The translations under genes and the position numbers were made by a program. Shown here one piece after another: positions 1-64,000 of a stretch of DNA of 64,000 nucleotides; position 1 is the first letter of the stretch; every line of letters starts with the position of its first letter. The stretch spans positions 984,717 through 1,048,716 of the forward strand of contig OZ244829.1 of the NCBI GenBank assembly GCA_965220415.1, given 5' to 3'. Origin of the DNA: Candidatus Poribacteria bacterium. Its GTDB lineage: Bacteria > Poribacteria > WGA-4E > JAJDTR01. The notes beneath the pieces are model-generated. The model made no database searches and was not told the origin of the DNA. It saw only the letters and a program-made list of their open reading frames with translations.

Positions 1-1321
1 TACGACGGGTATAGAACCCGATTTTGCGCTCGTGAAGTTCAAGAAACTCGCCGGTGGCGGATATTTCAAGATTGTCAATCAGGCTGTGCCGAATGCGTTG
101 GCGCAACTCGGTTATCCACGCAGCCAAATTGATGGAATCGTAACGCACATTGTAGGGAGTGGAACGCTTAAGGGCGTACCCTACATCAATGAGCGAACTC
201 TCAAGGACAAAGGTTTCACCGATGAAGATCTGGGCAAAGTAGAGCAAATGCTGCCAAGCGTTTTTAGTTTGGACCTCGCCTTTGCTCCCGGTATCCTCGG
301 CGACGACTGTTTGGAACGCTTGGGATTTGATAGCGCGAAAGCGCAGGAGCCGGGATTCAATATCTTGAGCGCCATTGGATTTCGTCAGGAAGAAATCGAT
401 GCTGCCGATGAAACCATCTGTGGATACGGGACAGTCGAAGGCGCTCCGTATCTCAGGGAAACGCACTATCCTATCTTCGATTGCGCGAACAAGTGCGGCC
501 GAACTGGAACTCGTTTCATCGAACCGATGGGACACGTCAGAATGATGGCGGCGGTTCAGCCATTCATCAGCGGCGCAATCAGTAAAACGGTCAATCTTCC
601 GAACGATGCTACCGTGGAAGACATCACACAAGTTTATGTTGAGGCGTGGAAACTCGGCGTCAAATGTTTGGCAGTCTACCGCGATGGCTCCAAGAGTAGC
701 CAGCCGTTGTCATCGGTAAATCAACAGGAGGAGAAAGAGAGTCAACCCGTACGCAAGCGTCTACCCGATGAACGTCCATCAATTACTCACAAATTCAGCA
801 TCTCGGGACACGAAGGTTATATCACCGTTGGCATGTATGAAGACGGGAGGCCCGGAGAGGTGTTTCTGAACATGTCGAAAGAGGGATCTGTCATCTCCGG
901 ACTAATGGACACCATTGCGCTGATGACTTCGGTCTCGTTACAACACGGCGTGTCGTTGGAATTCTTTGTGGACAAGTTCAGCCATATCCGATTTGAACCG
1001 TCGGGGTTCACGAACAACAAAGATATTCCAATCGCCAAGTCTATCATTGATTACGTGTTCCGCTGGCTTGGGCTAAAGTTCCTTCCCGACAGCCAAATTG
1101 CCGCCGGTGAAGTTGCAAGCCTTGAAGACGAACTGGCAAATCCACAGCAACTGCCGCCCTTATCATCCGGCCAAGAGATTGACAAAATCGAAGCGCGTGA
1201 AAAACAGGTGGCGGCTATGCAGTCCGACTCGCCTCCGTGCCACGCTTGCGGTACCATTATGACACGGAACGGAACGTGTTACCGGTGCGTCAATTGCGGC
1301 GCGACGAGCGGATGTTCGTAA
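1..1321 (+). CDS. nrdJ: Ribonucleotide reductase class II (adenosylcobalamin-dependent), C-terminal part; 5' end lies outside window
   Basis: Reading frame is open to window start (ORF track shows first Met at 32). Motifs TVNLPNDATVEDI and YVEAWKLGVKCLAVYRDGSK are typical of class II RNR. Cys-rich C-terminal tail CHACG...CVNCG. Confidence 0.75.
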   Translation, partial: TTGIEPDFALVKFKKLAGGGYFKIVNQAVPNALAQLGYPRSQIDGIVTHIVGSGTLKGVPYINERTLKDKGFTDEDLGKVEQMLPSVFSLDLAFAPGILGDDCLERLGFDSAKAQEPGFNILSAIGFRQEEIDAADETICGYGTVEGAPYLRETHYPIFDCANKCGRTGTRFIEPMGHVRMMAAVQPFISGAISKTVNLPNDATVEDITQVYVEAWKLGVKCLAVYRDGSKSSQPLSSVNQQEEKESQPVRKRLPDERPSITHKFSISGHEGYITVGMYEDGRPGEVFLNMSKEGSVISGLMDTIALMTSVSLQHGVSLEFFVDKFSHIRFEPSGFTNNKDIPIAKSIIDYVFRWLGLKFLPDSQIAAGEVASLEDELANPQQLPPLSSGQEIDKIEAREKQVAAMQSDSPPCHACGTIMTRNGTCYRCVNCGATSGCS

Positions 1322-1369
1322 GGAGCGGAGTAGCACACACGCCAAAATGCCGGGAACGAGGTTGCCAAA

Positions 1370-1675
1370 ATGAAAATTATTGCTGATCTGTGCGTGGTGC
1401 CGATAGGAGTCGGAGTATCTGTTTCAAAGCATGTGGCGGCGTGTGAGAAGGTACTCAAGGAGGCGGGGCTGAAAACGCAACTCCACGCCTACGGCACCAA
1501 TGTTGAGGGAGAGTGGGACGTAGTTTTTGCCGCCATCAAGCGCTGCCACGAAGTGGTGCACGACATGGGCGCGCCGCGCATCTCGACAACGTTGAAGTTT
1601 GGTACGCGCACCGACCGAACCCAGACTATGGATGACAAGGTCACCAGCGTCCAACAAAAATTGGGAGTGGAGTGA
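1370..1675 (+). CDS. MTH1187/YkoF-family (DUF77) small thiamine-binding-like protein
   Basis: 101 aa; MKIIADLCVVPIGVG...HAYGTNVEGEW matches the ferredoxin-like MTH1187/YkoF family pattern. Confidence 0.6.
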   Translation: MKIIADLCVVPIGVGVSVSKHVAACEKVLKEAGLKTQLHAYGTNVEGEWDVVFAAIKRCHEVVHDMGAPRISTTLKFGTRTDRTQTMDDKVTSVQQKLGVE

Positions 1676-1777
1676 TGGAAGAAGGGAATATTGGAAGGTA
1701 ATTTCTCATAATATGGATTCCATTTCTCGGTCTTGGTATTCTATTTCGCGCACGCTGAGAGCCGACTACGCGCTAAG

Positions 1778-2030
1778 AACCTGTTTGAATAATCGGTAGC
1801 AAAGCCATTTTTGGTTATTTGTAGGAAGGTTTTTCATGTTTTTATTGTCGTCTACTACCTACCTGTGGGATTTCTATCGCCTTCGCTATCCGCTAAGTTG
1901 ATCCCGCCCTGGGGTTCAGGTGCCTCAGGTGCACGGGGTTTGTGGCATTTCTACACACCTTCCGCCCCCTGGGGTTTTTAAAGGCTGGTGCGCAGTGCGC
2001 ACCCTACAACTGCACTTTTCAAACAGGTTC
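1778..2030. mobile_element. MITE-like element, copy 1, with 13-bp terminal inverted repeats GAACCTGTTTGAA / TTCAAACAGGTTC
   Basis: Near-identical ~230-250 bp copy at 22396-22622. TIRs are read directly from the sequence. Contains an internal GGGATTTCTATCGC unit. No ORF. Confidence 0.6.
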
Positions 2031-2048
2031 TAAGGCACCGACCGACTT

Positions 2049-2927
2049 TTAATTTACCGTAAAGTTTATGAAAATCTCCCCGGACTGCACCACCTGAGAC
2101 ACATTTTTGGGCAGGGCGCTGAATCGAATCTGTTCTACGTAGCGCCTCGCGCGCTCCTTCAACCTGACCTCGCCGATAGTCGTCCGCCCCGGCTTGATTT
2201 GCACGCTGAACACGCTTCCATCGGGCCGAACCTTGAAACTCAGATGCACGCCTCCGCCCTGTTTGCCTTTTGACTGAAGCGGCTTCTCCAAGCCGCTTAT
2301 CACGGCTCGACCACTGACCTCACCGCTGATTTCGTAGGGCACGCCTTCAGTAATCAGATTGGTCTTGACACCCGACAATCTGCCCGGCGCGAACCTACCC
2401 GCGAGTGCCTTTCCGCTCTCACCTGTAATGGAACGGCGCGCATCCCGCTCCGGCAATCCCCTATGGCTATCGCGCCCGTGATGCCCCGTCTCAATGTCAA
2501 TCGGTTTGCTACGAACCAATGCGTTGGGTTCATCCAAAAAATCACCTTTACTGCGTCCTTTCGACGGCGGCGCGCCGAGTGACAAGCGATCGGGATTCTC
2601 ACTGGACGCCTGTGTCCTCCGAAGCTTCGGTAATCCGCCTTTCGTTTGGGTCGCCGTAAGATATTCACTTAGATTCGTCGTGGGTTGGATTTGGGGTAGC
2701 GTCTCGGAGGGTTGATTCTGGCGGACATTGGGGATTGCGACGGGAATCTCCGTTTTGATCTTCTTTCGCGGCGATTCTGTTTTAACGAATTCAACGTTAA
2801 TGGCAGACTCCTTGGGTCGCGGCGGTGACTTGGGAGCAATCGCCAGAGCCATCAAAAGGGCAAACACGATATGCTCAATGACCACGATCCCTATGAAGAA
2901 GCGACCTCCGCGTTTTTTCCCCTCCAT
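2049..2927 (-). CDS. tonB: TonB-family energy transducer
   Basis: N-terminal TM helix, Pro-rich spacer (PKSPPRPKES...), C-terminal TonB-like domain (VPYEISGEVSGRAVISG...VHLSFKVRPDGSV). Start overlaps the ExbB stop (TGATG). Confidence 0.65.
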   Translation of the reverse strand: MEGKKRGGRFFIGIVVIEHIVFALLMALAIAPKSPPRPKESAINVEFVKTESPRKKIKTEIPVAIPNVRQNQPSETLPQIQPTTNLSEYLTATQTKGGLPKLRRTQASSENPDRLSLGAPPSKGRSKGDFLDEPNALVRSKPIDIETGHHGRDSHRGLPERDARRSITGESGKALAGRFAPGRLSGVKTNLITEGVPYEISGEVSGRAVISGLEKPLQSKGKQGGGVHLSFKVRPDGSVFSVQIKPGRTTIGEVRLKERARRYVEQIRFSALPKNVSQVVQSGEIFINFTVN

Positions 2928-3622
2928 CAGTCTTCAACCCTTTTCAACTCCCGAATGTCCCCATATTCCTCTTGAAAGAGTTTGTACTCCCCGGTGGCGA
3001 GAAAGCGAACGAGCGACATCCCGTGCCTTTCCAAATCCGCGAGAAACCGATCCGCCTTATTCCTGAAGTAATCGTAAGCGACATAACTAGGCAGCGCGAC
3101 AATTAATCCGGCGGCGGTGGTGAGCAACGCTTCGGAAATACCGTCCGCGATGGTGGGCAACTGTTTGGTTTGCACGTCTATCAATGCACCAAACGATCCT
3201 CTCATGCCAAGCACCGTGCCGAGCAAACCGGTGAACATTGCGACGGGCGCAAGCATTGCCAACGTGCTGAGTCCCTCATTCAGAACCGGTTTTTCAGCAC
3301 GAATCGCCTGACGAATAACGCGCTTGAGAGTCTCCTCGTCGGCATTGCGATGCCGGATTCCGGTTCGAAGGACATTACTCAATGGTCCGGGGCTCTTTTC
3401 GCACATCTTGATGGCAATGTCCGGATTGCCCCGCACAAGTTCATGATAGATACTTTGTGTCACAAAACGCGAAGGGATGACTCGCGGACGGTGCAGGTGG
3501 TACGCCCGTTCAAGAATAATCTTATGCGACCAGAGCGAGAAAAAGATTATCGGGATTAATATAGGTCCCCCACTCGTCAACCGGTCTATGCCCGAGACGA
3601 TTAGGTTTAGGAGGTATTCCAT
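2927..3622 (-). CDS. exbB: MotA/TolQ/ExbB proton-channel family protein
   Basis: Three TM helices. Motif LPTIADGISEALLTTAAGLIVALP is typical of ExbB/TolQ. Translationally coupled to the downstream tonB. Confidence 0.7.
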   Translation of the reverse strand: MEYLLNLIVSGIDRLTSGGPILIPIIFFSLWSHKIILERAYHLHRPRVIPSRFVTQSIYHELVRGNPDIAIKMCEKSPGPLSNVLRTGIRHRNADEETLKRVIRQAIRAEKPVLNEGLSTLAMLAPVAMFTGLLGTVLGMRGSFGALIDVQTKQLPTIADGISEALLTTAAGLIVALPSYVAYDYFRNKADRFLADLERHGMSLVRFLATGEYKLFQEEYGDIRELKRVED

Positions 3623-3661
3623 AAGCTATGCTGCCAATCAAGAATATGAAAAAGACCGTGA

Positions 3662-5500
3662 TTAAAATTTCAACTCGAGTCCGAAATCAAGATAATCTTG
3701 TGCAAGCTCGTACTCATCCAAGAGCATGTATGTACCGATAGCAAAATTCCCGCCAACAAACAAGCCCACACGGTTTTCGATGAACTTGCTTATCTTCGGT
3801 TTCAGCAGAAGGTAACGCTCCAACCTTTTATCGGGCGTCTCATCCGGATAGCGTGCGCCTCGAAACTCCCCGCCTAGCTCAATGTGGAAATCAGCCGGCA
3901 AATGAAAGTTAAGGTTCAAGTCAATGAAGTCATTTGGTCGATATGCAATCCATTCGCCATCCTCCGGCTTATGAACTTCATGTGTGTACTGAACCTGCGC
4001 TTCCAAGCGATTCGCTATGAAGGCAGTCATACCGAGGCTCCCGCCGAAGATTCGGACGGACGTATCGCGATTCTGCGGCGCCCATGTAAGCTCTTTCGCA
4101 GCGCTGGCGGAATTTGTCGATAGATTTTCTAGGACAACAAGGTCCTCAATCTGCTTGGCAAACCCGGATAAATTGGCTTCAAACCTCCTCCCTTGGTGGC
4201 GGGTAAGGGTCACCTTTCCGTCCCACGTCTTTTCGGGGCGTAAGAGCGGATTCAGGTTGAGGTAATCAGCGTCGAAGTAAAGGTCCGACAGCTTGGCGCG
4301 CTGGATATTCCGTCTCCCCTTCAATTGAAACGCCCAGCGGTCGCCTAGGTGTGTTGTAATCGCCACATGTGGATTAACCTTTATGTGTGTAACGTCGTCT
4401 CCAAGGCTGTCGCGTTCACGGTAGCCAACCCCTTCCACTCCCATCCCCAAAACAAACCATTTGGCGGAAGTAAACTCATCACGAAGATACAAGCGGAAGA
4501 TTGTTGACCAATTGTCTCGACTGAGCAACCCATCTGCATCGGGGTCATTCGCTGCGGTGAAGTATTCCGCAACCGCGCCGAGATGGATTGGGTTTATGTC
4601 AACTCCTCTACCGAGGTGAAATGGATTTTGTATGCCGACGGGGATTTCCAGATCGAGTTTAAATCGCAGGTCCGTCGCCCGATTTTCGGCTTGCGTTTCC
4701 CCATCCTCGGGAAGAAGGCGAAACTCCTCAAGATCGACGGATATCGCGGTGCGTCCCCTTGGTGAAATCCCGTGCTCCCAACGGGCATTGGAACGGAGAT
4801 GTTGTACCTCTTTGCCAATAGGGTTATTCCCCGGTTCAGTCGCTAACCAGTTAAGATTCTTGAGGTCAAGCGCGGCATCCACCGCGAGTTCGCTCCGCTC
4901 GCCGTACTGATAAGTTAACCCGCCCCGAATCCCGTCAGCGCTATAGTCTCCCCGTCCTTTTGTGCGCTCGTTGCCTAACTGCTTACGGTTCAGATAAAGA
5001 AACGCACGCGTGTCCTCAAGGTTTCCCCCGAATACCGCCTGATAGAAGAGGGCGTCGGGCAGACTTGGGTAGGCGGTAAGTCTCAGCAAGTAGTTTTCGC
5101 GCGGTAACGGTTGCGTTCTGCTGACTTTGGTCGGCGTTAGGATAGGCGGCAGGTTCCATCGGCGTTCTTTGGCATATAACGCCAATGCGGGTATGAGTTG
5201 GGGCTTGGCTGAATCCTTGAATCGTGCGCGGGGCAGCAACCATATCTGCGTCGTATCAATAATTCGCGCCCGAATGACTTCTGGCAAATCTTCGGCTTGC
5301 AACTCTTCTTCGGATACCGGCGGTTGGGCATACAGATTGAAACCGCTCAGCCCACAGAAAATGACGAGAAGATTGATTGCCAATAGATGTTTTGCCAATG
5401 GACATTGCCTGTTGGAAAACGGTTGCTGGAAGACGACCCTGCGGAGTCGTACTTTGAAAGGTGATGCATGAATCAGCGACAAGGCTGAGACGTGGTGCAA
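3662..5500 (-). CDS. Putative outer-membrane β-barrel protein (signal peptide, C-terminal Phe)
   Basis: 612 aa. N-terminal hydrophobic leader ...LLVIFCGLSGFNLYAQ. Alternating amphipathic pattern. Ends ...GLELKF, the OMP β-signal with terminal aromatic. Sits upstream of exbB-tonB. Confidence 0.45.
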   Translation of the reverse strand: MHHVSALSLIHASPFKVRLRRVVFQQPFSNRQCPLAKHLLAINLLVIFCGLSGFNLYAQPPVSEEELQAEDLPEVIRARIIDTTQIWLLPRARFKDSAKPQLIPALALYAKERRWNLPPILTPTKVSRTQPLPRENYLLRLTAYPSLPDALFYQAVFGGNLEDTRAFLYLNRKQLGNERTKGRGDYSADGIRGGLTYQYGERSELAVDAALDLKNLNWLATEPGNNPIGKEVQHLRSNARWEHGISPRGRTAISVDLEEFRLLPEDGETQAENRATDLRFKLDLEIPVGIQNPFHLGRGVDINPIHLGAVAEYFTAANDPDADGLLSRDNWSTIFRLYLRDEFTSAKWFVLGMGVEGVGYRERDSLGDDVTHIKVNPHVAITTHLGDRWAFQLKGRRNIQRAKLSDLYFDADYLNLNPLLRPEKTWDGKVTLTRHQGRRFEANLSGFAKQIEDLVVLENLSTNSASAAKELTWAPQNRDTSVRIFGGSLGMTAFIANRLEAQVQYTHEVHKPEDGEWIAYRPNDFIDLNLNFHLPADFHIELGGEFRGARYPDETPDKRLERYLLLKPKISKFIENRVGLFVGGNFAIGTYMLLDEYELAQDYLDFGLELKF

Positions 5501-5616
5501 CTCCCCCGAATCAACTCACCTTGAAAATCTGCGAGTGGCCAAACCTGCCCGGTCATGTCAGTTTTTTTCGGGCAAATTCAATGTATAGGCGCCGCTTGGA
5601 CGCGTCGCACATGGGA

Positions 5617-8600
5617 TTAATTCTGGCTAATCTTACTTGTGACCTGATCGAGTTTTTCCTTGGCGTAGTTGTACAACTTGTCCCATGATTTTTTATCCGG
5701 GGAATCTTGGATTATCGGACTCTGCGATTCATAAAATTTTACAGCTCTCTGATATTCGTCACGTGCGTTTCTCAACTCGGTTGCGTCGGCGAAAGCATCG
5801 CCCGCTCGAACCGCCGCGGTTAAAGCACTCAGCGGATCGTGTTCCTTATACAGGTAAAATACTCGGAGGTAGGAGGTCGCGGCATCAAGGTGCTTGCTCA
5901 TGAGTGATTGCGCTTCCGCCATATGCAGGATTGCCTCAATGACAACGTCGGGAGGATACCTGCCAACACCGCCTTCACGAATAACATCGTACGTCTCTAT
6001 AGCTTGCGGGTAGTTGCCCGCGGAACGATAAGCGTGCCCCATAACGAGTTGTGCAACTTCAGCCTGCTTGGAGTTCGGATACTCGGCGATAATATACTGA
6101 TACATTTCAATCGCCTCATCCCACTGTACCAGCTCTTCGTAACACTGTCCCGCAAGCAGCAGGGCACGGGGAGCATCAGGGCTATTCGGGAATTTTATCG
6201 ATACATTTCGAAGCGCTTCCACGGCGCTACCCAGATTCCGACCCTGATTATTCGGATTGTACCAAGCATTTCCAATCTCAAAAGCGGCGGTCGACGCGTA
6301 CTCGCTTTGCGGATCAACCTGCTCAAAAGCTTGAATCGCTTGTCGATAGGAATCCAAAGAAAGGTAACATTTCCCGATGTTGTACTGTGCGAGCCATGCC
6401 GATGCGGTTTTGGGATACTGGGTAATGACCTTCTGGAATTCCGCGATGGCGCGTTTGTAGTCCTTATCCTGATAGTAAAAACGTGCAATCTGCAACTGTA
6501 CAGCGTGAGCCAGTTCTCCATCGGAATACCTGACCATTAAGGTCTGATACGCCTGAATTGCCTTCTCCTTCTGTCCCAGATTTTCGTATGCGACGGCAAT
6601 ACCGTATTGTGCGTCGTCTGCCCAATCGCTCTTTGGGTAATGTTGGATGACCTGTTCATAAGCGCGGATGGCTTGTAAATAATCTGCGAGGTTGAGGTAG
6701 CTTTCGGCGCTATAGTATTGGGCTTCCGGTCGCAGGTCTTCGATTGGTTCTGCGCCCGCTTCGTGTACCGGCACCCGTTGATTGGGAAACTTTTCAACAA
6801 CCTGCTGGTAATATCTGATGGCGTCGTTAAACTTGCTCTGCTTGAAATAGGCGTTGCCAGTGCCGAAGATTGCTTTGGGAACAAGAGGCGATCCGGAATG
6901 CTCACGCAACATATCGTTGAAGGCAATGATTGCTTCCGGATATCTCTCCTGTTTGTAGTAGGCGCGTCCAATTTGGTAGCGTGCGTTGTCGTGCCAATCG
7001 CTTCCCGGATAACCCGAAAGGACTTGATTAAACGCTTCTATCCCCTCGTTGTACTGTTTGAGGTTAATATAGACAACTCCGCTCTGGTAAAGCGCCGCGT
7101 CCGCAAACTCGCCGCGAGGATGATGCTTGACAACTTCCGCCCATGCGTTAATCGCCTCTAGATATTGTGTGGTCTGGTTCTGACCGCTTGACGCGGCCGC
7201 CTCGGAAAGATGAGTCCAACCGATTCCGTAACGACACTTCTCCGCCCATTCGGCGGCAGGCTGTTTACTCAACAAGGATTTGTATTGGGATCGGGCAGAG
7301 CGATAGGCTTCAACCTTTTGATCGCTCCAATAAGTGCTTTCAGCGATAAAGAATTCGGCTCGGAATCGAAGCGAACTATTTGGATGTTCCCGAATTAATC
7401 GTTCACAAGTCAGAATCGTGGATTGATAATCCTCAAGTTCATAGAGTGCGCGCGCTTTCCAAATCAGGACTTCATCTGCCGGTGCCGTTTCCAATGTCGC
7501 ATCACCACGCACCTCTTCATGTCGATTCAACGATTCGACGCATTTTTCGTATTCCGTTTGATGAAAATAGGCAAGGGCAAGTTGATAAAGAGCGTAGGCT
7601 TTAAGCGGACTGGAGGGATAGGATTGAAGTAAGGCATTTAGCGTGCGAACTGTCTCGGCGTAATCCCGCAACTGAAAGGCACTTGTCGCGAAACCGTAGA
7701 GCGCGTCGTCGGCGTACGTTGATTTCGGGCTAACCTTCTTGTAGTTTAAGATGGCAGAATTAAACTCACGTTGCAATCGAAAACATTCGCCAATGCGGAA
7801 ACGCGCGGGATCCACAAGATCGGAACGCGGATTGTCGGCAACAACTTTGAATTGACTGCGCGCTAGCGGGTAGTCCCCCTGAAGAAAATGAACGGTTGCA
7901 ATTCCGAATTGCGCATCATCCACAACATCACTTCGCGGATATAGCTCCTTCACCTTTTGATACTCGTGGATTGCCTCCAGGTACTTCTCCTGTTCCAAGA
8001 GAATCTCGGCGATCCAGTATTGTGCATCCGGCGCCACGGACGATGCACCGCTTTCATGAAGCAGCAAGTTGAATGTGTTCTTTGCTTTCTCCATCATCCG
8101 CTGCTGAAAGTAGCATTCGCCAAGACGGTATCGCGCGTTTATAACAAATTCGCGATGTTCTTCATCATCTTGATTGCTGTCAATCACGTTTTGGTAGGCA
8201 ACCTGCGCATTCGCCCAATCGCCAAACTTGAAGAGCGATTCCGCTGCACGATACGAAGCCTCTACAATCGCGGGATGATTCGGTGAAGTTTTGACGAATT
8301 CGGCAAAAGCCTTGTATGCCGCTTCGTAGTCTTCGATCCGAAAAAGCCCCCACGCCTTGCCGTACAACGCGTCTTTGGCTTCGGCTGATTTCGGAAATTG
8401 CTTCAGAACTCGATTGTAGTATTCCACGGCTTTTTGATATAGCCCCAGATTGTCGTACGCCTCCCCAACGAGATAAAGACTCCGCGAGAGCGCATTAACA
8501 TCGCGCGACCCTTTTATAACCTCCTCATACGCCTTGATAGCTTCCTCATACCTGCCTTGATGAAACCAAGCAGTTGCAACACCACGCACCGCATCCAAGC

Positions 8601-8922
8601 GTAAGGGGCTTGCCGGATCCGCCGTCAGCTTCTTATAGTGCAGGATGGCATCGTCATAGTCCTCAAGACGCAACGCACACTCGCCCAATAGGAAGCGTGC
8701 ATCGTCGGCACTTTCACCATCCGGATAGTTCTCAAGATAGGCTTTGAACTGGTCTTTCGCGAAGATATACTTCCCATCTTGGAATAACTTATACGCAAAG
8801 GTGTATTCTTCGCGCTCCCCCGCGATCACGGGAAAACACAGCAAAACAGCAATAAAGATGATTACGATTATCCGGAGGCAGTGCGCACCCTGATATGCCA
8901 TTACCTTACTCCCAAAGACCAT
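5617..8922 (-). CDS. Large tetratricopeptide-repeat (TPR) protein with N-terminal signal/anchor
   Basis: 1101 aa. More than 20 recurring ~34-aa units with the W-LG-Y / A-F-P TPR signature (e.g. AIKAYEEVIK, AIEMYQYIIAEYPNS). N-terminal hydrophobic segment. Confidence 0.8.
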   Translation of the reverse strand: MVFGSKVMAYQGAHCLRIIVIIFIAVLLCFPVIAGEREEYTFAYKLFQDGKYIFAKDQFKAYLENYPDGESADDARFLLGECALRLEDYDDAILHYKKLTADPASPLRLDAVRGVATAWFHQGRYEEAIKAYEEVIKGSRDVNALSRSLYLVGEAYDNLGLYQKAVEYYNRVLKQFPKSAEAKDALYGKAWGLFRIEDYEAAYKAFAEFVKTSPNHPAIVEASYRAAESLFKFGDWANAQVAYQNVIDSNQDDEEHREFVINARYRLGECYFQQRMMEKAKNTFNLLLHESGASSVAPDAQYWIAEILLEQEKYLEAIHEYQKVKELYPRSDVVDDAQFGIATVHFLQGDYPLARSQFKVVADNPRSDLVDPARFRIGECFRLQREFNSAILNYKKVSPKSTYADDALYGFATSAFQLRDYAETVRTLNALLQSYPSSPLKAYALYQLALAYFHQTEYEKCVESLNRHEEVRGDATLETAPADEVLIWKARALYELEDYQSTILTCERLIREHPNSSLRFRAEFFIAESTYWSDQKVEAYRSARSQYKSLLSKQPAAEWAEKCRYGIGWTHLSEAAASSGQNQTTQYLEAINAWAEVVKHHPRGEFADAALYQSGVVYINLKQYNEGIEAFNQVLSGYPGSDWHDNARYQIGRAYYKQERYPEAIIAFNDMLREHSGSPLVPKAIFGTGNAYFKQSKFNDAIRYYQQVVEKFPNQRVPVHEAGAEPIEDLRPEAQYYSAESYLNLADYLQAIRAYEQVIQHYPKSDWADDAQYGIAVAYENLGQKEKAIQAYQTLMVRYSDGELAHAVQLQIARFYYQDKDYKRAIAEFQKVITQYPKTASAWLAQYNIGKCYLSLDSYRQAIQAFEQVDPQSEYASTAAFEIGNAWYNPNNQGRNLGSAVEALRNVSIKFPNSPDAPRALLLAGQCYEELVQWDEAIEMYQYIIAEYPNSKQAEVAQLVMGHAYRSAGNYPQAIETYDVIREGGVGRYPPDVVIEAILHMAEAQSLMSKHLDAATSYLRVFYLYKEHDPLSALTAAVRAGDAFADATELRNARDEYQRAVKFYESQSPIIQDSPDKKSWDKLYNYAKEKLDQVTSKISQN

Positions 8923-9424
8923 GCGATTTTGAGGCTATTATATCATTGCCTACAGGGGTTTTCAAGGCATTTTGGGAAGATGAAATTGCGGTCGGCGACC
9001 ACAAAACATTGGTGAAATGCACACAATGGAACATCAAATAGTCACGTCGATATATGGGTGTGTGCGTCATACGGCGAGCATCTTTTCACTGTACTTTATA
9101 TTGGAATTATGATAAACTTCCTGCGAATTCGGCTAGATGCAACCGACTAAGAACTGTCTATGAATTCTCGGTTGTTTATACCATTTCTCTAAAATGATTG
9201 TGCATTGACCGCGTAAATCAGGTAAAGAAAATTGCACGAACCGGAACAAGATGTCTTGCCTCCGCACAAAGCCGGCGGGGCAAGATGCCCCGCCTACGGT
9301 ATATGTGAATGCTATAGTTAAGACATTTTATGCACTATAATTCAAGCGAAATGGTATTACCAGCCAACCACACAGCTTCGACACAACAAATCTTATCCAC
9401 AAAGTAAGGTTTAAGGAGACAAAT

Positions 9425-10318
9425 ATGGCAAACTCAGACCACAAAATAGGGGTCGTCGGTGTCGGCAGAATGGGCAGCAATATTGCGCGTCATTTGAACG
9501 ATGAAGGATTTCAGGTCGTTGCCGTATATGACACCGTTTCAGACCAAGCGCAAGCACTTGCCGACGAACTCGGCGTGCGAGCCGCAAACACGCTCGCAGG
9601 AGTAACCGAGCTCGCCGATTACATTATCACGGTAGTAACCGACGACGCGTCGATGCGGCAAATCTTCTCGGATAGCGCTGGAGACAGCCTTCTCAATGGA
9701 GCCGAAGGAAAACTGTTTATCAATTGCGCTACAATTTCGCCGCAAGTTCATGTCGACGTGGAAAAGCTCGCGGAAAAACACGGCGCTCAGAGTCTTGAAG
9801 GATGCATGGCATCAAGCATTACGCAAGCACGCGAGGGCACCCTATATCTCATGTGCGGTGGTAATGAGGCTGCTTTTAACCAAGCGAAACCCATCTTGGA
9901 TTCAATGAGTATCTCGCTCCGTTACATAGGAGATGCCGGGCAAGCCGCACAAGTCAAGGCGTTAGTGAATATGGTCATGAACATCAATACGGCGGGGCTT
10001 GCAGAGGGATTGGGACTCGGTGCCGCACTCGGACTTGATCTCGCGATGTTACAAGAGGTGTTTGCCCAAACCGGAGCGAACTCCAGAGTGCTGGAAACGG
10101 ATGGCGAGGACATGGAGAATCGGGACCATGAGTGCTACTTTTCCTCCGCGCACGCGTCAAAGGATTCGGGGATTGCGCTCGATCTAGCTGAATCTGCGGG
10201 ATTGAACCTTCCGCTCGCCGAGGCGACAAAGGCGCAGTATGACCGTATGATTGACCTTGGCAAGGGAGAGCTGGACAAATCCGGAGTAGCTGAACTTACG
10301 TTTCCCGGACGGTCTTGA
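9425..10318 (+). CDS. NAD(P)-dependent β-hydroxyacid dehydrogenase (3-hydroxyisobutyrate/6-phosphogluconate dehydrogenase-like)
   Basis: N-terminal Rossmann motif IGVVGVGRMGSNIARHL. Overall 297-aa HIBADH-like architecture. Good RBS AAGGAGA upstream. Confidence 0.7.
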   Translation: MANSDHKIGVVGVGRMGSNIARHLNDEGFQVVAVYDTVSDQAQALADELGVRAANTLAGVTELADYIITVVTDDASMRQIFSDSAGDSLLNGAEGKLFINCATISPQVHVDVEKLAEKHGAQSLEGCMASSITQAREGTLYLMCGGNEAAFNQAKPILDSMSISLRYIGDAGQAAQVKALVNMVMNINTAGLAEGLGLGAALGLDLAMLQEVFAQTGANSRVLETDGEDMENRDHECYFSSAHASKDSGIALDLAESAGLNLPLAEATKAQYDRMIDLGKGELDKSGVAELTFPGRS

Positions 10319-10910
10319 AAAACGAAGATTTGTGTTACCGATTTTCGACGCCCGACAATCAAGAGAATTTCAGCGGTGTAGTTGCCGCGAAGAGATTCCT
10401 GTCGTCCTGTGGCAATCCACGCGGTTGATCGCTGTTCGTTCGGGTTGATTGTTAGAGAGTGGCTGCGCATTACGATTCGATGGCGGAACTTCTCACGTTG
10501 ACTATCCCGCTGGGTCTGTCTAGTGAAACCCAACTCTCAGCCTACCGTATACCCGTGAACAGACAGGGTGCGATACTTGCGCCTACGACAATCATTCCGG
10601 TTTTGCAGAGGCAACCAAACGGTTACCTCAACTCATTCCGGAAGACTGTGCGCTCTAACTATACTACACACCGCTGGAAATTGCGTATTTTCAAGCGTCT
10701 GGCGGTAGTTGTAGGGTGGGATCAAACGACTGGATAAAGAGTGCGATAGAAATCCCCTGCCCACCATCAACGCGGTCACGTTGCGCGCCAGGGGAGCCAA
10801 CCATTTATCCCAAACTGATCGGAATGGTGGGCAATGCCCACCCTACAATCACTATTACAAACAGTAATTACAGGGAAAGAAAGCGCAATAATACCCAACG
10901 CAAAGTATAA

Positions 10911-11903
10911 ATGGATGACAAGCCTGCCATTTCCATTGTCGTTCCCGTGTACAACGAGGAGGACAATGTTCAATTACTCTATCAACAGATTCGAGACGTG
11001 TGCGAATCGCTGCGGCAATCTTATGAGATTGTTTTCGTTGATGACGGAAGTCGCGATCGAACATTCGAGATACTGGAAGAGATTCACAGCCAAGACCTCC
11101 GCTTGAAGGCAATCCGCTTCAGAAAAAACTACGGTCAGACAGCGGCGATGGCGGCTGGTTTTGAATTTGCGCGTGGCAACGTCGTGATTAGCATGGACGG
11201 GGATCTGCAGAACGATCCCGCAGATATTCCGCATCTCTTGGCGAAGATGGATGAAGGCTACGACATCGTCTGTGGTTGGAGAAAGAATCGCCAAGACAAG
11301 CTCTGGTCTCGACGTGTACCGTCAGTCGCCGCGAATTGGCTGATTGGTAAGGTTACGGGCGTTCAAATACATGATAACGGGTGCTCGCTCAAAGCGTATA
11401 GGGCATCTGTCATCAAGAATGTCACCCTTTATGGCGAGATGCACCGCTTCATTCCTGCTATGTCAACACTGGCAGGGGCACGCATTGCGGAGATTCCCGT
11501 GCATCACCATCCGCGTCGTTTTGGAAAGAGTAAATATGGGATTGGACGAGTTTGGCGAGTCGCGCTTGATATCGTCACAGTGAAGACGCTCACAGGTTTT
11601 GCATCACGTCCCGGATTATGGTTTGCCATATTTGGCGTACCCGTTTTCGTTTTGGGTTTGTCGACAATCCTCGCGGTGGCTGTTGCGCTCTTTGCGGGTA
11701 CTTTGGGGTCATGGAGCATTCCGTTCACCTTCGGTTTATTGTGTATGTTCTTGGGTGTACATTTACTCTCAACCGGGCTCTTAGCCGAACTGGGGTTGAA
11801 AACGGGGGATTACCTCCCCAAACGGGACGTGCGACCGTCTGTCACGGTGCTGGCGCCACCAGGAGGTGTTAATCACGACCAAAGCGAGGTAGAACCGGGA
11901 TAA
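10911..11903 (+). CDS. Family 2 glycosyltransferase, polyprenyl-phosphate sugar transferase type (DPM1/ArnC-like) with C-terminal TM helices
   Basis: ISIVVPVYNEEDNV...VFVDDGSRDRT...MDGDLQNDP (GT-A DxD fold) followed by 2 TM segments. Confidence 0.75.
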   Translation: MDDKPAISIVVPVYNEEDNVQLLYQQIRDVCESLRQSYEIVFVDDGSRDRTFEILEEIHSQDLRLKAIRFRKNYGQTAAMAAGFEFARGNVVISMDGDLQNDPADIPHLLAKMDEGYDIVCGWRKNRQDKLWSRRVPSVAANWLIGKVTGVQIHDNGCSLKAYRASVIKNVTLYGEMHRFIPAMSTLAGARIAEIPVHHHPRRFGKSKYGIGRVWRVALDIVTVKTLTGFASRPGLWFAIFGVPVFVLGLSTILAVAVALFAGTLGSWSIPFTFGLLCMFLGVHLLSTGLLAELGLKTGDYLPKRDVRPSVTVLAPPGGVNHDQSEVEPG

Positions 11904-11904
11904 C

Positions 11905-12855
11905 ATGCAGTCCACGAACGAAGTAACGCTTTCAGTCATAATACCAATAACTGAGCGGCATGACGACCTTCGGAAACTCTACCTCCACTATGCGGAAGCG
12001 CTCGCGGCAAGCAACTATTCGTACGAACTCATCTTTGTCTTGGATGGCGTTAATTTGGCGGTACTCGAAATCTTAAAGGAATTGAAGAGCGAGTTTCCGC
12101 AGATTGAAGTTATTACGACGAATCGAAAGTTTGGCGAAGCAACCGCTCTCGCTATCGGATTTGAGCGTGCCCTAGGCTCAACCATTCTGACACTGGCGCC
12201 CTTTCTGCAGATTGAACCGACTGAAATCAATCGCGTGCTTCAGGAATTCCGCGATGGAGAATACGATTTGGTAATATCGCGGCGAGAGCCCCGAATTGAC
12301 TCGGTTCTCAATCGGCTTCAGTCGTGGGTTTTTCACCTGCTTACGGGAATTCTGACGACGTTAAGATATCATGACATCGGCTGTCGGTTGCGCGTTATGA
12401 GGCGGGAGGTTGCGGAGGAGGTTCGACTCTACGGAGATCTTCACCGATTTTTGCCGTTTTTGGCTTATCAGCGAGGCTTTAAAGTTACTGAGGTTCCGGT
12501 ACGACAAAGCGAAACTGACAAGAAGCGGAGAGCAGGTCATCCTGGAACTTGCTTGAAAAGGTTGCTGGATCTCTTAACCCTATTTTTCCTTTTCAAGTTT
12601 ACGAAAAGACCTCTAAGATTTTTTGGGTTGCTTGGTTCAGGGCTATTTGGCGCTGGAGGGCTGATTGCGGTTGCTACGGTTGCTCTCCAACTCGTGGGGA
12701 ATGAAACTATCGCAGGGCGTCCATTTCTCATCTTGGGAATGCTACTGATGGTTTTGGGCGTTCAACTGTTTTCCATCGGTCTGCTTGGCGAGATTATTGT
12801 TTTTACGCATGCTCGGAAAATCAAGGATTATACCGTGTCAAAGATTCTTGAATAG
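11905..12855 (+). CDS. Family 2 glycosyltransferase (second, divergent DPM1/ArnC-like paralog) with C-terminal TM helices
   Basis: LSVIIPITERHDDL...LIFVLDGVN... GT-A-like N-terminus, C-terminal TM helices. Separated by 1 nt from the previous GT2, suggesting an operon. Confidence 0.6.
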   Translation: MQSTNEVTLSVIIPITERHDDLRKLYLHYAEALAASNYSYELIFVLDGVNLAVLEILKELKSEFPQIEVITTNRKFGEATALAIGFERALGSTILTLAPFLQIEPTEINRVLQEFRDGEYDLVISRREPRIDSVLNRLQSWVFHLLTGILTTLRYHDIGCRLRVMRREVAEEVRLYGDLHRFLPFLAYQRGFKVTEVPVRQSETDKKRRAGHPGTCLKRLLDLLTLFFLFKFTKRPLRFFGLLGSGLFGAGGLIAVATVALQLVGNETIAGRPFLILGMLLMVLGVQLFSIGLLGEIIVFTHARKIKDYTVSKILE

Positions 12856-13204
12856 CAAGGATTGGCAAGTTCCAATCAAGTATGGAATTACTACTGCTGT
12901 TTTTCTTTGGAAGATTCCGAGCAAGAGTGATTTGAGGAGGTTTCTCACTGAGATGAAATCACAAGATGGTCTATTTAACCCCTCATTAACGCGCATACCA
13001 CCTACCCGCCATTTGTATCTTCAACTATGGTTTCTTCCGCAACTAGTTTTTTCCTTAACCGATGCCATCATTATAGTTTTCACAATTCAGGAGTATATGT
13101 CCAATCTATATATTACCGTCGTGGAGATTACTGGACGGTCAAAGTTTCCGTCTACAGGAGACACATTGACGACAATTTGTTGCGAAAAATGCAATCTTAT
13201 TTGA
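12848..13204 (+). pseudogene. Possible degraded/alternative-start paralog of the 13265-13552 small membrane protein
   Basis: Segment SKDWQVPIKYGITTAVFLWKIPSKSDLRRFLTEMK parallels LKDWQAFIGFGITIAIFVWKVPSKNDLKDLRTEMK of the downstream gene. No in-frame ATG; only a TTG at 12848 that overlaps the GT2 stop. Confidence 0.3.
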
Positions 13205-13264
13205 CGCTACAACTCAAACAAGTTACAATTTCCCGCGTAAGAGAGATTGAATCTATAAGCAGGT

Positions 13265-13552
13265 TTGACAATGGAGGAACTTCTCAAGGACTGGCAGGCT
13301 TTTATCGGCTTCGGAATAACTATTGCGATTTTTGTATGGAAGGTTCCAAGCAAAAATGATCTGAAGGACCTTCGCACTGAAATGAAAGACCTTCGCGCTG
13401 AAATGAAGAATGTTCGCACTGAAATCAAGGAACTCCGCATCGAAATGAAGGCCGATTATATTGCTCTTGCAAAGAAAGTTGACGCGCTTAACCAGAACTT
13501 TATTGACCATCTGAATCTTCACGTAACAGCCAAGCAGAAAACCCCAGAATGA
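13265..13552 (+). CDS. Small single-TM protein with heptad/coiled-coil tail built from 21-bp tandem repeats
   Basis: 95 aa. TM helix FIGFGITIAIFVW, then DLRTEMK-DLRAEMK-NVRTEIK-ELRIEMK encoded by 4 x 21-bp tandem repeats at 13367-13450. Confidence 0.4.
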   Translation: MTMEELLKDWQAFIGFGITIAIFVWKVPSKNDLKDLRTEMKDLRAEMKNVRTEIKELRIEMKADYIALAKKVDALNQNFIDHLNLHVTAKQKTPE

Positions 13553-13839
13553 AAATACCATGCGATAGGGATGAGAACGGGCACACACTATATCGTTGAC
13601 CTATATAACCCAAGTACTACTTGGCCGTTCCCACATATGCGCAATGGATTTGTCAATCCATTGCGAGCCGATTGAGTCGATTTGTCTCACATTGACTCGG
13701 TTTGCAACATAATCTTATTAAGAGGTCGGGTTGGAAGAGATCTCTATCGCGTTCCTTTTCCAATCACTTAATCCCGCACCTACGGGAATTGGCAGTAACT
13801 TGAACTGTATACTTTGCAGCATTATATCTTCCCCGTGTA

Positions 13840-14433
13840 CTACGACAGCGCACCTTTCAACTCATGTGTCGATTCCGCGAGAGTGCCCGTTAGATAACGC
13901 GCCGCATTGTCCGAACTTCGATGCGGCGCCGGCTCGTTGGCGGGTATCATCTCCAGAGTGATAAGCGCGGGGCCATCCTCGTTTAAAATATCCGGGAGAG
14001 ATACATCAAGCGACTCTGCCGTGTTGAAGTCGTAGACTTTCTCCAATCCCACCCCCTTGGCAATCGCTGAAAAACTGAACCCTAAACGTCCCGGAATGTG
14101 CTGATTGCCCGTCACCTCATACGTCCCATTGTGACAGACAAAGAGGTAGAAGTTCCGAGCAGGCTTCTCCAGACCCGCAATAGTCGCAAGCGTTCCCAGA
14201 CACATCAACATGCTTCCATCGCCGTTGAGCGCCAGCACTTTTCGATCGGGCTGAGCCAGAGCGATGCCCAGAGCAAAGTCAGCCGCGTGCCCCATTGCAC
14301 TCCCTACGGAGGCGTAATCAAGCGGGTGGTCGGAAAGCTTACTCCACGGCATAGTGGTGCCCATGCTCGTAACCATTACTTCATCGGTACGGTATTTCGC
14401 AAGAATCCTTAAACATTCCTCTTTATCAATCAT
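13840..14433 (-). CDS. Thiamine-pyrophosphate-binding domain protein (sulfopyruvate/phosphonopyruvate decarboxylase β-subunit-like)
   Basis: 197 aa with TPP-binding GDGS...N motif (LALNGDGSMLMCLGTLATI). Size and pattern match stand-alone ComE-like β subunits. No α-subunit partner adjacent. Confidence 0.5.
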   Translation of the reverse strand: MIDKEECLRILAKYRTDEVMVTSMGTTMPWSKLSDHPLDYASVGSAMGHAADFALGIALAQPDRKVLALNGDGSMLMCLGTLATIAGLEKPARNFYLFVCHNGTYEVTGNQHIPGRLGFSFSAIAKGVGLEKVYDFNTAESLDVSLPDILNEDGPALITLEMIPANEPAPHRSSDNAARYLTGTLAESTHELKGALS

Positions 14434-14591
14434 TGTTTCTTGTTCCTCGCAATATATCTCTTGTTCTAAAAAATAAGCAAAGTTGTTACTCTTTCTGGTG
14501 GGATAAATAACTTAAAGACACAATACGCCATCCGAAAAACACAATTCCCACAATTTCCGACCAGTGATAACCGAGATTAAATAGTCGCAGT

Positions 14592-16067
14592 TCACTCCCT
14601 CGCTTGTTCGCCGTTCTCCTCTCTTGCTTTCCCCTCTTTCTCAGCTTCTTCCGACGATAATTTCAGCACCGGAGGCGTGTTAAGAGCGGTCGAAGTGATC
14701 TGGGCGTACTCATCAAACTCATCCTTTGCACCTAGACCATCCACCGCGTCTCCCCAAAGCGAAAATGCGTAGTATCTCAGGAGACCATTTTCATTCGGAC
14801 GCAACAGTGCCACTATTGAACCCAATCCGGAATCGAGCGACGGTAACTCCTCATATCTCTGATACCGATCCGTAGGAAAAATCACTCCCATACCACACTT
14901 ATTGGAATATGACGTAGTATGCGTGTCGCCCCACGTCCATAACCACCCGTTGGCGCCATCCTTCCCTACTCCGCCCTCAAGAGTCGGTATCCCTGTCGCA
15001 ATCCAATGGTTCGATGCAGTGCCACGGATATTGATATGGTGTTCAATCCAACGATTGCCACCGTAAATCATCACTGTTGATGTCAGACTTATCGCGCCGC
15101 TACTGAGCTGCCAATTCGGTATAATCCGTTGAACCACCGATCTAATTGGCCCGTCCGCAATGACCCGCACATAGTCAGCTACTCCAGTTGGAACAATGCG
15201 TTTCTGAAAATTTTCATCCCATAGTGCGAATCCGCCGCAACCGACTAAATTGTTCTCCGAGATTAGCGGAACCATAACCGCCTTGCCCTCGCCAGATTGA
15301 GCGATCTTTTGATCTACCAACCGGTCAATAGACAGTTCCTCCGCTCTGTAGATTTTCAGGTCATCCTCATGTTTGCGGACTAAGTACCTCTGCTGATTGT
15401 CTTGACTGCGAATCATCCAACTGGTGTACGGTTTCAGAATCTCGACCACGGTGTTTTGAGAAATCGGAATACTGTTTCTATCAAATTCCCTTCGCAATTC
15501 CGGTGAAACGGATTTCCGATATCCTAAATCACCTTGGAAACGTGACTCAACACTCAACAAGAGATCTGTTTGCTTACCATACGGTTGAATTGCTCCGTTT
15601 TGCAGGAGGCGATACGCGGCTAACTCGGACTCCAGCGCGGCTACGCCGCCCAACTCCGGGAATATGCCCGCCCGAGTACGCTTGTGAAACCCAAGCATCA
15701 CCGCCACCGGGTTGTCCGGAGTATAGCGGATTGTAAACACCTTGGTTTCTTGGGGTTCAAGGTCGGCAAGGAATACCAGTTCATCTTTTTGTCCATCATA
15801 GTTTAAATCATCCGCTTGACTTGGGATTTCTTGCGGGGGTTGGCCAGAAACGACGAGGTAGGCGTCAAACGTAAAGTCGGGAGCGATTTCCCTTAACTCA
15901 CTCAGAGAAACCACAACCGGGACATCCCTTCGTTGGATTGGCAGCGTGTTTTGAACGGCGAGTTTTATTTGCGGAATTTTTCTATTTCTGCTGCCGGGAG
16001 GAGCACAACCAATTAATCCAAATATGAGAGCCAGAATCCAACAGTGCCGCCAGTTGAGTTTAATCAA
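14592..16067 (-). CDS. Hypothetical lipoprotein (lipobox LIGC)
   Basis: N-terminal signal peptide ending in lipobox-like L-I-G-C. 491 aa. No family recognised. Confidence 0.4.
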   Translation of the reverse strand: MIKLNWRHCWILALIFGLIGCAPPGSRNRKIPQIKLAVQNTLPIQRRDVPVVVSLSELREIAPDFTFDAYLVVSGQPPQEIPSQADDLNYDGQKDELVFLADLEPQETKVFTIRYTPDNPVAVMLGFHKRTRAGIFPELGGVAALESELAAYRLLQNGAIQPYGKQTDLLLSVESRFQGDLGYRKSVSPELRREFDRNSIPISQNTVVEILKPYTSWMIRSQDNQQRYLVRKHEDDLKIYRAEELSIDRLVDQKIAQSGEGKAVMVPLISENNLVGCGGFALWDENFQKRIVPTGVADYVRVIADGPIRSVVQRIIPNWQLSSGAISLTSTVMIYGGNRWIEHHINIRGTASNHWIATGIPTLEGGVGKDGANGWLWTWGDTHTTSYSNKCGMGVIFPTDRYQRYEELPSLDSGLGSIVALLRPNENGLLRYYAFSLWGDAVDGLGAKDEFDEYAQITSTALNTPPVLKLSSEEAEKEGKAREENGEQARE

Positions 16068-16191
16068 ACTGAATTACTCCTTAAAACCAAAAATAGGTAT
16101 ACAGAAAATAGCGCTTTTTCATTTCTTCGCAGTATCCGCGTCGACAATGACATTCTATCATAGTCAATGGGGATTGCCAATTCAAAATCGC

Positions 16192-17334
16192 CTACGGAAG
16201 AACCTCTAAGACCTGTTCAATCTCTTCGATCGTGTTATAATAGTGTGGTGACAGGCGCAAACCTCCGCGTTCGGCGGAAACCACATTCGCTCGTTTCAGC
16301 AGTTCGTAAAGTTCGGTTGTCGAATGGCGATCACTGCGGAATACAACGATACCGGATCTCTCCGATTCCTGGGTTGGGGTTGACACGCTGTACCCCTTGG
16401 ATTGGAGCCCGTCAATCAAGCGTCCGGTCAGTTCCAATACGCGGTTCTCAATGTGCGGCACACCGATTTCCAAGAGCAGATCAATGGCGGCGTGCAATCC
16501 GAACAATCCTACGCTGTTGTACGACCCCTCCTCAAATCGTGTTGCGTCGGGTTTCGGCGTAAGATTGTAATTAAGGAAATCTCGAGGATTGACGACGCCG
16601 GCCCAGCCAAGATTTGTGTTGATTAGCTGATCCTGTCGTTCCTTCGCACAGTAAAAGATTGCCGCACCTTCGGGCGCGCACAACCATTTATGTCCGTCCG
16701 CCGCTAAGATGTCAATGCAGCACGCCTTCACGTCAACATCAATCACACCGACACTTTGTATCGCGTCCACGACGAACCAGATGCCCTTCTCTCGACAAAT
16801 CTGCCCTATTGTCTGAATATCGTGTCGAAATCCAGATGCAAACTCCACATGGCTGATTGTTAGCACCCGAGTGCGTGAGTCGATGGCAGCTTCAAGCTCA
16901 CCGATGGGAATCCGTCCTTTTCGCTCGGAAACCATTCGCGTTTCTACGCCGTACCGCTCCTTCAAACTCCACCACGGATATACGTTCGCGGGGAATTCCA
17001 CTGCCGTTGTTACGACGTTTTCACCCTCATGCCAATCGATCCCGTTTGCAGCGAGAAGAATCCCCTGTGTGGTGTTCTTCATAAACGCAATTTCATCGGT
17101 GTTAGCGTGGATTAGTTTCGCCGCCGATTGACGGCAGACTTCCGCCATCGCCACCCAATCCTCCGAGTGAATAGCTCCGTCGTCGGTAGCGTCGTTTAGA
17201 AACTCTCGCATGGCATCCCGTGCACGAAGAGATAGCGGAGCAATTCCCGCGTGATTCAAGTAGATGTGGTTCTCCGTCACCGGAAATTGCTCACGCCATT
17301 CATTCCAATTAATTACGGACGTTTCCGTTTTCAT
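16192..17334 (-). CDS. Class V aminotransferase-fold PLP-dependent enzyme (cysteine desulfurase/epimerase-like)
   Basis: FVVDAIQSVG...DGHKWLCAPEGAAIFY with a conserved Lys in a HK context typical of fold-type I class V enzymes. Confidence 0.65.
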   Translation of the reverse strand: MKTETSVINWNEWREQFPVTENHIYLNHAGIAPLSLRARDAMREFLNDATDDGAIHSEDWVAMAEVCRQSAAKLIHANTDEIAFMKNTTQGILLAANGIDWHEGENVVTTAVEFPANVYPWWSLKERYGVETRMVSERKGRIPIGELEAAIDSRTRVLTISHVEFASGFRHDIQTIGQICREKGIWFVVDAIQSVGVIDVDVKACCIDILAADGHKWLCAPEGAAIFYCAKERQDQLINTNLGWAGVVNPRDFLNYNLTPKPDATRFEEGSYNSVGLFGLHAAIDLLLEIGVPHIENRVLELTGRLIDGLQSKGYSVSTPTQESERSGIVVFRSDRHSTTELYELLKRANVVSAERGGLRLSPHYYNTIEEIEQVLEVLP

Positions 17335-17379
17335 ATAAAATCCCCGTCATCCGAGACGAATAATTCCCAATCGTTCGAG

Positions 17380-17754
17380 TCATTGACTTCGCAACGCCGC
17401 CAAAGCAAGCAAGAACCAGCCGATGATAAACGCCAAGCCGCCGATTGGCGTAATCGCGCCGAGTTGGCGGATTCCGGTCAGACTCAATGCATAGAGACTT
17501 CCGGAAAAAATGGCAATACCGGATACAAAGAGCCAGCCGGCAGCGAGGACGAGTTGACTGTTCCACTGGGAAAAAGCCCAAGCAACCGCAATGAGTCCCA
17601 AGGCATGATACATTTGATAACGTGCGCCGATTTCGAAGATTGCCAACATTTCCGCCGAAAGCCTTGTTTTCAGCGCATGGGCGGCAAAGGCGCCCGTCGC
17701 CACCGAGAGCAGAGCGAAACCGGCTCCGAGAGAAAAGAAAATTCGTTGCATCAC
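17380..17754 (-). CDS. DUF423 (YgdD/TMEM256-like) small membrane protein
   Basis: 124 aa, four TM helices. Pattern AAHAL...YQMYHALGL...GSLYAL is characteristic of DUF423. Confidence 0.6.
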   Translation of the reverse strand: MMQRIFFSLGAGFALLSVATGAFAAHALKTRLSAEMLAIFEIGARYQMYHALGLIAVAWAFSQWNSQLVLAAGWLFVSGIAIFSGSLYALSLTGIRQLGAITPIGGLAFIIGWFLLALAALRSQ

Positions 17755-18139
17755 TGTTGTCCTCCTAATAAAAGAACCGTAATCAATTCACCGATAGACA
17801 ATTTCCCACTAACAGCACAGAGTATACCATGCCTTGAACGATGCAGGTTGAAAGAAATCCCTCATTGCGCGTGTGGTGTAGCTTAGGTTGGCAGTGAATC
17901 TCCCGAACTTTTGAATTCCTGAATTAGCGGATGCGGCATTCTCACTCTGTTTTCTTGTTATGTGTCTCCGTCTTTTCGCTGCTGATGTCCCGTATCCATA
18001 ACACCTCTATGTGATGCCATGTTTGAGCAAGTATTTGTCCAATCCGTAACCCACATTTTCGCTTGCTTTTCCTATAGGCGTGTGCTAAAATCACGAAATA
18101 TCTGTGGTAGATTGACACCGTAAGGAGACTCGCAACAAC

Positions 18140-20209
18140 ATGAGAGAATACCGGACAGAACAGATTCGAAACATCGGAGTAATTGCACATTCTGGCGCGG
18201 GAAAGACATCGTTGATTGAGGCTATGCTCTATAATGGAGGTGCGGTTGAGCGGATGGGGCAAGTCGACCAGGGAACCACCGTAGCCGATTACTCTCCGGA
18301 CGAAATAGAACGTAAAACGACACTTAACTGTTCAGTTTGTATTGCAGAGTGGAATGAACGCAAGCTAAATATCATTGACACCCCGGGAGCTGAAGATTTC
18401 TACGGCGATCTTGAGAGCGTACTCCGCGTTTCTGACGCCGTTGTAGTAGTGATTGACGCAACCACCGGCGTAGAGGGGGGCACCGAAAAAGTATGGGAAA
18501 TCGCGGACAAGTATAATCTACCACGGTTGATTTTTGTTAACAAAATGGATAAGGAGAATGCCAACTTTGAAGGCGCGTTAACGAGTGTAGAGGAGGTTTT
18601 AGAGGTAAGCGCTTCCGTCGTGCAACTCCCGATTGGTGCAGAAGACAATTTCACGGGCGTGGTAGATCTTGTTCAGATGAGCGCGCTCGCGAAACCTGAC
18701 GGTAACAAGCCGGCGCCGAAGTCGGACATTCCATCCGACCTTGAAGCGCAGGCAACAGAACATCGCGAACAACTCGTTGAGGCTGCCGCAGAGGGTGACG
18801 ATGAGTTAATTGAGAAATTTTTTGAAGGTGAACTGACGGATGAGGAGATTAGCGTTGGCTTACAGTCTGGTGTTTCTACCGGCAACGTTGTTCCGGTGCT
18901 CTGTGGCGCCGCCCTCGAAAATATTGGCGTTCAGCAATTGATGGACACCATCGTAAACTGCTTCCCGTCTCCCAACAACGCCAAGCCCATTGAGAGCGCC
19001 GATGATGAAACGACACTTGAGGCGTCACCGGACGCAACTATGTCTACTCTCGTGTTTAAGACAATGGCAGACCCGTTCTCGGGGCGGCTTACGTTCTTTC
19101 GGGTCTATTCCGGCATTCTGAATGGAGATTCCCAAGTATTCAACTCGACACGAGGAGAGAACGAGAAGATTGGAAAGCTGGCTTTCAGTCAGGGCAAGAC
19201 ATCCATCAGCACTACGCAAGTGGTTGCGGGCGACATCGGAGTTGTCCCCAAACTCTCGATCACACAGACTGGAGACACATGGTGCGAGGCTGGGGATGCC
19301 ATTCAGCTTCCCGGAATCGAATTTCCGAAACCCGTGATTTCATTTGCCGTCAAACCTCTGCGCGAAGGCGATGATGAAAAACTCATATCTACCTTGAACC
19401 GAATGACGGAAGAGGACCCGACCTTCCGACTTGAGCGAAACGACATCACCTCACAACTCCTTGTTTCAGGATTGGGAGAGCTGCACATCAGCCTCACGCG
19501 GGAACGAATGAAAGATCGGTTCGGTGTTGAAACTGACGTTGAACCTCCCAAGGTCCCGTATAGGGAGACACTTCGTAGACGTGTCAGCGGTATTCAGGGT
19601 AGATACAAACGCCAATCCGGCGGCCGTGGACAATTTGGCGATTGCTGGATAAACGTTGCACCGCTTGAACGAGGCAGCGGGTTTGAATTTGTAGATAGCA
19701 TCGTTGGCGGGTCGATTCCAAGAAATTATATACCCGCCGTGGAGAAGGGAATCCGCGATAAAATGGAACAGGGAATCATTGCCGGCTATCCGCTCGTTGA
19801 CACCCAGATCGAACTTTACGATGGTAAGTATCATCCCGTCGATTCGTCCGACTTTGCATTCCAAATGGCGGGTTCACTAGCTTTCTCGGCGGCAGCGGAC
19901 CAAGCGAATCCGGCGTTGCTCGAGCCGATTATGGATGTCTCAATATCGGTCCCCGAACAGTTTATGGGCGACATTATCGGCGATTTGAACAGTAAGCGGG
20001 GCCAAGTGATGGGAGTAGAGCAGTCGGGCAAGCGTCAAGTCATTCAAGCCAGTGCCCCGCTCGCTGAGATGCTCCGTTATTCGATTGACCTCAAATCGAT
20101 AACGAGCGCACGCGGGAGTTTTACGATGGAATTTTCCCGCTATGAAATTGTGCCCGATGAACTGGCCCAAAAGGTTGTTGCCATGGCGAAGGAGGAACAG
20201 AAGGAGTAA
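18140..20209 (+). CDS. fusA: Elongation factor G family GTPase (EF-G paralog)
   Basis: G1 motif AHSGAGKTS, DTPG, NKMD G-box motifs. 689 aa with domains II-V. N-terminus diverges from canonical EF-G, suggesting an EF-G2-type paralog. Confidence 0.75.
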   Translation: MREYRTEQIRNIGVIAHSGAGKTSLIEAMLYNGGAVERMGQVDQGTTVADYSPDEIERKTTLNCSVCIAEWNERKLNIIDTPGAEDFYGDLESVLRVSDAVVVVIDATTGVEGGTEKVWEIADKYNLPRLIFVNKMDKENANFEGALTSVEEVLEVSASVVQLPIGAEDNFTGVVDLVQMSALAKPDGNKPAPKSDIPSDLEAQATEHREQLVEAAAEGDDELIEKFFEGELTDEEISVGLQSGVSTGNVVPVLCGAALENIGVQQLMDTIVNCFPSPNNAKPIESADDETTLEASPDATMSTLVFKTMADPFSGRLTFFRVYSGILNGDSQVFNSTRGENEKIGKLAFSQGKTSISTTQVVAGDIGVVPKLSITQTGDTWCEAGDAIQLPGIEFPKPVISFAVKPLREGDDEKLISTLNRMTEEDPTFRLERNDITSQLLVSGLGELHISLTRERMKDRFGVETDVEPPKVPYRETLRRRVSGIQGRYKRQSGGRGQFGDCWINVAPLERGSGFEFVDSIVGGSIPRNYIPAVEKGIRDKMEQGIIAGYPLVDTQIELYDGKYHPVDSSDFAFQMAGSLAFSAAADQANPALLEPIMDVSISVPEQFMGDIIGDLNSKRGQVMGVEQSGKRQVIQASAPLAEMLRYSIDLKSITSARGSFTMEFSRYEIVPDELAQKVVAMAKEEQKE

Positions 20210-20496
20210 AGCAGGCGAGAATCGACATCACGAAATCTGTGGTGCGTTCACATTTGACGAACTGAACCCATCTCCGTTCCCAGAGTCTTCGTCCCGATGC
20301 ACGTCGAGGCAATTTGGAACAATCGCAAATAACGAGAGTGTTGCGTGATGCTAAAATCGCGCAGGTCGAGGATCAAGCGTGCGAATAGATCAAGCGAATG
20401 GTTAATGAGCGCGATAGGGATCCAACCGTGCCCCTACCATAACGCACGTCTCGGCGCATTAACGACACGTTTCACATAAATGTCAGTAAAACCTAG

Positions 20497-20546
20497 TCAA
20501 AAAAGCACCCTCCTGGATTAGATGGAAATTGAAGGGTGCTTTTTTG
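20497..20546 (+). terminator. Putative Rho-independent terminator downstream of EF-G gene
   Basis: AAGCACCCT...AGGGTGCTT 9-bp stem followed by TTTTTTG. Confidence 0.4.
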
Positions 20547-20640
20547 TTAGACTAACCCGGTTGCCGCCTTTGTCCGACAGGGGCACAGAAACCTCTGTTT
20601 TCCGTTCATTGCTTCGCTAAACGGGTGAGAATAGATAAAA

Positions 20641-21360
20641 ATGACACCGCTGGATTACGGTAAGACCTACCTTCTCGGCAGAAATCCGGAGAACGAAGTG
20701 AGATTCTGGGTTGAATCCCGCACGCGTGTGATTGACGCACGCAATGGGAAAGTGGAGGATTTCCTCCAATGCGCTTCATGCAAGAGCGAGGACACGTTCG
20801 CGGAACAGAACTTGTTCTTCAAAGACAACTATGATTTTCTCCCAATCTTCGGACCGGAATATGGGCTAATCTTTCGGCGTAACGCGTGGCTGAATCCCAA
20901 CTATAGAAGTTGTCTGAAAACGGCGGACATGTTTGGTGGCCCCATTCAACATCTCCAAGAACACACCCGTTCCAAGAATCTGGTTACCCCCGACGAAATC
21001 ATCAGGTTCACGCATGAGTTTTACCCGGTGGTCGCGCAAACAGAAATCCACAACGACGAAACAGAATTACGTGCAATAATCGAGTACCCTGTCAAAACGT
21101 TGAATATACGAAAATCGGACAACGTTTACCAAATCGACACGGGTCCCGTGGCGTTTCCCGATCTTGCCACGCGACCCGAGAGGCTTGTGGATTCAATCTC
21201 TCTTGCCTTCGTCGCCTTCAACGCAGCGCATTTCGCCGATTTTATCATGGAGGAATCCACGCCAATTGGTAACAATCAGGATATGGGGGAAACACACGTC
21301 TACCACTATTCCCGGCGCATCAGTTTGGCGGCGAGCAATAGCCTTTATGCGGGATTATGA
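20641..21360 (+). CDS. Hypothetical protein
   Basis: 239-aa ORF with an upstream purine-rich stretch. No recognisable family. Confidence 0.35.
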   Translation: MTPLDYGKTYLLGRNPENEVRFWVESRTRVIDARNGKVEDFLQCASCKSEDTFAEQNLFFKDNYDFLPIFGPEYGLIFRRNAWLNPNYRSCLKTADMFGGPIQHLQEHTRSKNLVTPDEIIRFTHEFYPVVAQTEIHNDETELRAIIEYPVKTLNIRKSDNVYQIDTGPVAFPDLATRPERLVDSISLAFVAFNAAHFADFIMEESTPIGNNQDMGETHVYHYSRRISLAASNSLYAGL

Positions 21361-21523
21361 GTTGCAATAGCGCGTTCGTCCGCATAGTTTCCGCTCTGCG
21401 GAGCAATCTTTACTTTCTGACACTTCAGGAGTCACCCAAAAACACGCAACTACGGGATTCCTATTCCGCCAAAAAGCCCTATTGAAGAAATGTGAAAGTC
21501 GGCAAGTAAGAGGAGGGCACATT

Positions 21524-22315
21524 ATGGACGATCTTGAAATGCAGCAGTACCTCTTCGATCTACAAGGCTACTTGGTCATTGAGAATGTCTTAAGCGAAAC
21601 GGAAGTTTCAAGATTTAACGAACTGCTGGATGAACAGGAGTTGCCCGCCCCCGGAGAGACGCAACGTTTCGGAAGCGCCCCGGAAGGACCGGGGTTTCTG
21701 CAGTGGGGAAAGCCGTTCTGTGATTTGCTCGATCACCCCGAGATTCTGCCAATCCTCAGATTTCGGTTGGGCGACGCTTTTCGACTTGATCGTATTTATG
21801 GGATGTGTATGAGTGAGGGAATGCAAAGAGGGAGACTCCACGCAGACTATGGCGCTACGGCGCCGTATTCCGGCGCTCGGCGCGGAGAGTATTTCCCCTT
21901 CCGCGATAATCAGATTGTTAACGGGTTCGTCGTCGTGACGTGGAATATGACTGACACGGGACCGGAATCTGGCGGTTTCTGTTGTATCCCCGGCAGCCAT
22001 AAAAGCAACTTTAAACTGCCGCAGCCGATAGATGATGCGCCCGAAAAGGCAGCGTGTGTTGTCGTTCCGAACGCGCCCGCGGGTTCAGTCATCCTCTTTA
22101 CGGAGGCATTGACGCACGGAACGGCGGCTTGGACGGCAAATCACGAGAGACGATCTCTTCTGTATAAATACTGCGTGTCATATATGGCGTGGAAAACGGA
22201 GCGCGTTCAACCGCCGACAAGAGTGCAACTCACACCACGGCAAGAAATTCTCTTTCGGGTGCCTTCAGATCCGCTGCGATTCTTTCCATCTCTCTTTGGG
22301 GAGCCTGAAGGATAG
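21524..22315 (+). CDS. Phytanoyl-CoA dioxygenase (PhyH) family Fe(II)/2-oxoglutarate oxygenase
   Basis: Start at MDDLEM is supported by GAGGAGGG RBS. N-terminal QQYLFDLQGYLVIENVLS and HxD...H spacing typical of the PhyH family. Confidence 0.6.
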   Translation: MDDLEMQQYLFDLQGYLVIENVLSETEVSRFNELLDEQELPAPGETQRFGSAPEGPGFLQWGKPFCDLLDHPEILPILRFRLGDAFRLDRIYGMCMSEGMQRGRLHADYGATAPYSGARRGEYFPFRDNQIVNGFVVVTWNMTDTGPESGGFCCIPGSHKSNFKLPQPIDDAPEKAACVVVPNAPAGSVILFTEALTHGTAAWTANHERRSLLYKYCVSYMAWKTERVQPPTRVQLTPRQEILFRVPSDPLRFFPSLFGEPEG

Positions 22316-22395
22316 ACTAACGTATCGAATCTGATTTTTGTCACTGGGATGTCGAAGAAACTAGATTGGTAAAGCACGAACCGCGAAAAATCTTA

Positions 22396-22622
22396 GAACC
22401 TGTTTGAACAATAGGTGCCAATGCCATTTTTTGCTATTTGAGGAGTGGAATTTCATGTTTCTGCCGTGACTTGTTGTACACCTGTGGGATCTCTATCGCC
22501 CTCCTTAATCAGTTGCTTGATCCCCGCTGGGGCTTTTGGAGGCTGGTGCGCAGGGGATCTCTATCGCAGTCGCTTTTCGCTCCTTTGATCGCACCCTACA
22601 AATGTACTTTTCAAACAGGCTC
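22396..22622. mobile_element. MITE-like element, copy 2 (TIRs GAACCTGTTTGAA / TTCAAACAGGCTC)
   Basis: Collinear with 1778-2030 and carries two internal GGGATCTCTATCGC units. Abuts the mtnA stop codon. Confidence 0.6.
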
Positions 22623-23660
22623 TTAGTCAACTAACTCCTTTAGGCGCAGAGTGTAAGGCGGTCGAGCAATCCCCTTTTCCGTAATGATGGCGGTAATCAG
22701 GTGGGCGGGCGTAACATCGAATGCGGGACTATAGACCTTGACACCCTCCGGTGCGGTTCGTGTGCCAAAGCCCTCCGTGATTTCTTCCGGTGCACGTTCC
22801 TCAATGGGAATCTGGTCGCCCGTGGGTAGCGAGAGATCCAGCGTGGAGGTCGGCGCGGCGACATAGAATGGAATGTCGTGCGCTTGGGCGAGTATCGCGA
22901 CGTTATAGGTGCCGATCTTGTTTGCTGCGTCACCGTTTGCGGCAATTCGGTCCGCCCCGACGACAGCACACTGTATCTTGCCCTCCTTCATGACTTGGGC
23001 AGCCATATTATCACAGATTAGCGTGACTTCGATTCCCGCCTGCATCAACTCCCATGCGGTTAAACGCGATCCTTGTAGCAGTGGGCGAGTCTCATCGGCG
23101 TAAACACTTATATTTTTTCCGGCTTCATGCGCCGTAAACATAACCGCCAAGGCTGTCCCGTAATCGGAGGTTGCCAATCCCCCCGCATTGCAGTGCGTTA
23201 GAATGGTGTCGCCTTCACTTAGGAGTTGTAAACCGTGTTTGCCAATGGCGCGACACATGGCGCGATCTTCTTCAATGATTGCCAATGCCTCATTTAACAG
23301 TACCTGCTTTAGCTGGGAGATGGGGACATGGTGGTGATTTTCCGCTGTCTTGGTCAACCGGTTGAGCGCCCAGAACAGATTCACCGCCGTCGGCCTTGAC
23401 GTTCCAAGATAATCGGTTACCTTGGTTAATTCATCCGCGAAATCGGCGTAGTTGTCTGCCCGCGACTTCCAGATTCCCAGCACCGTTCCCAACGCCGCCG
23501 CAATTCCAATGGCGGGCGCTCCACGCACGCGCAGCGATTTAATCGCTTCCCACACAGTCTCTAAATCATCGCAGTAAATCTGTTTAAACTCATTGGGCAG
23601 CAAGGTTTGGTCTATCAACCGTATTTTGCCATCTGCCCATTCAATCGTTGGAATCGACAT
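22623..23660 (-). CDS. mtnA: S-methyl-5-thioribose-1-phosphate isomerase (eIF-2B α/β/δ-like family)
   Basis: N-terminus IEWADGKIRLIDQTLLPNEF and GAPAIGIAAA motif are characteristic of MtnA. Confidence 0.75.
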   Translation of the reverse strand: MSIPTIEWADGKIRLIDQTLLPNEFKQIYCDDLETVWEAIKSLRVRGAPAIGIAAALGTVLGIWKSRADNYADFADELTKVTDYLGTSRPTAVNLFWALNRLTKTAENHHHVPISQLKQVLLNEALAIIEEDRAMCRAIGKHGLQLLSEGDTILTHCNAGGLATSDYGTALAVMFTAHEAGKNISVYADETRPLLQGSRLTAWELMQAGIEVTLICDNMAAQVMKEGKIQCAVVGADRIAANGDAANKIGTYNVAILAQAHDIPFYVAAPTSTLDLSLPTGDQIPIEERAPEEITEGFGTRTAPEGVKVYSPAFDVTPAHLITAIITEKGIARPPYTLRLKELVD

Positions 23661-24520
23661 CCTTTTGTCCCCCAGTTGAAAAAACTCTCCGAGTAGCTGA
23701 AGTCATTCTTCCGATTATAGCAGCTACCTCTATTCTGCGCAACGCAAAAGGACGGGGCACGCAGGCGCCGTCCATTTCAGTCCGTACCGTGGAGTTACCC
23801 ACGATTGCGAATCTATCAAGTGCGTACGCAGCGCATTCGGCTGAACCTACAGATCGGAATCCCAATCACGGTGCAGTATACGCACTACAACATCGCGGAA
23901 TTTTGACGTGTTTCCCCTCGTATAAAATGTTGGTAACTGTTTAGTTCAGCCAAAAACGAGTGGCAATATTAGTTTGGCAGCGTATCGCGCCCGACTATCG
24001 GCAGCGGGGTATTCTTGGATTATATGTGGGAGGGGCATCTTGCCCCGATATTCCGCGTACACGATAAATCAACTCCCTAAACAACTAAGCAATGAAAATC
24101 CACTTTCGATAGGGAATCGCTCCTGCATCGGGGCAGGGGGGATCTCTATCGCCTTCGTTATTCACTCAGTTGATCCCTCCCACAAGGGATATCGCTCGCA
24201 TGTTGGGTACATGAGAGAAATTGCCATCGGTCGTGGAATAAAGAGTGCGCCTTGTATTCGCCGCAGGGAGTTAACGGACTAAACAATTACCACTGTTGAT
24301 TCTCATTGACCGCCTCCGTGGAAGCATGTAGAATAATTGGAATTATGCTTCAGGGAATACCCCGCAATCTCGGGACGATACCGGAAGTCGGTCGTGTGAC
24401 AAAGTGCGCGCATGGTTGGAAGAGATTCGGGTAGGTGCCGGCATTGAGGCGCCGGAAACGTACGCGTGATAGTTATCGAAACGTGACAGCAATGTTATAC
24501 GGGAAACGAAGGAATTCAAA

Positions 24521-25252
24521 ATGAACATTAGTATCCAGAGTTGGTGTTTTCGCACATGGAACAAACCCGGGGAGATTATCCAAGCTACTAAATCCTGCGG
24601 ACTCGAATACATCGAGTTAGGCAGCATGTATGTGGATCCGTTTCGGGACACCGACTATATGTCAATCATCAACAAGTTCCGTTCGAGCGGCATTGAAGTT
24701 AGCGGTCATGGGGTAAACGTGCTTAATATTAACCAAGCAACCAACCGCGCATGGTTCGAATTCGCAAAATCAATCGGTCTGAAGAGCTTGGCAAGCGGTT
24801 TCCCGAAGGGTGAAGAGATTGAAACCGCTCTTTGTCTTGAGCCGCTGTGCGAGGAATTTGGAATCAAGATTGCCATCCACAATCACGGACGAAGGGATAA
24901 CCTCGGGTCGCCTGAGGCGTTAGACAGGGTTTTTTCCAACACATCAATTAACATCGGACTTTGCCTTGATACGGCTTGGATGCTTGATAGCGGATATGAT
25001 CCGGTAGAAATCGCGGACAAATACAGGGATAGACTTCACGGTGTCCACCTGAAGGACTTTATTTTCGAACGCGATGGCCACCCCGAAGATACAATCATTG
25101 GAGAAGGGAATCTGCGTCTGGATGCGCTGATTAAACTGTTGCAAGACATTGGCTACGACGAATTCCTGACGATAGAATACGAAGGCGACGTCGAGGATCC
25201 TGTTCCGAATTGCAAAAAATGTGTTGAGGCAATAAAAACCGTACTTGGCTGA
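24521..25252 (+). CDS. Sugar phosphate isomerase/epimerase (xylose-isomerase-like TIM barrel) family protein
   Basis: 243 aa. Pattern GLEYIELG...IAIHNH...GLCLDTAW...HLKD fits the AP-endonuclease-2/XylA-like TIM-barrel family. Confidence 0.6.
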   Translation: MNISIQSWCFRTWNKPGEIIQATKSCGLEYIELGSMYVDPFRDTDYMSIINKFRSSGIEVSGHGVNVLNINQATNRAWFEFAKSIGLKSLASGFPKGEEIETALCLEPLCEEFGIKIAIHNHGRRDNLGSPEALDRVFSNTSINIGLCLDTAWMLDSGYDPVEIADKYRDRLHGVHLKDFIFERDGHPEDTIIGEGNLRLDALIKLLQDIGYDEFLTIEYEGDVEDPVPNCKKCVEAIKTVLG

Positions 25253-25268
25253 ATCTGATGAGGCGCCT

Positions 25269-26423
25269 TTATTTATTCTGCGTAAAGTCTTTGAGCCACC
25301 GCTTGTCCCAAAGGGATGGGAAGCTGTTCTTCTTATACGGGTGTTCGGCACAAAGCGCAGTATTGAGTTCAATACCAAGACCCGGCTTTTCGGGCAGGGC
25401 ATATTCGCCATTCTTAGCGGGGTTCCAGCCGAAGACCAAGTCATGACGCCAAGGGACATCGTAATCGCCGAAGTTCTCCTGAATCAACACATTTGGCGTC
25501 GACCAATCCACATGCAGCGCGGCGCACAGTGCCACAGGACCAATAGAGCAGTGCGGCGAAACCTTGATATCCTGCGCCTCCGCCATAGCGGCAATTTTCT
25601 TTGTTACGAGTAAGCCACCGCAATGGGCTGGATCCATCTGTACGATGTCCGCCGCCCGCATCGCCGTGAATCGATAGAAATCCTCCAATGTGTACAACCG
25701 CTCTCCCGCCGCGATCGGGAATGGCAGAGCCCTCTTGACTTCCGCAAGTAACTCGAGGCTATTCGGCGACACCGGTTCTTCGTACCACGCGGGACAATAC
25801 TTTTCCAAGCGTCTTCCCATCTCAATGGCGCTTCCGACGGACAGACGACCGTGCACCTCAATCATCAATCCAATTTTGTCACCTACCGCGTCCCGCACGG
25901 CTGAGACTATCGCTTCCGTTTCCTCCATTTGATCTCGATTCATCTCCTTCCACGCCGTGCCAAACGGATCAAACTTCAGTGCACTATATCCACGGTTCAC
26001 CGCATTTGTCGCTGCCTCTGCATACTCCTGCGGAGTTCTTGCCCCGCCGTACCAACCGTTTGCATACGCCTCCAATCGTTCGTGACAACGTCCGCCGAGC
26101 AGTTTGTAGACCGGCTGGCCGCAAGCCTTGCCGATGATGTCCCAGAATGCGATTTCCACGCCGCTGATGGCGGTCATCACAGTCGATCCGCCCTGATATT
26201 GGTCGCGAATCATTCCGCCGATGACGGTTTCAATGTCAAAGGGATCCGTTCCCAAAACGCGCTCCGTCACCCATTCGTCCATCAAGGAGTGAACCGTCTT
26301 CTCCTGCCATTCCAAGGAAGCTTCCCCAATCCCGCTCAACCCGCTGTCCGTGGTGAGTCGAATGAACAGATAGTTACGCAAACCGGCATTCGTCAAAAAC
26401 GACTCTACGCGCGTAATTTTCAT
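25269..26423 (-). CDS. Enolase-superfamily enzyme (mandelate racemase/muconate-lactonizing / sugar-acid dehydratase-like)
   Basis: MKITRVESFLT...IRLTTDSGLSGIGEA N-terminal capping domain; KFDPFG...EEP metal-binding barrel pattern. Confidence 0.7.
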   Translation of the reverse strand: MKITRVESFLTNAGLRNYLFIRLTTDSGLSGIGEASLEWQEKTVHSLMDEWVTERVLGTDPFDIETVIGGMIRDQYQGGSTVMTAISGVEIAFWDIIGKACGQPVYKLLGGRCHERLEAYANGWYGGARTPQEYAEAATNAVNRGYSALKFDPFGTAWKEMNRDQMEETEAIVSAVRDAVGDKIGLMIEVHGRLSVGSAIEMGRRLEKYCPAWYEEPVSPNSLELLAEVKRALPFPIAAGERLYTLEDFYRFTAMRAADIVQMDPAHCGGLLVTKKIAAMAEAQDIKVSPHCSIGPVALCAALHVDWSTPNVLIQENFGDYDVPWRHDLVFGWNPAKNGEYALPEKPGLGIELNTALCAEHPYKKNSFPSLWDKRWLKDFTQNK

Positions 26424-26481
26424 TGCTTATCCTTCTTCGGAAGCAATTGCGTCATTTGAAAATCATCCGCAGATTAGCAAA

Positions 26482-26645
26482 CTATACTTTGCGTTGGGTA
26501 TTATTGCGCTTTATTTTCCAGTGATGATTGTTTCTAATAGGACTTACGTAGCACCATTAGGTCGGGAATCGGAGTTCCCTCGTACAGGGGTCGCGACCTG
26601 GAGATCGCTCCTACAGAAGACGCAATTTCTGACAGTGCGGAGTAC
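26482..26645. repeat. ~150-bp intergenic repeat B (copy 1); contains palindrome GGTCGCGACC and short TIR ATTGCGC/GCGCAAT
   Basis: About 90% identical to 37846-37995. Partial third copy at 45640-45690. Confidence 0.55.
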
Positions 26646-26667
26646 AGTAGGATTAACGAGGCGCGGA

Positions 26668-28611
26668 TCACCACCACGCGGTGAATCCGTACGTCCGCAC
26701 ATTAAGCAGTACCCCCAACAACGCCCAACAGGTGCCGATGGTGAAATCCGCGAAGACCATGCCGAGGAAAAACGGGATGGCGGCACGGTGTGCCTTCATG
26801 CCGCCTGCCTTGAGGAGGATCCATTTGATGAGCCACGCCGTAAAGAACATGAACCACGTGTCGCGCATCCCGTAGGTGCTGGATACGGCGTAACCGGCAG
26901 GGTGGAGCGGCCACCACAGGAACCGCACCCGCATAAACATCACAAACAGACCGAACAGTAATCCAAAGGAAAAAAAGCCGATTCCGTACATATCCGGGTG
27001 CATGGGATAGATTAACCAACGGTTCAGTCTACCGAGGGGCTCGCCGCCCCAACTTGCGCCATGCTTATACCCTGCATCAAGCAGTGCCCAGAACGCGATA
27101 ACAGTGCCGACAACAATCGCAATAAGCATCACGGCGAAAACGCGGCGTTGATTCATACGTGATCGGTCCGCGATACGGAACCCTTCGAGTTGGTGCGGCA
27201 TCGGGTCGCTGTAATGTGCCCGGGTAAGAAACCAGAACAGAGAGACTATTGATAGTGTCCGCGGCCCGACTCGGCGAGTACCAAAAGCGTCCAGCATAAG
27301 TATTTCGGGGCCCGCGAAGTGCAAGTCGTGCACTGGCGAGCCAACCTCCGCTCGGATGCGTGTCACACCGATATTTGTCATGAGGAGAAGCGCAAAGAAC
27401 ATCGCGGCGCCCCACCATGTCATTCCCGCTTGGTAACAAAATATAACGATAAACAGAAAGCCCGCAACCACGCCGTACACGGCAACATTGTACGGCAACG
27501 CCTCCCCCTTGCTGTCCCCGGCGAGCCGCCGGTCCCAGACCGAGCGAATCACTCTGGAAAAGTGATGTCTCCCCGTCCAGATGGCGATGACGCAGAGCGC
27601 AATATAAGCGCCGGCGGACTGTTCGGGAAATTCGGGGCGCTTTTGGAATCCCCACGCCTCCCCTAAAACCAACTGCGCCTTCCAGAAAAAGAAGAAAACC
27701 CAACATGAGAACGCGATGTCGAGAGGAACGAGGAAGATGAGACCGAGGAGAAACGGGCGCACCAACAGCGCCATGTAGCCGATGGCGTCCCACGGTTTTG
27801 TCGTGAAAAAGTTGCCCAAGTTATAGGCGCGAAGCTGGAACGACGGCACGACAGGGTAGAACGTGTGCAAGCCGTTCACAATGTTGATGATGCAAACCAC
27901 CGTGAAACTGGTCCATAGAAGTTTACTTTTGAAGAGCCGCGATTTCGGATTCGCCATTTCATACGGCAATAGCGTGAGCGGGTAGGTCAGCCGCTCGCGC
28001 TCCGTCCACTGTTTCCTGATGATGGCGTTAATGCAAAGCATGACAAACATGAAGACACAAATAAACGCCGTCCACGCGAGCACCGGCACAATCCAAGGCC
28101 TGATATGGGCTTCGATGTACAAGGTCGCGGGGCGTTTCGTAGCCGTCGCCATGTAGCCGGTCAACGCCTTGGTGTCAGTGACGATAAGCCAGTCGGGATA
28201 GTGGTGACCGAAAAGGTTTTTCCAGTCGTTCTCGGGAGTGGCAAAACCTACGGGGGCTGCGAGCGTCGGCGGGAGAATCTGCATCATGCTATGACCGGCG
28301 AGTGTGCCCGCTATGCAGAGCATCACATAGATGGTAACCAACTCGCCCTGCCCAAGCACCAACCTCGGCGAAATCCGTCCTAGGACGGCGTTCAGCATCA
28401 GCAAAAGGGTGAGATTGAAAATGGCGTGGAAGAGGAGACTAAAGTTGGTGGAGTGCGCGATATAGTGGACCGTTTCCATGTAAACGATCCAGAATGAGTT
28501 GAAGGGTATCAACAGGAGAGCGATGAGCACCGCCCGCCACGTGACCCGCGTTTGCCTCATTGATTCATCAGTTGACCGGAAATGAGGCTGGTTGGTTGAA
28601 CTGAAAGCCAT
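26668..28611 (-). CDS. Hypothetical polytopic integral membrane protein (about 14 TM, Trp-rich)
   Basis: 647 aa, many hydrophobic segments. No family recognised. Confidence 0.4.
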   Translation of the reverse strand: MAFSSTNQPHFRSTDESMRQTRVTWRAVLIALLLIPFNSFWIVYMETVHYIAHSTNFSLLFHAIFNLTLLLMLNAVLGRISPRLVLGQGELVTIYVMLCIAGTLAGHSMMQILPPTLAAPVGFATPENDWKNLFGHHYPDWLIVTDTKALTGYMATATKRPATLYIEAHIRPWIVPVLAWTAFICVFMFVMLCINAIIRKQWTERERLTYPLTLLPYEMANPKSRLFKSKLLWTSFTVVCIINIVNGLHTFYPVVPSFQLRAYNLGNFFTTKPWDAIGYMALLVRPFLLGLIFLVPLDIAFSCWVFFFFWKAQLVLGEAWGFQKRPEFPEQSAGAYIALCVIAIWTGRHHFSRVIRSVWDRRLAGDSKGEALPYNVAVYGVVAGFLFIVIFCYQAGMTWWGAAMFFALLLMTNIGVTRIRAEVGSPVHDLHFAGPEILMLDAFGTRRVGPRTLSIVSLFWFLTRAHYSDPMPHQLEGFRIADRSRMNQRRVFAVMLIAIVVGTVIAFWALLDAGYKHGASWGGEPLGRLNRWLIYPMHPDMYGIGFFSFGLLFGLFVMFMRVRFLWWPLHPAGYAVSSTYGMRDTWFMFFTAWLIKWILLKAGGMKAHRAAIPFFLGMVFADFTIGTCWALLGVLLNVRTYGFTAWW

Positions 28612-28928
28612 TGAGAGGTTTTGCTATATCCTAGGTTGAAATTTGCACGAGGGGCCAGCAGAGATAAACTAGATCTGCGGAACACCTTTAGATTATCTTA
28701 CTTTCTGAACCCCGTCAAGAGGTTAATTTCGCTGGGGCAAAGCGGAGGGCAGTAGTTGGTGAGGATGTAGCGTCTTGTGCTGTGTTTCTTGCGGACCGGT
28801 TGGAGCAACCTGCGCTTGCTAACATCGTTCGTGAAGATACATCGCCACAAACTGATGACGCTGAGCGTCGCACTATGAACCATGGAATTTTTGCGCTTTC
28901 CAGAGTGTTTTTCGTTACGACAAACTGT

Positions 28929-29936
28929 CTATTGTCCCGTCTTTACCTGTCCCCAAGTTGTCGCTAACTTACTTTTTGGATTGACGCTGCGCGGAAGTCT
29001 AAAGGGCGGAGTATAGATAAACAAAGATCGCGCGAAGACTACACCGCCGGAAAACAGAAATATTTTCCCATCGACCACTTCAGAACGGCCAGCCCTCGGC
29101 TTCGGCATATCTGCCAACTGTTCCCATGTGTCCGTTGTCGGGTCATAGGCTTCTACCGTTTTCAGGATTCCGCTGTCATCACCCCCGCTAATCGCGTAAA
29201 TGATCCCATTGACTGTATTCACAGACAAACAACATCTCGCCGTTGGCATATCGGCTCTCTTTTCCCAGGTGTCTGTGGCGGGATCGTAAACTTCGACTGT
29301 CCGCACGTATCTGTCGGGATTCCACCGCTTGTTTCCCCCGATAGCATAAATCTTCCCATCCACAACACTTGTAGCATACCCCCACCTCTGCTTCGGCACC
29401 GGCGCCTTTTTCTCCCAGCTATCTGCGATCGGATTGTACGCTTCGGGGACTCCACCGAACACAAATATCTTCCCATCCACGACGTTTGAGGAGAAGTTAG
29501 ACCTTGGCTCAAGCATATCCGTCTTCTTCTCCCAAGTATCTGTGGCAGGGTCGAATTCTTCCACGTGTTTTCTCGTCCACAACATTTGAACACTTCCGCC
29601 GATTGCGTATATCTTCCCGTTCACGGCACTTGAAGCGAGATTGCTCCTCCCGATTTGCATGTCTGCCCGAAACTTCCATCGGTTGGTCTCGGGATCGTAT
29701 TCTTCAACAGTGCGAAGCACTTTCCCTCGTCGCGCACGTTGATCCCACAAAGTGCCGCCAACGACGAAAATCTTCCCGTTCACGGCGCTCGTGGCAAAAC
29801 CCACTCGTTGGCTAAGCATAGGGGTTTCCCTTACCTCCCAGGTGTCCCCCTTGGGTCTTGCCATACCTGTTAATGCGGCACCTAGAGTCAACATTATGGT
29901 GAATAGACTTCCCGCAATCCAAACATGGCGTCTCAT
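28929..29936 (-). CDS. Secreted Kelch-repeat β-propeller protein with conserved C-terminal tail ...KLATTWGQVKTGQ
   Basis: Signal peptide. Six Kelch-like blades (NGKIFVVGG, NGKIYAIGG, DGKIFVFGG, DGKIYAIGG, NGIIYAISGG, DGKIFLFSGG). Shared tail motif. Confidence 0.7.
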   Translation of the reverse strand: MRRHVWIAGSLFTIMLTLGAALTGMARPKGDTWEVRETPMLSQRVGFATSAVNGKIFVVGGTLWDQRARRGKVLRTVEEYDPETNRWKFRADMQIGRSNLASSAVNGKIYAIGGSVQMLWTRKHVEEFDPATDTWEKKTDMLEPRSNFSSNVVDGKIFVFGGVPEAYNPIADSWEKKAPVPKQRWGYATSVVDGKIYAIGGNKRWNPDRYVRTVEVYDPATDTWEKRADMPTARCCLSVNTVNGIIYAISGGDDSGILKTVEAYDPTTDTWEQLADMPKPRAGRSEVVDGKIFLFSGGVVFARSLFIYTPPFRLPRSVNPKSKLATTWGQVKTGQ

Positions 29937-30453
29937 GGTATACCCCCTTTGATTTGGAGATTGTCTATTGAACTAGGACATTTAAGATTGAACTTTGGTG
30001 GACAACGTAACCCCGAAAGCTGTGCATTTAGTCTACTTCCGGCGCCTGTTTTGACCGGTGCAAGCTATGTAATACCATTTCGCGTGAATAATGGCGCATA
30101 TGCGGTCTCAATAATCTCGTTTATTTACCTCGTAGGCGGAGATCAGGCGAACGAATAGTGAGTGCGATAGAGATCCCACAGATACGCGACAGACAAATAT
30201 AAAAATGCGAAAAAACTTCCTATAAATGACCAAAAGTGCTTTGCTATTGATTATTCAAACAGGCTCTTAAGCCTACCCCCGTTGCAGGTAATGTGGACAG
30301 CGAAGTCATCGGTCTAGAACGGATGCACGACTACGGCTAGACACCCTCCCAACCATTACGTGACGCCCTGGGCGCTGCCGAGGGTTTCAATGACTCATCC
30401 CGTCGCATTGCCCACACTATCAGGATTCGTAGTTCAAAAGGCTATCCTGCATA

Positions 30454-31440
30454 CTATCGGACGTGCGACGCACTTTTCTTAAGCCTACCCCAAATCTCGA
30501 CTGTTTTGGAAGCGCGGGACACACTTAATCCTACCGGCCTAAAGTCGGGCTCGTCATCGTTCACATCACGAACTTTGCTGAGTTGCTCAAGATATTTTCC
30601 GTCTGCGGTCATCAAGTGAATCTTTCTGCCGAAGGGAATACCTGCCTTAGAGACTACATATGCGATCGTCCCCCCATCGGGAGACCACGTCGGGCGTGAA
30701 TGATCTTCGTTATTGTGTGTAAGCCTCACCGGATTTTTGCCATTCGCTCCCATCACGAAGATGTGCCTGAATCCTTTGTGCGAGGCATCGTATGCAATCC
30801 GCTGTCCGTCGGGAGAAAACGAAGGGTTCGATTTACCCGTTAAATCGTGCGTTAACCTTTCAAGCCCCTGTCCGTCAATGCCCATCACGTAAATTTCGAT
30901 GCCTTCATCATTCCTAGATACGAATGCAATCTTTCCCCCATCCGGAGACCATGATGGCTGCATCGTTCGGTCTTCAAACCTTACACGATTTTGTCCATTA
31001 GCATCCATCACCTCGATATGATCTAACCCATCGTGGACGGTGAATGCAATCTTACCCCCATCGGGAGACCAGTCAGGATCCGCCTTCGTTGCCGGCCCAT
31101 CTGTCAGTTCAATCTGATTCTTACCATCGGCGTCCATGACGCAAATCTGATATCCGCCGGATCGACGGGAAACGAATGCAATCTTCGTCCCGTCAGGCGA
31201 CCAATCCGGTTCCCTGTCGTCCACTGGATGGTTTGACAAGTTTTCCCGGTTTCCTCCATCGGCGTCCATTACATAGATTTCATAGTTGTCAAATACCAGA
31301 TTTGAAAAAACAATCCGGGACCCCTGTGCGGCGAGTCCTCCTATAAACCACCGTTCCCCACTTAACAGCATCATGGTTAACCCGATACACGACACAAGTA
31401 TGCGCCGCAATCGCATTTTTTCCTCCTTGTTTGTGCCCAA
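30454..31440 (-). CDS. Secreted PD40/TolB-like WD40 β-propeller protein with conserved C-terminal tail ...TVEIWGRLKK
   Basis: Repeats of DWSPDGTKIAFVS...YVMDADG type. Signal peptide, probably starting at internal MRLRR. Shared tail. Confidence 0.7.
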   Translation of the reverse strand: MGTNKEEKMRLRRILVSCIGLTMMLLSGERWFIGGLAAQGSRIVFSNLVFDNYEIYVMDADGGNRENLSNHPVDDREPDWSPDGTKIAFVSRRSGGYQICVMDADGKNQIELTDGPATKADPDWSPDGGKIAFTVHDGLDHIEVMDANGQNRVRFEDRTMQPSWSPDGGKIAFVSRNDEGIEIYVMGIDGQGLERLTHDLTGKSNPSFSPDGQRIAYDASHKGFRHIFVMGANGKNPVRLTHNNEDHSRPTWSPDGGTIAYVVSKAGIPFGRKIHLMTADGKYLEQLSKVRDVNDDEPDFRPVGLSVSRASKTVEIWGRLKKSASHVR

Positions 31441-31568
31441 AATGAACAGTAAGGTAACCGGTTTTGAGTGCGTGCTCAGGTACCGTTTGTACGCGCTCCC
31501 AGTCCTTGCGCTATGCTCTCGGCACTGGCGATATTTTCAATCCCTGTTTTCTAGCCCCATTGACATCA

Positions 31569-32579
31569 TCAGGGCTTCCCGGTGCGTTTGAGATCTCCCC
31601 AAGATGTCGGCGACTTTCCGTTTGGGCTGACTGCAAACGCACCAGCAGCAAACAACCAGGAAGGAAGTATGTTATCAACACCGGGAGGAGTTCTCGTGAG
31701 TTTGACCGGGTTGCTCCCGTCTGTGTCCATCACATAAATATTATAATCTCCATCACGGGTTGACGCAAAGGCGATTTTTGTACCATCCGGCGAATAGGCT
31801 GGAAACCTGTTGCTACCCTCCTCCGTAAGCCTTTCTAAGTTTTCCCCTTCAGCGGTAATCGCGTAAATCTGATAATCCAGGCCTGGATTGAAGAGGTGCT
31901 GCGAGTGAAAAGCAATCTTGCTTCCATCTGGCGACCAAATAGGGTGCTGATTTTTCGTTAGGTCGGTATCGCCAGTGAGATTGCGCCTTTCCTTTCCATC
32001 CGCATTCATCACGAAAATATGCTCTGGAGTAAACAAGTCGCCATCACGGGCGGATACAAACGCAATCTTGCTTCCATCTGGCGACCAACTCGGTGAACTA
32101 TCCCTCCACTTGTGTTTTGTCAAATTTATCGGGTTATTTCCATTCTCGTCCATCGCATAGATTTCCAAGTTGCCAACGACCGCACGGAAAGATGAAAAGG
32201 CAATCCTCTTGCCATCCGGCGACCAACTAGGGTGGATTTCAACAAAATTGTCATGGGTAAGTCTTACCACGTTATTGCCATCGCTGTCCATCACATAAAG
32301 GTCATGTGTAACGCCGCGTTCTGATGTGAACACAATCCTTCTCCCATCCGGCGAGCAAGCGGGAGAGTAATCGTATGCCGGGTGGTCGGTGAGTTGGAGG
32401 AGATTGTTTCCGTTTTGGTCCATGGAGTAGATGTCCCAGTTGCCAATCCAGTCGCCGTCGTGGTTTGATTGAAAGACGATTCTCGGTTCGAATGTCTGTG
32501 CTGTGCTGTCCGAAACAACCATTAACGCCAGTAACAATAGAAACATGCGTCTACTCAATAATGGGCTGATTTTATTCAC
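31569..32579 (-). CDS. Secreted PD40/TolB-like β-propeller protein with conserved C-terminal tail ...SPTSWGDLKR
   Basis: PD40 repeats (SWSPDGKRIAFSS, YVMDSDGNN). Signal peptide. Shared tail. Confidence 0.7.
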   Translation of the reverse strand: MNKISPLLSRRMFLLLLALMVVSDSTAQTFEPRIVFQSNHDGDWIGNWDIYSMDQNGNNLLQLTDHPAYDYSPACSPDGRRIVFTSERGVTHDLYVMDSDGNNVVRLTHDNFVEIHPSWSPDGKRIAFSSFRAVVGNLEIYAMDENGNNPINLTKHKWRDSSPSWSPDGSKIAFVSARDGDLFTPEHIFVMNADGKERRNLTGDTDLTKNQHPIWSPDGSKIAFHSQHLFNPGLDYQIYAITAEGENLERLTEEGSNRFPAYSPDGTKIAFASTRDGDYNIYVMDTDGSNPVKLTRTPPGVDNILPSWLFAAGAFAVSPNGKSPTSWGDLKRTGKP

Positions 32580-33407
32580 CGGTCATCTTCTCCTTTTTCG
32601 GGTTCTATAACTTCTAGAGAATTCTCTAACCTAAGTTGCCACGTTTGTAGCACGAGGAATCTCTATCGCGCTGCTTTTTCAGTCGCTTGATCTGTTAGAT
32701 TGTGCTTGTGATGCGCAAACTGACAGATCACCTGGACGGACAGTGGGGGCGATAGAGATCCCTCTCCAGGTCGGAACCTCCTTACTTGCATTAGACACTT
32801 ATGGCGTAAACCTCTCACCGCATATCGTCTCAATTTACCAGAGACGAAACCGAATCAAACGACTTTTCAATGAAACTCTTACGCCTACCCTAGGTGCGGG
32901 TAGTGTTGGCGGCGAAGTCACTGGCCTAGAACGGGTGCACGACTGCGTTTAGACGCCCTCCCAACCATTACGTGACACCCACGGCGCTGCCGAGGGTGTC
33001 AATGACCCGCCCCATAGGGATCAAGTTAAGCGTTTTAGGGTGCAAGTCACGCAGCGTCAATGTCTTGAACTGTTGATCTCCATGTAGACGTGAGCGAGGG
33101 AATACCAGTTCATTCACTGATGGGTGCGCCACAAAAGATGACTCATGGCGCTGGTTTCCGCAGGTGCCGGTGCGGTTGGAAAGGGATCTCTATCGCACTC
33201 ATTATCCATTCGCTTGATCGCACCTACCGTGTGGGGGATGATAGAGATTTCCTCCCCATCCTATGGGACTAAGTTAAGGGTTTTGCGTCGGAGAACACCA
33301 CCGATACTAGACGAAATCCCTTAAGTCGATCCCAATGGGGTGTCAATGACCCGCCCCCGCATTGTCCCCATTATCAGGCTTCGTAGTTCAAAAGGCAATC
33401 GCGCAAA

Positions 33408-34376
33408 CTATGGGCGGTTGAGCTCGACTTTCTTCAGCTTGCCCCAAGTTGTGCTCGTTCTGGAAGCGGCGGAAACGGCTAGTCCTGTGGGGCGAAAGTG
33501 GGGCTCATAATCCCCACCATTGTTGGCATCGCTAAGTTGCTTAATATATTGTCCATCGGCGGTCATCAAGTGAATCGTTCCTATGAGGCGAAAATTACGT
33601 GCCGACACATAGGCGATCGTCCGTCCATCAGGAGACCATGCGGGCAGCCAATTATTCTGTGTACTGTGCGTAAGCCTCTTGCTCTTTTTACCATCCGCCC
33701 TCATCACATAGATTTGAAAATAAAGAGACTCTTCGTCCATGCCCCAGTATACAATCCGTCCCCCGTCGGGAGACCATGATGGCCTGCCTTTAACCCGTAA
33801 ATCATGCGTCAACCTTTTGCGGCCCCGTTTGTTCGCGCCTATCACGTAAACTTCTTCCACCCCATCTGTCAAGGATACATATGCAATCCTTTTCCCATCC
33901 GGAGACCATGACGGCTGATAAGCGTGGTGTTCAAGCTTCACACGATTTTTTCCATCAGCATCCATCACGGCGATATGAACAATCTTTTTCCCATCTGTAC
34001 TAGAGGAGAATGCTATCTTTTTCCCGTCGGGAGACCACGCCGGATAATCGTCCTTTACCGTGTCTGTGAGCCTAATCGGATTCTTTCCATCGGCGTCCAT
34101 TAGGTAGATCTGATTGAACCCGCCATTTCGGTTGGAAACGAACGCAATCTTCGTCCCGTCGGGAGACCACGCTGGACGGTAGTTGCCTGCTTGATTTGCC
34201 GTTAATCTTCTATGGTTTGTCCCGTCTCTGTCCATCAAATAAATCTGCGAATTCCCATCTCTAGTCGAAGTGAATACAATCGTGGCGAGTGCGCTTTTTA
34301 ACCACAGTTCTTCACTCGTCAAACAGACGCACAGTCCTGCAAACAGTAGACATCTAGGTATCAGTTTGAATCGCAT
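33408..34376 (-). CDS. Secreted PD40/TolB-like β-propeller protein with conserved C-terminal tail ...TSTTWGKLKK
   Basis: PD40 repeats (AWSPDGTKIAFVSNRNG, YLMDADGKN). Signal peptide. Shared tail. Confidence 0.7.
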   Translation of the reverse strand: MRFKLIPRCLLFAGLCVCLTSEELWLKSALATIVFTSTRDGNSQIYLMDRDGTNHRRLTANQAGNYRPAWSPDGTKIAFVSNRNGGFNQIYLMDADGKNPIRLTDTVKDDYPAWSPDGKKIAFSSSTDGKKIVHIAVMDADGKNRVKLEHHAYQPSWSPDGKRIAYVSLTDGVEEVYVIGANKRGRKRLTHDLRVKGRPSWSPDGGRIVYWGMDEESLYFQIYVMRADGKKSKRLTHSTQNNWLPAWSPDGRTIAYVSARNFRLIGTIHLMTADGQYIKQLSDANNGGDYEPHFRPTGLAVSAASRTSTTWGKLKKVELNRP

Positions 34377-34738
34377 TTTGCTCCCTCCTAGGTTATAACT
34401 GTTTAGTCCATTGATTTCTAGGGGCGATCGTTATGATTTTAGACAACCTTTTTCGCGAAGTTTTGGCGAACACCGCGCAGATACCCGTTTTTCTGGCTTA
34501 TAGTAGCATCAAGCGACTGGATAAGGAGCGCGATAGCTAATCCCCGGCGATAGTCCATCCCGCTCGCTGTTCACTCCGTTGATCTCTTTTTTCTTAAAGA
34601 CTAGGTTTCTTCCCTTATTCCTAGTGGTTGCAAGATGCGGAATAGTCGCCTCATGACTTGCAACTAATCACGTACAATCAAGGTAATCTCATGAATCACA
34701 GTTCAGAGAAGTTAACTGCCACCGACCAAGCGCACCCC

Positions 34739-35689
34739 TCACCGGAGGCTGAGCGCGGTATTCTTCATCCTGCCCCAAATTGTAATCTGGCGACCTTCCG
34801 GCGAAACCGAGAGTTCTCCCGGATATAGCCAATCCGGCTCGGCATTAGAGAACGCGGGATCACGTGGCAAAGCGTCGACATCGCCGTTAGTTACATCCAC
34901 CGTGTAAATCCCAACAATTCCAGGATCCCTTCCAAAAGAGTGAAACGCGATGGATCCACTGTCCGGTGACCATGTGGGGTGTTCTTCCGTAACATGCTCC
35001 GTGAGTTGCCTCGGATTCTTTCCGTCGCTATCCACCACCCAAATCACGTTATCGCCCACATACGCGATGCGCTTCCCGTCGTGTGACCATGATGGCAAAC
35101 GTTTTCGCACAAAGTCATGCGTTAACTGCATTCGATTTCGTCCGTCGACATCCATTACGTAAAGTTGAGCCCCATTACCATTTCTAAAGGAGATGAATGC
35201 TATTCGTTTTCCATCGGGCGACCACGACGGATGGAAGCCTCTCCTAGAAAATACCCTCTTGTTGTTCCCATCCGCATCCATCACAGTAATCCCACCGTGG
35301 GTGTCGTACACTATTTTTGTGCCGTCTGGCGACCAGTCCGGATAAACGTCATTCAACCCGTCCGTCAGTCTAATCGGGTTCTTCCCGTCGGCGTCGATCA
35401 CCCAGATTTGCTTGCGATCTTTGTTTACATTGTTTCTATTGGAAACAAAGGCAATCTTTTTGCCGTCGGGAGACCATGCCGGATATTCGTCCCTTGCTGA
35501 ATTTACCGTTACTCTTCTATGGTTACTCCCGTCGCCATCCATGACACAAATTTCCAAATTCCCGTCACGCGGAGAGGCGAAGGCTATCTTGGTTCTGCGA
35601 GAGGCGTAACCGATTTCCGCAAGTTGCATCTGGATAAACAGGGAGATGACAAGCACTGTCCCCGCCAGTTGTCTAGCGTTGAATGACAT
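34739..35689 (-). CDS. Secreted PD40/TolB-like β-propeller protein with conserved C-terminal tail ...QITIWGRMKN
   Basis: PD40 repeats (AWSPDGKKIAFVSNR, DWSPDGTKIVY). Signal peptide. Shared tail. Confidence 0.7.
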   Translation of the reverse strand: MSFNARQLAGTVLVISLFIQMQLAEIGYASRRTKIAFASPRDGNLEICVMDGDGSNHRRVTVNSARDEYPAWSPDGKKIAFVSNRNNVNKDRKQIWVIDADGKNPIRLTDGLNDVYPDWSPDGTKIVYDTHGGITVMDADGNNKRVFSRRGFHPSWSPDGKRIAFISFRNGNGAQLYVMDVDGRNRMQLTHDFVRKRLPSWSHDGKRIAYVGDNVIWVVDSDGKNPRQLTEHVTEEHPTWSPDSGSIAFHSFGRDPGIVGIYTVDVTNGDVDALPRDPAFSNAEPDWLYPGELSVSPEGRQITIWGRMKNTALSLR

Positions 35690-35699
35690 TTTTTCCTCC

Positions 35700-36497
35700 T
35701 CTTTTGAATATATACCGTGCGCTGTCAGAAATTGCGCTTTTCAAGATTTTAGGCTTGCTTCACCGATTGTAGAGACAGCACCAAGCGGACGGATTAGAAT
35801 GGGGTAACGTCGGCAGTTTCCACCTGTGGGATCCCTATCGCGCTCATTATCCATTCGCTTGATTCACTCTGGGGCTTTGCTGTAGGTCGAATCAGTTTCT
35901 ATACACCTTCCGCCCCTCTGGGGCTCTCAAGTAACACTCCACATTGCACTCCTCTGGAGTGCGGAAATTTGGACATATCGTATTCTATTGACATTTCGAT
36001 CCTCTGGATCGAGGAAAGGGACTCCGACCAGAAAGTGTTACTTGCTGAATGAATTATTCCGACAGGGATAATGGAGCGCTACCAAGATTTAATTAGGTCG
36101 CGATTCGGAGATTGCGGGATTTCTATCGCAGTCACTATTCGTTCCTTTGATCCTACAAAATAAGCAATTCTCAGCCGCCTGGAGTATAAGCTGATGTTTC
36201 AAGGGAGATTAAGCGAGCGATTAGCGATCAAGTGACTGGAAAGGGGCGCGATAGTGAATCCCGTGCTATAGGGGTCCCACCTAAAGTCCGTAGGCAGGAA
36301 CTAAGGGAGTGAATTATGACCGATCAACCGAGTGGATAGCGAGGGATCAAAGGAGCGAATAGCGATCAACCGACTGATTAGGGAGGGCGATAGAAAATCC
36401 CCTGTGATAGCCAATCCTGATACTAAATCCCGCGCGATAGTGAATCCCGATAGAATCCCAGTATGATAGAGATTCGCTGCTCACCATCCATTCGGTA
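35700..36497. repeat. Intergenic repeat cluster: multiple direct and inverted copies/fragments of the GGGATCTCTATCGC...CATTCGCTTGATCGCACC unit (repeat A)
   Basis: At least 8 GATAG(N)AATCCC fragments in both orientations between 36110 and 36480. Full unit at 35828-35870. Irregular spacing. Confidence 0.6.
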
Positions 36498-37301
36498 CTA
36501 TCGACCCTTCAATCTACCCCAGGTTGTCGCCAGCTTGCCTATTTCCGACACTGCTGAGAGCGGCGACAGTCCATTGTCCATGATTCCTGAGATGTCGTCC
36601 TCTGTAAGCGCAACACTAAACAGCGCTACTTCGTCAATAAGTCCCTTCCAGAACTCTCTGCCGAAGCCGTCGGATCCGATAGCGACATGTTCGGGAGTAG
36701 AGCCGCCGGTGACCTTTCCGACATTATGCTCGGCTTCTTCGACTCCATCAACATACACCCTGAGGCTGTTGCCGTCGAAAGTGCCCGCGACATGGTGCCA
36801 CTCGCCATCATCAATGTGTGTTGCGCTGTGAACACCTGCCCAATTACCGAAATGAATCCATAATGTCAGCTTATGGGCATTCCATCCCGATCCAAGTGAA
36901 AATGGCCCCTTGTCCCCCTTGTTCGGGTCCTGTTTGCTAACCACCCGTGCAGGCGCCGTAAGCCCTCCGTCGCCTCCGTCCCATCTACACCAAGCCAGTG
37001 CGGTAAGGCTCGTGAATCCATCAACGGCGTCAATATCGCCGCAATCTACGCGGTCATCCCCGTCGAATTCCAGGGCGCCGCCGAACTTCCCAGCTACCCA
37101 TTGCGGGTTCCCCACGAGTTGCCCGACATGATCGTTGCCGGATGTGTCACTTGCAACTTCGCCGTTCCCATCGTCCAAAAGCCACATCCCGATAACGTCT
37201 TCCGGGCTAAATTCGGCAATGCTTGCGCCTGCTAGAATCATTATTACGAACATGGTACTCACGCAGGTTCCGGTTGTTCCGTTCATCATTATCGCCTTCA
37301 T
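36498..37301 (-). CDS. Secreted LamG/concanavalin-A-like lectin-fold protein with conserved C-terminal tail ...KLATTWGRLKGR
   Basis: Signal peptide. LamG-like pattern (ALEFDGDDRVDCGD...EWHHVAGTFDGNSLRVYVDG...LIDEVALF). AGGAGG RBS. Shared tail. Confidence 0.65.
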   Translation of the reverse strand: MKAIMMNGTTGTCVSTMFVIMILAGASIAEFSPEDVIGMWLLDDGNGEVASDTSGNDHVGQLVGNPQWVAGKFGGALEFDGDDRVDCGDIDAVDGFTSLTALAWCRWDGGDGGLTAPARVVSKQDPNKGDKGPFSLGSGWNAHKLTLWIHFGNWAGVHSATHIDDGEWHHVAGTFDGNSLRVYVDGVEEAEHNVGKVTGGSTPEHVAIGSDGFGREFWKGLIDEVALFSVALTEDDISGIMDNGLSPLSAVSEIGKLATTWGRLKGR

Positions 37302-37336
37302 TGTTTCCTCCTTCTCGTATGTTAGTGAATTGGTAA

Positions 37337-37505
37337 TTGTTTAGTCCATCGGTCTGGATTTACCAATCCAGACCGAGCGGGGCAGGGAACACGCCGAGTA
37401 GCGCAGTACAATGCTAATTCCGGCTAACCGGGGGCTTACATGCCCAGACCGGACGTGCGACGAACTGCAATACTACGAACCAAACGATGCACTAAACGGT
37501 TACGT
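37337..37505 (-). promoter_or_regulatory. Repeat C (copy 1): conserved ~170-nt 5'-UTR element with a perfect hairpin, immediately upstream of the LamG-tail gene
   Basis: About 88% identical to 42522-42690, which sits in the same position upstream of PhyH gene 41538-42485. Hairpin CGGTCTGGATT-ggtaa-ATCCAGACCG lies about 45 nt 5' of the RBS. Confidence 0.5.
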
Positions 37506-37845
37506 GAATTGAAATTAACCGCCAAACGCCTGCTTCCACTCTATCATCACTGTCGGAGCGATCAAATGAGCGAATATATCAAACGAGTGAATAACGAGTG
37601 ATCAAGGGAACGGTTAGTGACCGCGATAGAGATTCCATAGTAAATCCTCATACGATAGAGATCGCCCTCCTGTTCCCAACTTCCTGTCGTGGATTGGAGG
37701 AATCTCTACGGGATTTCTATCAGGATCCACTATCGCACTCATTATCCATTCGCTTGATCGTTCCAACAGAAAACGTGCAATGGATAGTGCTACCACAAAC
37801 GGAGTAGCACACGTCCTTACGTAACGCAAGTGGCTATACTCTGCG

Positions 37846-37995
37846 TTGGGCATTATTGCGCTTTTTTCCCAGTGATAATTGTTTCTAATAGGACTTACGT
37901 AGCACCAGAAGGTCGGGAATCGGAGTTCCTTCGTACAAGGGTCGCGACCTGGAGATCGCTCCTACAGAAGGCGCAATTTCTGACGGCGCGGAGTA
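37846..37995. repeat. Repeat B copy 2
   Basis: See 26482-26645. Confidence 0.55.
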
Positions 37996-38191
37996 TACTT
38001 ACAAGATTATGGACATGTACCATCGTTTTTTATTGAAATTGACCCATTAATCGCGGAGACTTCGTAGCGCAAACTGTCAGTTTGCGCGCGAGTTAAGCAC
38101 CGGAAGCACAATCTAACAGATCGTGCTACAAAGGTGGCAACTTGGGTTACGTACGGTTCGGAATTGTAACGATTCCAGTCATCGTATAAGC

Positions 38192-40402
38192 CTACCCAAC
38201 CTTGGCATAGGTAACAAGCAACGATCCCGGCTGAGAGTCTGTTGAAACATCAATGCCCTCTGCCATTTCCCTCCCATTCATTACAACCTTGAGATTCTGA
38301 TCTTCAAAGTTCACATTATAGCTTGCCTCCAACTCAAGTCCCCACAATTTCAGTGTTGCGGATTGCTGCGAACATTCGGGGCGGCGAAACGCAAATACCA
38401 TCCCTTGACCCGAGTCCTCCTTGTGGAACTGGTACGCCAACCACGTGTCGTGGGATATGGTATACGGCGTGAGAGGATAAAAATCCCCGTAGAACAGATG
38501 GCGGATGCGTTTGTATTCCTCAATTAACTTGCGGGCAGTATCCCACGGAAACGGCTCGGTGACCATGTAACCTACGTTGTCTTCATCGTCGACAGTTTTG
38601 CGCGGCACTGTTTTTAGTTCGTAGGGTTCCTCCTGATTGACGGGAAACGCCAGGGGCCAGCGCTGCTCTAGCTCCGGTTGAAACGGATTCCACGCGGCTG
38701 CGATACCGGCGTTCATTGAGCTGCGAAATGAATAGGTGTCGGGGTAGCCGCTGGCGGTTGCGGTTGATGGTACCCATTGACTGAGACCATAGGTTTGCGA
38801 TTGATAGTCGTTCGGTTCAAAGCCGGGATGGTTGTGGTCCGAGCGCCACAGATAAAAACAGCGAGACATAGCCTCCAGGTCTATGCGCGTAGCGCCGCCG
38901 CCGCACATATCGATAATCAGTCCCGGATTTCGCCTGCGAAGTTCGTCCCAAAACCAATACATGCCCTCAATATAGCGAATTTCGGCAATTCCTTGTCTAT
39001 CCGGTGCGTCCGCATCTCTCCACCACTGGAGCGGTTGCCCGTGCGGATATGGTCGTCCATCGGGGTATGTCAAGTTCGCGCCGATTGGCCCGTCCTGCCG
39101 GTAAATGCCAATCCCTTCTTCCGCAATCAGATTCGAAATGTAATCGGTTATCATCGTAAGCGCCTCGGGATTCCCGTAGTCCAGCATTCTGAATGGCGGA
39201 AGCCCCGTGACCTCTTTATCTTTGACGGTAAGAAACAGTTCAAGGTGTTCACGCTCCATCCACGTGCTTCCACCCTGATATTCGGGAGCAAACCAGACAA
39301 GTAGACCCATATTCATTTTCCTCAGCGCGTCGGATATCGCTCGGAGTCCGTTGGGAAAACGCTCAGGGTCGGCAGGTCCGATGTGGGAAACCCCCGGGCT
39401 TTTGATTTGCCAGCCCACGTCCATCCAGATATATTCAAATCCAAGCGGCGAAAATGCAGACGCATATTCGATTTGGTTTTGTTCGGTCGCACCAAATGCT
39501 TCTTGGTACATCCCCATCGAACTTGCCAACAACGGCACCGGCATCGGCTTGCAATCCCTTTGTGGATAGTAATGGGCTAGTAGTATTCGACGAAGCAGGT
39601 TCTGTCCGTAGATTCGATGACCTTGCCAGAAGAGAAGTAACATCCGTGGAGAGCGAATCTCTTCTCCGGGCAGAAGCTTGAGGTGCGTTCGCTCCATTCC
39701 GGCGCATACACGCACCGATTGTGAGTCTCGCGAAAAACTTGCCAGCCATTGCCCCGTCCAACCGATGGCAATCATGACACCGTGGTTTGACATTTCAAGA
39801 TTGAAGAAAGGTAGACTGTCACCCCACGAGGATCTTCCGTGCATTGAAGACATTTCCAGAGTAGAGTCAGTTGCCAACTCTCTGACGTTCGGACCAAAAT
39901 CCGCTGTACCGGCGGCGACTCCCTCCTTCGCACCCGACGTATAATGCAGCTTAAAGTCATCTGCATCGTCACGTAGCACGGTGTCCAGTGCCTGGATATT
40001 GGCGATAATCGGCGTGTCACATTCTCCGGTATTTCTGAATTTTACTACCCATTCGGCCGCGGGATGGTCCACGAAAAGCGTTACTTCACACCGAACTTCA
40101 AGACCCGTTTGTTTTTCGGTGTACGTTACCGTTTGTAGAGTTCGCTTCTCATCCAGCGAAGTTTCGTTTATTGAAAAGTCCCAAGTAGTTAGAATCTCTC
40201 CTGAACTCACGCCATCGTATTCAAATGAAAAGGGAGGCAGTCCGGAATCAGAAAACTTCCCTTCCATCCACTCTCTCAAGCCATCCCACCACGCGGATTG
40301 AGACATCTCAATGCCTGTGGCTTCCAACACCGGTAGAGGATTATCTACGTAATTCTCAAGATTGCCGCCTTCGTGTGATTGCAAAGGATTTCCTTCCTCC
40401 AT
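38192..40402 (-). CDS. Putative glycoside hydrolase, GH36-like (α-galactosidase-like TIM barrel)
   Basis: N-terminal PFSFEYDGVSS segment, central YIWMDVGWQ and DMCGGGATRID segments reminiscent of GH-D clan α-galactosidases. Start at MEEGNP is supported by GGGAGG RBS; the ORF track's longer start at 40441 lacks an RBS. Confidence 0.45.
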   Translation of the reverse strand: MEEGNPLQSHEGGNLENYVDNPLPVLEATGIEMSQSAWWDGLREWMEGKFSDSGLPPFSFEYDGVSSGEILTTWDFSINETSLDEKRTLQTVTYTEKQTGLEVRCEVTLFVDHPAAEWVVKFRNTGECDTPIIANIQALDTVLRDDADDFKLHYTSGAKEGVAAGTADFGPNVRELATDSTLEMSSMHGRSSWGDSLPFFNLEMSNHGVMIAIGWTGQWLASFSRDSQSVRVCAGMERTHLKLLPGEEIRSPRMLLLFWQGHRIYGQNLLRRILLAHYYPQRDCKPMPVPLLASSMGMYQEAFGATEQNQIEYASAFSPLGFEYIWMDVGWQIKSPGVSHIGPADPERFPNGLRAISDALRKMNMGLLVWFAPEYQGGSTWMEREHLELFLTVKDKEVTGLPPFRMLDYGNPEALTMITDYISNLIAEEGIGIYRQDGPIGANLTYPDGRPYPHGQPLQWWRDADAPDRQGIAEIRYIEGMYWFWDELRRRNPGLIIDMCGGGATRIDLEAMSRCFYLWRSDHNHPGFEPNDYQSQTYGLSQWVPSTATASGYPDTYSFRSSMNAGIAAAWNPFQPELEQRWPLAFPVNQEEPYELKTVPRKTVDDEDNVGYMVTEPFPWDTARKLIEEYKRIRHLFYGDFYPLTPYTISHDTWLAYQFHKEDSGQGMVFAFRRPECSQQSATLKLWGLELEASYNVNFEDQNLKVVMNGREMAEGIDVSTDSQPGSLLVTYAKVG

Positions 40403-40651
40403 AAATTGTACCTCCCGGGACCTGAAAAAGGCGAATTTCACAACCGTAAATCGTTGTAATTCAAATTCACCTGCATTATAATAGAAGGCACGTGTATTTT
40501 GATTGCGTCAACCACGATTCTACGAGAGTGACCAGATGCGTCAATCCCCTTTGGTTTTACGCGCTATAACCCAAACCGTAACAAACGGAAGTCCATAAGT
40601 CGTGAATCTAGAGATGAATACCAACGCTAATTTCCTAAGGAGACAACACGA

Positions 40652-41488
40652 ATGAAACTGACTCAAGAACAGTTGGACTTTTTTGATACCTTCGGGTATC
40701 TGATGATTCCACAACTGTTTTCACAGGATGAAACGGAGAACATCATTCAAGGATTCGAATGGTCGATTCAAAATTGCGGCGGTGGCAGAAACCATGATGG
40801 TTCGACTCGAACGATGTTTTTGGGGCCTATTGAACGCCACCCGGACATGTGCAGGCTGCTCGATCACCCGGAAATACTTGGACTTATCGGAAGCGTTCTG
40901 GGTGAAGACTTTAACTACTGCAGCGGCGACGGAAATTATTATAGCGGCGACACCGGTTGGCACCCCGATGGAGGCTGGGGTCAACTATTCGCTGCCAAAA
41001 CGGCGTTCTATCTTGATCCCCTTACTCGTGAATCCGGGGCGCTTCGCCTAATTCCGGGTTCCCATCGACCGGACCATTTTGTGCGCAAGGAAAAAATCGA
41101 TGTGAACAACTCCATGGAGCTATTCGGCGTCCCGCGCTCGGAGTTCCCCGGCAGCATTGCCGTTGAGACAAATCCCGGCGACATCGTTATTTTTAATCAC
41201 GATTTATATCACGCCTCATTTGGCGGTGGAAACCGGCGGCGGATGTTCACCATGAACTGTACCCGCCATGCAAAGACCTCGGACGACATGGAACGCGCGC
41301 GCGAATATGTGCGTATACACTCACCCGGAGGTTATAAGTACAAGACCGGCGCCGGCATGTACCACGCTACCATGATAGACACGGCTGACGAAAACCGGAG
41401 GGTTCATCTCCACCAAGCGAACGAGATTCACGACCAAATCTACCCTGATCTCGCCCGACATGTGGTTAGCCAAGAACCAAGAGTATGA
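40652..41488 (+). CDS. PhyH-family Fe(II)/2OG dioxygenase
   Basis: MKLTQEQLDFFDTFGYLMIP start typical of PhyH. H-x-D (WHPDGGW) and distal His. AAGGAGA RBS. Confidence 0.65.
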   Translation: MKLTQEQLDFFDTFGYLMIPQLFSQDETENIIQGFEWSIQNCGGGRNHDGSTRTMFLGPIERHPDMCRLLDHPEILGLIGSVLGEDFNYCSGDGNYYSGDTGWHPDGGWGQLFAAKTAFYLDPLTRESGALRLIPGSHRPDHFVRKEKIDVNNSMELFGVPRSEFPGSIAVETNPGDIVIFNHDLYHASFGGGNRRRMFTMNCTRHAKTSDDMERAREYVRIHSPGGYKYKTGAGMYHATMIDTADENRRVHLHQANEIHDQIYPDLARHVVSQEPRV

Positions 41489-41537
41489 CCAACGTGACGA
41501 GTTAAAATAGAGAAGAATCGCTTTATGCCACATTGTT

Positions 41538-42485
41538 CTACGTCTGGTACGGCGTCAAGTCCATATTTGGAAACCGCACCGCGATTCCCTTCAAAGTTGT
41601 CTCCGAATAATACGGGTGCCCGGGTGGGGGCCAACCGAATAGCGTACGGACACGTGCTGTTGTCTTCTCCCAAAACGGCTGAAAGAACTGTTGCTCCGGT
41701 CCGCTCCAAGGATTCGCTAACTTGGTCCAGCGACTCGTGTCTCCGCGCGCCATGGATAGCGTCCAAAATGCGCGTTGTTTCCGCTTGTTTTCAAAGGGTA
41801 TGGCAGCATGTATGAGATAGGACGAATAGAATAGAGCGCTGCCTGCCTTAGCGGTGGTGGGTACCGGTTTGGCGAATTCCGGAACTTTCCGAATGTCTTC
41901 TAGCCCACCCCCTAAACGCAGGTATACATCCGCCGCCTGTCGATGTGATTCGGGAATCACGTGCATGGGAGCGCCATCGTCATCGACATCGTGAAGATAA
42001 ACTCCGCTGTTGACGTAATCAAATGAACCGATTGCTTTACTTAACGGCAGGAATGTATTGGTGCCGTGATCGGCGTGATAGCCTTGCCACGGGTGTTCCG
42101 GGTAGCGCTCGTCCGTCGGCCCCGATCGCATGAATAGGTGGGCATTGCAGTAACTCGCGTCATCCGTACCAAGACACTGGGCGAATACGTCAAGATAATC
42201 TTCGTTCTCAATCAGCCGATCCAGCGCGTCAAATCCTGTTGGAAACTGCGCGCGGCCATGCTCCGTGTCGCCGTAATGCGCAACAACATTGGTGACTGTC
42301 GGTTCCACGGAATCTGCTTTTCCGGTTTTATCCAAATCCGCGAGGTATTCAGCGAAGGATTTGCCGTAAAAGATGTGCTCCATATCACGCAATGCGGCTG
42401 CCATCGCATCCGGGTCGAAGAGATCCTCAACCATGATATAACCGTCATGATAAAAAGCGTCAAGTTGATCTTGAGTTAACTTCAT
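41538..42485 (-). CDS. PhyH-family Fe(II)/2OG dioxygenase (convergent with preceding paralog)
   Basis: MKLTQDQLDAFYHDGYIMVEDLF; YHADHG H-x-D motif. AAGGAG RBS. Preceded by the repeat C 5'-UTR element. Confidence 0.65.
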   Translation of the reverse strand: MKLTQDQLDAFYHDGYIMVEDLFDPDAMAAALRDMEHIFYGKSFAEYLADLDKTGKADSVEPTVTNVVAHYGDTEHGRAQFPTGFDALDRLIENEDYLDVFAQCLGTDDASYCNAHLFMRSGPTDERYPEHPWQGYHADHGTNTFLPLSKAIGSFDYVNSGVYLHDVDDDGAPMHVIPESHRQAADVYLRLGGGLEDIRKVPEFAKPVPTTAKAGSALFYSSYLIHAAIPFENKRKQRAFWTLSMARGDTSRWTKLANPWSGPEQQFFQPFWEKTTARVRTLFGWPPPGHPYYSETTLKGIAVRFPNMDLTPYQT

Positions 42486-42521
42486 AAGCTACTCCTTAAC
42501 TTTTAGAAGGTTTTCTGTAAA

Positions 42522-42690
42522 TGTTTAGTCCATCGGTCTGGATTTGCCAATTCAGACCGAGCGGGGGCAGGGAACGCGCCGAGTAGGGAAGTACAATGCC
42601 AATTCCAGCTAATCGGGGGCATACATGCCCAGACCGGTCGTGCGACGAACTGTAATACTGCGAACCAAACGATGCACTAAACAGTTACGG
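42522..42690 (-). promoter_or_regulatory. Repeat C (copy 2) 5'-UTR element upstream of PhyH gene
   Basis: See 37337-37505. Confidence 0.5.
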
Positions 42691-42835
42691 TTTTCTGGCA
42701 GAATGGGGATAGATGCGAGAATATTCAATGCATATATCGCTCTAAATCCTATTCTATCTTACTCCACACCAGTCTTAATGTCTAGAGAAAAGGTGGTATT
42801 AACCTCAAAACTGCACGTTTGAAGAAACAATCGAA

Positions 42836-44830
42836 ATGGACACGATAATACCAACGTTAGGCAGATATTTCAGTGATAAACTGCGGCTCGTGTTTGCCGT
42901 AATGTTAATCATTATGATCGGGATGTGGTGCACCAATGTAAAAGACACCCGGCCCGTGATTCATACTGAAACCGAAACCTTCATGACGTTCTACGGCAAC
43001 CCAACGGGCGGTTTCTGGAGCGAGGTCGCGAAATTTTTTGAACCTACCCCTACCGACTGGGATAACTATCAGGCGCGAGAACTGAGTTATGTCTTTGAGT
43101 ATGTTGACGCTCACATGGTGATACTGCTCAACAAAATCCCTTTCTTTTCGTACGGCTTTCGCAGCATTTCGCAAATCGCCTTCGTTATTCTTACCACAAT
43201 TGTACTGTATTTCATTATTCGAGAGTTGCTGCCGACGTTTCGACGAACATCGTGCGCGGCGCTGGCGATGCTGTTTCCACTTTCACCCCAGCTTCTTGTG
43301 ATGCACCGCGTGTATTTCCGATGCGGTAAGATTATGGCGGCGTTCTGGGCAGCGCTCTGGATATTCTATCTGATTCGCTGGCTAAAACCGACCCACAAGC
43401 CACGAGGTTTAGTCCCCTACATTCTACTGAGTTTGGGCGCCTTTATGTCATTTATCACGGACAAGCAGAACGTAATGATTGGTTTGTGGCTGATTGGATT
43501 GAGCCTTTTGATAACAGTCATTCGTCGCCGCCATGGAGGTGCATTCCGCCACCTAATACATTTTGCAGTTGCGTTCTGCGTAGCTTTCGGCTTCTATCTC
43601 TGCTGGGACTATCTGTTGTGTCCATACATCATTAATGCCGTCCGGGGGCATCCTCCTTTTCGAGGTTGGTCGTCATTGAGCTTCTTCCTGCTGCACGACC
43701 AAGCCTCATACATGCGAGGTATTTGGAACGGCTTTAAGTTGACCGTACTTCAGCTTCAGTTAGCGTTTGGCAATATCTGGGATGGCTCTTTCCTGTCTCG
43801 GGGGTTTGCGCTGGCTTCATACATCCTTATTACAATCTCGGCAATAAAGAAAACTCCGGGCACCTCCGCCAATGCCAATGAAAATTCACGGCAAGGCTTA
43901 GCGGATCGTGTCGCGCTCGTATTAATGCTAATAACTGCCTTCGTTTTCTGTGTCTTTATGATAATGCTTCTTTATATGCGTCACACCCCGCTTGCCTGGG
44001 CAGACATTTGGAGAGGTGGGTACTATTACCAAAGCGCCACTCTTATTCTCATCATTGGACTTCTGATTGTCTTCTCGCTACTCAGTCGTCGAAACAGGTC
44101 TAAGGCATTTGAGACGGTTATGGTATGTGCTGTTTTTCTGATGTGCATGGCGAACTACTTCAGTCTTCGCACGACTAGGGACCACGGCGATCACGGTCAC
44201 ATGAAGGATCAAGTCAAACTGAATCAAAAATTCGACCAAGAGATTCGATCAAAACAGGTGACCGAGGATTCGCGGTTTCTAATGAAATACATTTTCGCAC
44301 CGGCTAGTGAGCGTCACGCGCTATATGTCGCGAGACCAAGACGTGGAGACGGCGTCAATCTAAAGATATTGAAGAACGATGAACAGATTTGGCCAGAAGA
44401 CGGCTGGACATATTGTAAAGACAGTGCAGACAGACAACATCACGATTTCGAGGTGGAGGTCAGTTCGGGCGATAAGATATTTTTCCACGTGAACATGGTC
44501 AATGGCACGCCGCATGATAGTACCTATTGGGATCCGACGATAAGGTATGAAGATGGAACCGTCTACCAAGCTTCAAAAGGATTTAGCGGCACCCAAGGGA
44601 AAAACGGGTGGCATTACCAATACGAGGAGGGCGGAAATTACGCGAATCTGATTTACGCAAAACCCTATAAGACTTGGAAACATGAAGACCCTGAGCGGAG
44701 GGAGCCTTCGCTGAACTCTACCAAGCAACACCCGGGACACGGAATTGACTGTGTCCGTGTGTTTGTCGTACCGAAAGCCGGGACCGTACGCATAACCGGT
44801 GCGCCGGTATGCGTTGGCACCCCTTACTAA
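42836..44830 (+). CDS. Hypothetical polytopic membrane protein with about 220-aa C-terminal soluble domain (possible GT-C-like fold; family not recognised)
   Basis: 664 aa, about 11 TM helices. Conserved N-terminal module shared with the paralog at 63561+. Confidence 0.45.
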   Translation: MDTIIPTLGRYFSDKLRLVFAVMLIIMIGMWCTNVKDTRPVIHTETETFMTFYGNPTGGFWSEVAKFFEPTPTDWDNYQARELSYVFEYVDAHMVILLNKIPFFSYGFRSISQIAFVILTTIVLYFIIRELLPTFRRTSCAALAMLFPLSPQLLVMHRVYFRCGKIMAAFWAALWIFYLIRWLKPTHKPRGLVPYILLSLGAFMSFITDKQNVMIGLWLIGLSLLITVIRRRHGGAFRHLIHFAVAFCVAFGFYLCWDYLLCPYIINAVRGHPPFRGWSSLSFFLLHDQASYMRGIWNGFKLTVLQLQLAFGNIWDGSFLSRGFALASYILITISAIKKTPGTSANANENSRQGLADRVALVLMLITAFVFCVFMIMLLYMRHTPLAWADIWRGGYYYQSATLILIIGLLIVFSLLSRRNRSKAFETVMVCAVFLMCMANYFSLRTTRDHGDHGHMKDQVKLNQKFDQEIRSKQVTEDSRFLMKYIFAPASERHALYVARPRRGDGVNLKILKNDEQIWPEDGWTYCKDSADRQHHDFEVEVSSGDKIFFHVNMVNGTPHDSTYWDPTIRYEDGTVYQASKGFSGTQGKNGWHYQYEEGGNYANLIYAKPYKTWKHEDPERREPSLNSTKQHPGHGIDCVRVFVVPKAGTVRITGAPVCVGTPY

Positions 44831-44917
44831 TGCCATTTCGTTATTGAATAACAGTACATAAACTGGGTTCTTCGGAGTTAAGTGTGGATTATGACATTGA
44901 TTTAGGACTTTGAACCT

Positions 44918-45039
44918 GTAGGATTGGAAGGATGGAAGAGCGGAAGGTTGGAAGATTTCTTTTCACGCCATTCTCAATCCTCGGATACGAAAGTCTCGGA
45001 ACTTAATGGATGCATAAGAACCTGCTGGATTTGCCAATA
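44918..45039. repeat. Repeat E copy 1 (~125 bp)
   Basis: About 95% identical to 47028-47157. Copy 2 ends in the hairpin CTGCTGGATTtgccaATCCAGCAG; copy 1 is truncated. Confidence 0.55.
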
Positions 45040-45806
45040 TGGGTTTAACGGAACGCGCGATGGCAAGCGGGCCCCGGGTCTCGTTTACAGTGACGCCGTC
45101 GAAATTAGAGCGGATTTTTTCAACAAGCTCTGAAATTGCGCTTGAAGCCTTGCCGGGCGTGGCTCGAAGCCGTGTGCGGCACACTTCGCTAAAGTTCGCT
45201 AAAGTCCGCGCACATATTTCACCCCACTTTTTTGAGGAACACCTGGATAGCCGGTTAGAAAGTAATGATGCGTCTACAAATTTGCTGTGCTCAATATGTT
45301 TCCACATACGGTCATCTCTTGTCACAATGAACGCTTAGATCCTCGTTTTTCGGAGCGTCGATTTAAGCGGCGTGTTAGCATTTTCTGAAATGGAGAATTC
45401 CTTTGCCGGAGCGGGTTCTCAGGAATCGTAATACTAACAAAATGCTAACAGAAAAATAAAGTTCCGCCGCCATGACGACTGGTCTGTTACAATATACCAT
45501 ATACGTGTTAAGTTGTCAATCTATACTTGACGCTGATGAAAATTGCGTGTTTTCAAGCGTCTGGCGGTAGGTGCGGTTGGAAAGGGATCTCTATCGCGTT
45601 CACTATTCGTTCACTTGATCGCACCTACAGGGAACGCATGTCGCGACCTGGAGATCGCTCCTACAAAAGACGCAACTTCTGACAGCTTGGAAAGATGTCT
45701 ACTCATATTCAAATCCTCTTTGATTATCAAGATTGACCGGGGGAGCGTTTGAACACGCTTAATAACGACAATTACCTCCATCGAACGATGGTCAATAATG
45801 AGGTTG

Positions 45807-46703
45807 TCACGTCACGAGCGGCAATACCTGCTTAATCATCCACTCCGCATATGCCTCGGTATGAGAGTCTAAGTGGATGGTTGCATCACGCACATGAGCG
45901 GAGGCAATCAATCCCATTTCCATTAGCAGCCGCTTCTCCACGTGCAGGAAGAGTTCAAGATGCCCCAAGGTAAAGACAATGAACGGTAGGATGCTTTGAT
46001 AAGCACCGTACGCCTGCTCATCCTCACCCTGCTTACGCTTCCAGTATATCTCATTCATCACACGCAACAGCGGCACACCAGGCATGACGCCGCATATCCC
46101 ACCGGGAATGAGTTCCATCATATAAAGCCCACCCCAACCTTCCAGTACACCAACCTTGCCCTGAGTAGCTTCAAGGATACCCTGCACCTTGGCAGCCATC
46201 ATCGGTTCTTCCAATTTAAGATATTGAAAGTTGGGGCAGTCGGTGTGGAGCCGCTGAGCGAAATCGGCGCCAACGGTCGCACCTCCCGGATTAAAGTCCT
46301 GAATCAGCAGCGGCACACCGATGTTTTGGCAGATCGCGCGAAAGTAGCGCAGCAGGTCATCTTCGGTCAGCGGGAAAACTCGAGGCGTTGCCATGCTAAT
46401 CATCGAAACCCCCGACGCCTCTATGCGATGTGCGAGATCCAGCGCGACTTGCGATGATGGATGGTTTGCTTGTCCAATTACAGGAATTCTCCCGGCTGCT
46501 TGGTCGACAGCGATTCGCACCACATCATTCCGTTCCTGATCGGAGAGTTTGTAAAACTCGCCCGCGAAGGCGGGTAGGCAAACAGCACTGGCATTTTCCG
46601 CCACACAAAAGTCAATCAGCCTACGTAGTCCCTCTTCATCAATATTCCCGTCATTGTCGAAAGGGGTGGGCACCACGGGTACAATCCCCTCAATCTCAAT
46701 CAT
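45807..46703 (-). CDS. Dihydrodipicolinate synthase/N-acetylneuraminate lyase (DapA) family aldolase
   Basis: VPVVPTPFDNDGNIDEEGLRRLIDF... class I aldolase TIM-barrel pattern. Confidence 0.65.
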   Translation of the reverse strand: MIEIEGIVPVVPTPFDNDGNIDEEGLRRLIDFCVAENASAVCLPAFAGEFYKLSDQERNDVVRIAVDQAAGRIPVIGQANHPSSQVALDLAHRIEASGVSMISMATPRVFPLTEDDLLRYFRAICQNIGVPLLIQDFNPGGATVGADFAQRLHTDCPNFQYLKLEEPMMAAKVQGILEATQGKVGVLEGWGGLYMMELIPGGICGVMPGVPLLRVMNEIYWKRKQGEDEQAYGAYQSILPFIVFTLGHLELFLHVEKRLLMEMGLIASAHVRDATIHLDSHTEAYAEWMIKQVLPLVT

Positions 46704-47027
46704 TGTATGTTTCCTTTCTCGGTTATATTCATGCCATTTCTCGATTCGATATCACACTAACATCCACCCGAAGGTTTTGTCAAATGCTTGAGTTCGGGGG
46801 AGATGTCTCCGATCGAATCCGGAATTAAGACGAAATTGACATTGAGGTGGGCGAGGTCGGTGGAAATTTAATAGGTCTCGGCAGGCGAGTTGTGTTTATA
46901 GTGTCTAGCGAGAGCAATCAGAAGTCGTGATATTTCGCCATGAATTTGGGACAGTGAAGCATTGCTTGTGTTACCGATCCAAGCTCATTTTAACGTAAAA
47001 GTTTATCTTCCGCATTGACTGGGAAGA

Positions 47028-47157
47028 GTAGGATTGGAAGGATGGAAGTGGGGAAGGTTGGAAGATTTCTTTTCACACCATTCTCAATCCTCCGATACGA
47101 AAGACTCGGAACTTAATGGATGCATAAGAACCTGCTGGATTTGCCAATCCAGCAGGA
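47028..47157. repeat. Repeat E copy 2
   Basis: See 44918-45039. Confidence 0.55.
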
Positions 47158-47201
47158 GCGGTTGGGCCTAGATTGACATGTAAGTTTTTCTTGGAAGTTG
47201 C

Positions 47202-48179
47202 TCAAATAAAACTCTTGTAGTCGAAATCTTCCAAGTATTGCCACGCGCGGCTTCGGATTTCGTTACGCTCTGCCTCCGAAAGTTCCGCTGCGGTAGCGCG
47301 ATTCGCGGCAGTGGTCGCTTGACGAATCGTGCCCCACGGATAAACCTCTCCGAGTTCAATACCATTGAAGGTAGCAGTTTTCAGTGATTCGGAAGAATAA
47401 CAACCGAGTTTTTCGCACACCGTTCCCAGAGCTTCCGACGGGTTATCCATCACATCCTCCGCACGAACGATATGCACGCGCTCAGGGTATTTCTCACGGA
47501 AGAACAGTGCGTGATATTGATTCACCGTCCAGCCAAGCATGTAGTTCGCAAGAGACAACGGCACGGGACGCTTCTTGGTGTCGGCATAAGCTGACCACGG
47601 GTTTCGCACAATGTGCAACAAGTGTGCGTCAGGGAAATCTTGAAGAATCTTCTCGGTATCAATCACAATGATTGGACTGTAACCGACGTAAAAGATTTCC
47701 TTCCCGGTGCGCCGGTAATCTTTCCAAGCGTCAAAGGTGGCTCGAAAAAAGTTGGCGACATTGTATGCGCGTGAGCGCCCGGTTTCTTTGGCGTGGGTGC
47801 AATAGCGGTCACATCGCTCGTCATCCGAGAAATCAAAGGAGACATGTCGGAATTTGCTCACATGAGGCGTCCGCGCTCGAACTTTGCACTCCTCGTCAAT
47901 AATTGATTTGTAGTCTTGGAAAGGGGTGGCATCCAAGGCAAAGAGGGGCCAACGGTATTTTACGGGGAACATTGAGGTGAGATGGTCAACTACCAACTTC
48001 GTCCCCAACTGCGACTCGAAGGGATAAACGAACATCTGGGGATGACCGTCAAGCAGCCTATGGGTTACGTTCCCTCCATTTTCGTACATTGCGCTGAGCA
48101 TCAATAAACGGAAAGACTGTGGCGAGTGGCTAGCGGAGAGTGGGGAGTTGGAATCAACAATCTTTTGCGATTCTTGCAT
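47202..48179 (-). CDS. Putative sulfotransferase-family protein
   Basis: 325 aa. Pattern consistent with a PAPS-binding 5'-PSB-like region near the N-terminus and 3'-PB-like HIVRNPWSAYAD. Confidence 0.45.
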   Translation of the reverse strand: MQESQKIVDSNSPLSASHSPQSFRLLMLSAMYENGGNVTHRLLDGHPQMFVYPFESQLGTKLVVDHLTSMFPVKYRWPLFALDATPFQDYKSIIDEECKVRARTPHVSKFRHVSFDFSDDERCDRYCTHAKETGRSRAYNVANFFRATFDAWKDYRRTGKEIFYVGYSPIIVIDTEKILQDFPDAHLLHIVRNPWSAYADTKKRPVPLSLANYMLGWTVNQYHALFFREKYPERVHIVRAEDVMDNPSEALGTVCEKLGCYSSESLKTATFNGIELGEVYPWGTIRQATTAANRATAAELSEAERNEIRSRAWQYLEDFDYKSFI

Positions 48180-48185
48180 TATTCA

Positions 48186-49142
48186 TCATTCTCCTCTGCT
48201 ACTGAACGCAGATCCGCGTTTCCCATTTTTGTGCCAGTTTAGCATTTGGCGAAATCCCTCCTCGAATGTGTGCCGCGGCTGCCAACCCAATGCTTTCTCA
48301 ATGTTTCGATTGTCCGCAACCCACCTGTCCGTGTCCCACCGTCGAGACGGCATTGAACCCCACACCGGTTCAACTGTGATTCCCATGGTTCGCCGTGCAA
48401 CTTCCACAACTTCGCGCAGCGTCGTCTGAATCCCCGTGCCGACATTGTATATCGCCCCCGGTTCTTGACCGGGGGTTTTTGCGGCGAGAATATAGGCGTC
48501 AAATACATCGTCAATATAGACAAAATCGTGGGCGGTCTCGGGACTGACCAGCGGCGGTAACTTCCCCTCCAAACCCAGTGTGATGAGTTTGGGCAATAAA
48601 CGGTTCGGGGATTCCAAGGGACCATAAACCGAATAGAGTCGCAACGTGGGAATGTGAACGCCTTGACTCTGCGCCGTGTAACGGCAGAATAGACTAGCGG
48701 ACGCCTTGGTCACCGCATAATGGCTATTCGGCTCCAGCCATTCCGTTTCGGAAGGGGCACTATGTTTAAACCCGTATTCCGACGATGATCCCGTATTCAC
48801 GAACGCCTGAAACCCGACATTGAGACATGCCTCAACCAAATTGACTGTCCCGACGATATTCGTCTCGACCATCCGGTGACAATCGTTTTGTGACGCAGTT
48901 CCGCCATACGCGGCAAGGTGAAAAATCCAATCCGGACGGATTTTGCCCACAATGTGAATCAGGGAATCTTTGTCACCCAAATCTACCGTGTGTAGACGCA
49001 GATTGGAACCTATGTCATTGAGGCGCCAAGAGGTGTACCCCTGACGAACCAACAGGTTCACCTCATGTCCTTCGTGCAACAAGCGCCTAGCTAAGTTTGC
49101 ACCGACAAAACCTGTTCCGCCGGTGATAATGACACGAGCCAT
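48186..49142 (-). CDS. NAD-dependent epimerase/dehydratase (extended SDR; UDP-sugar 4-epimerase/4,6-dehydratase-like)
   Basis: GGTGFVGANL Rossmann motif; YAVTKAS (YxxxK). Confidence 0.75.
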   Translation of the reverse strand: MARVIITGGTGFVGANLARRLLHEGHEVNLLVRQGYTSWRLNDIGSNLRLHTVDLGDKDSLIHIVGKIRPDWIFHLAAYGGTASQNDCHRMVETNIVGTVNLVEACLNVGFQAFVNTGSSSEYGFKHSAPSETEWLEPNSHYAVTKASASLFCRYTAQSQGVHIPTLRLYSVYGPLESPNRLLPKLITLGLEGKLPPLVSPETAHDFVYIDDVFDAYILAAKTPGQEPGAIYNVGTGIQTTLREVVEVARRTMGITVEPVWGSMPSRRWDTDRWVADNRNIEKALGWQPRHTFEEGFRQMLNWHKNGKRGSAFSSRGE

Positions 49143-49450
49143 AGAAACAGTGAAAAGCAGTGGCCAGTGGTTAGTGGTCAGTGGTCAGTGTCCAGTAAAG
49201 ACTTTTGGAAAGTGTTTAGTGGCTAGTGATTAGTGACTAGCAAAAATCTTAAAGCCACAAGACGTGCAATGAATTGCACTACTACGAACCTTCAAGCAGT
49301 AGTTAATGGCTGACAAGGGGCGCCTGCAAGGCGTAACCCTTCAGACACATCCCGAAAGATCGCCTAAACTCGTAAGCGGTTTTCTACGCCGGTGCAATAA
49401 ATCAGTAGACTAAACAGTTACGACTGTTGTTTACTTGGACTATTGGTCGC

Positions 49451-50611
49451 TCACTTGGTTTTGAAACTATAAAAGAGCGCTTTTTCCCGGCGAATTGCCC
49501 GCTTCGAGCCAATGCGAAAAGGGAAACCGCAAGTTACGTCATTGGGCATCCAATCAAGGGCAAAGACTTGATTTCCATGGAGCCAGATTAAACTGCCGAG
49601 CACTTTACCGGATCCAATGTCTACAGCATGAACACCGCAGACGCTCCGCGCCAAATCCAAACCCGGTGCATACTGACGAAAACGCGGAAGCACACGAGAT
49701 GTGCCGACAAAGGCAATATTTTGATGGAAGGCAAGTCCGCGCGTCCATCCCGGCAGCCGCACAATCGGCTCGAAATCGCCTTCTTCGGCAAAACCAAATT
49801 CACCATACCCGCTATTGTCCAACCATAAGCGCCCATGAGACAAACGCGTCGAATGCGGACGTGTCAAACCGCGCACCACGGGTTCCCGTGTCTTCCCCGA
49901 AAAGATCACGCCCCGCCGGTCTACCGGGTAGTTCAGATGGCCGGGACGTCGGCGAGAAGGTTTTTCACCTGAAGCTGAAAAGTAAGAGGTCTCCAAGTTC
50001 GACCCGGGGGCTATCGAGTTTAACTGAAGGTAATTTTGTTCAAAACCTCGACCATCTCCTGTCTCCACGCAACGGGGCCACCACACCCGTTGATAACCGC
50101 CGTTCTCGCGTAATCGCACCACCGAATTTTCGCCGACCGCATTGGCGTACAAATCCCCGCTGATTATAGCCAAATCGTGCAGATAGAGACATCCCGGATA
50201 AAATCGTGAGCGAATCGGGACAAGTGGATTGCCGGCTACCCCCCGACCTTTGATGTCGCGCCGGTTGAGCCTACCGGCAACTGGGGACAGGTCGAAAACC
50301 TGATTTGGATTCCGCGTAGAGGCGATGTGAACCGTCCAAGAACTTCGATTCACGACGAGTCCGGAAGGATGAGGCAACGGCATATAGGAAATCGCCGGCA
50401 CGCGTTCAGCAGCGTGTACTGCCATCACCAAGTGCTCATATTCTCTGGTCACGAGCAGCGTGATACCGCTCTCGGCTAGGATTCCCCACCAGTCGCCATG
50501 CGTAGTGTGCCGTAATAATTTGGAGTCTATCTTCGCGGCATCACCCCATTGGCTGACGACTTCAGCCGGGTCGCGCAAGATCAACTCGAGCGTGGACTCC
50601 ATGATTTCCAA
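49451..50611 (-). CDS. Conserved hypothetical protein (TIGR03032/DUF4915-like, a family I recall as associated with glycosyltransferase/sulfotransferase loci)
   Basis: 386 aa. Assignment is from memory of the family and is low confidence. Overlaps the upstream GT2 by 31 nt. Confidence 0.3.
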   Translation of the reverse strand: MEIMESTLELILRDPAEVVSQWGDAAKIDSKLLRHTTHGDWWGILAESGITLLVTREYEHLVMAVHAAERVPAISYMPLPHPSGLVVNRSSWTVHIASTRNPNQVFDLSPVAGRLNRRDIKGRGVAGNPLVPIRSRFYPGCLYLHDLAIISGDLYANAVGENSVVRLRENGGYQRVWWPRCVETGDGRGFEQNYLQLNSIAPGSNLETSYFSASGEKPSRRRPGHLNYPVDRRGVIFSGKTREPVVRGLTRPHSTRLSHGRLWLDNSGYGEFGFAEEGDFEPIVRLPGWTRGLAFHQNIAFVGTSRVLPRFRQYAPGLDLARSVCGVHAVDIGSGKVLGSLIWLHGNQVFALDWMPNDVTCGFPFRIGSKRAIRREKALFYSFKTK

Positions 50612-51285
50612 TTTTTCCAGTTATGAAAAACCCTTCGGTACATGCGCAATGCTGACCGGACGTCCGTTGTGGACCTCCCGCCATGCCGGTCGCGTGAATC
50701 AATTGGAATTTCTAGGATTGGAACTCCCAAGCGCTTGCACTTGACGTTAAATTCGAGATCGATGAGATCGTCATCGGACTCCAAATTGATGGCGGTGTAG
50801 ATATCGCGTCGAAAGACCTTCGGGGTGCCGTTGACATCCCACGTGGGGAGGGCAAATAAGGCGCGGCATTCAAGGTTATAAAGCAAAGAGCCTAATTGGC
50901 GACGTAGGGGTCTGCGGCGGCGACGGCGCGCTTTGACGACCATCGCGGGATTGTCGATCGCGGTATGAATGAACTGCTTGAGATTGGATGGATGAGTTCG
51001 CGCCGCATTTGTATAGCACAGCACATCCCCCTTCGCCGCCTTTAAGCCCAATTTTACGGCGTGTCCCCACCCCGGCTGTTCGCTGTAGGTTGTCCGTACC
51101 GTTTCATATTGTGCCGCAAGCGCGCGGCAAACATCGAGCGATTCATCTTTGCACCCGTTCACAACCAAGATTGTCTCGTGGAAAATGTGCGGGAGTATTG
51201 CTTCGAATTGCTTGACGACATCGCCGATATGATCCGCTTGATTGTAAACCGGAAGCACAATTGACGTGAGTTGGCGGGTTTTCAC
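50581..51285 (-). CDS. Family 2 glycosyltransferase (soluble)
   Basis: IVLPVYNQADHIGDVV...ILVVNGCKDES... GT-A N-terminal motif. Confidence 0.65.
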   Translation of the reverse strand: MKTRQLTSIVLPVYNQADHIGDVVKQFEAILPHIFHETILVVNGCKDESLDVCRALAAQYETVRTTYSEQPGWGHAVKLGLKAAKGDVLCYTNAARTHPSNLKQFIHTAIDNPAMVVKARRRRRRPLRRQLGSLLYNLECRALFALPTWDVNGTPKVFRRDIYTAINLESDDDLIDLEFNVKCKRLGVPILEIPIDSRDRHGGRSTTDVRSALRMYRRVFHNWKNWKSWSPRSS

Positions 51286-51932
51286 CGAGAATCTACTTTC
51301 AGATACGGAAGAAGCAGTTCCCGCAAGTTGTGATGTAATTGGAAGAGATGTGCCTTGACCGTGCCAATTGACCGCCCCATTTTGATTCCAATTTCCTTCA
51401 ACGGTAGTTCCTCGCGATACCTCAAAATAAAAACCTCTCTTTGCTTGGGAGTCAATTCCATTACGGCACCCTGCAGATATATGCGGAATTCTTCATTTTC
51501 AACTGCCTTTGAGGGGGCTAACAAGTGACGATTGGCTTCGTGAGGGTAGAACTCTTCATCGGATACGGGATTGTCGCATAGTACGCTGTGTCTCGACCGT
51601 CGTCGTATGAAATCTATGCAGCGATTTATTGTAATGCGGTAGATCCAACTGTAGAACTGAGATGTTCTCTTGAAATTCCCAAGCCCCTGATATGCCTTGA
51701 GAAAAACGTCCTGCGTTATATCAAGAGCATCTTCCCGATTTGAAATAATTGAGCGAATAACGCCGTAAATGCGGTCATAGTAGCGCAGATACAACAAATC
51801 GAAAACTTCCGAGTCTCCTGCCTGAAAGCGTTCAATGAGTTGGACGTCCGGTCGATTAGCCACCATTGAGGCTAAACATCTGTGAGTGGTACCAGTAACA
51901 TTACACGATTCGTTCTGCTTGCCGCTCTCCAT
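51282..51932 (-). CDS. ECF-subfamily RNA polymerase sigma-70 factor
   Basis: σ2 region DITQDVFLKAY...FYSWIYRITINRCIDFIRRR and σ4 region LTPKQREVFILRY...IGTVKAHL. Start ATG overlaps the transketolase-C stop (TAATG). The ORF-track extension to 52061 is probably artefactual. Confidence 0.7.
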   Translation of the reverse strand: MESGKQNESCNVTGTTHRCLASMVANRPDVQLIERFQAGDSEVFDLLYLRYYDRIYGVIRSIISNREDALDITQDVFLKAYQGLGNFKRTSQFYSWIYRITINRCIDFIRRRSRHSVLCDNPVSDEEFYPHEANRHLLAPSKAVENEEFRIYLQGAVMELTPKQREVFILRYREELPLKEIGIKMGRSIGTVKAHLFQLHHNLRELLLPYLKVDSR

Positions 51933-52891
51933 TACGCTATGCCCTCGACTGCCTTTTTCACCAGTGCCTCGCTTGAAAGTCCATGGATGTGACGCAAATA
52001 GTCGGTCCCACCGGATACGCCATCCAACACTCTTTCGATGCCGCACCTGACAACTCGACATCCTATTCCGTGCTCGGCAATAATCTCTGACACTACCGAA
52101 CCAAGACCGCCAGCCCGATAATGGTTTTCAACCGTCATTGCAACCGAGAAGCAAGGCAAAACGTCCACCAGATCGTCAATCGGACCGGGGTTGAGACTTG
52201 AGACCACTATTACCGTGCATTCTATGCCCATTCCAGACAACGCGTTGGCAGCCTTCGTGACCTCACTCGTCACGCTCCCCATCGTGATAATCAAGAGGTC
52301 GGAACCTTTGCGGATAAGTTGGGGGCGTCCAAGTGCGAAACGCCCATCCAACCCGGGGATTGTGGTCTTGTCATCCTTGCCGAGGCGATAGTAAACAGGC
52401 CCCGGCATATCCCAGGTTTCCAACAGCGCAGCGCGAGTCTGCAGGTGGTCAGCCGGTGCGACAACAGTCATCCCCGGCTGTGTCCGCATTAAGGCGACAT
52501 CTTCAAGCGCCCAGTGAGTCATCCCTGCCGTGCCGTATTCGAATCCGCCTCCGACACCCACGATTCGCACTGGCAACCGATGCAAAATGGGACCGTTGCG
52601 TATAAACTCGTAAGGTCGAATCGCCGCAAAGGTCGCGATGGAATAGAGGAAAGGAATATAACCCGCCTCGGCGAGTCCTGTTCCCACTCCAACCATATTC
52701 TGTTCAGCTACGCCGAGGTTAAAAAAGCGATTGTGACGTGAATCCGAGCGATTCGAGAATTTTTCAGCAAACGACTCAAGAACCGTATAGCCCAAATCCC
52801 CGGTTAAGAGCAAAACCCGTTCATCTTGGCCAGCTAGCTTGAGAAGCGTTTCAACAAATGCATGCCTCATAAACCCAGTGATTAGTGCCAA
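51932..52891 (-). CDS. Transketolase, C-terminal subunit (pyrimidine-binding + C-terminal domains)
   Basis: LLTGDLG...FFNLGVAEQNMVGVGTGLA typical of split transketolase TktB. Likely start at MRHAF (52867). Confidence 0.75.
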   Translation of the reverse strand: MALITGFMRHAFVETLLKLAGQDERVLLLTGDLGYTVLESFAEKFSNRSDSRHNRFFNLGVAEQNMVGVGTGLAEAGYIPFLYSIATFAAIRPYEFIRNGPILHRLPVRIVGVGGGFEYGTAGMTHWALEDVALMRTQPGMTVVAPADHLQTRAALLETWDMPGPVYYRLGKDDKTTIPGLDGRFALGRPQLIRKGSDLLIITMGSVTSEVTKAANALSGMGIECTVIVVSSLNPGPIDDLVDVLPCFSVAMTVENHYRAGGLGSVVSEIIAEHGIGCRVVRCGIERVLDGVSGGTDYLRHIHGLSSEALVKKAVEGIA

Positions 52892-52936
52892 GTGGAGAGT
52901 GATGAGTTAAACGCTCCCGTTTCTTCTCTCCACTCG

Positions 52937-53797
52937 TCACTTACCACTCTCCACTTCCTCTACAGCTTGTTGGTATTCAGTGTCGGACATTGGCAAATAG
53001 TGCCACTTGATTTGATTTTCCATGTAGGGGACTCCTTTACCAAAAGTGGTGCGGGCAACTAATATATGAGGACAGCCGGAAATTGTGTCGAGTTTTTCAA
53101 TTGTCGCCGTCATCGCGCCGACGTTATGACCATCGACCTCGTGCACATCCCAGCCAAAAGCTTTCCACTTTTCTGATATAGGGGAGAGAGACAACACATC
53201 GTCAGTATAACCGAATGCCTGTTGACCGTTTAGATCCACGATTGCAATGAGATTGGAAAGTCGATGGTGTGCCGCAAACATTACCGATTCCCAAATCGAT
53301 CCCTCATTACACTCGGCATCGCTGATTAGTACAAAGACACGACGGACGCAGCCTTCAAGTCGCGCCGCCAATGCGGCGCCCGCGCCAATCGCCAATCCGT
53401 GCCCCAATGAGCCTGTAGAGAAATCAACGCCCGGGATGGTGTGCTCGGGGTGAACACCTAGGCAGTGGCGAGTGCAGAGTAGCGAGTGATGAGTTGAATC
53501 TTCTCTGCTTTCACTCGCCGCCGGATCCATGCAATACGTTTCGAGGGTTTCTTCGGTGAGCCATCCCTTCAGATATACCGCGGCGTAAAGCGCCATCGCC
53601 GCGTGTCCTTTGGAGAGGATAAAACGATCGCGGTTGGAGGCATCGGGATAGGCAATCTGTAATACATTTTCGTAAAGCGCGGCAATGATGTCGGCAATTG
53701 ACAACGCCGATCCGATATGTCCCACGTTTGCCCGTTTTGCCATTTCGAGGATGAATTGCCTAATCCGAATCGATGATACCTCTTTTACCGTTTTCAA
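52937..53797 (-). CDS. Transketolase, N-terminal (TPP-binding) subunit, carrying an in-frame ~60-bp palindromic insertion
   Basis: GHIGSALSIADIIAALY...SKGHAAMALYA...GSLGHGL...DAECNEGSIWE. Insert encodes SESREDSTHHSLLCTRHC at 53467-53522. Confidence 0.75.
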   Translation of the reverse strand: MKTVKEVSSIRIRQFILEMAKRANVGHIGSALSIADIIAALYENVLQIAYPDASNRDRFILSKGHAAMALYAAVYLKGWLTEETLETYCMDPAASESREDSTHHSLLCTRHCLGVHPEHTIPGVDFSTGSLGHGLAIGAGAALAARLEGCVRRVFVLISDAECNEGSIWESVMFAAHHRLSNLIAIVDLNGQQAFGYTDDVLSLSPISEKWKAFGWDVHEVDGHNVGAMTATIEKLDTISGCPHILVARTTFGKGVPYMENQIKWHYLPMSDTEYQQAVEEVESGK

Positions 53798-53856
53798 CCT
53801 TCTACCTCCGATTCATAAAATCCTCTCACGGAGCAATGCCGAATCTGTGCCGTATT

Positions 53857-55689
53857 TTAAAGCTTGTAAATCCACACGTAGTCAACATTGTTCAAACGAA
53901 TGACATGTTCAAGGGTACCGTCTATGGCGTCGAGATTCACGCGCTTAATTTGGACATCCCGAATATAAGCTACCTCGTAATCGGGAGTAGATATACCGGG
54001 GTTTCTATCGCGTCGATACGATGTCCCTTTGAAGTAGTATCCGAACAACTCGGCTGATAGAGGAGAAACATGCACCACTAGGCCTTCGGCATTTGGTTTT
54101 TGGTTCAAGTATTCGGCAGCAAGGTCCAAACCGGAGGCATCCCCGGTAGTGCAGATTCTGGTAATACCGGCCACACCCCAGAGAGGGTTATAGTATGTGC
54201 CGTAGTAGGGGTGAAGTCGTAGTACGGGAAACACCTGAATCACGAAAACGAGCGCTATAACCGTTACACCGGCAATTTTCCAAACGTGCCATCGTGTATT
54301 ACAGAAACCGAGTTTTTTCAAAAAACTCGGTTTCTCGATGCTGGCTTGGCTCTTTCCATTCTGTGACTTGGCAACACCTAGTGCAGTAATTTTATCAATC
54401 AGTAGAGACAATCCAATCGCCGCCAGAATATCGAGAATCGGGAAGACCGGCAATAGGTAGCGACTGAATTTCTTTGCGCAGACCAACATACATAGCGTAA
54501 AAAGAACGACAAAAACGGACAGCAGCGTGTACATCCGGCAGGTGCTGGCGTATTGAGATTGCTTCCGCACCCGCCATAAGAGCACAGCGCCAACCACAGC
54601 TAAGGGGAGTGTTAACGGAGCGCTTTTAATCGACAACATCAGGGGATAAAATAGCCAACCCGGATCGTAGGCGATTTCACCCAAGAAGTAATGGAGAACA
54701 TCATGTTCGGTTGTTAACGCCCACCGGATACGGTCTACAAAGGGTAGAGCGGCTTTGTAGGCTACGAATGCGACAGCGGCGAGTCCGATTCCGATAATTA
54801 GCAAACCTGATTTTGCCGCGTCCCGTGCAGTGACAATATCTGCCGATACAGTAAGGTGGTTCAACTTAACTCCTGACCAAATCGCTATTCCAATCAGACA
54901 AGGTACGACAATCACGGAAACGGGAACGCCACCGATTGGCAGTTGGTAAACCCACAGCGCGGGCCAACATACAATAAACGTTAGAAATGCTATACAAATC
55001 CATGTTAAAAAAGCGTGGATATTTCTGGAAAATTGAACTGCCGGATTGGTCTCGGCTGCGGAAAATGCGACGAGAAAAGGGAGCAACAACACGAGAACCA
55101 AAGCGCTGCTTTTTGAGAGGCATGCCAAACCGAAGCATACTGCCGAGATTACAAGGTAACGGCGATGCCCCAGCTTTTCTACAAATATCAGGAGTGCGAG
55201 GATTGCCAGTAGGAGAAAAGCCGTGGCGAGAGCATCGGTGATTAAGCGACGCGACTGGATGAGGAAGAGCGGGTCAACCGCCAGAAAGATACCGGCAAAG
55301 GCGGCAATTCGCAATCCGAATAACTTCTTTACCAGAAAGTAGGCGATTACGATACTGCACGCTGTTATGAGGGCAATCGTTAAACGCGCCCGGGCGAGGT
55401 TTGATGGAGATAGAAACGGATGGCTTCGAAGCACAGGTGCGGCAGATAGTGCGCCTTTATATTTCGTCCACAAACTTATGCCACCGAGCCACATGGTTGT
55501 GATACCGGGGTGATAAGATTCGGCAGTGGAGGAAAAATCCGCACCGAGAGTGGAAAGGAAGAATTCTTGAGAGTTAAAAAGCCAATAGGTCTCATCCGAG
55601 GACCAACTGGTATCAAGAGAAAGAGCGCGAGGAAGGAAGGTTAAAGTAATAACCCCAACAAGTATCAGAACGATTCCGTGCCGACCCAA
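53857..55689 (-). CDS. GT-C-fold glycosyltransferase, PMT/ArnT-like (GT39/GT83 family)
   Basis: About 13 TM helices. N-terminal periplasmic-loop motif SDETYW (DE-x-x-Y/W of PMT_2/ArnT). Contains an in-frame 33-bp perfect palindrome at 54303-54335. Confidence 0.55.
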   Translation of the reverse strand: MGRHGIVLILVGVITLTFLPRALSLDTSWSSDETYWLFNSQEFFLSTLGADFSSTAESYHPGITTMWLGGISLWTKYKGALSAAPVLRSHPFLSPSNLARARLTIALITACSIVIAYFLVKKLFGLRIAAFAGIFLAVDPLFLIQSRRLITDALATAFLLLAILALLIFVEKLGHRRYLVISAVCFGLACLSKSSALVLVLLLPFLVAFSAAETNPAVQFSRNIHAFLTWICIAFLTFIVCWPALWVYQLPIGGVPVSVIVVPCLIGIAIWSGVKLNHLTVSADIVTARDAAKSGLLIIGIGLAAVAFVAYKAALPFVDRIRWALTTEHDVLHYFLGEIAYDPGWLFYPLMLSIKSAPLTLPLAVVGAVLLWRVRKQSQYASTCRMYTLLSVFVVLFTLCMLVCAKKFSRYLLPVFPILDILAAIGLSLLIDKITALGVAKSQNGKSQASIEKPSFLKKLGFCNTRWHVWKIAGVTVIALVFVIQVFPVLRLHPYYGTYYNPLWGVAGITRICTTGDASGLDLAAEYLNQKPNAEGLVVHVSPLSAELFGYYFKGTSYRRDRNPGISTPDYEVAYIRDVQIKRVNLDAIDGTLEHVIRLNNVDYVWIYKL

Positions 55690-55691
55690 TT

Positions 55692-58034
55692 TTATTCACC
55701 GATGATACCGAAAAATGGAATGCGAAGCGTCGGTTGGAGGGTACTGCTAGTTTTGATTACAACTTCACCTGACAATTCGCCGGGCGGAGATTTAGAGTTA
55801 ATAGTTGCGGTGATACGGAAACTTTTTCGATCTGTAGACTCTGTAGCGGTGGCAACCACCGCTTGCACACTCGGCACCACGGACAGAATTTTGAAGGGTT
55901 GGTCATTGATTGAGGAGATGGTGGCAGTTTTGGAAACCGTTTCCGTGGATTTTGCCATTCCAAAGAAGAACCGTTTCGGCAGCACTCGAAACGCACCCAA
56001 AACTTCTCCAAAAACAGAAACATCGTGCGTCGTTTCTTTACCTGCATACCGGTAATCCACCAAGAGGTGATGAGAAAACTGACCAATCGGCATGGTCGGC
56101 AACAACTGCAATTCGACATGCGGAAGTTGTCCTTCACTGAGGATTGCACGGAGATGTTCGGAGTCGGTTCTCACTCCCAGAATCTCAACCTCGCTTCGTA
56201 AATGCAAGGAGATTCTTTTTATCAATGGAGTTTGGACGAGTTCCTGATTGCCAAAGGCAAGACGTTCCGGGAATGTCTTCAGTGGGACAAACGCCCGCCC
56301 TTTAAACCTGAGTACCACAGTATTTTGCCGCGGGTCATTAGTAAAAACGGAGATACTCTCTTCAACCAGAGTGTTTTCAGATGGAACTTTAAGCACCGCT
56401 TCAATTGTAGCGTTGGCCCCTGCTGGAATATCGCGTTGTGAGACCATTGCCGCGGTACATGCGCACGTTTCGGTCATCGAAAGAATCGACAATGGTTGCT
56501 GTCCGATGTTTTGTATAGTAAAGTTGTGTCTGACTTCACTTCCACCAAGGGCTTCCCCAAAATTGTATTCTGATTCGGGCGCAAACGCGAGTGGCGCAGG
56601 TTCGCGTGTTGAAGAGTGTCCTTCAGCATCAAAAATGAGCAACTCTCCCTCCCAAATATCGGATAATTCTTCCCATGAAAGGTGCGGGTTATACTTACTC
56701 GCAGAATCCGAGATGCGTACCCCATCACCCTGCACCGCTTCAAAGACGAGAAAATGGTCGCCATTAACATAGGCTATTGCGGGCAACGGCACTGTCTTCT
56801 CTTGAACTGCGTCAAGATTTGCCTTGACACCTTTTGGCGTTAGCCCTTTGTACATCGCTCCTTCTCTGAGTCCTAGCATCGTAGTGCCACGAGTCGCGTC
56901 AAAGCCCGACAATTGCTTGAGTTCTTCAAGATTGGTCTCTACTTCGAGGATTTCACAGATCCTCAGCAAACTTAGCGGACCACAGAGCAAGAACTCGTCT
57001 TCCTCATGAGTTTGAGGTATTATTGGCAATTGTCCAAATTGAGGCGCGCGTGTATCACGTACATGGCCGTATACTTCCGGATTAACCTTGAAGAAATCCT
57101 CAGGGAACTCCACGTGAAATTCCGCTGATGCCACTTTAATGCTTGTTGTTCTCCTTAGAGTTCCGTCCTCTGCATACTCAGTGAGTTGAATTTCCGTAGG
57201 GTACCAGATATCGCCAAATTGGCGAAAGTGATTGAAATCCCTGACATAGTACGGAGAACTATTGGACACTTTTTGAAACTCGATCCTATGAATACAGAAA
57301 TCTTTTGACACATCGATCCACATTTTGGTTTGTCTGGTGTCATTGCGAGACATGAGCACATGGCATTCCGTACCATTTACAAACTCTCTTCCAACCATTT
57401 GCGCGTTTGCAGAAACGTCGCATCTACCAAAATACGAAAAGTCTAAAATCGCATAGTAAGAATCAGAACTGGACAATTCTACTGGGGGAAAAGAGGCGCG
57501 GCCCACAATGTCTCCAATACGTTCCTTAACTTGATATTGTGTGTCGTATGTTTGAAGGTAGAAGTTACCTGCTCGGCCATGCTGTGCATCGCGACTGTCT
57601 AAGGAAAGCCCTGGCCGTACTTCACTAGCCACCTTATAGAGCGTATCTAAGGGCAACCGCTGAAACGCGACTAAAGATTCCTCTATGTCCGTGCGCTCAC
57701 GGTACCATTCCGCCCAAGTGTCAAGATTCGCTTGAAGGTATACTTCCTCAAACTCTTTCAGACCGACATCGGGGTAGAATGGATCGGACCCGCGTTGAAC
57801 AAATTGTTTCAAGCTTTCGACTTTTTCATTTTGCATAAACGCGGTAAGTTCAGACTCAGACATTTGCAGGTCATGATCCACAACGGTAATGGAAAACTGG
57901 ACTTCACCACTCTGGATCTGAACCGCACCTTTATTTACACCGTGGATGAACGACTGCACGGTAAGTTCATCGGAGTGACACACCGAACCAACGCAAAGCA
58001 GGGGCAACAAGCTGAACATGATAGTTTGAGACAT
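55692..58034 (-). CDS. Secreted multidomain protein: N-terminal domain + C39-like (papain-fold) cysteine peptidase domain + DUF1573 Ig-like repeats
   Basis: Signal peptide. LCGPLSL (Cys) ... NGDHFLVFEAV (His) spacing is typical of C39-like peptidase domains. FNFGEALGGSEVRHNFTIQNIGQQPLSI is a classic DUF1573 signature. Confidence 0.5.
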   Translation of the reverse strand: MSQTIMFSLLPLLCVGSVCHSDELTVQSFIHGVNKGAVQIQSGEVQFSITVVDHDLQMSESELTAFMQNEKVESLKQFVQRGSDPFYPDVGLKEFEEVYLQANLDTWAEWYRERTDIEESLVAFQRLPLDTLYKVASEVRPGLSLDSRDAQHGRAGNFYLQTYDTQYQVKERIGDIVGRASFPPVELSSSDSYYAILDFSYFGRCDVSANAQMVGREFVNGTECHVLMSRNDTRQTKMWIDVSKDFCIHRIEFQKVSNSSPYYVRDFNHFRQFGDIWYPTEIQLTEYAEDGTLRRTTSIKVASAEFHVEFPEDFFKVNPEVYGHVRDTRAPQFGQLPIIPQTHEEDEFLLCGPLSLLRICEILEVETNLEELKQLSGFDATRGTTMLGLREGAMYKGLTPKGVKANLDAVQEKTVPLPAIAYVNGDHFLVFEAVQGDGVRISDSASKYNPHLSWEELSDIWEGELLIFDAEGHSSTREPAPLAFAPESEYNFGEALGGSEVRHNFTIQNIGQQPLSILSMTETCACTAAMVSQRDIPAGANATIEAVLKVPSENTLVEESISVFTNDPRQNTVVLRFKGRAFVPLKTFPERLAFGNQELVQTPLIKRISLHLRSEVEILGVRTDSEHLRAILSEGQLPHVELQLLPTMPIGQFSHHLLVDYRYAGKETTHDVSVFGEVLGAFRVLPKRFFFGMAKSTETVSKTATISSINDQPFKILSVVPSVQAVVATATESTDRKSFRITATINSKSPPGELSGEVVIKTSSTLQPTLRIPFFGIIGE

Positions 58035-58105
58035 ATGTGCTCCTCAAAAGACTGCGGCGGGGAGTATAAGCCCCGCCGGTCTATCTCTGTCAAAAGGCAA
58101 AAGCA

Positions 58106-58552
58106 CTAACTACCAGTGGTGTTGGTACCTGGACAAAATTCTCCTGTCCACAAATTACAATTCGGCTTCTTCTCTGTGACAGCCCATTCAGTCTTGCAGT
58201 ATGAATCCCCGTTCCTCTTGGTAACCAGCTTACAGGAAGACTTTCCCTTATAATCCGCGGTGTGCGAGTTCATTTGGGGGGCATTTACGACGCACGATCT
58301 ACACCCATATAGGTTATAAGTTACTGTTTGCGTTCTAACGTCGTTGCAAGCCTCGTCACTCACCGCACAGTTCGCGAAATTACCGCTACCAGGCTCAACC
58401 AGTTTGGCGCGTTTCTGTCCTCCGAGCCGTTTCATCATATCATCATCGCTCAAAGCGACTAGCGTTTTTGAATCTACATATTTCGGATATAGAACAAAAC
58501 CTAAACCGAGGCAGTAAAAAACGATTAAAAGCAACACTACAGACGTTTTCAT
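58106..58552 (-). CDS. Small Cys-rich secreted/anchored protein (8 Cys in mature part)
   Basis: N-terminal hydrophobic leader. 148 aa with 8 Cys after the leader. No family recognised. Confidence 0.4.
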   Translation of the reverse strand: MKTSVVLLLIVFYCLGLGFVLYPKYVDSKTLVALSDDDMMKRLGGQKRAKLVEPGSGNFANCAVSDEACNDVRTQTVTYNLYGCRSCVVNAPQMNSHTADYKGKSSCKLVTKRNGDSYCKTEWAVTEKKPNCNLWTGEFCPGTNTTGS

Positions 58553-58710
58553 TTGAAAACTCCTTTCTGTATTGAAAGTGAAGCATGGCTTGTACAGTGA
58601 TGAGGCGCAATAACTATCAACCAGCCGTCACCACAACAAAATCAATGTTATCCCGAAAGAGAATTAAAATTCACGAATCTACTGCGTTTACAGTGTCTTC
58701 GTGTCAAGAA

Positions 58711-59415
58711 CTATCGCGTAGATTTCCATACTTTGTACGCTTCACCATGGGTTTGGAGAAAAGCATTGAAAGACGAAAAACCGTAGTCTCTAAGGAGGCT
58801 CTCTTGATCCTCAAAAAGTTGCTCTTCTTTGTCCTGAAGATCCAATATTGTTGGAACTAGTTCTTTTCCTCGCGTAAACAGCGCGTCTCGTTCCTTAGCC
58901 AATTTCTTTTCTGTCGCCGGGTCATCGGCTGCATCGATTTCGTGGTTGGTAATGAAGGCAACCCGGTTCATTATGGAAATATCTTCCAATTGTACCGCGG
59001 TAAGTTTCACAGTAATCTCCTTTACTTCTTCATCCAACTTACTGTATTTGGAAAACAACTCCTCCACTTCTGAAGGGAGACTATTGTTATCTGTTTTCAG
59101 TAAGGGCGCTTCTTCAGTAGGCTCCAATTCTTGCAAGTCCCATTCTGATAAATCCAGATTATCTTCGGGAGTGGATTCCAACACGTCCGCGGGCGAACCG
59201 ACCCCATTACCTTGTGTCCCGTTTTGCCATACTTGTTCCGCCCTGTCCTCGCTGGTTATTGCCAAACCTTGACTCTCATCGCTAATATAAGGCTGAAATG
59301 CCATCGTATTTTGAGACAACTCCTTTATCAACTGCGCTCTTTCAATCTCAGTATAGACGTAGAATCCGATTACTCCCAATGCAACGACAATGCTCAGTAA
59401 AATCAAATTCCGCAT
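58711..59415 (-). CDS. Hypothetical N-terminally anchored acidic protein
   Basis: Single N-terminal TM helix. Asp/Glu-rich extracytoplasmic region. Confidence 0.35.
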   Translation of the reverse strand: MRNLILLSIVVALGVIGFYVYTEIERAQLIKELSQNTMAFQPYISDESQGLAITSEDRAEQVWQNGTQGNGVGSPADVLESTPEDNLDLSEWDLQELEPTEEAPLLKTDNNSLPSEVEELFSKYSKLDEEVKEITVKLTAVQLEDISIMNRVAFITNHEIDAADDPATEKKLAKERDALFTRGKELVPTILDLQDKEEQLFEDQESLLRDYGFSSFNAFLQTHGEAYKVWKSTR

Positions 59416-59421
59416 TTTTTC

Positions 59422-60270
59422 TTATTTCACCTCCTTGACGCACCGGAAACCGACCGTAAACGCTCGGCGTGTAGGTTTTTCCGCATTTCGGTGGGTACAT
59501 TGGAGTTGTAGCCGAATCGAAGCCCAACCTCCTCCTCGTAATATTTTCAATTCTCCCTGTGCGGGCCCCTTGGGATTCTTATTTGGGCTTTGGACATAGT
59601 AGTTTTCAGCGTACCAGTCCGAACACCATTCCCATACGCTTCCCGCCATATCTAACACACCGTAGGAACTTCCTCCTGTTGGGAAACTACCTACAGGTTT
59701 CAACTTCTGTTGATGCGGAAAATAATTTAGTTTTGAAAAATCCATTTTATTTCCCCATGGGTAAACACGAGTTTTTTCTAACCCTCTTGCGGCTTTTTCC
59801 CACTCCGCCTCGGTCGGTAATCGCTTTCCCGCCCATTTCGCATAGGCACCGGCTTCGTACCAACTGACACCAATGACGGGATGATCGGGAGCGGTGGAAA
59901 CATCATTGTCACCATATGCGAGGGGCACCTCAATGCGATACACCAGTCGCGTAGGGTGAATATAGTAAAATCGTTCTTTCTGAATGAATTTCCAGCCGGC
60001 TTCCGTCCAATACTTCCTTTTCTTATAACCGCCTGCCAAAATAAACTCTTCAAATTGAGCGTTGGTGACTTCGTGTTTATCTATGTAGAAAGCGTCTAGA
60101 TAGACTTTATGTGCGGGGTGTTGGTCAGACGCGTGTGAATTATCCGTCCCCATGATAAAATCGCCTGCAGGTACAAGCACCATCCCCATTGGTGTTTTGC
60201 CCCATGTTTGGATTGGCATTAAACACAGCAGCGAGAAAATTGCGATATTTCGCATGGCTATTCCCATTTT
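59422..60270 (-). CDS. Formylglycine-generating enzyme (SUMF1/FGE sulfatase-modifying factor) family protein
   Basis: WEWCSDWY...ILRGGGWASIRLQLQCTHRNA...GFRC are hallmark FGE-sulfatase domain segments. Start at MGIAMRN (60270) has an AGGAGTG RBS and a signal peptide; the ORF-track 5' extension to 60441 overlaps the upstream gene. Confidence 0.7.
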   Translation of the reverse strand, partial: KMGIAMRNIAIFSLLCLMPIQTWGKTPMGMVLVPAGDFIMGTDNSHASDQHPAHKVYLDAFYIDKHEVTNAQFEEFILAGGYKKRKYWTEAGWKFIQKERFYYIHPTRLVYRIEVPLAYGDNDVSTAPDHPVIGVSWYEAGAYAKWAGKRLPTEAEWEKAARGLEKTRVYPWGNKMDFSKLNYFPHQQKLKPVGSFPTGGSSYGVLDMAGSVWEWCSDWYAENYYVQSPNKNPKGPAQGELKILRGGGWASIRLQLQCTHRNAEKPTRRAFTVGFRCVKEVK

Positions 60271-60320
60271 AAACACTCCTGACATCTCGCAATTATGCAC
60301 ATTTTTACCATAACATGAAT

Positions 60321-62348
60321 TCATATAGTGTACATTAGTAACCAAACTCCTAGCCCCAACAACACGGCCCCAGTTCCTATTTTCGCCGGCATCAAATATT
60401 GCTGTAACACACCGCCAAGTTGAATTGAAGTTGTGCCCCAATAAACAAACCCGAACACCACCACCAACGGCGTGATAAACATCAGGTTATACAAAACCAG
60501 GTAGGACAGCGCATTTGCGCGCATCCCCTCAACGCCCATCACAAACGTAATCGTTGGCAAGTAGACCTGACCGGTGCACACCAACTCCAATGCCGAAATA
60601 GCGAACCCAATCACCACCGCACCGATGACTACACCCGATGTTCGCGTCTGCTCGCGGATTACTTTGTGGATACGCAACTTCAGTGATTTGGGCAACTGCA
60701 GTGTGATTTCTTTGACTTTTCCCTGTTTCGCTTTAACGGCGTCGTAAAGGCTAAAGAACGCCAATGTAAATGTCCCAATCGCGGCGAGCAGATAGACACA
60801 CTTGGCGATGACCGAAAACTCATTGAGGAACGAAAGAAATTTAAGTAAACCCATTCCCATCAGCAGATAGGTCGTAAGCACCGCCGCAGCGAATGCCCCG
60901 CCGGCAATCAGCATCTCTTTCCTTTCCCGTCCAACGAGGCTCATGTAGGAGATGAAGAATACAATCGTCGCAAAGGCGCAAGGATTGATCCCGTCAAGCA
61001 GTCCCGCCCCCGCAACAGCCAACGTCCCGAAGGCGCTGAAACGCTTGACGATTTCGGATTCCGCATCGCCCGTTTTTCCTTCCGCCTCCGGTAGTCGAGA
61101 GGCTACCCCGGTCGAAAGGTATTTCCCGACAACTGTTTTCAAGTGTGCTTCATCAAGTTCATCTAACAGATACTCAACCCCGATAAACACCGCCGGGGTG
61201 GTGAGCCTTTTGACTTGGGGAACGTTGTAGAGCGCTCCCATTGCCTCTAGCAACTCTCGGTTCTCTTTGGCATACTTCATTTCGACAACAACCTGCGGAT
61301 ATTCGGTTTTGAGTCTCTTCAAAATGTCGTTGGCTCTAGTGCACTTTTGACATCCGCGTTTATGAAAGTAGGTGATATGGATGGCACTGTCGTCTGGTAC
61401 ACCGTCATTGCTCCTCAATCCGTCATCTTCAGAGAGGCTATGGTACAGCGCCAGTAAGGTTTCAAGGTTCTCGTCGGGGGCGATTTTTTCCGATACCTCA
61501 ACGCGATAACCTTGCCTTGAAACCACCCTTAGATGGTCGTCTAGTCCAATCTCCAAAACGCCGACTGCTTCTCCTTTCGGGGCATTGGTCACAATTGCCG
61601 TATTGCGGACGATTGTCGGTGAAGATGTGTTTGTGGATTCATTGCCAGCAAGGATCAAAACATCTAGCCATGGAAACCGTTCCGCTAGCCCGCGCGCTTC
61701 ATCTTCCGTCCCGTGGAACACGCCGAGGACAACATCACCTTTTGCAGTGATTTCTCCCTCAAGGGCGTTCAATGCTTCTTCCGGAGAGGTGAGAATCATC
61801 CCCGAATTGTAAGCGGTGACTTCCGTTTTGTGCGACTTCGATATCAGTCCGATGAGGGCAACTTCAATCTGACTTGGCGTGTTTTTAAGGCTGTAGGGAG
61901 CAAATGAAACTGTATTTGGATAGAAAACGTTGGTGCAAACGACGGGAAGGTTCGGATGGCTAGCGTGGAGGGCTTGGAGTGAATCAACCGACAAGCATAA
62001 GTCCTGCGGTCCGATGAAGATCGCATCGTAATTCATCTCTCCCAACGCTTCAAGAGCAATCTGATAGATGAGTTCGTTATTAGGATCGGTTGGGGAGAGA
62101 ATGTTTCCGGTATGGAGGTTTAGGGTGTTCGCGTGTTTTTGGCGCAACGACTGGATTACAGTGTGGCGTCGAGACAGCCCGCCGACCTGCTCTGCACCAC
62201 AGCCGTGTAGCGCAAGTTGTCCTTGTTCTTCACCGGAGTAGATAAGCGTAAGCGTACTGAAGGCATCTGCAGAAAGCAGGGGTAACTGGCTTCCGAATAC
62301 GACCAAGATGCCAACACAAGATAAAACGTGCGAAACTTTTCCACTCAT
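60321..62348 (-). CDS. Fusion protein: signal peptide + N-terminal about 330-aa periplasmic domain + thioredoxin-like CxxC domain (CQKC) + DsbD/CcdA-like transmembrane thiol-disulfide transporter domain
   Basis: C-terminal 6-8 TM helices with GINPCAF and ELVCTG Cys-containing helices (DsbD/CcdA β-domain pattern). Preceding CQKC thioredoxin-fold segment. Confidence 0.5.
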   Translation of the reverse strand: MSGKVSHVLSCVGILVVFGSQLPLLSADAFSTLTLIYSGEEQGQLALHGCGAEQVGGLSRRHTVIQSLRQKHANTLNLHTGNILSPTDPNNELIYQIALEALGEMNYDAIFIGPQDLCLSVDSLQALHASHPNLPVVCTNVFYPNTVSFAPYSLKNTPSQIEVALIGLISKSHKTEVTAYNSGMILTSPEEALNALEGEITAKGDVVLGVFHGTEDEARGLAERFPWLDVLILAGNESTNTSSPTIVRNTAIVTNAPKGEAVGVLEIGLDDHLRVVSRQGYRVEVSEKIAPDENLETLLALYHSLSEDDGLRSNDGVPDDSAIHITYFHKRGCQKCTRANDILKRLKTEYPQVVVEMKYAKENRELLEAMGALYNVPQVKRLTTPAVFIGVEYLLDELDEAHLKTVVGKYLSTGVASRLPEAEGKTGDAESEIVKRFSAFGTLAVAGAGLLDGINPCAFATIVFFISYMSLVGRERKEMLIAGGAFAAAVLTTYLLMGMGLLKFLSFLNEFSVIAKCVYLLAAIGTFTLAFFSLYDAVKAKQGKVKEITLQLPKSLKLRIHKVIREQTRTSGVVIGAVVIGFAISALELVCTGQVYLPTITFVMGVEGMRANALSYLVLYNLMFITPLVVVFGFVYWGTTSIQLGGVLQQYLMPAKIGTGAVLLGLGVWLLMYTI

Positions 62349-62553
62349 CAGGATGGTTCCCCTTTGAATGTATCTCCGAAGTCCCTGTGCGCGATGGAAA
62401 ATTTACGACTAATTATTTGCTGTCCGTTATGATACCAAACCGTTCTTACCATTTCAAGAAAAATTCCATAATACCTGACAGTTGTCGTTTTCACAGAATA
62501 CTGGATGAGTGTAATTACCACCTCTCAATATTTCCAGAACTGTGTTAACTCTG

Positions 62554-63150
62554 TTAGTAGTGCTCATCGTCTTCCGCTTCGCGCACGAGACGCTTAACGT
62601 TTTCTCGCGCCCGCTGCAACCGGCTGTTCACCGCTGCGTCAGTGATGCCCAAACTTTGAGCAATCGCTTTGTGGTTCATGTCATCTACATAATGTAGAAT
62701 CATCACTTCCCGCTGCGATTCGGGGAGTTGAGATAACACACTGAGTGACATTTCAACGCGCTCGCCGCTCGCTTCGCGCTGCTGCGCTTCTTGATAGTTA
62801 GCGCATGCCTCTTTAATGAGCGCATTCAGTACCTTAGCCGAGTCTGCCTCCTCAGTGTATTTGAGACGGCTCCGATTTTTTCGGCGCCACGCGCCAATGC
62901 ACTGATGGGCTATCCGGAACATCCAGTTCAACAACTTTTCTGAACTCCGAAGATTGTCCAGATGCCGGAAAATCTTAACGAAAGCATCGTTGACAATCTC
63001 GTCGGCGTCTTCGCTGTTGCGTACTTCTTTCAAGACGTACAAAAACAAACGCGTTTTGTACTTCGCGTGCAGCGCATCAAGGGCTTTGTCATCGCCATTT
63101 AAGGCTAGGCGAACCAATTCGGCATCGTCCGGTTTGTCGTCCGCACTCAT
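62554..63150 (-). CDS. ECF-subfamily RNA polymerase sigma factor
   Basis: σ2 (FVKIFRHLDNL) and σ4 (LSQLPESQREVMILHYVDDMNHKAIAQSLGIT) regions; 198 aa. Confidence 0.7.
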   Translation of the reverse strand: MSADDKPDDAELVRLALNGDDKALDALHAKYKTRLFLYVLKEVRNSEDADEIVNDAFVKIFRHLDNLRSSEKLLNWMFRIAHQCIGAWRRKNRSRLKYTEEADSAKVLNALIKEACANYQEAQQREASGERVEMSLSVLSQLPESQREVMILHYVDDMNHKAIAQSLGITDAAVNSRLQRARENVKRLVREAEDDEHY

Positions 63151-63427
63151 TTGGATTCAGCTCGAGAATATGAGATTTGCACCCGCCCATATTTATAAGA
63201 ATGCTCCCTCGGGCTAAAATCTATCGCGCGAACATCATTTTTTTTCTAAAAAATGAACACCTCCCAAAACATCCCGCGCACCTATCCGAATAGATGAGGT
63301 TCATGCAGCGTACCCAAAACCGTATTATCCGTAATTACCCTCACACGCGATTGCCAGACCCGAACTCTCACGGCTCACGCACTAATTTTCATTTCCGCAA
63401 CTTTTCTGGTATAATACGTACGTTGCT

Positions 63428-63515
63428 GGCTATAAGAGAGAAACCGAGTTTTTGGTTCACGTCTGCTAAATTATAGACTGATTTTCGTCTACCTCGTATT
63501 TCCACCGGAAAAAAA
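63428..63515. repeat. ~90-bp element bounded by inverted repeats AGAAACCGAGTTTTT / AAAAACTCGGTTTCT
   Basis: The same two arms occur fused as a perfect palindrome inside the GT39 ORF at 54303-54335. Confidence 0.5.
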
Positions 63516-63560
63516 CTCGGTTTCTGTATTCAGTCGGACAAAGGTAGCAACTTGGGCTAT

Positions 63561-64000
63561 ATGACTATAGACAGCAAGTCCAAAGAAAACCGCATGGACA
63601 CGATATTAGCGACGTTAATCAAAAAACTCCGTGACAAATCTCAGTTCGTGTTCGCCTTGATGCTAATCATCATGGTGGGGCTATGGTACGCCGGTTTGAA
63701 AAACACGCGGCCCATAATACATTTTGAAACAGAGACGTTTTTGGCGTTCTACGGCAACCCCACCGGCGGGTTTTTGAGCGAGGTCGCGAAGTTTTTTGAC
63801 CCGTCGCCTACGGACTGGGACAACTACCAGGCGCGCGAATTGGGTTATGTGTTCGAGTATATTGATGCTCGAATGGTTATACTCTTAAACAAGATCCCAT
63901 TCTTTTCGTACGGCTTTCGCAGTATCTCTCAAATCTCGTTCGCCATTCTTACCTCGGTCGTGCTGTATTTAATCGCAAGGGAACTGTTCCCCACGTTTCG
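63561..64000 (+). CDS. Paralog of the 42836-44830 membrane protein, 5' portion (continues beyond window)
   Basis: Translation of the first about 140 aa (…RPIIHFETETFLAFYGNPTGGFLSEVAKFFDPSPTDWDNYQARELGYVFEYIDARMVILLNKIPFFSYGFRSISQI…) is about 75% identical to 42836+. Open to window end. Confidence 0.6.
   Translation, partial: MTIDSKSKENRMDTILATLIKKLRDKSQFVFALMLIIMVGLWYAGLKNTRPIIHFETETFLAFYGNPTGGFLSEVAKFFDPSPTDWDNYQARELGYVFEYIDARMVILLNKIPFFSYGFRSISQISFAILTSVVLYLIARELFPTF

Follow-up and report, generated by a model that had tools for sequence, protein, structure and literature searches.

The T9SS CTD (TIGR04183 / PF18962 Por_Secre_tail) is a folded β-sandwich of ~70–100 aa, found as a C-terminal extension on many Sec-exported, unrelated folds with N-terminal signal peptides in one bacterial lineage. 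PEP-CTERM/exosortase, LPXTG, GlyGly-CTERM, MYXO-CTERM, and PGF-CTERM signals are short, sit at the C-termini of many unrelated exported proteins in lineage-specific expansions, and in all of them a hydrophobic transmembrane (TM) helix separates the motif from the basic tail. In the dockerin-cohesin system of Gram-positive cellulosomes, dockerins (Ca-binding folded domains of ~70 aa) provide one conserved C-terminal module on many functional domains, and in PTS1 (read by the Pex5 TPR), PDZ ligands and the OMP YxF motif (DegS) the signal is formed by the last 3–5 residues themselves. For Poribacteria, Kamke et al. 2014 described possible TIGR04183-like domains on eukaryote-like proteins, leaving the pathway open, and reported that the Por secretion system's structural genes had not been detected in poribacterial genomes (PMC3909097).

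Here we analyzed a conserved tail of ~20 residues carried by an array of six genes in a poribacterial contig (Table 1; all positions refer to the window, i.e., the whole stretch of 64,000 nucleotides that was analyzed). The six minus-strand ORFs are present where the sequence-only reading had placed them, its count of one Kelch, four PD40 and one LamG protein was confirmed by Pfam, and each N-terminus is signal-peptide-like, as it had claimed for all six. Its description of the genes as six paralogs does not hold, since three unrelated domain families are represented and paralogy is confined to the four PD40 genes. All six tails had been quoted correctly, but the number of residues trailing the conserved K, given as 3–8, is in fact 2–7 (3, 7, 5, 7, 7, and 2 in array order from 28929 to 37301). 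The stop codon follows 18–25 residues after the end of the Kelch, PD40 or LamG domain, and each of the six tails fits the pattern [AS]-V-x-P-x-x-K-x-x-T-[TIS]-W-G-x-[LVM]-K, then 2–7 residues, with no variation at V, W, G, and K in their alignment. The length of the PD40 gene 1 product is counted from a TTG start, and a Met start further downstream is possible. The closest paralog of this gene is PD40 gene 3, the likeness runs on into the 3′ flank, and direct repeats (D7, D9, D10, and D15) connect 30249–31021 with 32861–33978.

Table 1 Coordinates of the array genes, their tail-coding segments and the adjacent downstream gene
Feature	Position in window	Strand	Description
DUF6785+DUF6784 polytopic membrane protein	26668..28611	-	Directly downstream of array; Pfam E 1.9e-153; context gene, outside tail
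Kelch β-propeller gene	28929..29936	-	335 aa; N-terminal signal-like segment; Kelch_1 E 9.5e-59; canonical tail; C-terminus SVNPKSKLATTWGQVKTGQ
Tail-coding segment, Kelch gene	28929..28988	-	SVNPKSKLATTWGQVKTGQ + stop
PD40 propeller gene 1	30454..31440	-	328 aa; PD40 E 6.6e-36 (Pfam); PD40-type tail; C-terminus LSVSRASKTVEIWGRLKKSASHVR
Tail-coding segment, PD40 gene 1	30454..30528	-	
PD40 propeller gene 2	31569..32579	-	336 aa; PD40 E 1.9e-52 (Pfam); C-terminus FAVSPNGKSPTSWGDLKRTGKP
Tail-coding segment, PD40 gene 2	31569..31637	-	
PD40 propeller gene 3	33408..34376	-	322 aa; PD40 E 5.5e-47 (Pfam)
Tail-coding segment, PD40 gene 3	33408..33482	-	LAVSAASRTSTTWGKLKKVELNRP
PD40 propeller gene 4	34739..35689	-	316 aa; PD40 E 1.6e-38 (Pfam); C-terminus LSVSPEGRQITIWGRMKNTALSLR
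Tail-coding segment, PD40 gene 4	34739..34813	-	
LamG / ConA-like lectin-fold gene	36498..37301	-	267 aa; Laminin_G_3 E 1e-25; canonical tail
Tail-coding segment, LamG gene	36498..36557	-	SAVSEIGKLATTWGRLKGR + stop

The pattern [TSI]WG.[LIVMF][KR] at ≤ 10 residues from a stop was matched seven times in a six-frame scan of the window, compared with a mean of 0.27 and a maximum of 2 in 200 shuffles; the seventh match, near 8450, is a chance occurrence lying off-frame within a 1101-aa TPR gene. Tail-coding DNA is 35–65% identical between the six copies, and where the amino acid is the same only ~40% of third codon positions match; it is therefore the peptide that is conserved rather than the DNA. 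In a sample of ~200 tails each conserved residue is encoded by every synonymous codon, which upholds the earlier argument from synonymous codon differences to selection on the peptide. The consensus reads L-[AP]-V-[ED/S]-P-x-[GD]-K-L-A-T-T-W-G-x-[LI]-K with 1–5 mostly basic or polar residues behind it, and the PD40 proteins have a variant ending in T-I-W-G-R-L-K-K plus 7 residues. T, T, W, G, and both K hardly vary across the ~200 copies, and conservation extends to V(-10), P(-8), and [AP](-11), although these lie outside the search pattern. The opening residues in this sample are V-[E 43% / D 23% / S 13%]-[P 61% / A 27%], while the residue count after the conserved K has a sharp peak at 3. 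The final residue is R in 68/206 tails (33%), Q in 40/206 (19%), and F/Y/W in 35/206 (~17%); together, R and K make up ~29% of the trailing residues, so a basic end is present.

When 1.84 billion representative proteins were searched with a profile of the tail, 297 clusters (50% identity, E ≤ 1e-3) were retrieved, and in nearly all of them the match lies at the very C-terminal end. The LamG protein of the array is 88% identical to one cluster representative (P0056, alignment A5). Among the carriers of ≥ 140 aa (n = 69), 28 had Laminin_G_3, 19 PD40, 11 Kelch, and 3 WD40 domains; also represented were F5/8-type-C, 3keto-disac_hyd (DUF1080), DUF4960, GH43_C2, and ankyrin + HExxH (metalloprotease-like), as well as a sigma70-hydrophobic segment-DUF1080 fusion with the tail beyond the hydrophobic segment. 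The tail is thus borne by at least ten unrelated Pfam domain families, in agreement with the sequence-only reading, which had placed it on unrelated folds. GTDB species representatives were additionally scanned at the DNA level with a degenerate pattern encoding KLATTWGx[L]K, which matched at least 118 genome blocks spread over dozens of Poribacteria genomes; together with the 297 clusters, these show that the motif is not limited to the six tandem duplicates. Among the matches listed (118 genome blocks), 108 were labelled Candidatus Poribacteria, nine were unlabelled MAGs, and one was a 3.7-kb contig of a 'Deltaproteobacteria' bin, and in the same set all 129 in-frame occurrences of K[LF]ATTWGx[LIVMF]K were located 1–12 aa from the stop, with none internal. 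Named cluster members were all Poribacteria or came from a sponge assembly. Among labelled genomes the tail appears specific to the phylum Poribacteria, the matches from the 1.84 billion proteins carrying no taxonomy. Variant tails (…ALTWGxIKLKK) were also seen on metagenome contigs without a taxonomic label.

An N-terminal hydrophobic segment with no later TM-like segment was found in 168 of the 174 carriers vs. 27% of the neighbouring non-tail ORFs, signal peptides being assigned here by a hydrophobicity heuristic and not by a trained predictor. A hydrophobic 19-aa window above threshold past residue 80 was present in only one of the 174 tail ORFs (L057, 90–983), and no TM-like segment was detectable in the tail, as had been claimed from the six. 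The carriers are soluble, mostly single-domain and mostly ligand-binding proteins (lectin-like jelly-rolls, β-propellers, discoidin, ankyrin). In the AlphaFold2 (AF2) model of the LamG protein, the one carrier that was modelled, the jelly-roll has a pLDDT of 85–97 and the last 16 residues 41–45, and the tail is unpacked and forms no β-sandwich. The tail may be a flexible appendage, and the linker that joins it to its carrier flexible as well, low pLDDT alone being no proof of disorder.

Carriers occur in tandem arrays (2–5 per 8 kb), often next to an OPT-like transporter or a secreted FG-GAP/UnbV_ASPIC protein in operon-like order, an arrangement that fits extracytoplasmic binding roles. The AF2 model of the DUF6785/DUF6784 protein downstream of the array (pLDDT 87, pTM 0.90) had barley Yellow Stripe 1 (7wst_A) as its top Foldseek match in the PDB (E 1.6e-8, probability 1.00, TM 0.62/0.66), and no PDB match was found at the sequence level; by its modelled structure it is a predicted transporter of OPT/Yellow-Stripe-like fold, and in overall fold it resembles a solved member of the OPT superfamily. 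A tail ORF ends < 400 nt upstream of a DUF6785 gene on the same strand in ~10 of ~27 informative metagenome loci. DUF6785, the most promising of the neighbours, has many paralogs, and with this and the transporter fold the protein is probably not a sorting enzyme. Clustering of the genes neighbouring tail genes gave no consistent candidate for a receptor, protease, transpeptidase or secretion component, and no sortase-like gene linked to tail genes was found.

Neither the tails of the six proteins nor the isolated tail peptides (E ≤ 10) had a match in Pfam or in NCBIfam (release 20, June 2026), and a literature search with motif strings found no relevant paper. The tail is therefore without a name in Pfam or NCBIfam, and within these sources it is not a named sorting signal, just as the earlier reading could not match it to one. 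Its use on many Sec-exported unrelated folds of one lineage resembles the T9SS CTD, but it is a linear motif of ~20 aa with a pLDDT of ~43, indeed far shorter than that domain, as noted before. TIGR04183 and PF18962 matched neither the six proteins (E ≤ 1 and E ≤ 0.01, respectively) nor the tail peptides (E ≤ 10), and the T9SS CTD was rejected on this ground, together with the 18–25 residues past the carrier domain, the low tail pLDDT and the missing β-sandwich. The tail shares with the PEP-CTERM group its shortness, the many unrelated exported carriers, the lineage-specific expansion and a basic cluster at the end, and its V-[E/D/S]-P opening bears a loose likeness to VPEP without being identical to it; however, the 12 intervening residues (x-x-K-L-A-T-T-W-G-x-L-K) are polar/amphipathic and contain no TM-like segment. 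PEP-CTERM/exosortase was rejected on the lack of a TM helix, the basic end notwithstanding, and TIGR02595 gave no match in the NCBIfam search. LPXTG/sortase and GlyGly-CTERM/rhombosortase were discarded as well (no such motif, no TM helix and no NCBIfam match). As in dockerins, one module caps many functional domains, which would be compatible with carriers being assembled on a shared scaffold, although the ~70-aa dockerins are folded Ca-binding domains. A short exposed motif at a constrained distance from the free C-terminus (mode 3 after K) is shared with PTS1, PDZ ligands and YxF, from which the tail differs in that its core is much longer and internal to the last 20 residues. TPR proteins are plentiful in tail-bearing genomes, by a count that has no baseline comparison. 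The OMP β-signal is likewise a C-terminal motif with a conserved Gly on exported proteins of diderm bacteria, but it was rejected, as the carriers are soluble propeller or jelly-roll domains and the final residue is aromatic in only 35/206. The tail has too little length and too much polar character for a T9SS CTD, PEP-CTERM, LPXTG or OMP β-signal. The N-terminal signal-like segments of 168/174 carriers (by the heuristic) speak against a Type I secretion C-terminal signal, where export takes one step and involves no N-terminal signal peptide, and such N-termini together with the sigma70-fusion tail past its hydrophobic segment against encapsulin cargo-loading or BMC encapsulation peptides, whose cargo is cytoplasmic.

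From these features we infer a role, a partner and a destination for the tail: on balance, we favour the view that it is a self-contained C-terminal module of ~20 residues acting as a Poribacteria-specific recognition tag that localises Sec-exported binding modules. This view draws on the modularity across folds, the strict C-terminal position, selection at the peptide level, the soluble signal-bearing carriers, the restriction to Poribacteria among labelled genomes, the lack of a TM segment and the unpacked tail in the AF2 model. The carrier would first be exported by Sec with its tail exposed, one shared envelope component would bind this linear motif close to the free C-terminus, and binding would route or tether the carrier to a common destination, be it outer-membrane or cell-surface display, or release. 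A single label could thereby serve a large, fast-duplicating repertoire of glycan- and protein-binding modules that take part in capturing nutrients and in contacts with the host matrix.

The tail could do without a protein receptor if it folded as a short amphipathic helix with L(-4), W(0), and L(+3) on one face and flanking lysines, holding the carrier on the periplasmic face of a membrane, as the C-terminal amphipathic helix does in E. coli PBP5/PBP6. The i, i+4, i+7 spacing of L/W/L in the consensus, the interfacial Trp, the flanking Lys/Arg and the lack of a TM segment agree with such a peripheral anchor, and AF2 draws residues 252–265 of the LamG protein as helical, albeit at pLDDT < 50. 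However, the hydrophobic face spans just three residues, T-T and G are unfavourable in helices, and known amphipathic membrane anchors conserve their character and not their sequence, while the near-invariance of T, T, W, G, and both K in ~200 copies argues for a specific binding site. Lipid binding would also leave the sharp preference for three residues after K unexplained, and we consider this anchor rather unlikely. The same near-invariant T, T, W, and two K within an exposed, flexible segment could mark a site of modification or cross-linking (O-glycosylation of T-T, Trp modification, or covalent joining of the invariant Lys to peptidoglycan or another polymer), with the modification itself conferring anchoring or protection. 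Braun's lipoprotein is attached covalently via its C-terminal Lys, and in Pseudomonas aeruginosa 1244 a C-terminal pilin peptide reportedly suffices as a glycosylation tag. The genome encodes GT-C type glycosyltransferases, including a PMT_2 gene at 53857–55689, but this gene is 17 kb off and lacks homologs in the neighbourhood of other tail genes, no modifying enzyme was linked to tail genes in 118 loci, and to our knowledge the motif fits no known sequon. We judge this unlikely as an explanation of its own, and it overlaps with the recognition tag, as the anchoring step could itself be a modification.

Short exposed C-terminal motifs also serve as signals for PDZ domains and for proteases that process C-termini, and the fixed distance of the tail from the free C-terminus would suit a periplasmic degradation or quality-control tag through which a PDZ-containing or tail-specific protease sets the turnover of an expanded binding-protein family. 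A phylum-wide, near-invariant degron kept under strong purifying selection on hundreds of unrelated proteins is nevertheless hard to explain; known C-terminal degrons are short nonpolar stretches that form the terminus itself, unlike the tail core with its variable polar extension, and no protease gene was linked to tail genes, all of which makes turnover control quite improbable. Finally, the tail variant shared by the four PD40 paralogs and the intergenic repeats that are plentiful in the array would suit an inherited C-terminus of one duplicated family or a translated DNA or RNA element (repeat, terminator, recombination site). This is already contradicted by the spread over unrelated Pfam families, the low nucleotide identity of the tails, with third positions near saturation, and the use of all synonymous codons. 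Moreover, dispersed repeats are found in spacers and not in tail-coding DNA, and terminator-like sites are no commoner than in shuffles, leaving this explanation hardly any probability.

Returning to the recognition tag, we tentatively propose that the tail may be the address label of an undescribed, Poribacteria-specific sorting or surface-anchoring pathway that reads a short non-hydrophobic C-terminal peptide on folded proteins exported by Sec. If this is true, the pathway would differ mechanistically from sortase/exosortase-type tripartite signals and from the T9SS CTD. Hundreds of unrelated exported proteins of this sponge-associated phylum end in the same peptide, and a large share of the symbiont's repertoire of lectin-like and 'eukaryote-like' binding proteins would depend on such a pathway to be displayed or released toward the matrix of the sponge host.

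The six minus-strand ORFs delimited in the sequence-only reading were all present in an ORF check of the window, and each product carried a hydrophobic, signal-peptide-like segment at its N-terminus and a tail of the form [AS]-V-x-P-x-x-K-x-x-T-[TIS]-W-G-x-[LVM]-K followed by 2–7 residues. That reading had regarded all six genes as paralogs, which holds for the four PD40 genes only, as the set spans three unrelated families in Pfam. The first and the third PD40 genes in the table form a duplication pair that includes the 3' flank (direct repeats D7, D9, D10, and D15). A six-frame scan located the core motif ≤ 10 residues from a stop codon 7 times in the window vs. a mean of 0.27 in shuffles; the seventh match, near 8450, lies off-frame within a TPR gene and was dismissed as chance. 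The Laminin_G_3 (LamG) protein of the window shares 88% identity with a member of one tail-carrier cluster, and exact-sequence look-ups of this protein and of P0244 returned no record. The PhyH (phytanoyl-CoA dioxygenase) family is expanded in Poribacteria, and three PhyH genes were observed inside the 64 kb. These genes, the LamG match, and the poribacterial homologs of the DUF6785 neighbour (see below) are all in keeping with a poribacterial origin of the window. The distribution of PhyH across genomes has been tabulated and poribacterial genes were clustered in published supplementary tables (Kamke et al. 2014, PMC3909097).

Features of the window and numbered genome blocks (L) discussed in the text
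Feature	Position or block	Strand	Remarks
Kelch_1 gene	28929–29936	minus	335 aa; Pfam E 9.5e-59
PD40 gene	30454–31440	minus	328 aa; Pfam E 6.6e-36
PD40 gene	31569–32579	minus	336 aa; Pfam E 1.9e-52
PD40 gene	33408–34376	minus	322 aa; Pfam E 5.5e-47
PD40 gene	34739–35689	minus	316 aa; Pfam E 1.6e-38
Laminin_G_3 gene	36498–37301	minus	267 aa; Pfam E 1e-25
DUF6785+DUF6784 gene	26668–28611	minus	polytopic membrane protein; directly downstream of the Kelch gene, same strand
PMT_2 (GT-C) glycosyltransferase gene	53857–55689	minus	adjoins the LolA_like/Peptidase_C39/DUF1573 gene
LolA_like + Peptidase_C39 + DUF1573 (Ig-like) gene	55692–58034	minus	780 aa
PhyH genes	21482–22315, 40652–41488, 41538–42485		
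GGGATCTCTATCGCACTCATTATCCATTCGCTTGATC repeat, array region	30141–30181, 32663–32700, 32726–32766, 33183–33227, 34507–34547, 35824–35872, 36113–36160, 36364–36404, 37600–37640, 37723–37767		
GGGATCTCTATCGCACTCATTATCCATTCGCTTGATC repeat, further window sites	near 10720, 13744, 20388, 22493, 24146, 45591		
FG-GAP/UnbV_ASPIC gene upstream of tail genes	L010, L012, L018, L029, L039, L046, L048, L052, L059, L060, L065, L081, L083, L097, L106, and others		

Nucleotide identity among the six array tails is 35–65%, and their third codon positions agree in only ~ 40% of cases at identical amino acids, so that the peptide and not the DNA is the conserved level. Codon usage across ~ 200 tails (matches listed plus the window), where each conserved residue is encoded by all its synonymous codons, agrees with the earlier proposal of selection on the peptide and led us to reject a DNA-level explanation, the dispersed repeat of this region being confined to spacers. 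This ~ 37-nt intergenic repeat, GGGATCTCTATCGCACTCATTATCCATTCGCTTGATC, occurs in both orientations in most array spacers and elsewhere in the window, with 5 copies at ≤ 3 mismatches vs. 0 expected; inverted pairs lie 90–410 nt apart and have a MITE-like look, and further copies were found in three Poribacteria blocks (L005, L008, and L100). The repeat may account for the unusually long array spacers (360–890 nt) and may have promoted duplication of the array. Counts of promoter-like and terminator-like sites were not above those in shuffles.

A search with a profile of the six tails against a word-indexed database returned only fragments of 41–73 aa, for which the candidate filter is probably responsible, and full-length carriers were obtained only by exhaustive HMMER search. 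In the 26 short metagenomic fragments (P0001–P0026) that share the tail, the preceding sequences are typical of PD40, Kelch, LamG, DUF1080-like, and rhodanese-like domains, and one of the 26 bears the name Candidatus Poribacteria. With an improved profile of 34 positions (A3), HMMER matched 297 proteins at E ≤ 1e-3 among all 1.84 billion cluster representatives, nearly all of them aligned at the extreme C-terminus; the motif is thus not private to the array, and the confinement to six tandem duplicates that the sequence-only reading had named as a refutation was not observed. Carriers of ≥ 140 aa (n = 69) comprised 28 Laminin_G_3, 19 PD40, 11 Kelch, and 3 WD40 proteins, and further domains were F5/8-type-C (discoidin), 3-keto-disaccharide-hydrolase (DUF1080), DUF4960, and GH43_C2, together with an ankyrin protein with an HExxH motif. 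The tail is therefore a module carried by at least 10 unrelated families, and its attachment to unrelated folds, noted at first for the array, extends well beyond it. One cluster (P0090, 445 aa, 5 members including NCBI HIE29117.1) is a fusion of sigma-70 regions 2 and 4, a hydrophobic segment, and a DUF1080 domain ending in the tail, and may represent a one-piece sigma/anti-sigma-like sensor with the tag on its outer domain.

Many very short gene calls (P0001–P0026, 41–73 aa) consist of a domain end plus the tail alone. The contigs that hold several of them are 50 kb to 2.6 Mb long, and some tail ORFs are broken by a stop 12–16 codons upstream (L061 2639–2668; L042), which suggests frequent pseudogenisation or frameshifts, or else assembly errors, in a fast-duplicating gene set. 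Variant tails (…HLALTWGMIKLKK, …KLATVWGEIKAIR, and …IALTWAKIKSVHK) were observed on metagenome contigs without a taxonomy label (L139–L144, L123, L135, and L147), where paralogs on one contig have one variant in common, a pattern that co-evolution with a lineage-specific receptor might produce, as might shared ancestry alone.

In order to establish the range of the tail, one genome per GTDB species was scanned with a degenerate DNA pattern for K-L-A-T-T-W-G-x-[L/I/V/M/F]-K, for which an estimated handful of chance matches is expected across the whole collection. At least 118 genome blocks (each up to 8 kb) matched, and those among the matches listed come from genomes labelled Candidatus or uncultured Poribacteria (108), unlabelled MAGs (9), and one ‘Deltaproteobacteria’ bin, the last with a broken tail ORF on a 3.7-kb contig. 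All source-named members of the protein clusters are likewise from Poribacteria, with the sole exception of a protein from a Geodia barretti sponge assembly. This DUF4960 protein with a tail (P0201 = CAI8052002.1 / UniRef100_A0AA35XIG0), annotated as sponge, almost certainly originates from a Poribacteria symbiont contig within the host assembly. Among the labelled genomes in the matches listed the tail appears restricted to Poribacteria, most database hits carrying no taxonomy.

The tails from the blocks listed and the window (n = 206) follow the consensus L-[AP]-V-[E/D/S]-P-x-[G/D]-K-L-A-T-T-W-G-x-[L/I]-K with a short extension. Conservation reaches beyond the search pattern, with V(-10) present in 193 of the 206 tails and P(-8) and [AP](-11) conserved too. 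The extension past the last K is rich in R, Q, S, and K and has a sharp mode at 3 residues (86/206), being 1–5 residues long in 187/206. All 129 in-frame canonical matches among those listed lie 1–12 residues from the stop and none is internal. PD40 carriers have a variant of their own (P-D-[FW]-x-P-x-G-L-[AS]-V-S-P…T-I-W-G-R-L-K-K plus 7 residues, the last R), which accounts for the less canonical look of four of the six tails in the window. The usual carrier (220–340 aa) consists of a signal peptide, as called by a hydrophobicity heuristic, one binding-type domain, and the tail, and tandem carriers (2–5 per 8 kb) occur in 56 of the 115 carrier-holding blocks among the matches listed. By the same heuristic, the only TM-like segment in 168 of 174 carriers ≥ 180 aa is a hydrophobic one at the N-terminus, a pattern present in only 27% of neighbouring non-tail ORFs, so that the signal peptides first assigned to the array are a general trait of carriers; of the six exceptions, most are truncated at a block edge. 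In an AlphaFold2 model of the window LamG protein, run with 23 homologs, the jelly-roll is confident (pLDDT 85–97), and the tail, which coincides exactly with the last 16 residues, is at pLDDT 41–45 and is not packed on the domain.

Neither full proteins nor isolated tails gave a Pfam or NCBIfam match on the tail, and literature searches with the motif strings returned primer sequences only, in line with the initial failure to match it to a named signal. In its working the tail is most like lineage-wide C-terminal sorting signals, yet it departs from each of them in its defining features. The T9SS CTD, whose profiles in Pfam and NCBIfam do not match the tail, is a β-sandwich of 70–100 residues vs. 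~ 20 flexible residues in the AlphaFold2 model, and the TM-like-segment screen agreed with the original description of the tail as free of a TM segment and far shorter than this domain. PEP-CTERM, LPXTG, and GlyGly-CTERM differ by their transmembrane helix, although the tail bears a loose resemblance to PEP-CTERM in its V-E/D-P start and basic end. Unlike the OMP β-signal, the tail does not end in an aromatic residue and its carriers are not barrels, while T1SS signals, encapsulin peptides, and BMC peptides are at odds with the signal-like N-termini of the carriers (hydrophobicity heuristic). The tail belongs with C-terminal tags common to many exported proteins of one lineage, and is nameless in Pfam, NCBIfam, and the papers searched. 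Literature searches on Poribacteria C-terminal signals or DUF6785 gave nothing relevant besides one study, which described possible TIGR04183-like domains in eukaryote-like proteins of Poribacteria, did not find the Por secretion system's structural genes, and left the export pathway open (Kamke et al. 2014, PMC3909097). The tail is another, much shorter element than those domains and bears on the same routing question.

The DUF6785+DUF6784 gene was considered as a sorting enzyme because it lies directly downstream of the array and tail ORFs lie upstream of its homologs. A metagenome search from its protein gave 36 loci, and in ~ 10 of the ~ 27 with enough upstream sequence a tail ORF ends < 400 nt upstream of the homolog on the same strand, the carriers varying by locus (DUF1080-like, LamG-like, or discoidin-like). 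In the window and in L119–L155, DUF6785 often has a tail-bearing lectin-like gene on one side and an MR_MLE dehydratase gene on the other. Its function is unassigned in Pfam; the AlphaFold2 model (pLDDT 87, pTM 0.90) predicts with high confidence the fold of the OPT-superfamily transporter Yellow Stripe 1 (7wst_A, E 1.6e-8, TM 0.62–0.66). The family has many paralogs in Poribacteria, to which all closest named homologs of the window copy belong. We rejected it as the cognate enzyme and regard it as a transporter rather than a sortase analogue because of the OPT-like model, the many paralogs, and the MR_MLE genes that come after it; the locus looks like one for nutrient uptake with DUF6785 as a predicted transporter.

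Recurrent non-tail neighbours in at least 118 loci were TPR, FG-GAP/UnbV_ASPIC, GFO/IDH/MocA, methyltransferase, and cupin genes, with no protease- or transpeptidase-like gene among them. The secreted FG-GAP/UnbV_ASPIC (CRTAC1-like) gene is present in 21 of the at least 118 blocks, in most of which it directly precedes 1–4 tail genes on the same strand, and the association spans at least three tail-sequence groups. Its product has a signal peptide and is soluble, with neither tail nor anchor, and we retain it solely as a lead to a putative functional partner or scaffold. Elsewhere in the window, the LolA_like, Peptidase_C39, and DUF1573 domains form an unusual combination in one protein, next to a PMT_2 gene. 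Both were discarded as tail partners, as they lie 17–20 kb off and no homologs of either were found near tail genes in the at least 118 blocks.

A portable, exposed C-terminal peptide on signal-bearing soluble carriers, under phylum-wide and sequence-specific selection, argues for a recognition tag, and on balance we favour the reading that carriers are routed or tethered through binding of their tails to a shared component of the envelope. Carriers would first be exported by Sec, the component would then bind the exposed tail, and binding would route or tether the carrier for surface or outer-membrane display, or for release; a single label could thus serve a rapidly duplicating set of glycan- and protein-binding modules. 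The spacing of L, W, and L at i, i+4, and i+7 with flanking Lys would also suit a lipid-binding amphipathic helix, yet T-T-W-G is near-invariant and the hydrophobic face is narrow, and we consider such a helix unlikely. A sequon for modification or cross-linking through T-T, W, or Lys, which is compatible with anchoring, appears distinctly unlikely, and a role as a periplasmic degron very unlikely. An inherited or DNA-level feature is hardly credible, being contradicted by the unrelated carrier families, the use of all synonymous codons, and the nucleotide divergence of the tails. There is a real, though less than even, chance that the tail marks a mechanistically new pathway, since it has neither a TM segment nor a folded domain.

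Lineage-wide tags such as LPXTG, PEP-CTERM, GlyGly-CTERM, and the T9SS CTD have each opened the way to a dedicated sorting machine, and with them the surface or secreted proteome can be predicted from sequence. The Poribacteria, as yet uncultivated, are dominant symbionts of sponges, and interaction with the host is believed to run through their ‘eukaryote-like’ and carbohydrate-binding proteins. A regex or HMM of the tail is a simple handle that defines the tagged protein set in any Poribacteria MAG, a synthetic tail peptide offers a concrete bait for the partner, and the tail is a candidate tag for tracking carriers in sponge tissue by antibody or metaproteomics. If the partner proved to be a new, TM-independent secretion or anchoring device, the tail would represent a new class of bacterial protein-sorting signals.

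Follow-up and report, generated by a model that had tools for sequence, protein, structure and literature searches.

A tandem array of tagged propeller genes

The window (the whole 64,000-nt stretch of contig OZ244829.1 analysed here) carries six minus-strand genes, encoding a Kelch protein, PD40/TolB-like propellers and a LamG protein, that share a similar tail at the C-terminus, approximately (A/S)V(S/N)P..K..T.WG.(L/V/M)K and then a few residues more (Table 1). The window array genes scanned are all full-length ORFs, each having a start and a tag of its own. In gene 2, ATG 31416 is the only start that matches the public protein record, the mechanically called ORF beginning at TTG 31440. A-type genes encode ~320 aa with tails such as WGRLKKRAPDLR, and B-type genes ~336 aa with tails such as WGDLKRTGKP, in both cases directly followed by the stop. 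Scans of the six window proteins returned no Pfam or NCBIfam match to the tail region, and no curated model of known C-terminal sorting signals (PEP-CTERM, T9SS CTD and others) matched the six tails. The tail, common to Kelch, PD40 and LamG proteins, may, judged from its sequence, be a candidate uncharacterised sorting signal. A limited literature search yielded nothing relevant on a C-terminal tag or propeller arrays in Poribacteria, and no tRNA or tmRNA genes were found.

The nearest proteins to the window propellers come from Candidatus Poribacteria, and the propeller family is very large, with 6691 matches at E ≤ 1e-20 among 8000 candidates scored. Its members form tandem arrays whose composition varies between genomes. 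Same-strand paralogs with homologous spacers occur in window genes 2–4 and in the related loci L003, L004, L005 and L013–L016, and relatives vary in copy number, with anything from 3 to >12 propeller genes at a locus. All loci examined have, immediately downstream of their propeller array, a DUF6785/DUF6784 membrane-protein gene (window 26668–28611; L003 12117–14051; also L005, L013 and L015), which is 36% identical between the window and L003, whereas the array genes are ~90% identical. This contrast would fit either paralogous array loci or array genes moving between loci or genomes.

Table 1. Features of the propeller array and its surroundings in the window, in window coordinates (an asterisk within a translation is a stop codon).
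Feature	Position	Strand	Remarks
Kelch protein gene	28929-29936	-	tagged
Dispersed element E, ~135 nt	30135..30269	-	starts TAAGAGCCTGTTTGAATAAT, ends in 37-nt repeat
D1 deletion junction and tag-codon fossil of downstream paralog	30270..30302	-	putative
D1 core, array spacer module	30277..30453	-	profile positions 2-176; nhmmer E 1e-46
Gene 2, PD40/TolB-like propeller, A-type	30454..31416	-	C-terminal end SKTVEIWGRLKKSASHVR, then stop
D', complete gene 3-gene 2 spacer	31427..31576	-	BLAST 62%; nhmmer E 7e-34
Gene 3, PD40 propeller, B-type	31569..32579	-	C-terminal end SPNGKSPTSWGDLKRTGKP, then stop
D2 tail fossil	32878..32894	-	putative; reads ...ANTTRT*GRRKS
D2 core, distal part	32889..33013	-	profile positions 50-176; nhmmer E 9e-31
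MITE-like insertion splitting D2	33014..33337	.	324 nt
D2, proximal 50 nt	33358..33407	-	directly past gene 4 stop
Gene 4, PD40 propeller, A-type	33408..34376	-	C-terminal end TSTTWGKLKKVELNRP, then stop
PD40/TolB-like propeller gene	34739-35689	-	fifth tagged gene
LamG protein gene	36498-37301	-	tagged
~37-nt repeat, sites	30141-30177, 32656-32693, 32726-32766, 33183-33219, 34507-34547, 35824-35863
~37-nt repeat, further sites	36113-36152, 36364-36404, 37600-37640, 37730-37767
~37-nt repeat, also near	10715, 13724, 20387, 22486-22599, 24139, 45570

A conserved module follows propeller genes

An earlier note, made from the sequence alone, had described a DNA-level match between the 3' flanks of genes 2 and 4 (repeat D). 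Both a repeat search and BLAST recovered it in two parts, 30249–30401 against 32861–33013 (80.4% over 153 nt, E 5e-34) and 30382–30451 against 33338–33405 (81.4% over 70 nt, E 4.5e-12), and the three sequence blocks quoted in the note are present in both copies. The interval that the note gave as including the coding tail, 30241–30455, lies wholly downstream of the stop (the gene 2 stop codon is 30454–30456), but homology does reach the tail. There the coding sequences match at only ~71%, and the flank is thus better conserved than the tail. The D1 core begins 3 nt past the gene 2 stop codon, and a third, weaker window copy, D', overlaps the final gene 3 codons and terminates ~10 nt ahead of the gene 2 ATG. 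Behind the Kelch, LamG and 34739–35689 genes D is absent even at E ≤ 10, though all three are tagged.

A profile built from D1, the insert-free D2 and L003 5538–5800, and iterated once, recovered 34 sites spread over 12 Candidatus Poribacteria loci. Almost every one of these sites begins 2–4 nt past an A-type stop (profile position 1) or overlaps the last 5–15 nt of a B-type gene (position ~25). Where a gene follows, the match ends ~10 nt before the next ATG and thus takes in the whole spacer including the Shine–Dalgarno sequence; behind the last gene of an array it ends at profile position ~145, and upstream of the first array gene no profile match was ever found in the 12 loci. Many array junctions have a spacer of only ~40 nt, or contain no more of D than its first 45 nt. 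Scanning species-representative genomes gave seven stretches, of which four are in Poribacteria (three in OZ246960.1 and one in CBDCTK010000002.1), all behind tagged propeller genes; the other three were discarded as chance matches in other phyla. A JGI metagenome scan with a degenerate D pattern gave 0 matches. The proposal of a conserved module at gene 3' ends therefore stands, but not as one that accompanies the tag as such, given the three tagged genes without it.

In four loci (L003 9675–9818 and the equivalents in L013, L014 and L015) a full copy of D is found not directly at a B-type stop but ~145 nt beyond it, and may be the trace of a further A-type gene that was deleted.

One recent local event duplicating a gene with its flank, limited to genes 2 and 4, would agree with the arrangement of these paralogs, whose units lie ~3 kb apart on the same strand and whose DNA is ~71% identical. 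Similarity is not confined to the two genes, however: besides the third window copy there are ~30 in other genomes, and D1 is closer to L011 (88%) and D2 to L008 (87%) than D1 and D2 are to each other (81%). The closer partners in other genomes and the 34 profile sites refute such a duplication, and we give it next to no probability.

A shared deletion junction and the probable remains of a neighbouring gene

The distal end of D1 reads, in gene orientation, ...AVHITCNGGRLKSLFE and a stop, and contains a short stretch (GGGGGTAGGCT) that reads about WGRL. Window segments 30403–30283, 30302–30233 and 30190–30132 are collinear with L010 (OZ246960.1) 1381–1260, 342–274 and 259–200, which are, respectively, a spacer, the tail of an intact A-type gene ending WGKLKIPFEK and a stop, and a copy of element E; in L010 a 0.92-kb gene body separates the spacer segment from the tail segment. 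Because of this collinearity, D1 can be read as spacer, deletion junction, 11–17 nt of tail and element E. The junction stretch 30283–30302 aligns both to a spacer end and to a tail. The same junction is common to D1, D2, L003 5538–5800, L008 3377–3622 and L011 5824–5589, which argues that the deletion happened once.

The tail-like stretch, 11–17 nt long in the window copies, is probably, but not certainly, the fossil of the next gene's WGRLK tail, the body (~0.92 kb) having been deleted; the stretch is short, and towards its 5' side it also shows a moderate alignment to the region ahead of the RBS in normal spacers. This stretch and the sequence beyond it align with real gene ends in L004 (...SKTTAIWGRLKIPFEK and a stop) and with their downstream flank. 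The D2 fossil has TAG where the L003 copy keeps TGG, the latter reading ...NTTRNWGRRKSFIEKS with its tryptophan codon intact. With their downstream gene lost, D1 and D2 are probably relics without function. An apparent extra orphan tail at ~8447 turned out to be a chance match, out of frame inside a 1101-aa TPR gene.

A MITE-like insert and dispersed repeats

The 324-nt insert that splits D2 is bounded by imperfect terminal inverted repeats (CATAGGGATCAAGTTAAG / CTTAAGTCGATCCCAATG; 15/18 matches, in termini of 18–21 nt), and its target is duplicated, 32994–33013 being the same as 33338–33357 (GGGTGTCAATGACCCGCCCC). At 13–20 nt the duplication is unusually long, the minimum of 13 nt applying if CCCC/GGGG are counted as part of the element. 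L003 5540–5784 represents the empty site, with 84% identity to copy 2 across the junction, and a homologous element occupies a different site in the other orientation at L003 666–966. With inverted termini, target duplication, an empty site and a copy elsewhere, the insert has the features of, and on its sequence is, a MITE-like insertion. D itself has neither inverted termini nor a target duplication nor dispersed copies. The L003 666–966 element has a short GC hairpin on either side, and no target duplication is obvious there.

Element E ends in a 37-nt repeat (GGGATCTCTATCGC...GATC, 30141–30177), of which the insert also contains one (33183–33219). Other window copies of E are at 1774–1908 and 22395–22527, neither beside tagged genes, and the element (starting TAAGARCCTGTTTGAATAAT) also occurs at L004 10940–11060, L004 18480–18600 and L010 200–300. 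In some intact propeller genes E is fused directly after the WGRL codons and supplies the last residues and the stop (K-IPFEK, then stop). The ~37-nt repeat (GGGATCTCTATCGCACTCATTATCCATTCGCTTGATC), putatively REP- or MITE-like, is scattered over many intergenic regions in either orientation, with some copies forming inverted pairs (32656–32766), and is found in all related Poribacteria loci.

Exchange of 3' ends between array members

The D1 and D2 flanks are 81% identical, against 53% of residues and 57% of four-fold sites in their genes. The gene 2 body is 93–100% identical to the gene at L003 10001 up to CDS position ~864 (0.91 at four-fold sites), yet the flanks of these two genes are only 65% identical. 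From CDS position ~916–931 on, sliding windows give 96% identity between gene 2 and a gene of L011, the bodies of the two being 60% identical in protein, and gene 4 makes the same switch toward L008 (93–96% from position ~916–931). Max-chi analysis splits gene 2 at CDS ~864 between L003 10001 and L011 (218:16 / 18:92, p 1e-47) and at CDS ~956 between L003 10001 and gene 4 (296:22 / 18:73, p 3e-43), and splits the L003 4575 gene, 76 nt past its stop, between L003 10001 and gene 4 (247:77 / 7:65, p 2e-26). Mosaicism is thus evident both in max-chi splits and in sliding-window switches.

Recombination is required here because a reciprocal conflict cannot be rate variation, and the conflict between bodies and flanks indicates homologous recombination with variable junctions. 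The earlier note had raised the mapping of breakpoints relative to the tail; run by max-chi, it places the junctions at −100, −7 and +76 nt from the stop, differing between comparisons. Variable junctions therefore fit homologous exchange within arrays rather than a site-specific cassette. The note's suggestion that recombination could move tail and flank together was borne out to this extent: tail-end and flank have been moved onto different gene bodies, gene 2 having a body like that of L003 10001 and a tail and flank like those of L011.

At L004 10907–11350 and 11351–11795, downstream of a complete gene, there is a ~444-nt tandem duplicate of an orphan tail (AVSPTSKTTTIWGRLKIPFEK and a stop; ~21 codons) with its 3' flank (394 nt), which is another by-product of array exchange. 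At L008 2662–3375 a 237-aa shortened propeller has an internal deletion and is the nearest relative of the gene 4 signal peptide and tail.

The note had gone further, suggesting that tail plus flank could be a transferable cassette, one dedicated to spreading the C-terminal tag from gene to gene. The conflicting relationships of bodies and flanks, with junctions near the tag, would suit a cassette, as would the orphan tails that follow complete genes, both in the window and in L004. The junctions vary, however, where a discrete cassette is concerned; D has no terminal inverted repeats, target duplications or single-strand hairpin; no recombinase, integrase or transposase was found in the six neighbouring ORFs scanned (DUF6785, enolase-like, GH36, two PhyH and TIM barrel); and every D copy lies inside a propeller array. 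D is not how the tag spreads, because the tag occurs on unrelated proteins (Kelch and LamG, besides the 34739–35689 gene) without D. We consider such a cassette very improbable, and prefer homologous exchange among array members.

Sequence conservation, signals and coding potential of D

The D core is 63–80% identical between A-type and B-type units, compared at loci that, with a DUF6785 gene only 36% identical between window and L003, are not simple positional orthologs, whereas four-fold sites are saturated (22–31%). Its invariant positions are clustered (ATTGA.A, GAG and TC.A). Such conservation could reflect selection on a putative sequence signal, or a homogenisation of spacers that proceeds independently of the gene bodies.

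A conserved, structured RNA element in the 3'-UTR, which had also been proposed, found no support in folding or covariation. The RNAalifold consensus was −3.0 kcal/mol in sense and 0 in antisense for 18 copies, and −2.2 kcal/mol for 20 copies; single-sequence RNA z-scores were near zero (+0.14 and −0.57); and in the 64-kb window no Rfam family scored at its gathering threshold. Folded as DNA, neither strand (z 0.14–0.93) revealed a single-strand hairpin, and D contains no inverted-repeat arms or terminal repeats. There are no terminator-like sites in 30241–30455, 31427–31576 or 32861–33013, the total for the region being at chance level, as were the matches in a promoter consensus scan. Inspection of the invariant ATTGAAA and GGGAG blocks and their surroundings by eye, for spacing of the sigma-70, sigma-54 or ECF-like type, gave nothing convincing.

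D might nevertheless be a functional cis-element under purifying selection, recognised by sequence and not by fold, either as a signal for stability, processing or termination in the 3'-UTR or between cistrons, or as a promoter or operator for the next gene. The conservation of the core between A and B units against saturated four-fold sites, the clustering of its invariant positions and the persistence of D (positions 1–145) behind the last gene of arrays all speak for this reading, which is compatible with an origin as array spacer. The lack of conserved structure and the chance-level promoter and terminator matches speak against it, as do the many junctions with a ~40-nt spacer or only the first 45 nt of D, and the drift of the flank of one gene-2 homolog to 65%. 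On balance we regard it as rather unlikely, although it retains more weight than the other alternatives.

That the D core is instead a decayed coding region or a small-protein gene, on either strand, is scarcely credible. L003 has a 53-codon open frame running from the distal core into the tail fossil, but the copies differ by indels of 1, 2 and 7 nt, in-frame stops are common to the two window copies, plus-strand ORFs are not in the same frame from copy to copy, and the D core has no detectable similarity to the gene bodies. We rejected a coding origin on the indels and on the stops common to copies.

Origin of repeat D

Repeat D probably represents the spacer between genes of a secreted PD40 propeller family, amplified in tandem in a Candidatus Poribacteria genome, and has been reshuffled by ordinary recombination. 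Homology of the flanks, their distribution, the deletion architecture and the phylogenetic conflict between bodies and flanks were observed in the sequences compared above; the mechanism of recombination we infer, as well as a spacer that does no more than supply ordinary intercistronic signals. Whenever an array unit was duplicated, gene and spacer would be copied together, and the spacer would therefore run from the stop codon to ~10 nt before the next start. D1 and D2 would be one derivative of this spacer, in which a ~0.92-kb deletion took out the body of the next paralog and joined the spacer to that paralog's last few tag codons and to the dispersed element beyond. This derivative is now found after a number of different gene bodies. 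Array members have presumably swapped 3' ends by homologous recombination, whether unequal crossing-over or gene conversion, at junctions in or near the conserved tag-coding DNA. Such a deletion accounts for orphan tag fragments that might otherwise be misread as small genes or RNA elements.

A bolder extension, which we think improbable, is that the tag-coding DNA and the D core form a built-in recombination scaffold that shuffles bodies, C-terminal extensions and downstream units. The D core would then carry a sequence-specific signal, recombination-promoting or regulatory, that outlasts silent-site saturation, and the scaffold, if real, would diversify the secreted protein repertoire in Poribacteria.

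Comparison with known systems

Several known systems share part of this organisation. Like integron gene cassettes (an ORF followed by attC), the array has unidirectional ORFs, each with a ~60–170-nt repeat after it. Unlike attC, D does not form an imperfect-palindrome hairpin (DNA fold z 0.1–0.9), no integrase was found in the neighbours scanned, and the ORFs here are paralogs, not unrelated cargo. MITE/REP-type repeats resemble D in being repeated non-coding DNA between genes, and true examples are present in the 324-nt insert in D2, element E and, putatively, the 37-nt repeat; D differs in occurring only at the stop codons of array genes and in not being dispersed.

The silent cassettes of Neisseria pilE/pilS and Borrelia vlsE offer a closer parallel in one respect, in that related copies exchange segments via conserved flanking sequence. 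Those systems have a single expression site with promoterless partial cassettes. In contrast, the window array genes are full-length with their own start and tag, and the only fragments here are tail scraps of 11–17 nt in the window and ~21 codons in L004.

Tandem paralog arrays that evolve by unequal crossing-over and gene conversion match in all three features examined, namely same-strand paralogs with homologous spacers, mosaicism, and a copy number that varies among close relatives; spacers duplicated along with their units and orphan fragments are further points in common. Homogenisation here is only partial, unlike in such arrays, with A and B bodies saturated at silent sites and spacers 63–80% alike. 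The Poribacteria propeller array appears to be a new instance of a recombining tandem multigene family, and shows how a large family of secreted propellers expands, contracts and becomes mosaic in this phylum.

Follow-up and report, generated by a model that had tools for sequence, protein, structure and literature searches.

In the window analyzed here (the whole stretch of 64,000 nucleotides of Candidatus Poribacteria DNA), two similar segments of about 170 nt lie just upstream of two minus-strand genes that are unrelated to each other. The question raised by this locus is whether the segments are a conserved regulatory RNA in the leaders of these genes or copies of a mobile sequence. The initial annotation, which had placed the copies at 37337-37505 and 42522-42690, preferred a conserved 5′-UTR cis-regulatory RNA belonging to a family of leader elements, and named a promoter-carrying MITE as the last of its alternatives. 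The two copies are essentially there, and their boundaries were refined as follows.

37333..37503, minus strand: MITE copy A, of the "171-nt subfamily", 171 nt; full-length alignment with 44 other non-redundant copies
42517..42688, minus strand: MITE copy B, 172 nt
36498..37301, minus strand: Laminin_G_3 domain protein (LamG) gene, downstream neighbour of copy A, outside the element
41538..42485, minus strand: PhyH dioxygenase gene, downstream neighbour of copy B, outside the element

Copies A and B are 91% identical (157/172; blastn E = 9e-66), slightly more than the figure of about 88% given before. When aligned in the mRNA sense (minus strand), the block that they share starts and stops abruptly. 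The longest ATG open reading frame within the element is 31-35 amino acids, and the element is thus without coding capacity. Both copies are in the sense orientation 5′ of their genes, as the initial annotation had seen, and in both the distance from the element end to the ATG is exactly 31 nt. Among 46 non-redundant copies (described below), however, the element-to-start distances range from 10 to more than 1,000 nt in both orientations. Because the distances vary so broadly, the equal spacing of A and B is best read as a coincidence.

Copies A and B carry 19-bp imperfect terminal inverted repeats (TIRs), GTAACYGTTTAGTGCATCG / CGATGGACTAAACAWTTAC, in which 16-17 of the 19 positions match, and each copy is flanked by its own 8-bp target-site duplication (TSD).

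37485..37503, minus strand: left TIR of copy A (GTAACCGTTTAGTGCATCG), 16/19 match to the reverse complement of the right end
37333..37351, minus strand: right TIR of copy A (CGATGGACTAAACAATTAC)
37504..37511, minus strand: upstream TSD of copy A (CAATTCAC), 8/8 with 37325-37332
37325..37332, minus strand: downstream TSD of copy A (CAATTCAC), 8/8 with 37504-37511
42689..42696, minus strand: upstream TSD of copy B (AGAAAACC), 8/8 with 42509-42516
42509..42516, minus strand: downstream TSD of copy B (AGAAAACC); MITE-free orthologues have a single related 8-mer here

The combination of TIRs with a site-specific duplication of fixed length is a signature of transposition and not of a regulatory RNA. 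The element is very likely a MITE, about 171 nt long and non-autonomous, which in Candidatus Poribacteria is mobilised by an IS66-family transposase of the ISBst12 type; A and B would be independent insertions of it. Thus, it was the last-listed alternative of the initial annotation that the data bore out: TIRs, 8-bp TSDs, an empty site and an IS66-family partner were all found. The same boundaries bear on the idea that a local segmental duplication or gene conversion copied the upstream region of one gene to the other. Two copies in the same orientation, 5.2 kb apart and at equal distances from a start codon, would be consistent with such an event. However, the similarity ends exactly at the TIRs and the flanks are unrelated, each copy has a different 8-bp duplication, and dozens more copies are scattered over other genomes and over loci with no relation to these two. 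The abrupt ends at the TIRs, and duplications that are particular to each copy, rule out this origin for A and B, and we assign it a practically negligible probability.

The window contains more of these ends than the two copies account for. The TIR motif has six matches (0.02 expected) and the 13-nt TIR core occurs 10 times (0.63 expected). The additional sites led to further elements with the same ends and other interiors.

23933..24290, plus strand: 358-nt sibling MITE with GTAAC...TTAC ends; flanking 8-mers AAATGTTG and CACTGTTG, 6/8
49208..49421, minus strand: 214-nt sibling MITE, related to the ~183-nt subfamily; flanking 8-mers CAACAGTC and CAAAAGTC, 7/8
34396..34506, plus strand: truncated remnant of a ~183-nt-subfamily MITE with a solo end (ATAACTGTTTAGTCCATTG), 18 nt upstream of the start of gene 33408-34376

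The 358-nt sibling contains a nested 37-nt repeat at 24139-24175, and homologues of this sibling with perfect duplications are present in two collected loci (L093, 1657-2013, and L002, 15811-16181). The related segment that had been noted at 49255-49430, upstream of the epimerase gene, was confirmed and is part of the 214-nt sibling. In total, at least four MITE subfamilies have GTAACNGTTTAGT ends and 8-bp duplications in common. It should be mentioned that the window also carries repeats of about 37 nt (GGGATCTCTATCGC...TTGATC). They were considered as REP-like hairpins, and this was ruled out as a structural element because their MFE z-score is about 0 on both strands.

We then searched genomes, one for each species, for two TIR cores that lie 140-170 nt apart. 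At least 94 loci have a TIR-core pair, and 83 among the matches listed are in eight Candidatus Poribacteria MAGs, one of which holds at least 37 such loci. Other phyla contributed few TIR-compatible elements among the matches listed. The flanking 8-mers were identical (8/8) in 60 of the 98 testable copies and matched at 7/8 in 10 more. In the controls, for which the flanks were shifted outward, none of 196 reached 7/8 or better. The TSD sequences vary from site to site. The duplicated 8-mers are 65% A+T against a background of 50%, and G/C is enriched at positions 1 and 8. This preference for A/T-rich targets bounded by G/C is consistent with the intergenic bias of the copies: of the 46 non-redundant copies taken from the 171-nt subfamily, 44 are intergenic. 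The 13-nt cores are invariant in these 46 copies, although the cores formed part of the search pattern.

The rival reading, a conserved cis-regulatory RNA (riboswitch-like, or a 5′ leader bound by a protein or an sRNA) controlling the genes that follow it, predicts that the copies face genes in one direction. In its favor, A and B are both in the mRNA sense and end at the same 31 nt from the start codons, and they resemble riboswitches and other leader RNAs in lying between a presumed promoter and the RBS and in having a stable stem-loop. This stem-loop is a subterminal hairpin, which is strongly conserved.

37350..37375, minus strand: subterminal hairpin of copy A, CGGTCTGGATT-GGTA-AATCCAGACCG; perfect 11-bp stem, 4-nt loop
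42534..42559, minus strand: subterminal hairpin of copy B; one A.C mismatch in the stem

The perfect 11-bp stem reported for the element therefore holds for copy A and not for copy B, and the hairpin lies 37 nt before the AGGAGG sequence rather than about 45 nt. We determined the orientation of the 46 non-redundant copies relative to genes, which were defined by a longest-ORF heuristic and not by a trained gene finder. In 22 cases the hairpin end points to a gene start, as it does in A and B (sense), and in 23 cases the other end does so (antisense). Between co-directional genes, 16 copies are sense and 16 are antisense. Within 100 nt of a gene start, there are 8 sense and 11 antisense insertions. 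Thus, the orientation is random, which contradicts the cis-regulatory claim. The unrelated functions of the flanking genes, and the PhyH orthologues without the element (see below), also argue against a link with gene function.

The folding properties of the element were analyzed as well. The sense strand folds somewhat better than shuffled sequences (z = -2.8), in line with a structured RNA. In contrast, the antisense strand folds better still (z = -5.4), as expected for DNA palindromes. In the MFE fold, most of the predicted structure is pairing between the TIRs, and the RBS is unpaired, so that an expression platform is lacking. In the RNAalifold consensus of the 46-sequence alignment, the covariation term is only -0.62 kcal/mol, and 0 of the 12 pairs of the hairpin helix are changed on both sides. 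The terminal helix corresponds to the TIRs and never varies. Ten cells of the alignment have double changes, and all of them come from one divergent three-sequence subfamily. The count of covarying pairs was reached in 45 of 500 shuffles, and is thus not above that of shuffled alignments. A search of Rfam gave no match over the window at the gathering score, and none in the region 35700-38300, which covers copy A, with the limit relaxed to E ≤ 1. Unlike riboswitches and leader RNAs, the element has TIRs and target-site duplications, and it is without a consistent sense orientation, a link to gene function, covariation, an Rfam match or an expression platform. A conserved cis-regulatory RNA is therefore extremely unlikely. 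The initial annotation had itself stated that copies in random orientation and without covariation would be a plain dispersed repeat; by that measure, the element is one.

The qualifier "promoter-carrying" concerns a further possibility, that the MITE has an outward-facing promoter that drives the downstream genes. Because the element ends 31 nt from the ATG, the native promoter would have been displaced by at least 180 nt, and direct reading of the right end gives TTGGCA-17 nt-TAAACA, a weak pair resembling -35 and -10 hexamers. However, the -10-like hexamer is without the invariant final T, and a scan of A and B for promoters and terminators found nothing inside the element; for the sigma-70 consensus, which may not be that of Poribacteria, both strands were empty in both copies. 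Random orientation, moreover, gives no sign of selection for outward transcription. We consider a promoter in the element very unlikely, and the qualifier is not supported. Promoter-like sites resembling the sigma-70 consensus are found 60-100 nt upstream of copy B. Because the scan found no promoter within the element and these sites lie upstream of it, the element is probably transcribed as part of the leader.

If A and B are insertions of a MITE, sites without the element should be found in related genomes. We joined the flanks of each copy and matched them against the collected loci. This search gave a filled site (L074), TAAAATAG|MITE|TAAAATAG-ACCTTCCATCTG with the flank ACCTTCCATCTGTTCGTGCG, and its orthologous empty site in another Poribacteria genome (L055), CTAAATAG-ACCTTTCATCTG with the flank ACCTTTCATCTGTTCGTGCG, where the element is absent. 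For copy B, a scan of metagenomes with the PhyH protein yielded 45 loci. In the PhyH orthologues with 81-88% amino acid identity (L097-L102, L111 and L123), the region upstream of the gene is without a TIR core. If the MITE and a single copy of the TSD are taken out of the window sequence upstream of PhyH, the remainder aligns with the orthologues across the insertion point; for example, cAGAAAACCttctaaaagttaaggag aligns with cAATTAA-CCtcttaatgttgaggag. Synteny with the divergent 664-aa neighbour gene is preserved in two of these loci (L100 and L101). Because the orthologues are without the element and their upstream regions align across the insertion point, copy B is, by sequence comparison, not an ancestral leader but an insertion specific to this lineage, which lies about 15 nt before the RBS. 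It should be mentioned that another locus was considered for the same purpose. In L088, whose sequence is orthologous to window 9361-17441, a MITE is present in the spacer that matches window 10343-10912. This spacer is wholly diverged from that of the window and was ruled out as an empty-site comparison.

Close relatives were also compared. An exact-protein match of the PhyH product gave two metagenome contigs (L001 and L002) that are about 97% identical to the window, and in both of them A and B occupy the same positions as in the window. For the LamG product, the exact-protein lookup returned no record, and tblastn against the collected loci gave only L001 and L002 together with distant paralogues; both orthologues carry copy A, and these searches yielded no empty site for it. 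From strain to strain, A and B are 96.5-99.4% identical and the flanking DNA about 97-98% identical. Because these values are close to each other, there is no sign of special constraint on the element. The L002 contig contains a 371-nt sibling element with the perfect duplication GGATTTCT directly downstream of the LamG gene. This element is absent from the corresponding position in the window and in L001, although the nearby repeats are rearranged and the comparison is not base-exact. The strain-specific insertion may be regarded as a sign of recent mobility.

A non-autonomous element needs a transposase that acts on its ends. We screened the collected loci for any TIR-core pair with matching 8-mers, irrespective of spacing. 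In a Poribacteria MAG (OZ240209; L090, 5641-7201), this screen found a 1,561-bp insertion sequence (IS) with the perfect 8-bp duplication GCAATACA and the ends GTAACTGTTTAGTTC / GTAACTGTTTAGTCC. The IS is filled by a single 468-aa ORF, without TnpA or TnpB. This ORF matches Pfam DDE_Tnp_IS66 (PF03050) with E = 3e-46 and NCBIfam transpos_IS66 (NF033517) with E = 2e-81 and 274 bits (cut-off 180). The inverted repeats of IS66 elements begin with GTAA(GCG) and give characteristic 8-bp direct repeats (PMC11946415). ISDge4, of the ISBst12 group, has one 449-aa transposase ORF, the TIR GTAACTGCTCAGCA and an 8-bp direct repeat (PMC12898284). Other IS66 ends are GTAACCGTCCGGGCA, with inverted repeats that start with GTAA (PMC12888890). 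Judged from its ends, duplication and predicted protein, the L090 IS has the published architecture of the ISBst12 group of the IS66 family.

The link between this IS and the MITE lies in their termini. All copies, and the L090 IS as well, have GTAAC at either end. The 358/371-nt subfamily has up to 36 terminal nt in common with the IS, and the 171-nt subfamily shares only the terminal 13-16 nt, GTAACTGTTTAGT(C/T)C. Sharing of terminal nucleotides alone is typical of MITEs mobilised in trans. Among the collected loci, no IS with ends matching GTAACTGTTTAGTGCATCG over the full 19 nt was found, and there were no further transposase copies beyond L090. We infer that the L090 transposase, or a close relative, may mobilise the 171-nt subfamily.

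The proposed mechanism is as follows. A single-ORF, ISBst12-like DDE transposase of the IS66 family would mobilise the MITE in trans. It would recognise the common TIRs (GTAACTGTTTAGT...) and cut the target with an 8-bp stagger, preferentially at A/T-rich 8-mers bounded by G/C, a type of site that is enriched between genes. The 8-bp direct duplication would arise when the cut is repaired. On this view, A and B would be two independent insertions that came to lie, by chance and in the same orientation, 31 nt upstream of unrelated starts, and they would probably be co-transcribed in the LamG and PhyH leaders. The leader position of A and B is thus probably a consequence of insertion and not a conserved design.

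Bacterial MITEs such as Correia (Neisseria), RUP (Streptococcus pneumoniae), ERIC/IRU and Nezha (cyanobacteria) are non-coding elements of 100-400 nt with TIRs and a TSD, present in tens to hundreds of intergenic copies. When transcribed, they can fold into a long hairpin, and some are located in 5′ leaders. The Poribacteria element resembles Correia, RUP, ERIC and Nezha in being short and non-coding and in having TIRs, a TSD and many intergenic copies. Correia elements have a TA duplication and RUP is related to IS630-Spn1; the Poribacteria element differs from these two in its parent IS family, IS66, and in its host phylum, Candidatus Poribacteria. The comparison with the IS66/ISBst12 group (ISBst12 and ISDge4) is of another kind. 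The L090 IS has the GTAA ends and the 8-bp TSD of this group; it is also similar in size (about 1.5 kb) and in coding for one DDE transposase of about 450-470 aa. The MITE has the terminal GTAACTGTTTAGT and an 8-bp duplication in common with them. However, the MITE codes for nothing and has only 13-16 terminal nt in common with the IS; it is a non-autonomous passenger and not a member of the group. REP/BIME sequences, which are mobilised by RAYT proteins, are likewise short, abundant and intergenic. In contrast to the element, REPs are palindromes of 20-40 nt without TSDs or 19-bp TIRs, whereas the element has TIRs, an 8-bp TSD and a DDE IS66 partner.

The main value of these results is a correction: in Poribacteria genomes, these sequences should be treated as mobile repeats and masked, rather than listed as riboswitch or sRNA candidates. 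Poribacteria are an uncultivated phylum, known chiefly from marine sponges. In the literature searched, no paper links Poribacteria with miniature inverted-repeat elements. Therefore, the element is a new member of a well-known kind, and the set of IS66/ISBst12-derived MITEs with several subfamilies and signs of recent activity is apparently undescribed. Together with other dense repeats, these MITEs fill intergenic regions and turn them over fast. This turnover is relevant to the assembly and binning of MAGs, to strain typing by insertion polymorphism and to the genome plasticity of Poribacteria.

Within the MITE, the hairpin calls for separate consideration. The 32 columns around it are the best-conserved part of the family, with a mean column identity of 0.975 against about 0.91 in the interior, and the hairpin is almost unchanged in a subfamily that is otherwise only about 76% identical. 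It is present neither in the L090 IS nor in the other subfamilies. Because these are without it, a common transposase-binding site does not explain its near-invariance. The hairpin also recurs outside the family. The window contains two copies of a sequence, repeat E, at 44918-45038 (truncated) and at about 46988-47205. Repeat E belongs to another MITE-like family, which is about 245 nt long and has the ends TAAGCAAGTT.../...AACTTGCTTA. The hairpin core TGGATTnnnnAATCCA, in a CCGCTC context, is found within repeat E as well, and an 18-nt core is shared at 47133-47157. The outer stem is CTGC/GCAG in repeat E and GGTC/GACC in the 171-nt family, a difference of three compensatory pairs. The initial annotation had described a related hairpin at 47133-47157 upstream of the sulfotransferase gene. 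The hairpin is related through the shared 18-nt core, although it belongs to a different family. Its placement was incorrect: it lies 45 nt 3′ of the stop codon of the minus-strand sulfotransferase gene (stop at 47202).

These features bear on whether copies A and B, as MITE insertions, have been exapted, so that the stable hairpin in the leader alters mRNA stability or processing, or transcription read-through, for the LamG and PhyH genes in the manner of Correia elements. This reading is compatible with the MITE explanation. The position of A and B between the likely promoter region and the RBS, with the sigma-70-like sites upstream of copy B, would suit such a role, as would the retention of both copies at the same sites in the two relatives, the near-invariance of the hairpin in the divergent subfamily and the second MITE family with the same core and three compensatory outer-stem pairs. 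However, retention in strains that are 97% identical is expected under neutrality, the element and its flanks have diverged to a similar extent, and antisense insertions equally near to starts (10-47 nt) are equally common. Symmetric changes in a palindrome are also expected from a DNA site bound by a dimer or from recombination between MITE families. We regard exaptation of A and B as unlikely, with a small but appreciable chance of being correct.

A broader version of this idea is that the 26-nt hairpin (CGGTCTGGATTGGCAAATCCAGACCG, preceded by CCGCTC) would be a functional module that was acquired and kept by each of two unrelated MITE families of Poribacteria, the GTAAC-type 171-nt family and the TAAGCAAGTT-type repeat E, and that the sense copies in leaders (A and B) would modulate the downstream genes in a Correia-like manner. 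Such a module may be a site at which a host factor binds or processing takes place, or it may act in RNA stability or termination. We consider this doubtful and its chance slim. The outer-stem difference of repeat E is a single event, which a palindromic DNA site or modular exchange between MITEs would explain equally well. No other observation allows for a functional module.

The window contains a second repeat family, which is very dense. Its members are about 37 nt long and have the consensus sequence GGGATCTCTATCGCnnTCnnTATyCnnTCnnTTGATC. We found 20 copies in the 64 kb of the window: they occur in both orientations and all 20 are intergenic.

Positions of the 37-nt repeat in the window (about 37 nt each)
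Copies 1-10: 1867, 10720, 13737, 20388, 22486, 22554, 24139, 30141, 32655, 32726
Copies 11-20: 33183, 34508, 35828, 36116, 36226, 36322, 36364, 37600, 37723, 45584

In 662 kb of loci from Poribacteria MAGs, 115 matches were obtained, from which the abundance is estimated to be on the order of 1,000 copies per Poribacteria genome. Neither the 11 loci from outside Poribacteria nor the loci of the PhyH orthologues gave a match. Complementary arms of variable sequence (for example, GGTGCG..CGCACC and GGTGGG..CCCACC), followed by CCTAC, flank many copies. A stable fold of the 37-nt repeat was sought and none was found (z ~0), and comparison with Rfam gave no match to the repeat. The 358-nt MITE of the window carries one nested copy, and its homologue in L002, one of two metagenome contigs (L001 and L002) that are about 97% identical to the window, contains a nested copy elsewhere in its sequence and in the reverse orientation. 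Because the nesting differs in this way, the 37-nt repeat may be mobile in its own right.

A copy of the 37-nt repeat has also been the target of an insertion. We compared L002 15811-16181 with the window (around 36285-36510) and with L001 15740-16000. As a result, a 371-nt MITE, flanked by a perfect GGATTTCT duplication, was identified as a strain-specific insertion in L002, and its target was the interior of a 37-nt repeat copy. Between these strains, which are about 97% identical, the spacer around this MITE is rearranged. The intergenic repeat content therefore turns over rapidly.

Repeat E, the name given in the initial annotation to the repeat near the sulfotransferase gene, belongs to a different MITE-like family, about 245 nt in length, whose inverted ends are distinct: TAAGCAAGTT... 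and ...AACTTGCTTA. The hairpin core is common to repeat E and the 171-nt MITE, and the outer stem differs by three compensatory changes. Copies were found at the following positions.

44918-45038, window: truncated as compared with the L002 orthologue
about 46988-47205, window
7390-7640, L002
1399-1580, L032
4531-4766, L039
2799-2976, L018

Further repeats are present in the window. Several intergenic spacers contain heptanucleotide tandem repeats of the form ((C/T)AGTGNN)n, and the 183-nt and 214-nt MITE subfamilies have this heptamer tract at one end (for example, GTAAGTGTTTAGTGGCTAGTGATTAGTG). A dispersed repeat of about 134 nt contains GTCGCGACCTGGAGATCGCTCCTACAG; its copies at 26511-26644 and 37862-37995 are 93% identical, one copy is located some 360 nt upstream of the 171-nt MITE that precedes the LamG gene (copy A), and a 25-nt piece of it is found within a 188-nt MITE in locus L008. 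At 13357-13461, where no ORF reaches 150 aa, there is a 21-nt tandem repeat of about five TGAAATGAAAGACCTTCGCGC-like units.

48117-48152, 49165-49245, 52876-52911 and 53463-53498: heptanucleotide tandem repeats
26511-26644, 37862-37995 and 45640-45691: dispersed repeat of about 134 nt

MAGs from phyla outside Poribacteria also contain elements that have the same ends (GTAANNGTTTAGT...ACTAAACNNTTAC) and 8-bp duplications that are perfect or match at 7/8 positions.

L019 3837-4018: Anaerolineales
L086 2783-2961: Saprospiraceae
L051 1289-1516: Omnitrophica
L050 693-881: Planctomycetota

Because both the ends and the duplications recur in these phyla, the range of this IS66 subgroup and its MITEs extends beyond Poribacteria.

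Two gene families were also noted. Four paralogous genes, each encoding about 320 aa, form a tandem array at 30454-35689, and the gene number and spacing of this array vary among the window, L001 and L002.

33408-34376 and 34739-35689: PD40 (WD40-like beta-propeller) genes, confirmed by Pfam
30454-31440 and 31569-32579: grouped with the array only by shared internal repeat families

The second is a paralogous family of proteins of about 660 aa, which gave no match in Pfam.

42836-44830 (+) and 63594-63893: window
3114-5099 and 7656-9671: L001
262-2232, 2592-4577 and 7656-9650: L002

The window copy at 42836-44830 is divergently oriented, upstream of the MITE that precedes the PhyH gene (copy B). 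Over the first 300 nt, nucleotide identity among the paralogues is about 76%, and the orthologue in the PhyH-orthologue loci L100 and L101 shows 56-57% protein identity.

Follow-up and report, generated by a model that had tools for sequence, protein, structure and literature searches.

The gene for the N-terminal subunit of a split transketolase (tktN) from a Poribacteria genome contains an in-frame palindrome that is a member of a dispersed repeat family with a 7-nt period, in which (AGTGNNN)n faces (NNNCACT)n. The window referred to below is the whole 64-kb stretch of DNA analysed. In the explanation that we prefer, with a probability of roughly two in three, this heptamer palindrome is translated, was lodged once in an ancestor, is tolerated by the enzyme, and has been reshaped by processes at the DNA level. 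The usual seat of the family would be cistron boundaries, with AGTG units running across one stop codon and CACT units preceding the next start. One copy would have lodged a single time, in the ancestor of these Poribacteria, in the tktN loop before the GHP histidine, where it would be tolerated by the enzyme, forming a flexible loop of 18-35 residues without sequence conservation. From then on, 7-nt units would have been gained and lost by slippage, the arms of the palindrome would have corrected each other, and strains would have exchanged whole insert cassettes, along with some 20 nt of the preceding codons, through short-tract homologous recombination. Among the resulting variants, selection on TktN would purge those with a broken frame or a new stop codon and no others. 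Within this scenario, the comparisons below make it plausible to assume that the insertion happened once, in an ancestor, that slippage and recombination were the mechanisms, and that the insert has no role at the protein level.

The split transketolase and the hairpin inside tktN

The tktN gene (52937..53797, minus strand) encodes the N-terminal (ThDP-binding) subunit of a split transketolase-family enzyme. The product of 286 residues matches PF00456 with E=2.7e-37, PDB entry 6yak ('N-terminal component of the split chain transketolase') with E=2.3e-56, and the NCBIfam transketolase models. The C-terminal subunit, comprising the pyrimidine-binding and the C-terminal domain, is encoded by tktC (51932..52870, minus strand; PF02779, PF02780 and NCBIfam matches), whose likely start, deduced from orthologue starts, is the ATG at 52870 (MRHAFVETLL...). 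The Transketolase_N domain thus stands alone and is followed by a separate gene for the two other domains, and this tktN-tktC synteny is kept in 13 loci. In the ThDP motif of the Poribacteria clade, SDA replaces the usual GDG.

The insert (53466..53521, minus strand) comprises 56 bases and encodes approximately P92-H111 in the context ...TYC-MDPAASESREDSTHHSLLCTRHC-LGVHPE. On its sense strand, GGCGAGTGAAAGCAGAGAAGATTCA precedes five ACT-phased heptamers (ACTCATC ACTCGCT ACTCTGC ACTCGCC ACTGCCT); a run of five AGT units with a 7-nt period lies at 53464-53494. The stem of the hairpin is formed by GGCGAGTG (53466-53473) with CACTCGCC (53511-53518) and by CAGAG with CTCTG. Folding of the plus-strand RNA yielded -31.4 kcal/mol (z=-3.46, a value reached by 1 of 200 shuffled sequences), and folding of the sense strand yielded -24.1 kcal/mol (z about -2.4). 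The hairpin noticed in the initial sequence-only reading is therefore real, and its coordinates were right within 1-3 nt. No other family copy in the 64-kb window is located inside an ORF.

The same reading had credited the subunit with about 20 extra residues, and the comparison with insert-free homologues put the excess at 18: the interval from the conserved Cys to LGVHPE comprises 23 residues in the tktN of the window versus 5 in the nearest insert-free homologues (P0023-P0026, P0034, P0048 and P0119). Within the stretch 89-112, 17 residues remained unpaired in the HMMER alignment to 6yak and human TKT. The loop that holds the insert precedes the invariant GHP histidine by four residues. 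In the AlphaFold2 model, residues 94-115 have a pLDDT below 50, and the remainder is confident. The insert peptides are rich in His and Cys (THHSLLCTRHC; QCPV...TGHC). Their content of His, Cys, Ser, Thr and Leu arises because CACT/AGTG heptamers are read in three frames. A peptide such as EDSTHHSLLCTR would be a marker of insert translation.

Heptamer repeats at gene boundaries

Strict 7-nt runs of at least three units occur four times in the window, versus 0.06 expected from shuffles, namely AGTG x4-5 at 49159, 49211 and 52877, and CACT x4 at 52931. All four family copies of the window are confined to 5.4 kb of one gene cluster, an arrangement that fits a local regulatory role as well as a selfish repeat.

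The copy most similar to the insert is an intercistronic hairpin between tktN and tktC (52871..52955, minus strand; fold z=-4.7 to -5.0), which contains 7-nt runs of the same family. The tktN reading frame runs out within its AGTG heptamers, which supply the final residues and the stop (GAA GTG GAG AGT GGT AAG TGA, that is EVESGK plus stop), and its CACT heptamers end 8 nt short of the tktC ATG. The loop AGAGAAGAAACGGGAGCGTTTAACTCATCACTC is common to both hairpins, and the 12-mer GAGTGATGAGTT has two exact occurrences in the window, one in each of them. Since this 12-mer alone is not significant (10 matches with at most 2 mismatches versus 4.8 expected), a local-alignment test over the whole window was used in its place. 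Aligned locally across the window, the insert scored highest against the intercistronic hairpin (52877-52955), with a score of 31 compared to 24.3 +/- 1.7 (maximum 29) for a null of 30 shuffled queries, which substantiates the resemblance claimed by the sequence-only reading.

The AGTG repeats that this reading had seen near 49200 were likewise recovered, with a 7-nt period. They correspond to two arrays of 5 and 4 units (49159..49235, minus strand), which are CACT-phased on the sense strand and stop 16 nt before the start codon of an epimerase (ATG at 49142). The segment GTTAGTGGTCAGTG..TCCAGT..AAAGAC of these arrays matches the 5' arm and the start of the loop in the type-3 tktN insert of other strains; for example, the type-3 insert of locus L089 has TAGTGGTCAGTGTCCAGT...AAAGAC in common with 49159-49200. 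Within the window, the insert has its second-highest similarity to a stretch of degenerate heptamers at 48121..48150 (minus strand; sense CCCCACT CTCCGCT AGCCACT CGCCACA). This stretch lies at the beginning of the sulfotransferase ORF 47202..48179 and would be either part of its first 20 codons or 5' leader sequence. The sulfotransferase orthologue in L087 is 20 aa shorter. A search of Rfam with the whole window at the gathering threshold, and with 48900-49700 at E<=1, found no family.

Beyond the window, 28 strict runs were found in 240 kb of Poribacteria loci, versus none in 1.3 Mb from 79 non-Poribacteria tkt loci. Together with the preserved frame of all tktN variants, this supports the idea of an in-frame palindrome from a dispersed family. 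Most family copies lie over stop codons or shortly upstream of start codons. In the Poribacteria loci, whose sites are syntenic and hence non-independent, an ORF starts at most 40 nt after the CACT run in 12 of 28 cases, compared to 2 of 28 controls. Among 120 metagenome hits, CACT runs were not enriched before ORF starts (28 versus 31 controls). AGTG runs of these hits are tied to ORF ends (61 versus 6), an association that follows in part from the motif itself, as AGTGA includes the stop codon TGA. Within the 240 kb of Poribacteria DNA, the only ORF-internal location is the tktN site, apart from overlaps with the C-terminus of tktN; in the L085 lineage, TktN has taken up the intergenic copy as a C-terminal tail.

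Variation of the insert and competing explanations

The insert occupies the identical site, in frame, in all 23 Poribacteria-like orthologues (22 close homologues plus L001), and it is missing from 6yak, human TKT, and every homologue with at most 72% identity. The orthologue DNA was gathered protein by protein; a search of genome contigs gave one Poribacteria locus, L001. Judged by this alignment, which also bears out the extra loop, the tktN loop is a derived insertion, and it is not a recent one in the source genome, because all of these orthologues share the occupied site. The distribution that would contradict a repeat origin, namely the same insertion in relatives devoid of the repeats, was not found: the lineages with the insert all have the repeat family, and those without the family are without the insert.

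The element measures 55-95 bp, and every variant has a length divisible by 3 and no stop in the tktN frame. At least four insert types and at least five different lengths exist, and the peptide identity between types is 30-40%. P0007, P0016 and P0018 contain three different types despite flanks that are 96-97% identical, and types also differ within the pairs P0013/P0020 and P0011/P0022, whose flanks are 97-98% identical. Conversely, the inserts of P0016 and P0020 belong to one type and are 97% identical versus 79% for the flanks, and the insert tracts of L089 and L213 are 92-100% identical at the DNA level versus 73-80% for the flanks. These comparisons indicate that insert types are distributed regardless of the phylogeny of the flanks and that whole cassettes have been exchanged between strains. 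Note that most orthologues come from metagenome assemblies, such that some apparent swaps could be assembly chimeras; the origin of L089 and L086 from contigs of 0.65 Mb and 3.3 Mb, respectively, argues against this.

For five sequences and 69 nt of insert, pN was about equal to pS (0.13/0.14 and 0.19/0.26), whereas pN/pS of the flanks was about 0.1-0.2. In distant pairs, the pS of the insert was 0.14 versus 0.5-0.6 in the flanks. Across inserts, the ACT cores are invariant and the spacers variable. The strength of the hairpin ranges from strong (z=-3.4 in L001) to decayed (z=+0.5 in L083), and decay to non-significance is seen in L081, L083/L084 and L088. The pN and pS values point to a relaxed protein constraint. 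Because pN is about equal to pS and the loop is predicted to be disordered, the insert looks neutral for the protein and may be regarded as passenger DNA and not as a selected loop. The comparison of insert and flanks is direct evidence, of a comparative kind, that the segment evolves as DNA and not as protein. Loss of the insert was seen in 0 of 23 orthologues, which is unexpected for a neutral, deletion-prone palindrome and hints at a retained role. In addition, insert DNA is better conserved than flanking synonymous sites in distant pairs, and the cause of this could be a selected function of the RNA or DNA, as opposed to homogenisation.

The hairpin, or the CACU-phased heptamers in the mRNA, might accordingly be a selected cis-acting element of the gene cluster, with the peptide as a by-product; as such it might be bound, as an array, by a post-transcriptional regulator, or serve as a site of RNase processing or stability or of ribosome pausing. 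We consider this unlikely. It would account for the clustering of the four window copies within 5.4 kb with the CACT phase on the sense strand, for the retention of the insert in all orthologues, and for the conservation of its nucleotides and ACT cores. Moreover, three window copies end shortly before start codons without an obvious Shine-Dalgarno sequence, and TAACTGA heptamers at the same positions in Beggiatoaceae have been proposed as binding sites of translational regulators (PMC4679880). However, the case for a consistently selected RNA structure is weakened because the hairpins have decayed in L081, L083 and L088. Insert types of quite different sequence freely replace one another, no start codon follows the in-ORF copy, and the repeats have no match in Rfam. 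To our knowledge, no protein is known to bind these heptamers.

If the palindrome were incidental, the loop might have a lineage-specific function beside the active site, for example as a His/Cys-rich binding site for a metal or a partner. This appears quite improbable: the proximity to the GHP histidine, the constant in-frame presence, and the abundance of His and Cys suit such a role, but the residue composition follows from the heptamers, the same DNA motifs are also found at non-coding positions, and types with 30-40% identity interchange in near-identical backgrounds; the equality of pN and pS and the low pLDDT speak against it as well. A stable hairpin within an ORF is also the anatomy of bypass elements. 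The insert could then remain untranslated due to programmed bypassing (of the T4 gene 60 or yeast mitochondrial 'byp' type) or due to removal from the mRNA, which is hardly credible because a skipped or excised segment would face no constraint on frame or stops, whereas at least five lengths and four sequence types all comply with both. Furthermore, neither a take-off/landing codon pair nor an adjacent stop codon is present. A chance palindrome or an assembly artefact is the most remote reading. The evidence of a single shared 12-mer in a search space of 128 kb would be compatible with chance, as an estimated 0.3 or so are expected over all insert 12-mers, but the fold z-scores, the enrichment of 7-nt runs, and the best-in-window alignment to the intergenic hairpin are not; and an artefact is at odds with occupation of the site in more than 20 independent assemblies, among them contigs of hundreds of kilobases to megabases.

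Relation to known repeats and wider meaning

The closest known relatives of the insert family are heptamer repeats of the STRR/TAACTGA type, and not RPEs (Rickettsia palindromic elements) or MITEs. Elhai et al. (2008) reportedly described cyanobacterial STRR heptamers (CCCCAGT, TTGGTCA, CAACAGT) with small dispersed repeats nested within them. The Poribacteria family likewise consists of tandem heptanucleotides with a CAGT-like core, is mostly non-coding, and contains nested small repeats, as in L086, where a GATCAAGCGA...GCGATAGAGATCC motif is nested in the tkt intergenic heptamer hairpin. The 7-nt period, the conserved core, the presence of at least three units, and the dispersed, lineage-restricted placement chiefly at gene boundaries are those of tandem heptamers, whereas phylum and unit sequences differ from STRRs. 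We know of no in-ORF STRR with cassette swapping.

TAACTGA direct repeats are patchily distributed across phyla and occur in marine Beggiatoaceae, cyanobacteria and some Bacteroidetes (MacGregor 2015, PMC4679880). They share the 7-nt period and an ACTG-type core, and are for the most part located a few nucleotides before start codons or over the upstream stop; Shine-Dalgarno sequences are rare there, and a minority lies inside ORFs, usually near protein ends (PMC4679880). In contrast to the Poribacteria units, which have variable spacers (AGTG/CACT plus NNN), often form two complementary arms and, in tktN, sit in the middle of a conserved enzyme, the TAACTGA family consists of near-perfect direct repeats, one inverted case being reported, and its forward orientation contains stops in all frames. 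A full-text literature search found no paper joining Poribacteria with heptamer repeats.

The REPs and BIMEs of enterobacteria and the MIRUs of mycobacteria are hairpin repeats between genes of one operon, and the ORFs of MIRUs extend across the stop and start codons of the neighbouring genes. Similarly, the tktN/tktC copy lies between operon genes and overlaps the tktN stop. However, these elements have no heptamer substructure, and translation within an enzyme is not typical of them. RAYT transposases mobilise REPs (PMC3116915), whereas no RAYT link was found for the Poribacteria family. More generally, no link of the heptamer family to a transposase was seen in the loci covered; IS transposase genes are present in L086 and L090.

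RPEs measure about 100-150 bp, and each family has its own consensus and encodes a conserved peptide. They are repeated palindromes found between genes and inside ORFs of unrelated housekeeping enzymes, where they are in frame, translated and tolerated, owing to landing sites that leave the fold and function of the protein intact (PMC10969869). The Poribacteria insert resembles them as a hairpin-forming palindromic repeat that occurs between genes and within an ORF, in frame and compatible with the host protein. It differs in its size of 55-95 bp, its degenerate 7-nt units, and its unconserved peptide. RPEs are confined to Rickettsia, with dozens of in-ORF copies per genome; the Poribacteria tktN site is ancient, and cassettes were replaced instead of newly inserted. 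No homology was found between the insert family and Rickettsia RPE sequences. A MITE was rejected as well, given an element of tandem heptamers that lacks a target-site duplication: inspection of the junctions (...GGATCCGGCG / GCGAGTG... and ...CACTCGCC / ACTGCCTAGG) revealed no direct repeat of at least 4 nt, which the age of the insertion could have erased. Of the mobile, RPE-like insertion postulated initially, the derived, in-frame and family-member character was upheld; freshness and kinship to RPEs were not, and the mobility demonstrated is cassette replacement, not transposition.

Heptamers of the type GGGNATC / GGGGA(C/T)T from Xanthomonas and Nostoc lie at most 50 bp after stop codons on the sense strand (Rehm 2015, PMC4692102), occur also upstream of ORFs on the antisense strand, and are under-represented within ORFs (PMC4692102). 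Their unit is a different one, and the proposed G-quadruplex role is inapplicable to AGTG/CACT units. However, GGGGATT-like units are found in the carB insert of Caldilineaceae (Chloroflexota), where similar in-frame heptamer hairpins occupy a parallel hypervariable site. ORF-internal metagenome cases were retained only with Pfam support; the calls in L131, L137, L143, L206, L208, L193 and L177 (high-GC metagenome contigs) were discarded, as translation identified them as spurious antisense ORFs. Candidates for comparable cassettes are tktN of Poribacteria and carB of Caldilineaceae, and possibly trpE, cinA, tsaB-like and radical-SAM genes of other uncultured bacteria.

Palindromic repeats that colonise enzyme genes in frame are textbook knowledge only for Rickettsia RPEs. 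In tktN, the same outcome has been reached by another kind of DNA, a heptamer-built palindrome, in an uncultured sponge-symbiont phylum. As a tentative generalisation, heptamer-armed palindromes might be recombinogenic 'hairpin cassettes' that occur across phyla at cistron junctions and occasionally in loops of housekeeping enzymes, and that are in-frame, hypervariable and strain-exchanged once they reside in genes. If true, this would imply unknown heptamer-recognising machinery (a nuclease, a recombinase or a repair bias) and a general way in which repeat DNA gives rise to protein loops and makes them diverse. If general, gene callers and homology models should expect such loops, heptamer hairpins would mark recombination hot spots in metagenome-assembled genomes, and a testable tie to recombination and the birth of protein loops would emerge for heptanucleotide repeats, whose abundance in bacteria is unexplained.

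A hairpin-encoded insert in TktN

The gene tktN (52937..53797, minus strand) codes for the N-terminal subunit of a split transketolase (286 aa; Pfam Transketolase_N, E=2.7e-37). The next gene downstream, tktC (51932..52870, minus strand), encodes the Transket_pyr and Transketolase_C domains, and NCBIfam transketolase models match both proteins. Among solved structures, TktN is most similar to the N-terminal component of a split-chain transketolase in PDB entry 6yak (E=2.3e-56). Because the ThDP motif of the TktN clade contains SDA where GDG is usual, the enzyme is termed transketolase-family here. At 53308-53331 (TktN residues ~156-163), this ThDP-binding motif reads L-I-S-D-A-E-C-N-E-G compared to the usual G-D-G-x-x-x-E-G; the form is common to all homologues in our alignment A1, i.e. 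to the insert-bearing clade and the insert-free outgroups. The genes around tktN form a cluster with glycosyltransferase, epimerase and sulfotransferase genes, so the enzyme is possibly something other than a classical pentose-phosphate transketolase.

HMMER alignments with 6yak and human transketolase left 17 TktN residues in the interval 89-112 unpaired. The spacing from a conserved Cys to LGVHPE comprises 23 residues in TktN of the window and 5 in distant homologues, which gives an excess of 18. The corresponding DNA forms a hairpin at 53466-53521, in which GGCGAGTG pairs with CACTCGCC and CAGAG with CTCTG. Its fold energy is -31.4 kcal/mol for the plus strand (z=-3.46; 1 of 200 shuffles was as good) and -24.1 kcal/mol for the sense strand (z about -2.4 to -2.55). 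Both the hairpin and the extra residues, which had been proposed in a sequence-only reading, are thus borne out. A homologue search covering 5.8 billion proteins yielded 22 close TktN homologues (71-94% identity), one of which is named Candidatus Poribacteria; the DNA locus L001 stems from a Poribacteria chromosome. The alignment with orthologues confirmed the extra loop: all 22 close homologues contain additional residues at exactly the same site, whereas all distant homologues (at most 72% identity in the alignment; those named are Acidobacteria, Nitrospirota and Binatia) have only five residues between the Cys and LGVHPE. Judged from this distribution, the insert is a derived, lineage-specific feature. 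By the numbering of E. coli, yeast and human transketolase, the histidine four residues past the insert corresponds to the active-site histidine of the GHP motif (His100 in E. coli, His110 in human). In an AlphaFold2 model based on a 30-sequence alignment (pTM 0.81), residues 94-115 have pLDDT values below 50, with confident helices on either side; the low values fit a flexible loop.

Heptamer arrays in Poribacteria and other phyla

On the plus strand, the insert reads AGTGGCG AGTGCAG AGTAGCG AGTGATG AGTTGAA, which corresponds to five units in 7-nt phase. Strict runs, defined as three or more AGTG or CACT cores spaced 7 nt, were found four times in the window (49159-49190, 49211-49235, 52877-52901 and 52931-52955) versus 0.06 times in shuffles, and a degenerate copy is located at 48121-48150. 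Ten Poribacteria loci (240 kb) contain 28 strict runs versus none in 79 tkt loci of other phyla (1.3 Mb); as the Poribacteria loci represent one syntenic region sampled repeatedly, these site counts are not independent. The Poribacteria arrays are found at gene boundaries. Heptamers make up the 3' end of the tktN reading frame including its stop codon (GAA GTG GAG AGT GGT AAG TGA), and the start codons of tktC and of the epimerase gene follow CACT arrays at a distance of a few to 16 nt. The hairpin in the tktN/tktC spacer (z about -5) shares the loop AGAGAAGA...TTTAACTCATCACTC with the insert and scores higher against it than any other site of the window (31 vs. a null of 24.3 +/- 1.7); the 12-mer GAGTGATGAGTT occurs in the window only in these two elements. 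The resemblance suspected from sequence inspection is therefore real, and the AGTG-type repeats noticed near 49150-49250 correspond to the first two strict runs.

In the Poribacteria sub-lineage with the proteins P0011, P0013, P0014, P0020 and P0022, tktN has lost its stop codon, and the intercistronic element is read as a C-terminal tail of ~40 aa (EEKQEDFDLTHHSPLITDD...) overlapping the tktC start. TktN of this tail-bearing sub-lineage comprises 342-384 aa (L085 9157-10185, L213 2339-3370) and has a second insertion of ~10 aa (SQASLDGKSS) in another loop.

A metagenome scan for four AGTG units spaced 7 nt gave at least 120 stretches (GC 0.36-0.74), with many two-armed hairpins among the matches listed. 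Also among the matches listed are Pfam-supported ORFs with in-frame arrays: an AGTG array in carB (L201 500-720), and AGTG/CACT arrays in trpE (L182 4990-5110), cinA (L167 4090-4230), a metalloenzyme gene (L187 1990-2090), a radical-SAM gene (L146 9260-9350) and a TsaD-family gene (L197 440-600). In four of these genes (carB, trpE, cinA and the TsaD-family gene), the Pfam matches do not cover the array. The comparison with a reference was made for carB only, and here an insertion of 46 aa, encoded by a strong heptamer hairpin, was found between E. coli CarB residues 506 and 508. The CarB relatives of this contig are named Chloroflexota/Caldilineaceae. At the 506/508 site, the Caldilineaceae-like relatives (P0123-P0190) contain hypervariable in-frame inserts of 9-76 aa, for example RLEIGDWRLGD...SPISNLQSPIS; the units of the carB hairpins are AGTGGAG and GGAGATT/AATCTCC. 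The cinA hairpin is near-perfect and has GAGTGATGAGTTGAA in common with the window insert.

Further repeats were observed in the window. The spacer of 308 nt that separates the DUF4915 and epimerase genes (window 49143-49450, sense strand minus; L081 9080-9387; L083 14348-14655) terminates in CACT heptamer arrays and is 100% identical in all three loci, the surrounding DNA being only 92.7% and 97% identical. In L087 and L089 the whole segment is missing and the two genes are 24 nt apart. An Rfam search gave no match for the segment; candidate explanations are a conserved non-coding RNA and an insertion that spread recently. A second dense repeat, GATCAAGCGAaTGGATAAtGAGtGCGATAGAGATCCC, has ~18 intergenic copies in both orientations and never occurs in a real ORF. 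Examples are found at 1867-1903, 10719-10756, 13737-13773, 20387-20424, 22486-22522, 22554-22590, 24139-24175, 30140-30177, 32656-32692, 33183-33219, 35828-35864, 36116-36152, 37600-37636 and 45584-45620. The sequences on either side of it vary but are often complementary to each other, and some start with GTAG; in several copies an ATG follows after 30-40 nt, and one copy is nested in the tkt intergenic heptamer hairpin of L086. A promoter or operator motif belonging to the PD40/Tricorn paralogues is one possible reading of this repeat, a REP-like element another. Tandem PD40/Tricorn-type beta-propeller paralogues at 29000-35600 account for most direct-repeat families of the repeat finder (D1, D2, D5, D8, D9, D11, D14-D17). 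Four pairs of dispersed repeats (120-300 nt, 76-96% identity) are located at 26511-26644/37862-37995, 37379-37504/42564-42689, 44918-45038/47028-47148 (121 nt, with copies also in L083) and 42836-43135/63594-63893.

Insert types and their exchange

Orthologue DNA was obtained for 13 loci, mostly from metagenome assemblies. The inserts fall into at least four types: T1 (SESREDSTHHSLLCTRHC-like), T2 (SEEWRVQSKKDLTHHS...), T3 (GQCPVTSKDSGFSGHRSQATGNC) and T4, in which the 5' part of T1 is fused to T3. Each type consists of heptamers and keeps the reading frame without introducing a stop codon; the outer boundaries are common to all types (left CC[G/A]GTGG..., right ...ACTGCCT) and the interiors differ. 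For T1, pN is close to pS (0.13/0.14 and 0.19/0.26, determined from 69 nt) versus pN/pS ratios of ~0.1-0.2 in the flanks, and the insert is under relaxed constraint at the protein level. Distant pairs have a pS of 0.14 in the insert versus 0.5-0.6 in the flanks; the ACT cores are invariant and the spacers variable. These values argue that a nucleotide-level constraint or a homogenising process acts on the insert. Hairpin strength is not uniformly kept: the hairpin is strong in the window, L001, L086, L089 and L090, and no better than shuffles in L081, L083/L084 and L088.

The proteins P0007 (T1), P0016 (T3) and P0018 (T4) share 96-97% flank identity over 238 residues and contain three insert types. 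Likewise, P0013 (T2) and P0020 (T3) have flanks identical to 97%, and P0011 (T2) and P0022 (long T3) to 98%. P0016 and P0020 are 97% identical in the insert versus 79% in the flanks. By these comparisons, insert type does not track the gene tree. At the DNA level, L089 and L213 have flanks of 73-80% identity versus 92-100% over ~120-180 nt, a tract that includes the insert and ~20 nt of upstream codons; L213 and L085 have 92-100% identical flanks versus 56-72% in the insert. Since the co-transferred tract contains tkt codons, the donor has to be another tktN allele. This argues for homologous recombination over short tracts and against transposition from a different genomic location. Compared to L083, the window is 88% identical upstream of the tktN/tktC hairpin (tktN) and 97% downstream (tktC onward, 7.2 kb); this jump suggests a recombination breakpoint at the hairpin. 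BLASTN alignments to the nearest relatives, L083 and L081, break exactly there (52896-52944).

Origin of the insert and relation to known repeats

With a probability of roughly 0.68, we assume that a heptamer palindrome, normally of the cistron-junction type, entered a permissive TktN loop in a single event and is translated as a passenger. Slippage, self-correction of the palindrome and allelic recombination over short tracts would maintain and reshape it at the DNA level, and selection would be limited to the reading frame and stop codons. The main rival, in which the gene cluster uses CACU-phased heptamers as a cis element under selection, is compatible with a translated passenger. It is suggested by the location of all four window copies within 5.4 kb and in one strand orientation, by the three copies that precede start codons without an obvious Shine-Dalgarno sequence, and by the fact that the insert is never lost; a proposal of this kind exists for TAACTGA repeats (MacGregor, PMC4679880). 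We nevertheless consider it unlikely. That the extra residues form a functional protein loop is quite improbable given the dN/dS of the insert, the swapping of insert types and the predicted disorder. Translational bypass, by which the insert would be skipped, is hardly credible, as the frame is preserved in all variants. A chance or artefactual origin of the tktN hairpin was excluded.

The proposal of an RPE-like insertion holds in part. Like an RPE, the tktN insert is a palindromic repeat that is presumably translated in frame inside a housekeeping enzyme, and it works like one in function; it differs in size, consensus and conserved peptide, judged by the RPE criteria of PMC10969869. By architecture, it belongs to the class of tandem heptanucleotide repeats. 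The cyanobacterial STRRs are members of this class. TAACTGA of Beggiatoaceae (PMC4679880) and GGGNATC of Xanthomonas and Nostoc (PMC4692102) are further members, and the positions of all three at stop and start codons agree with those of the Poribacteria arrays. A literature search gave no paper linking Poribacteria to heptamer repeats. The apparent novelty lies in four features that occur together: the palindrome has two arms, its site is internal and in frame in a conserved enzyme, it is exchanged between strains like a cassette, and it recurs in a second phylum.
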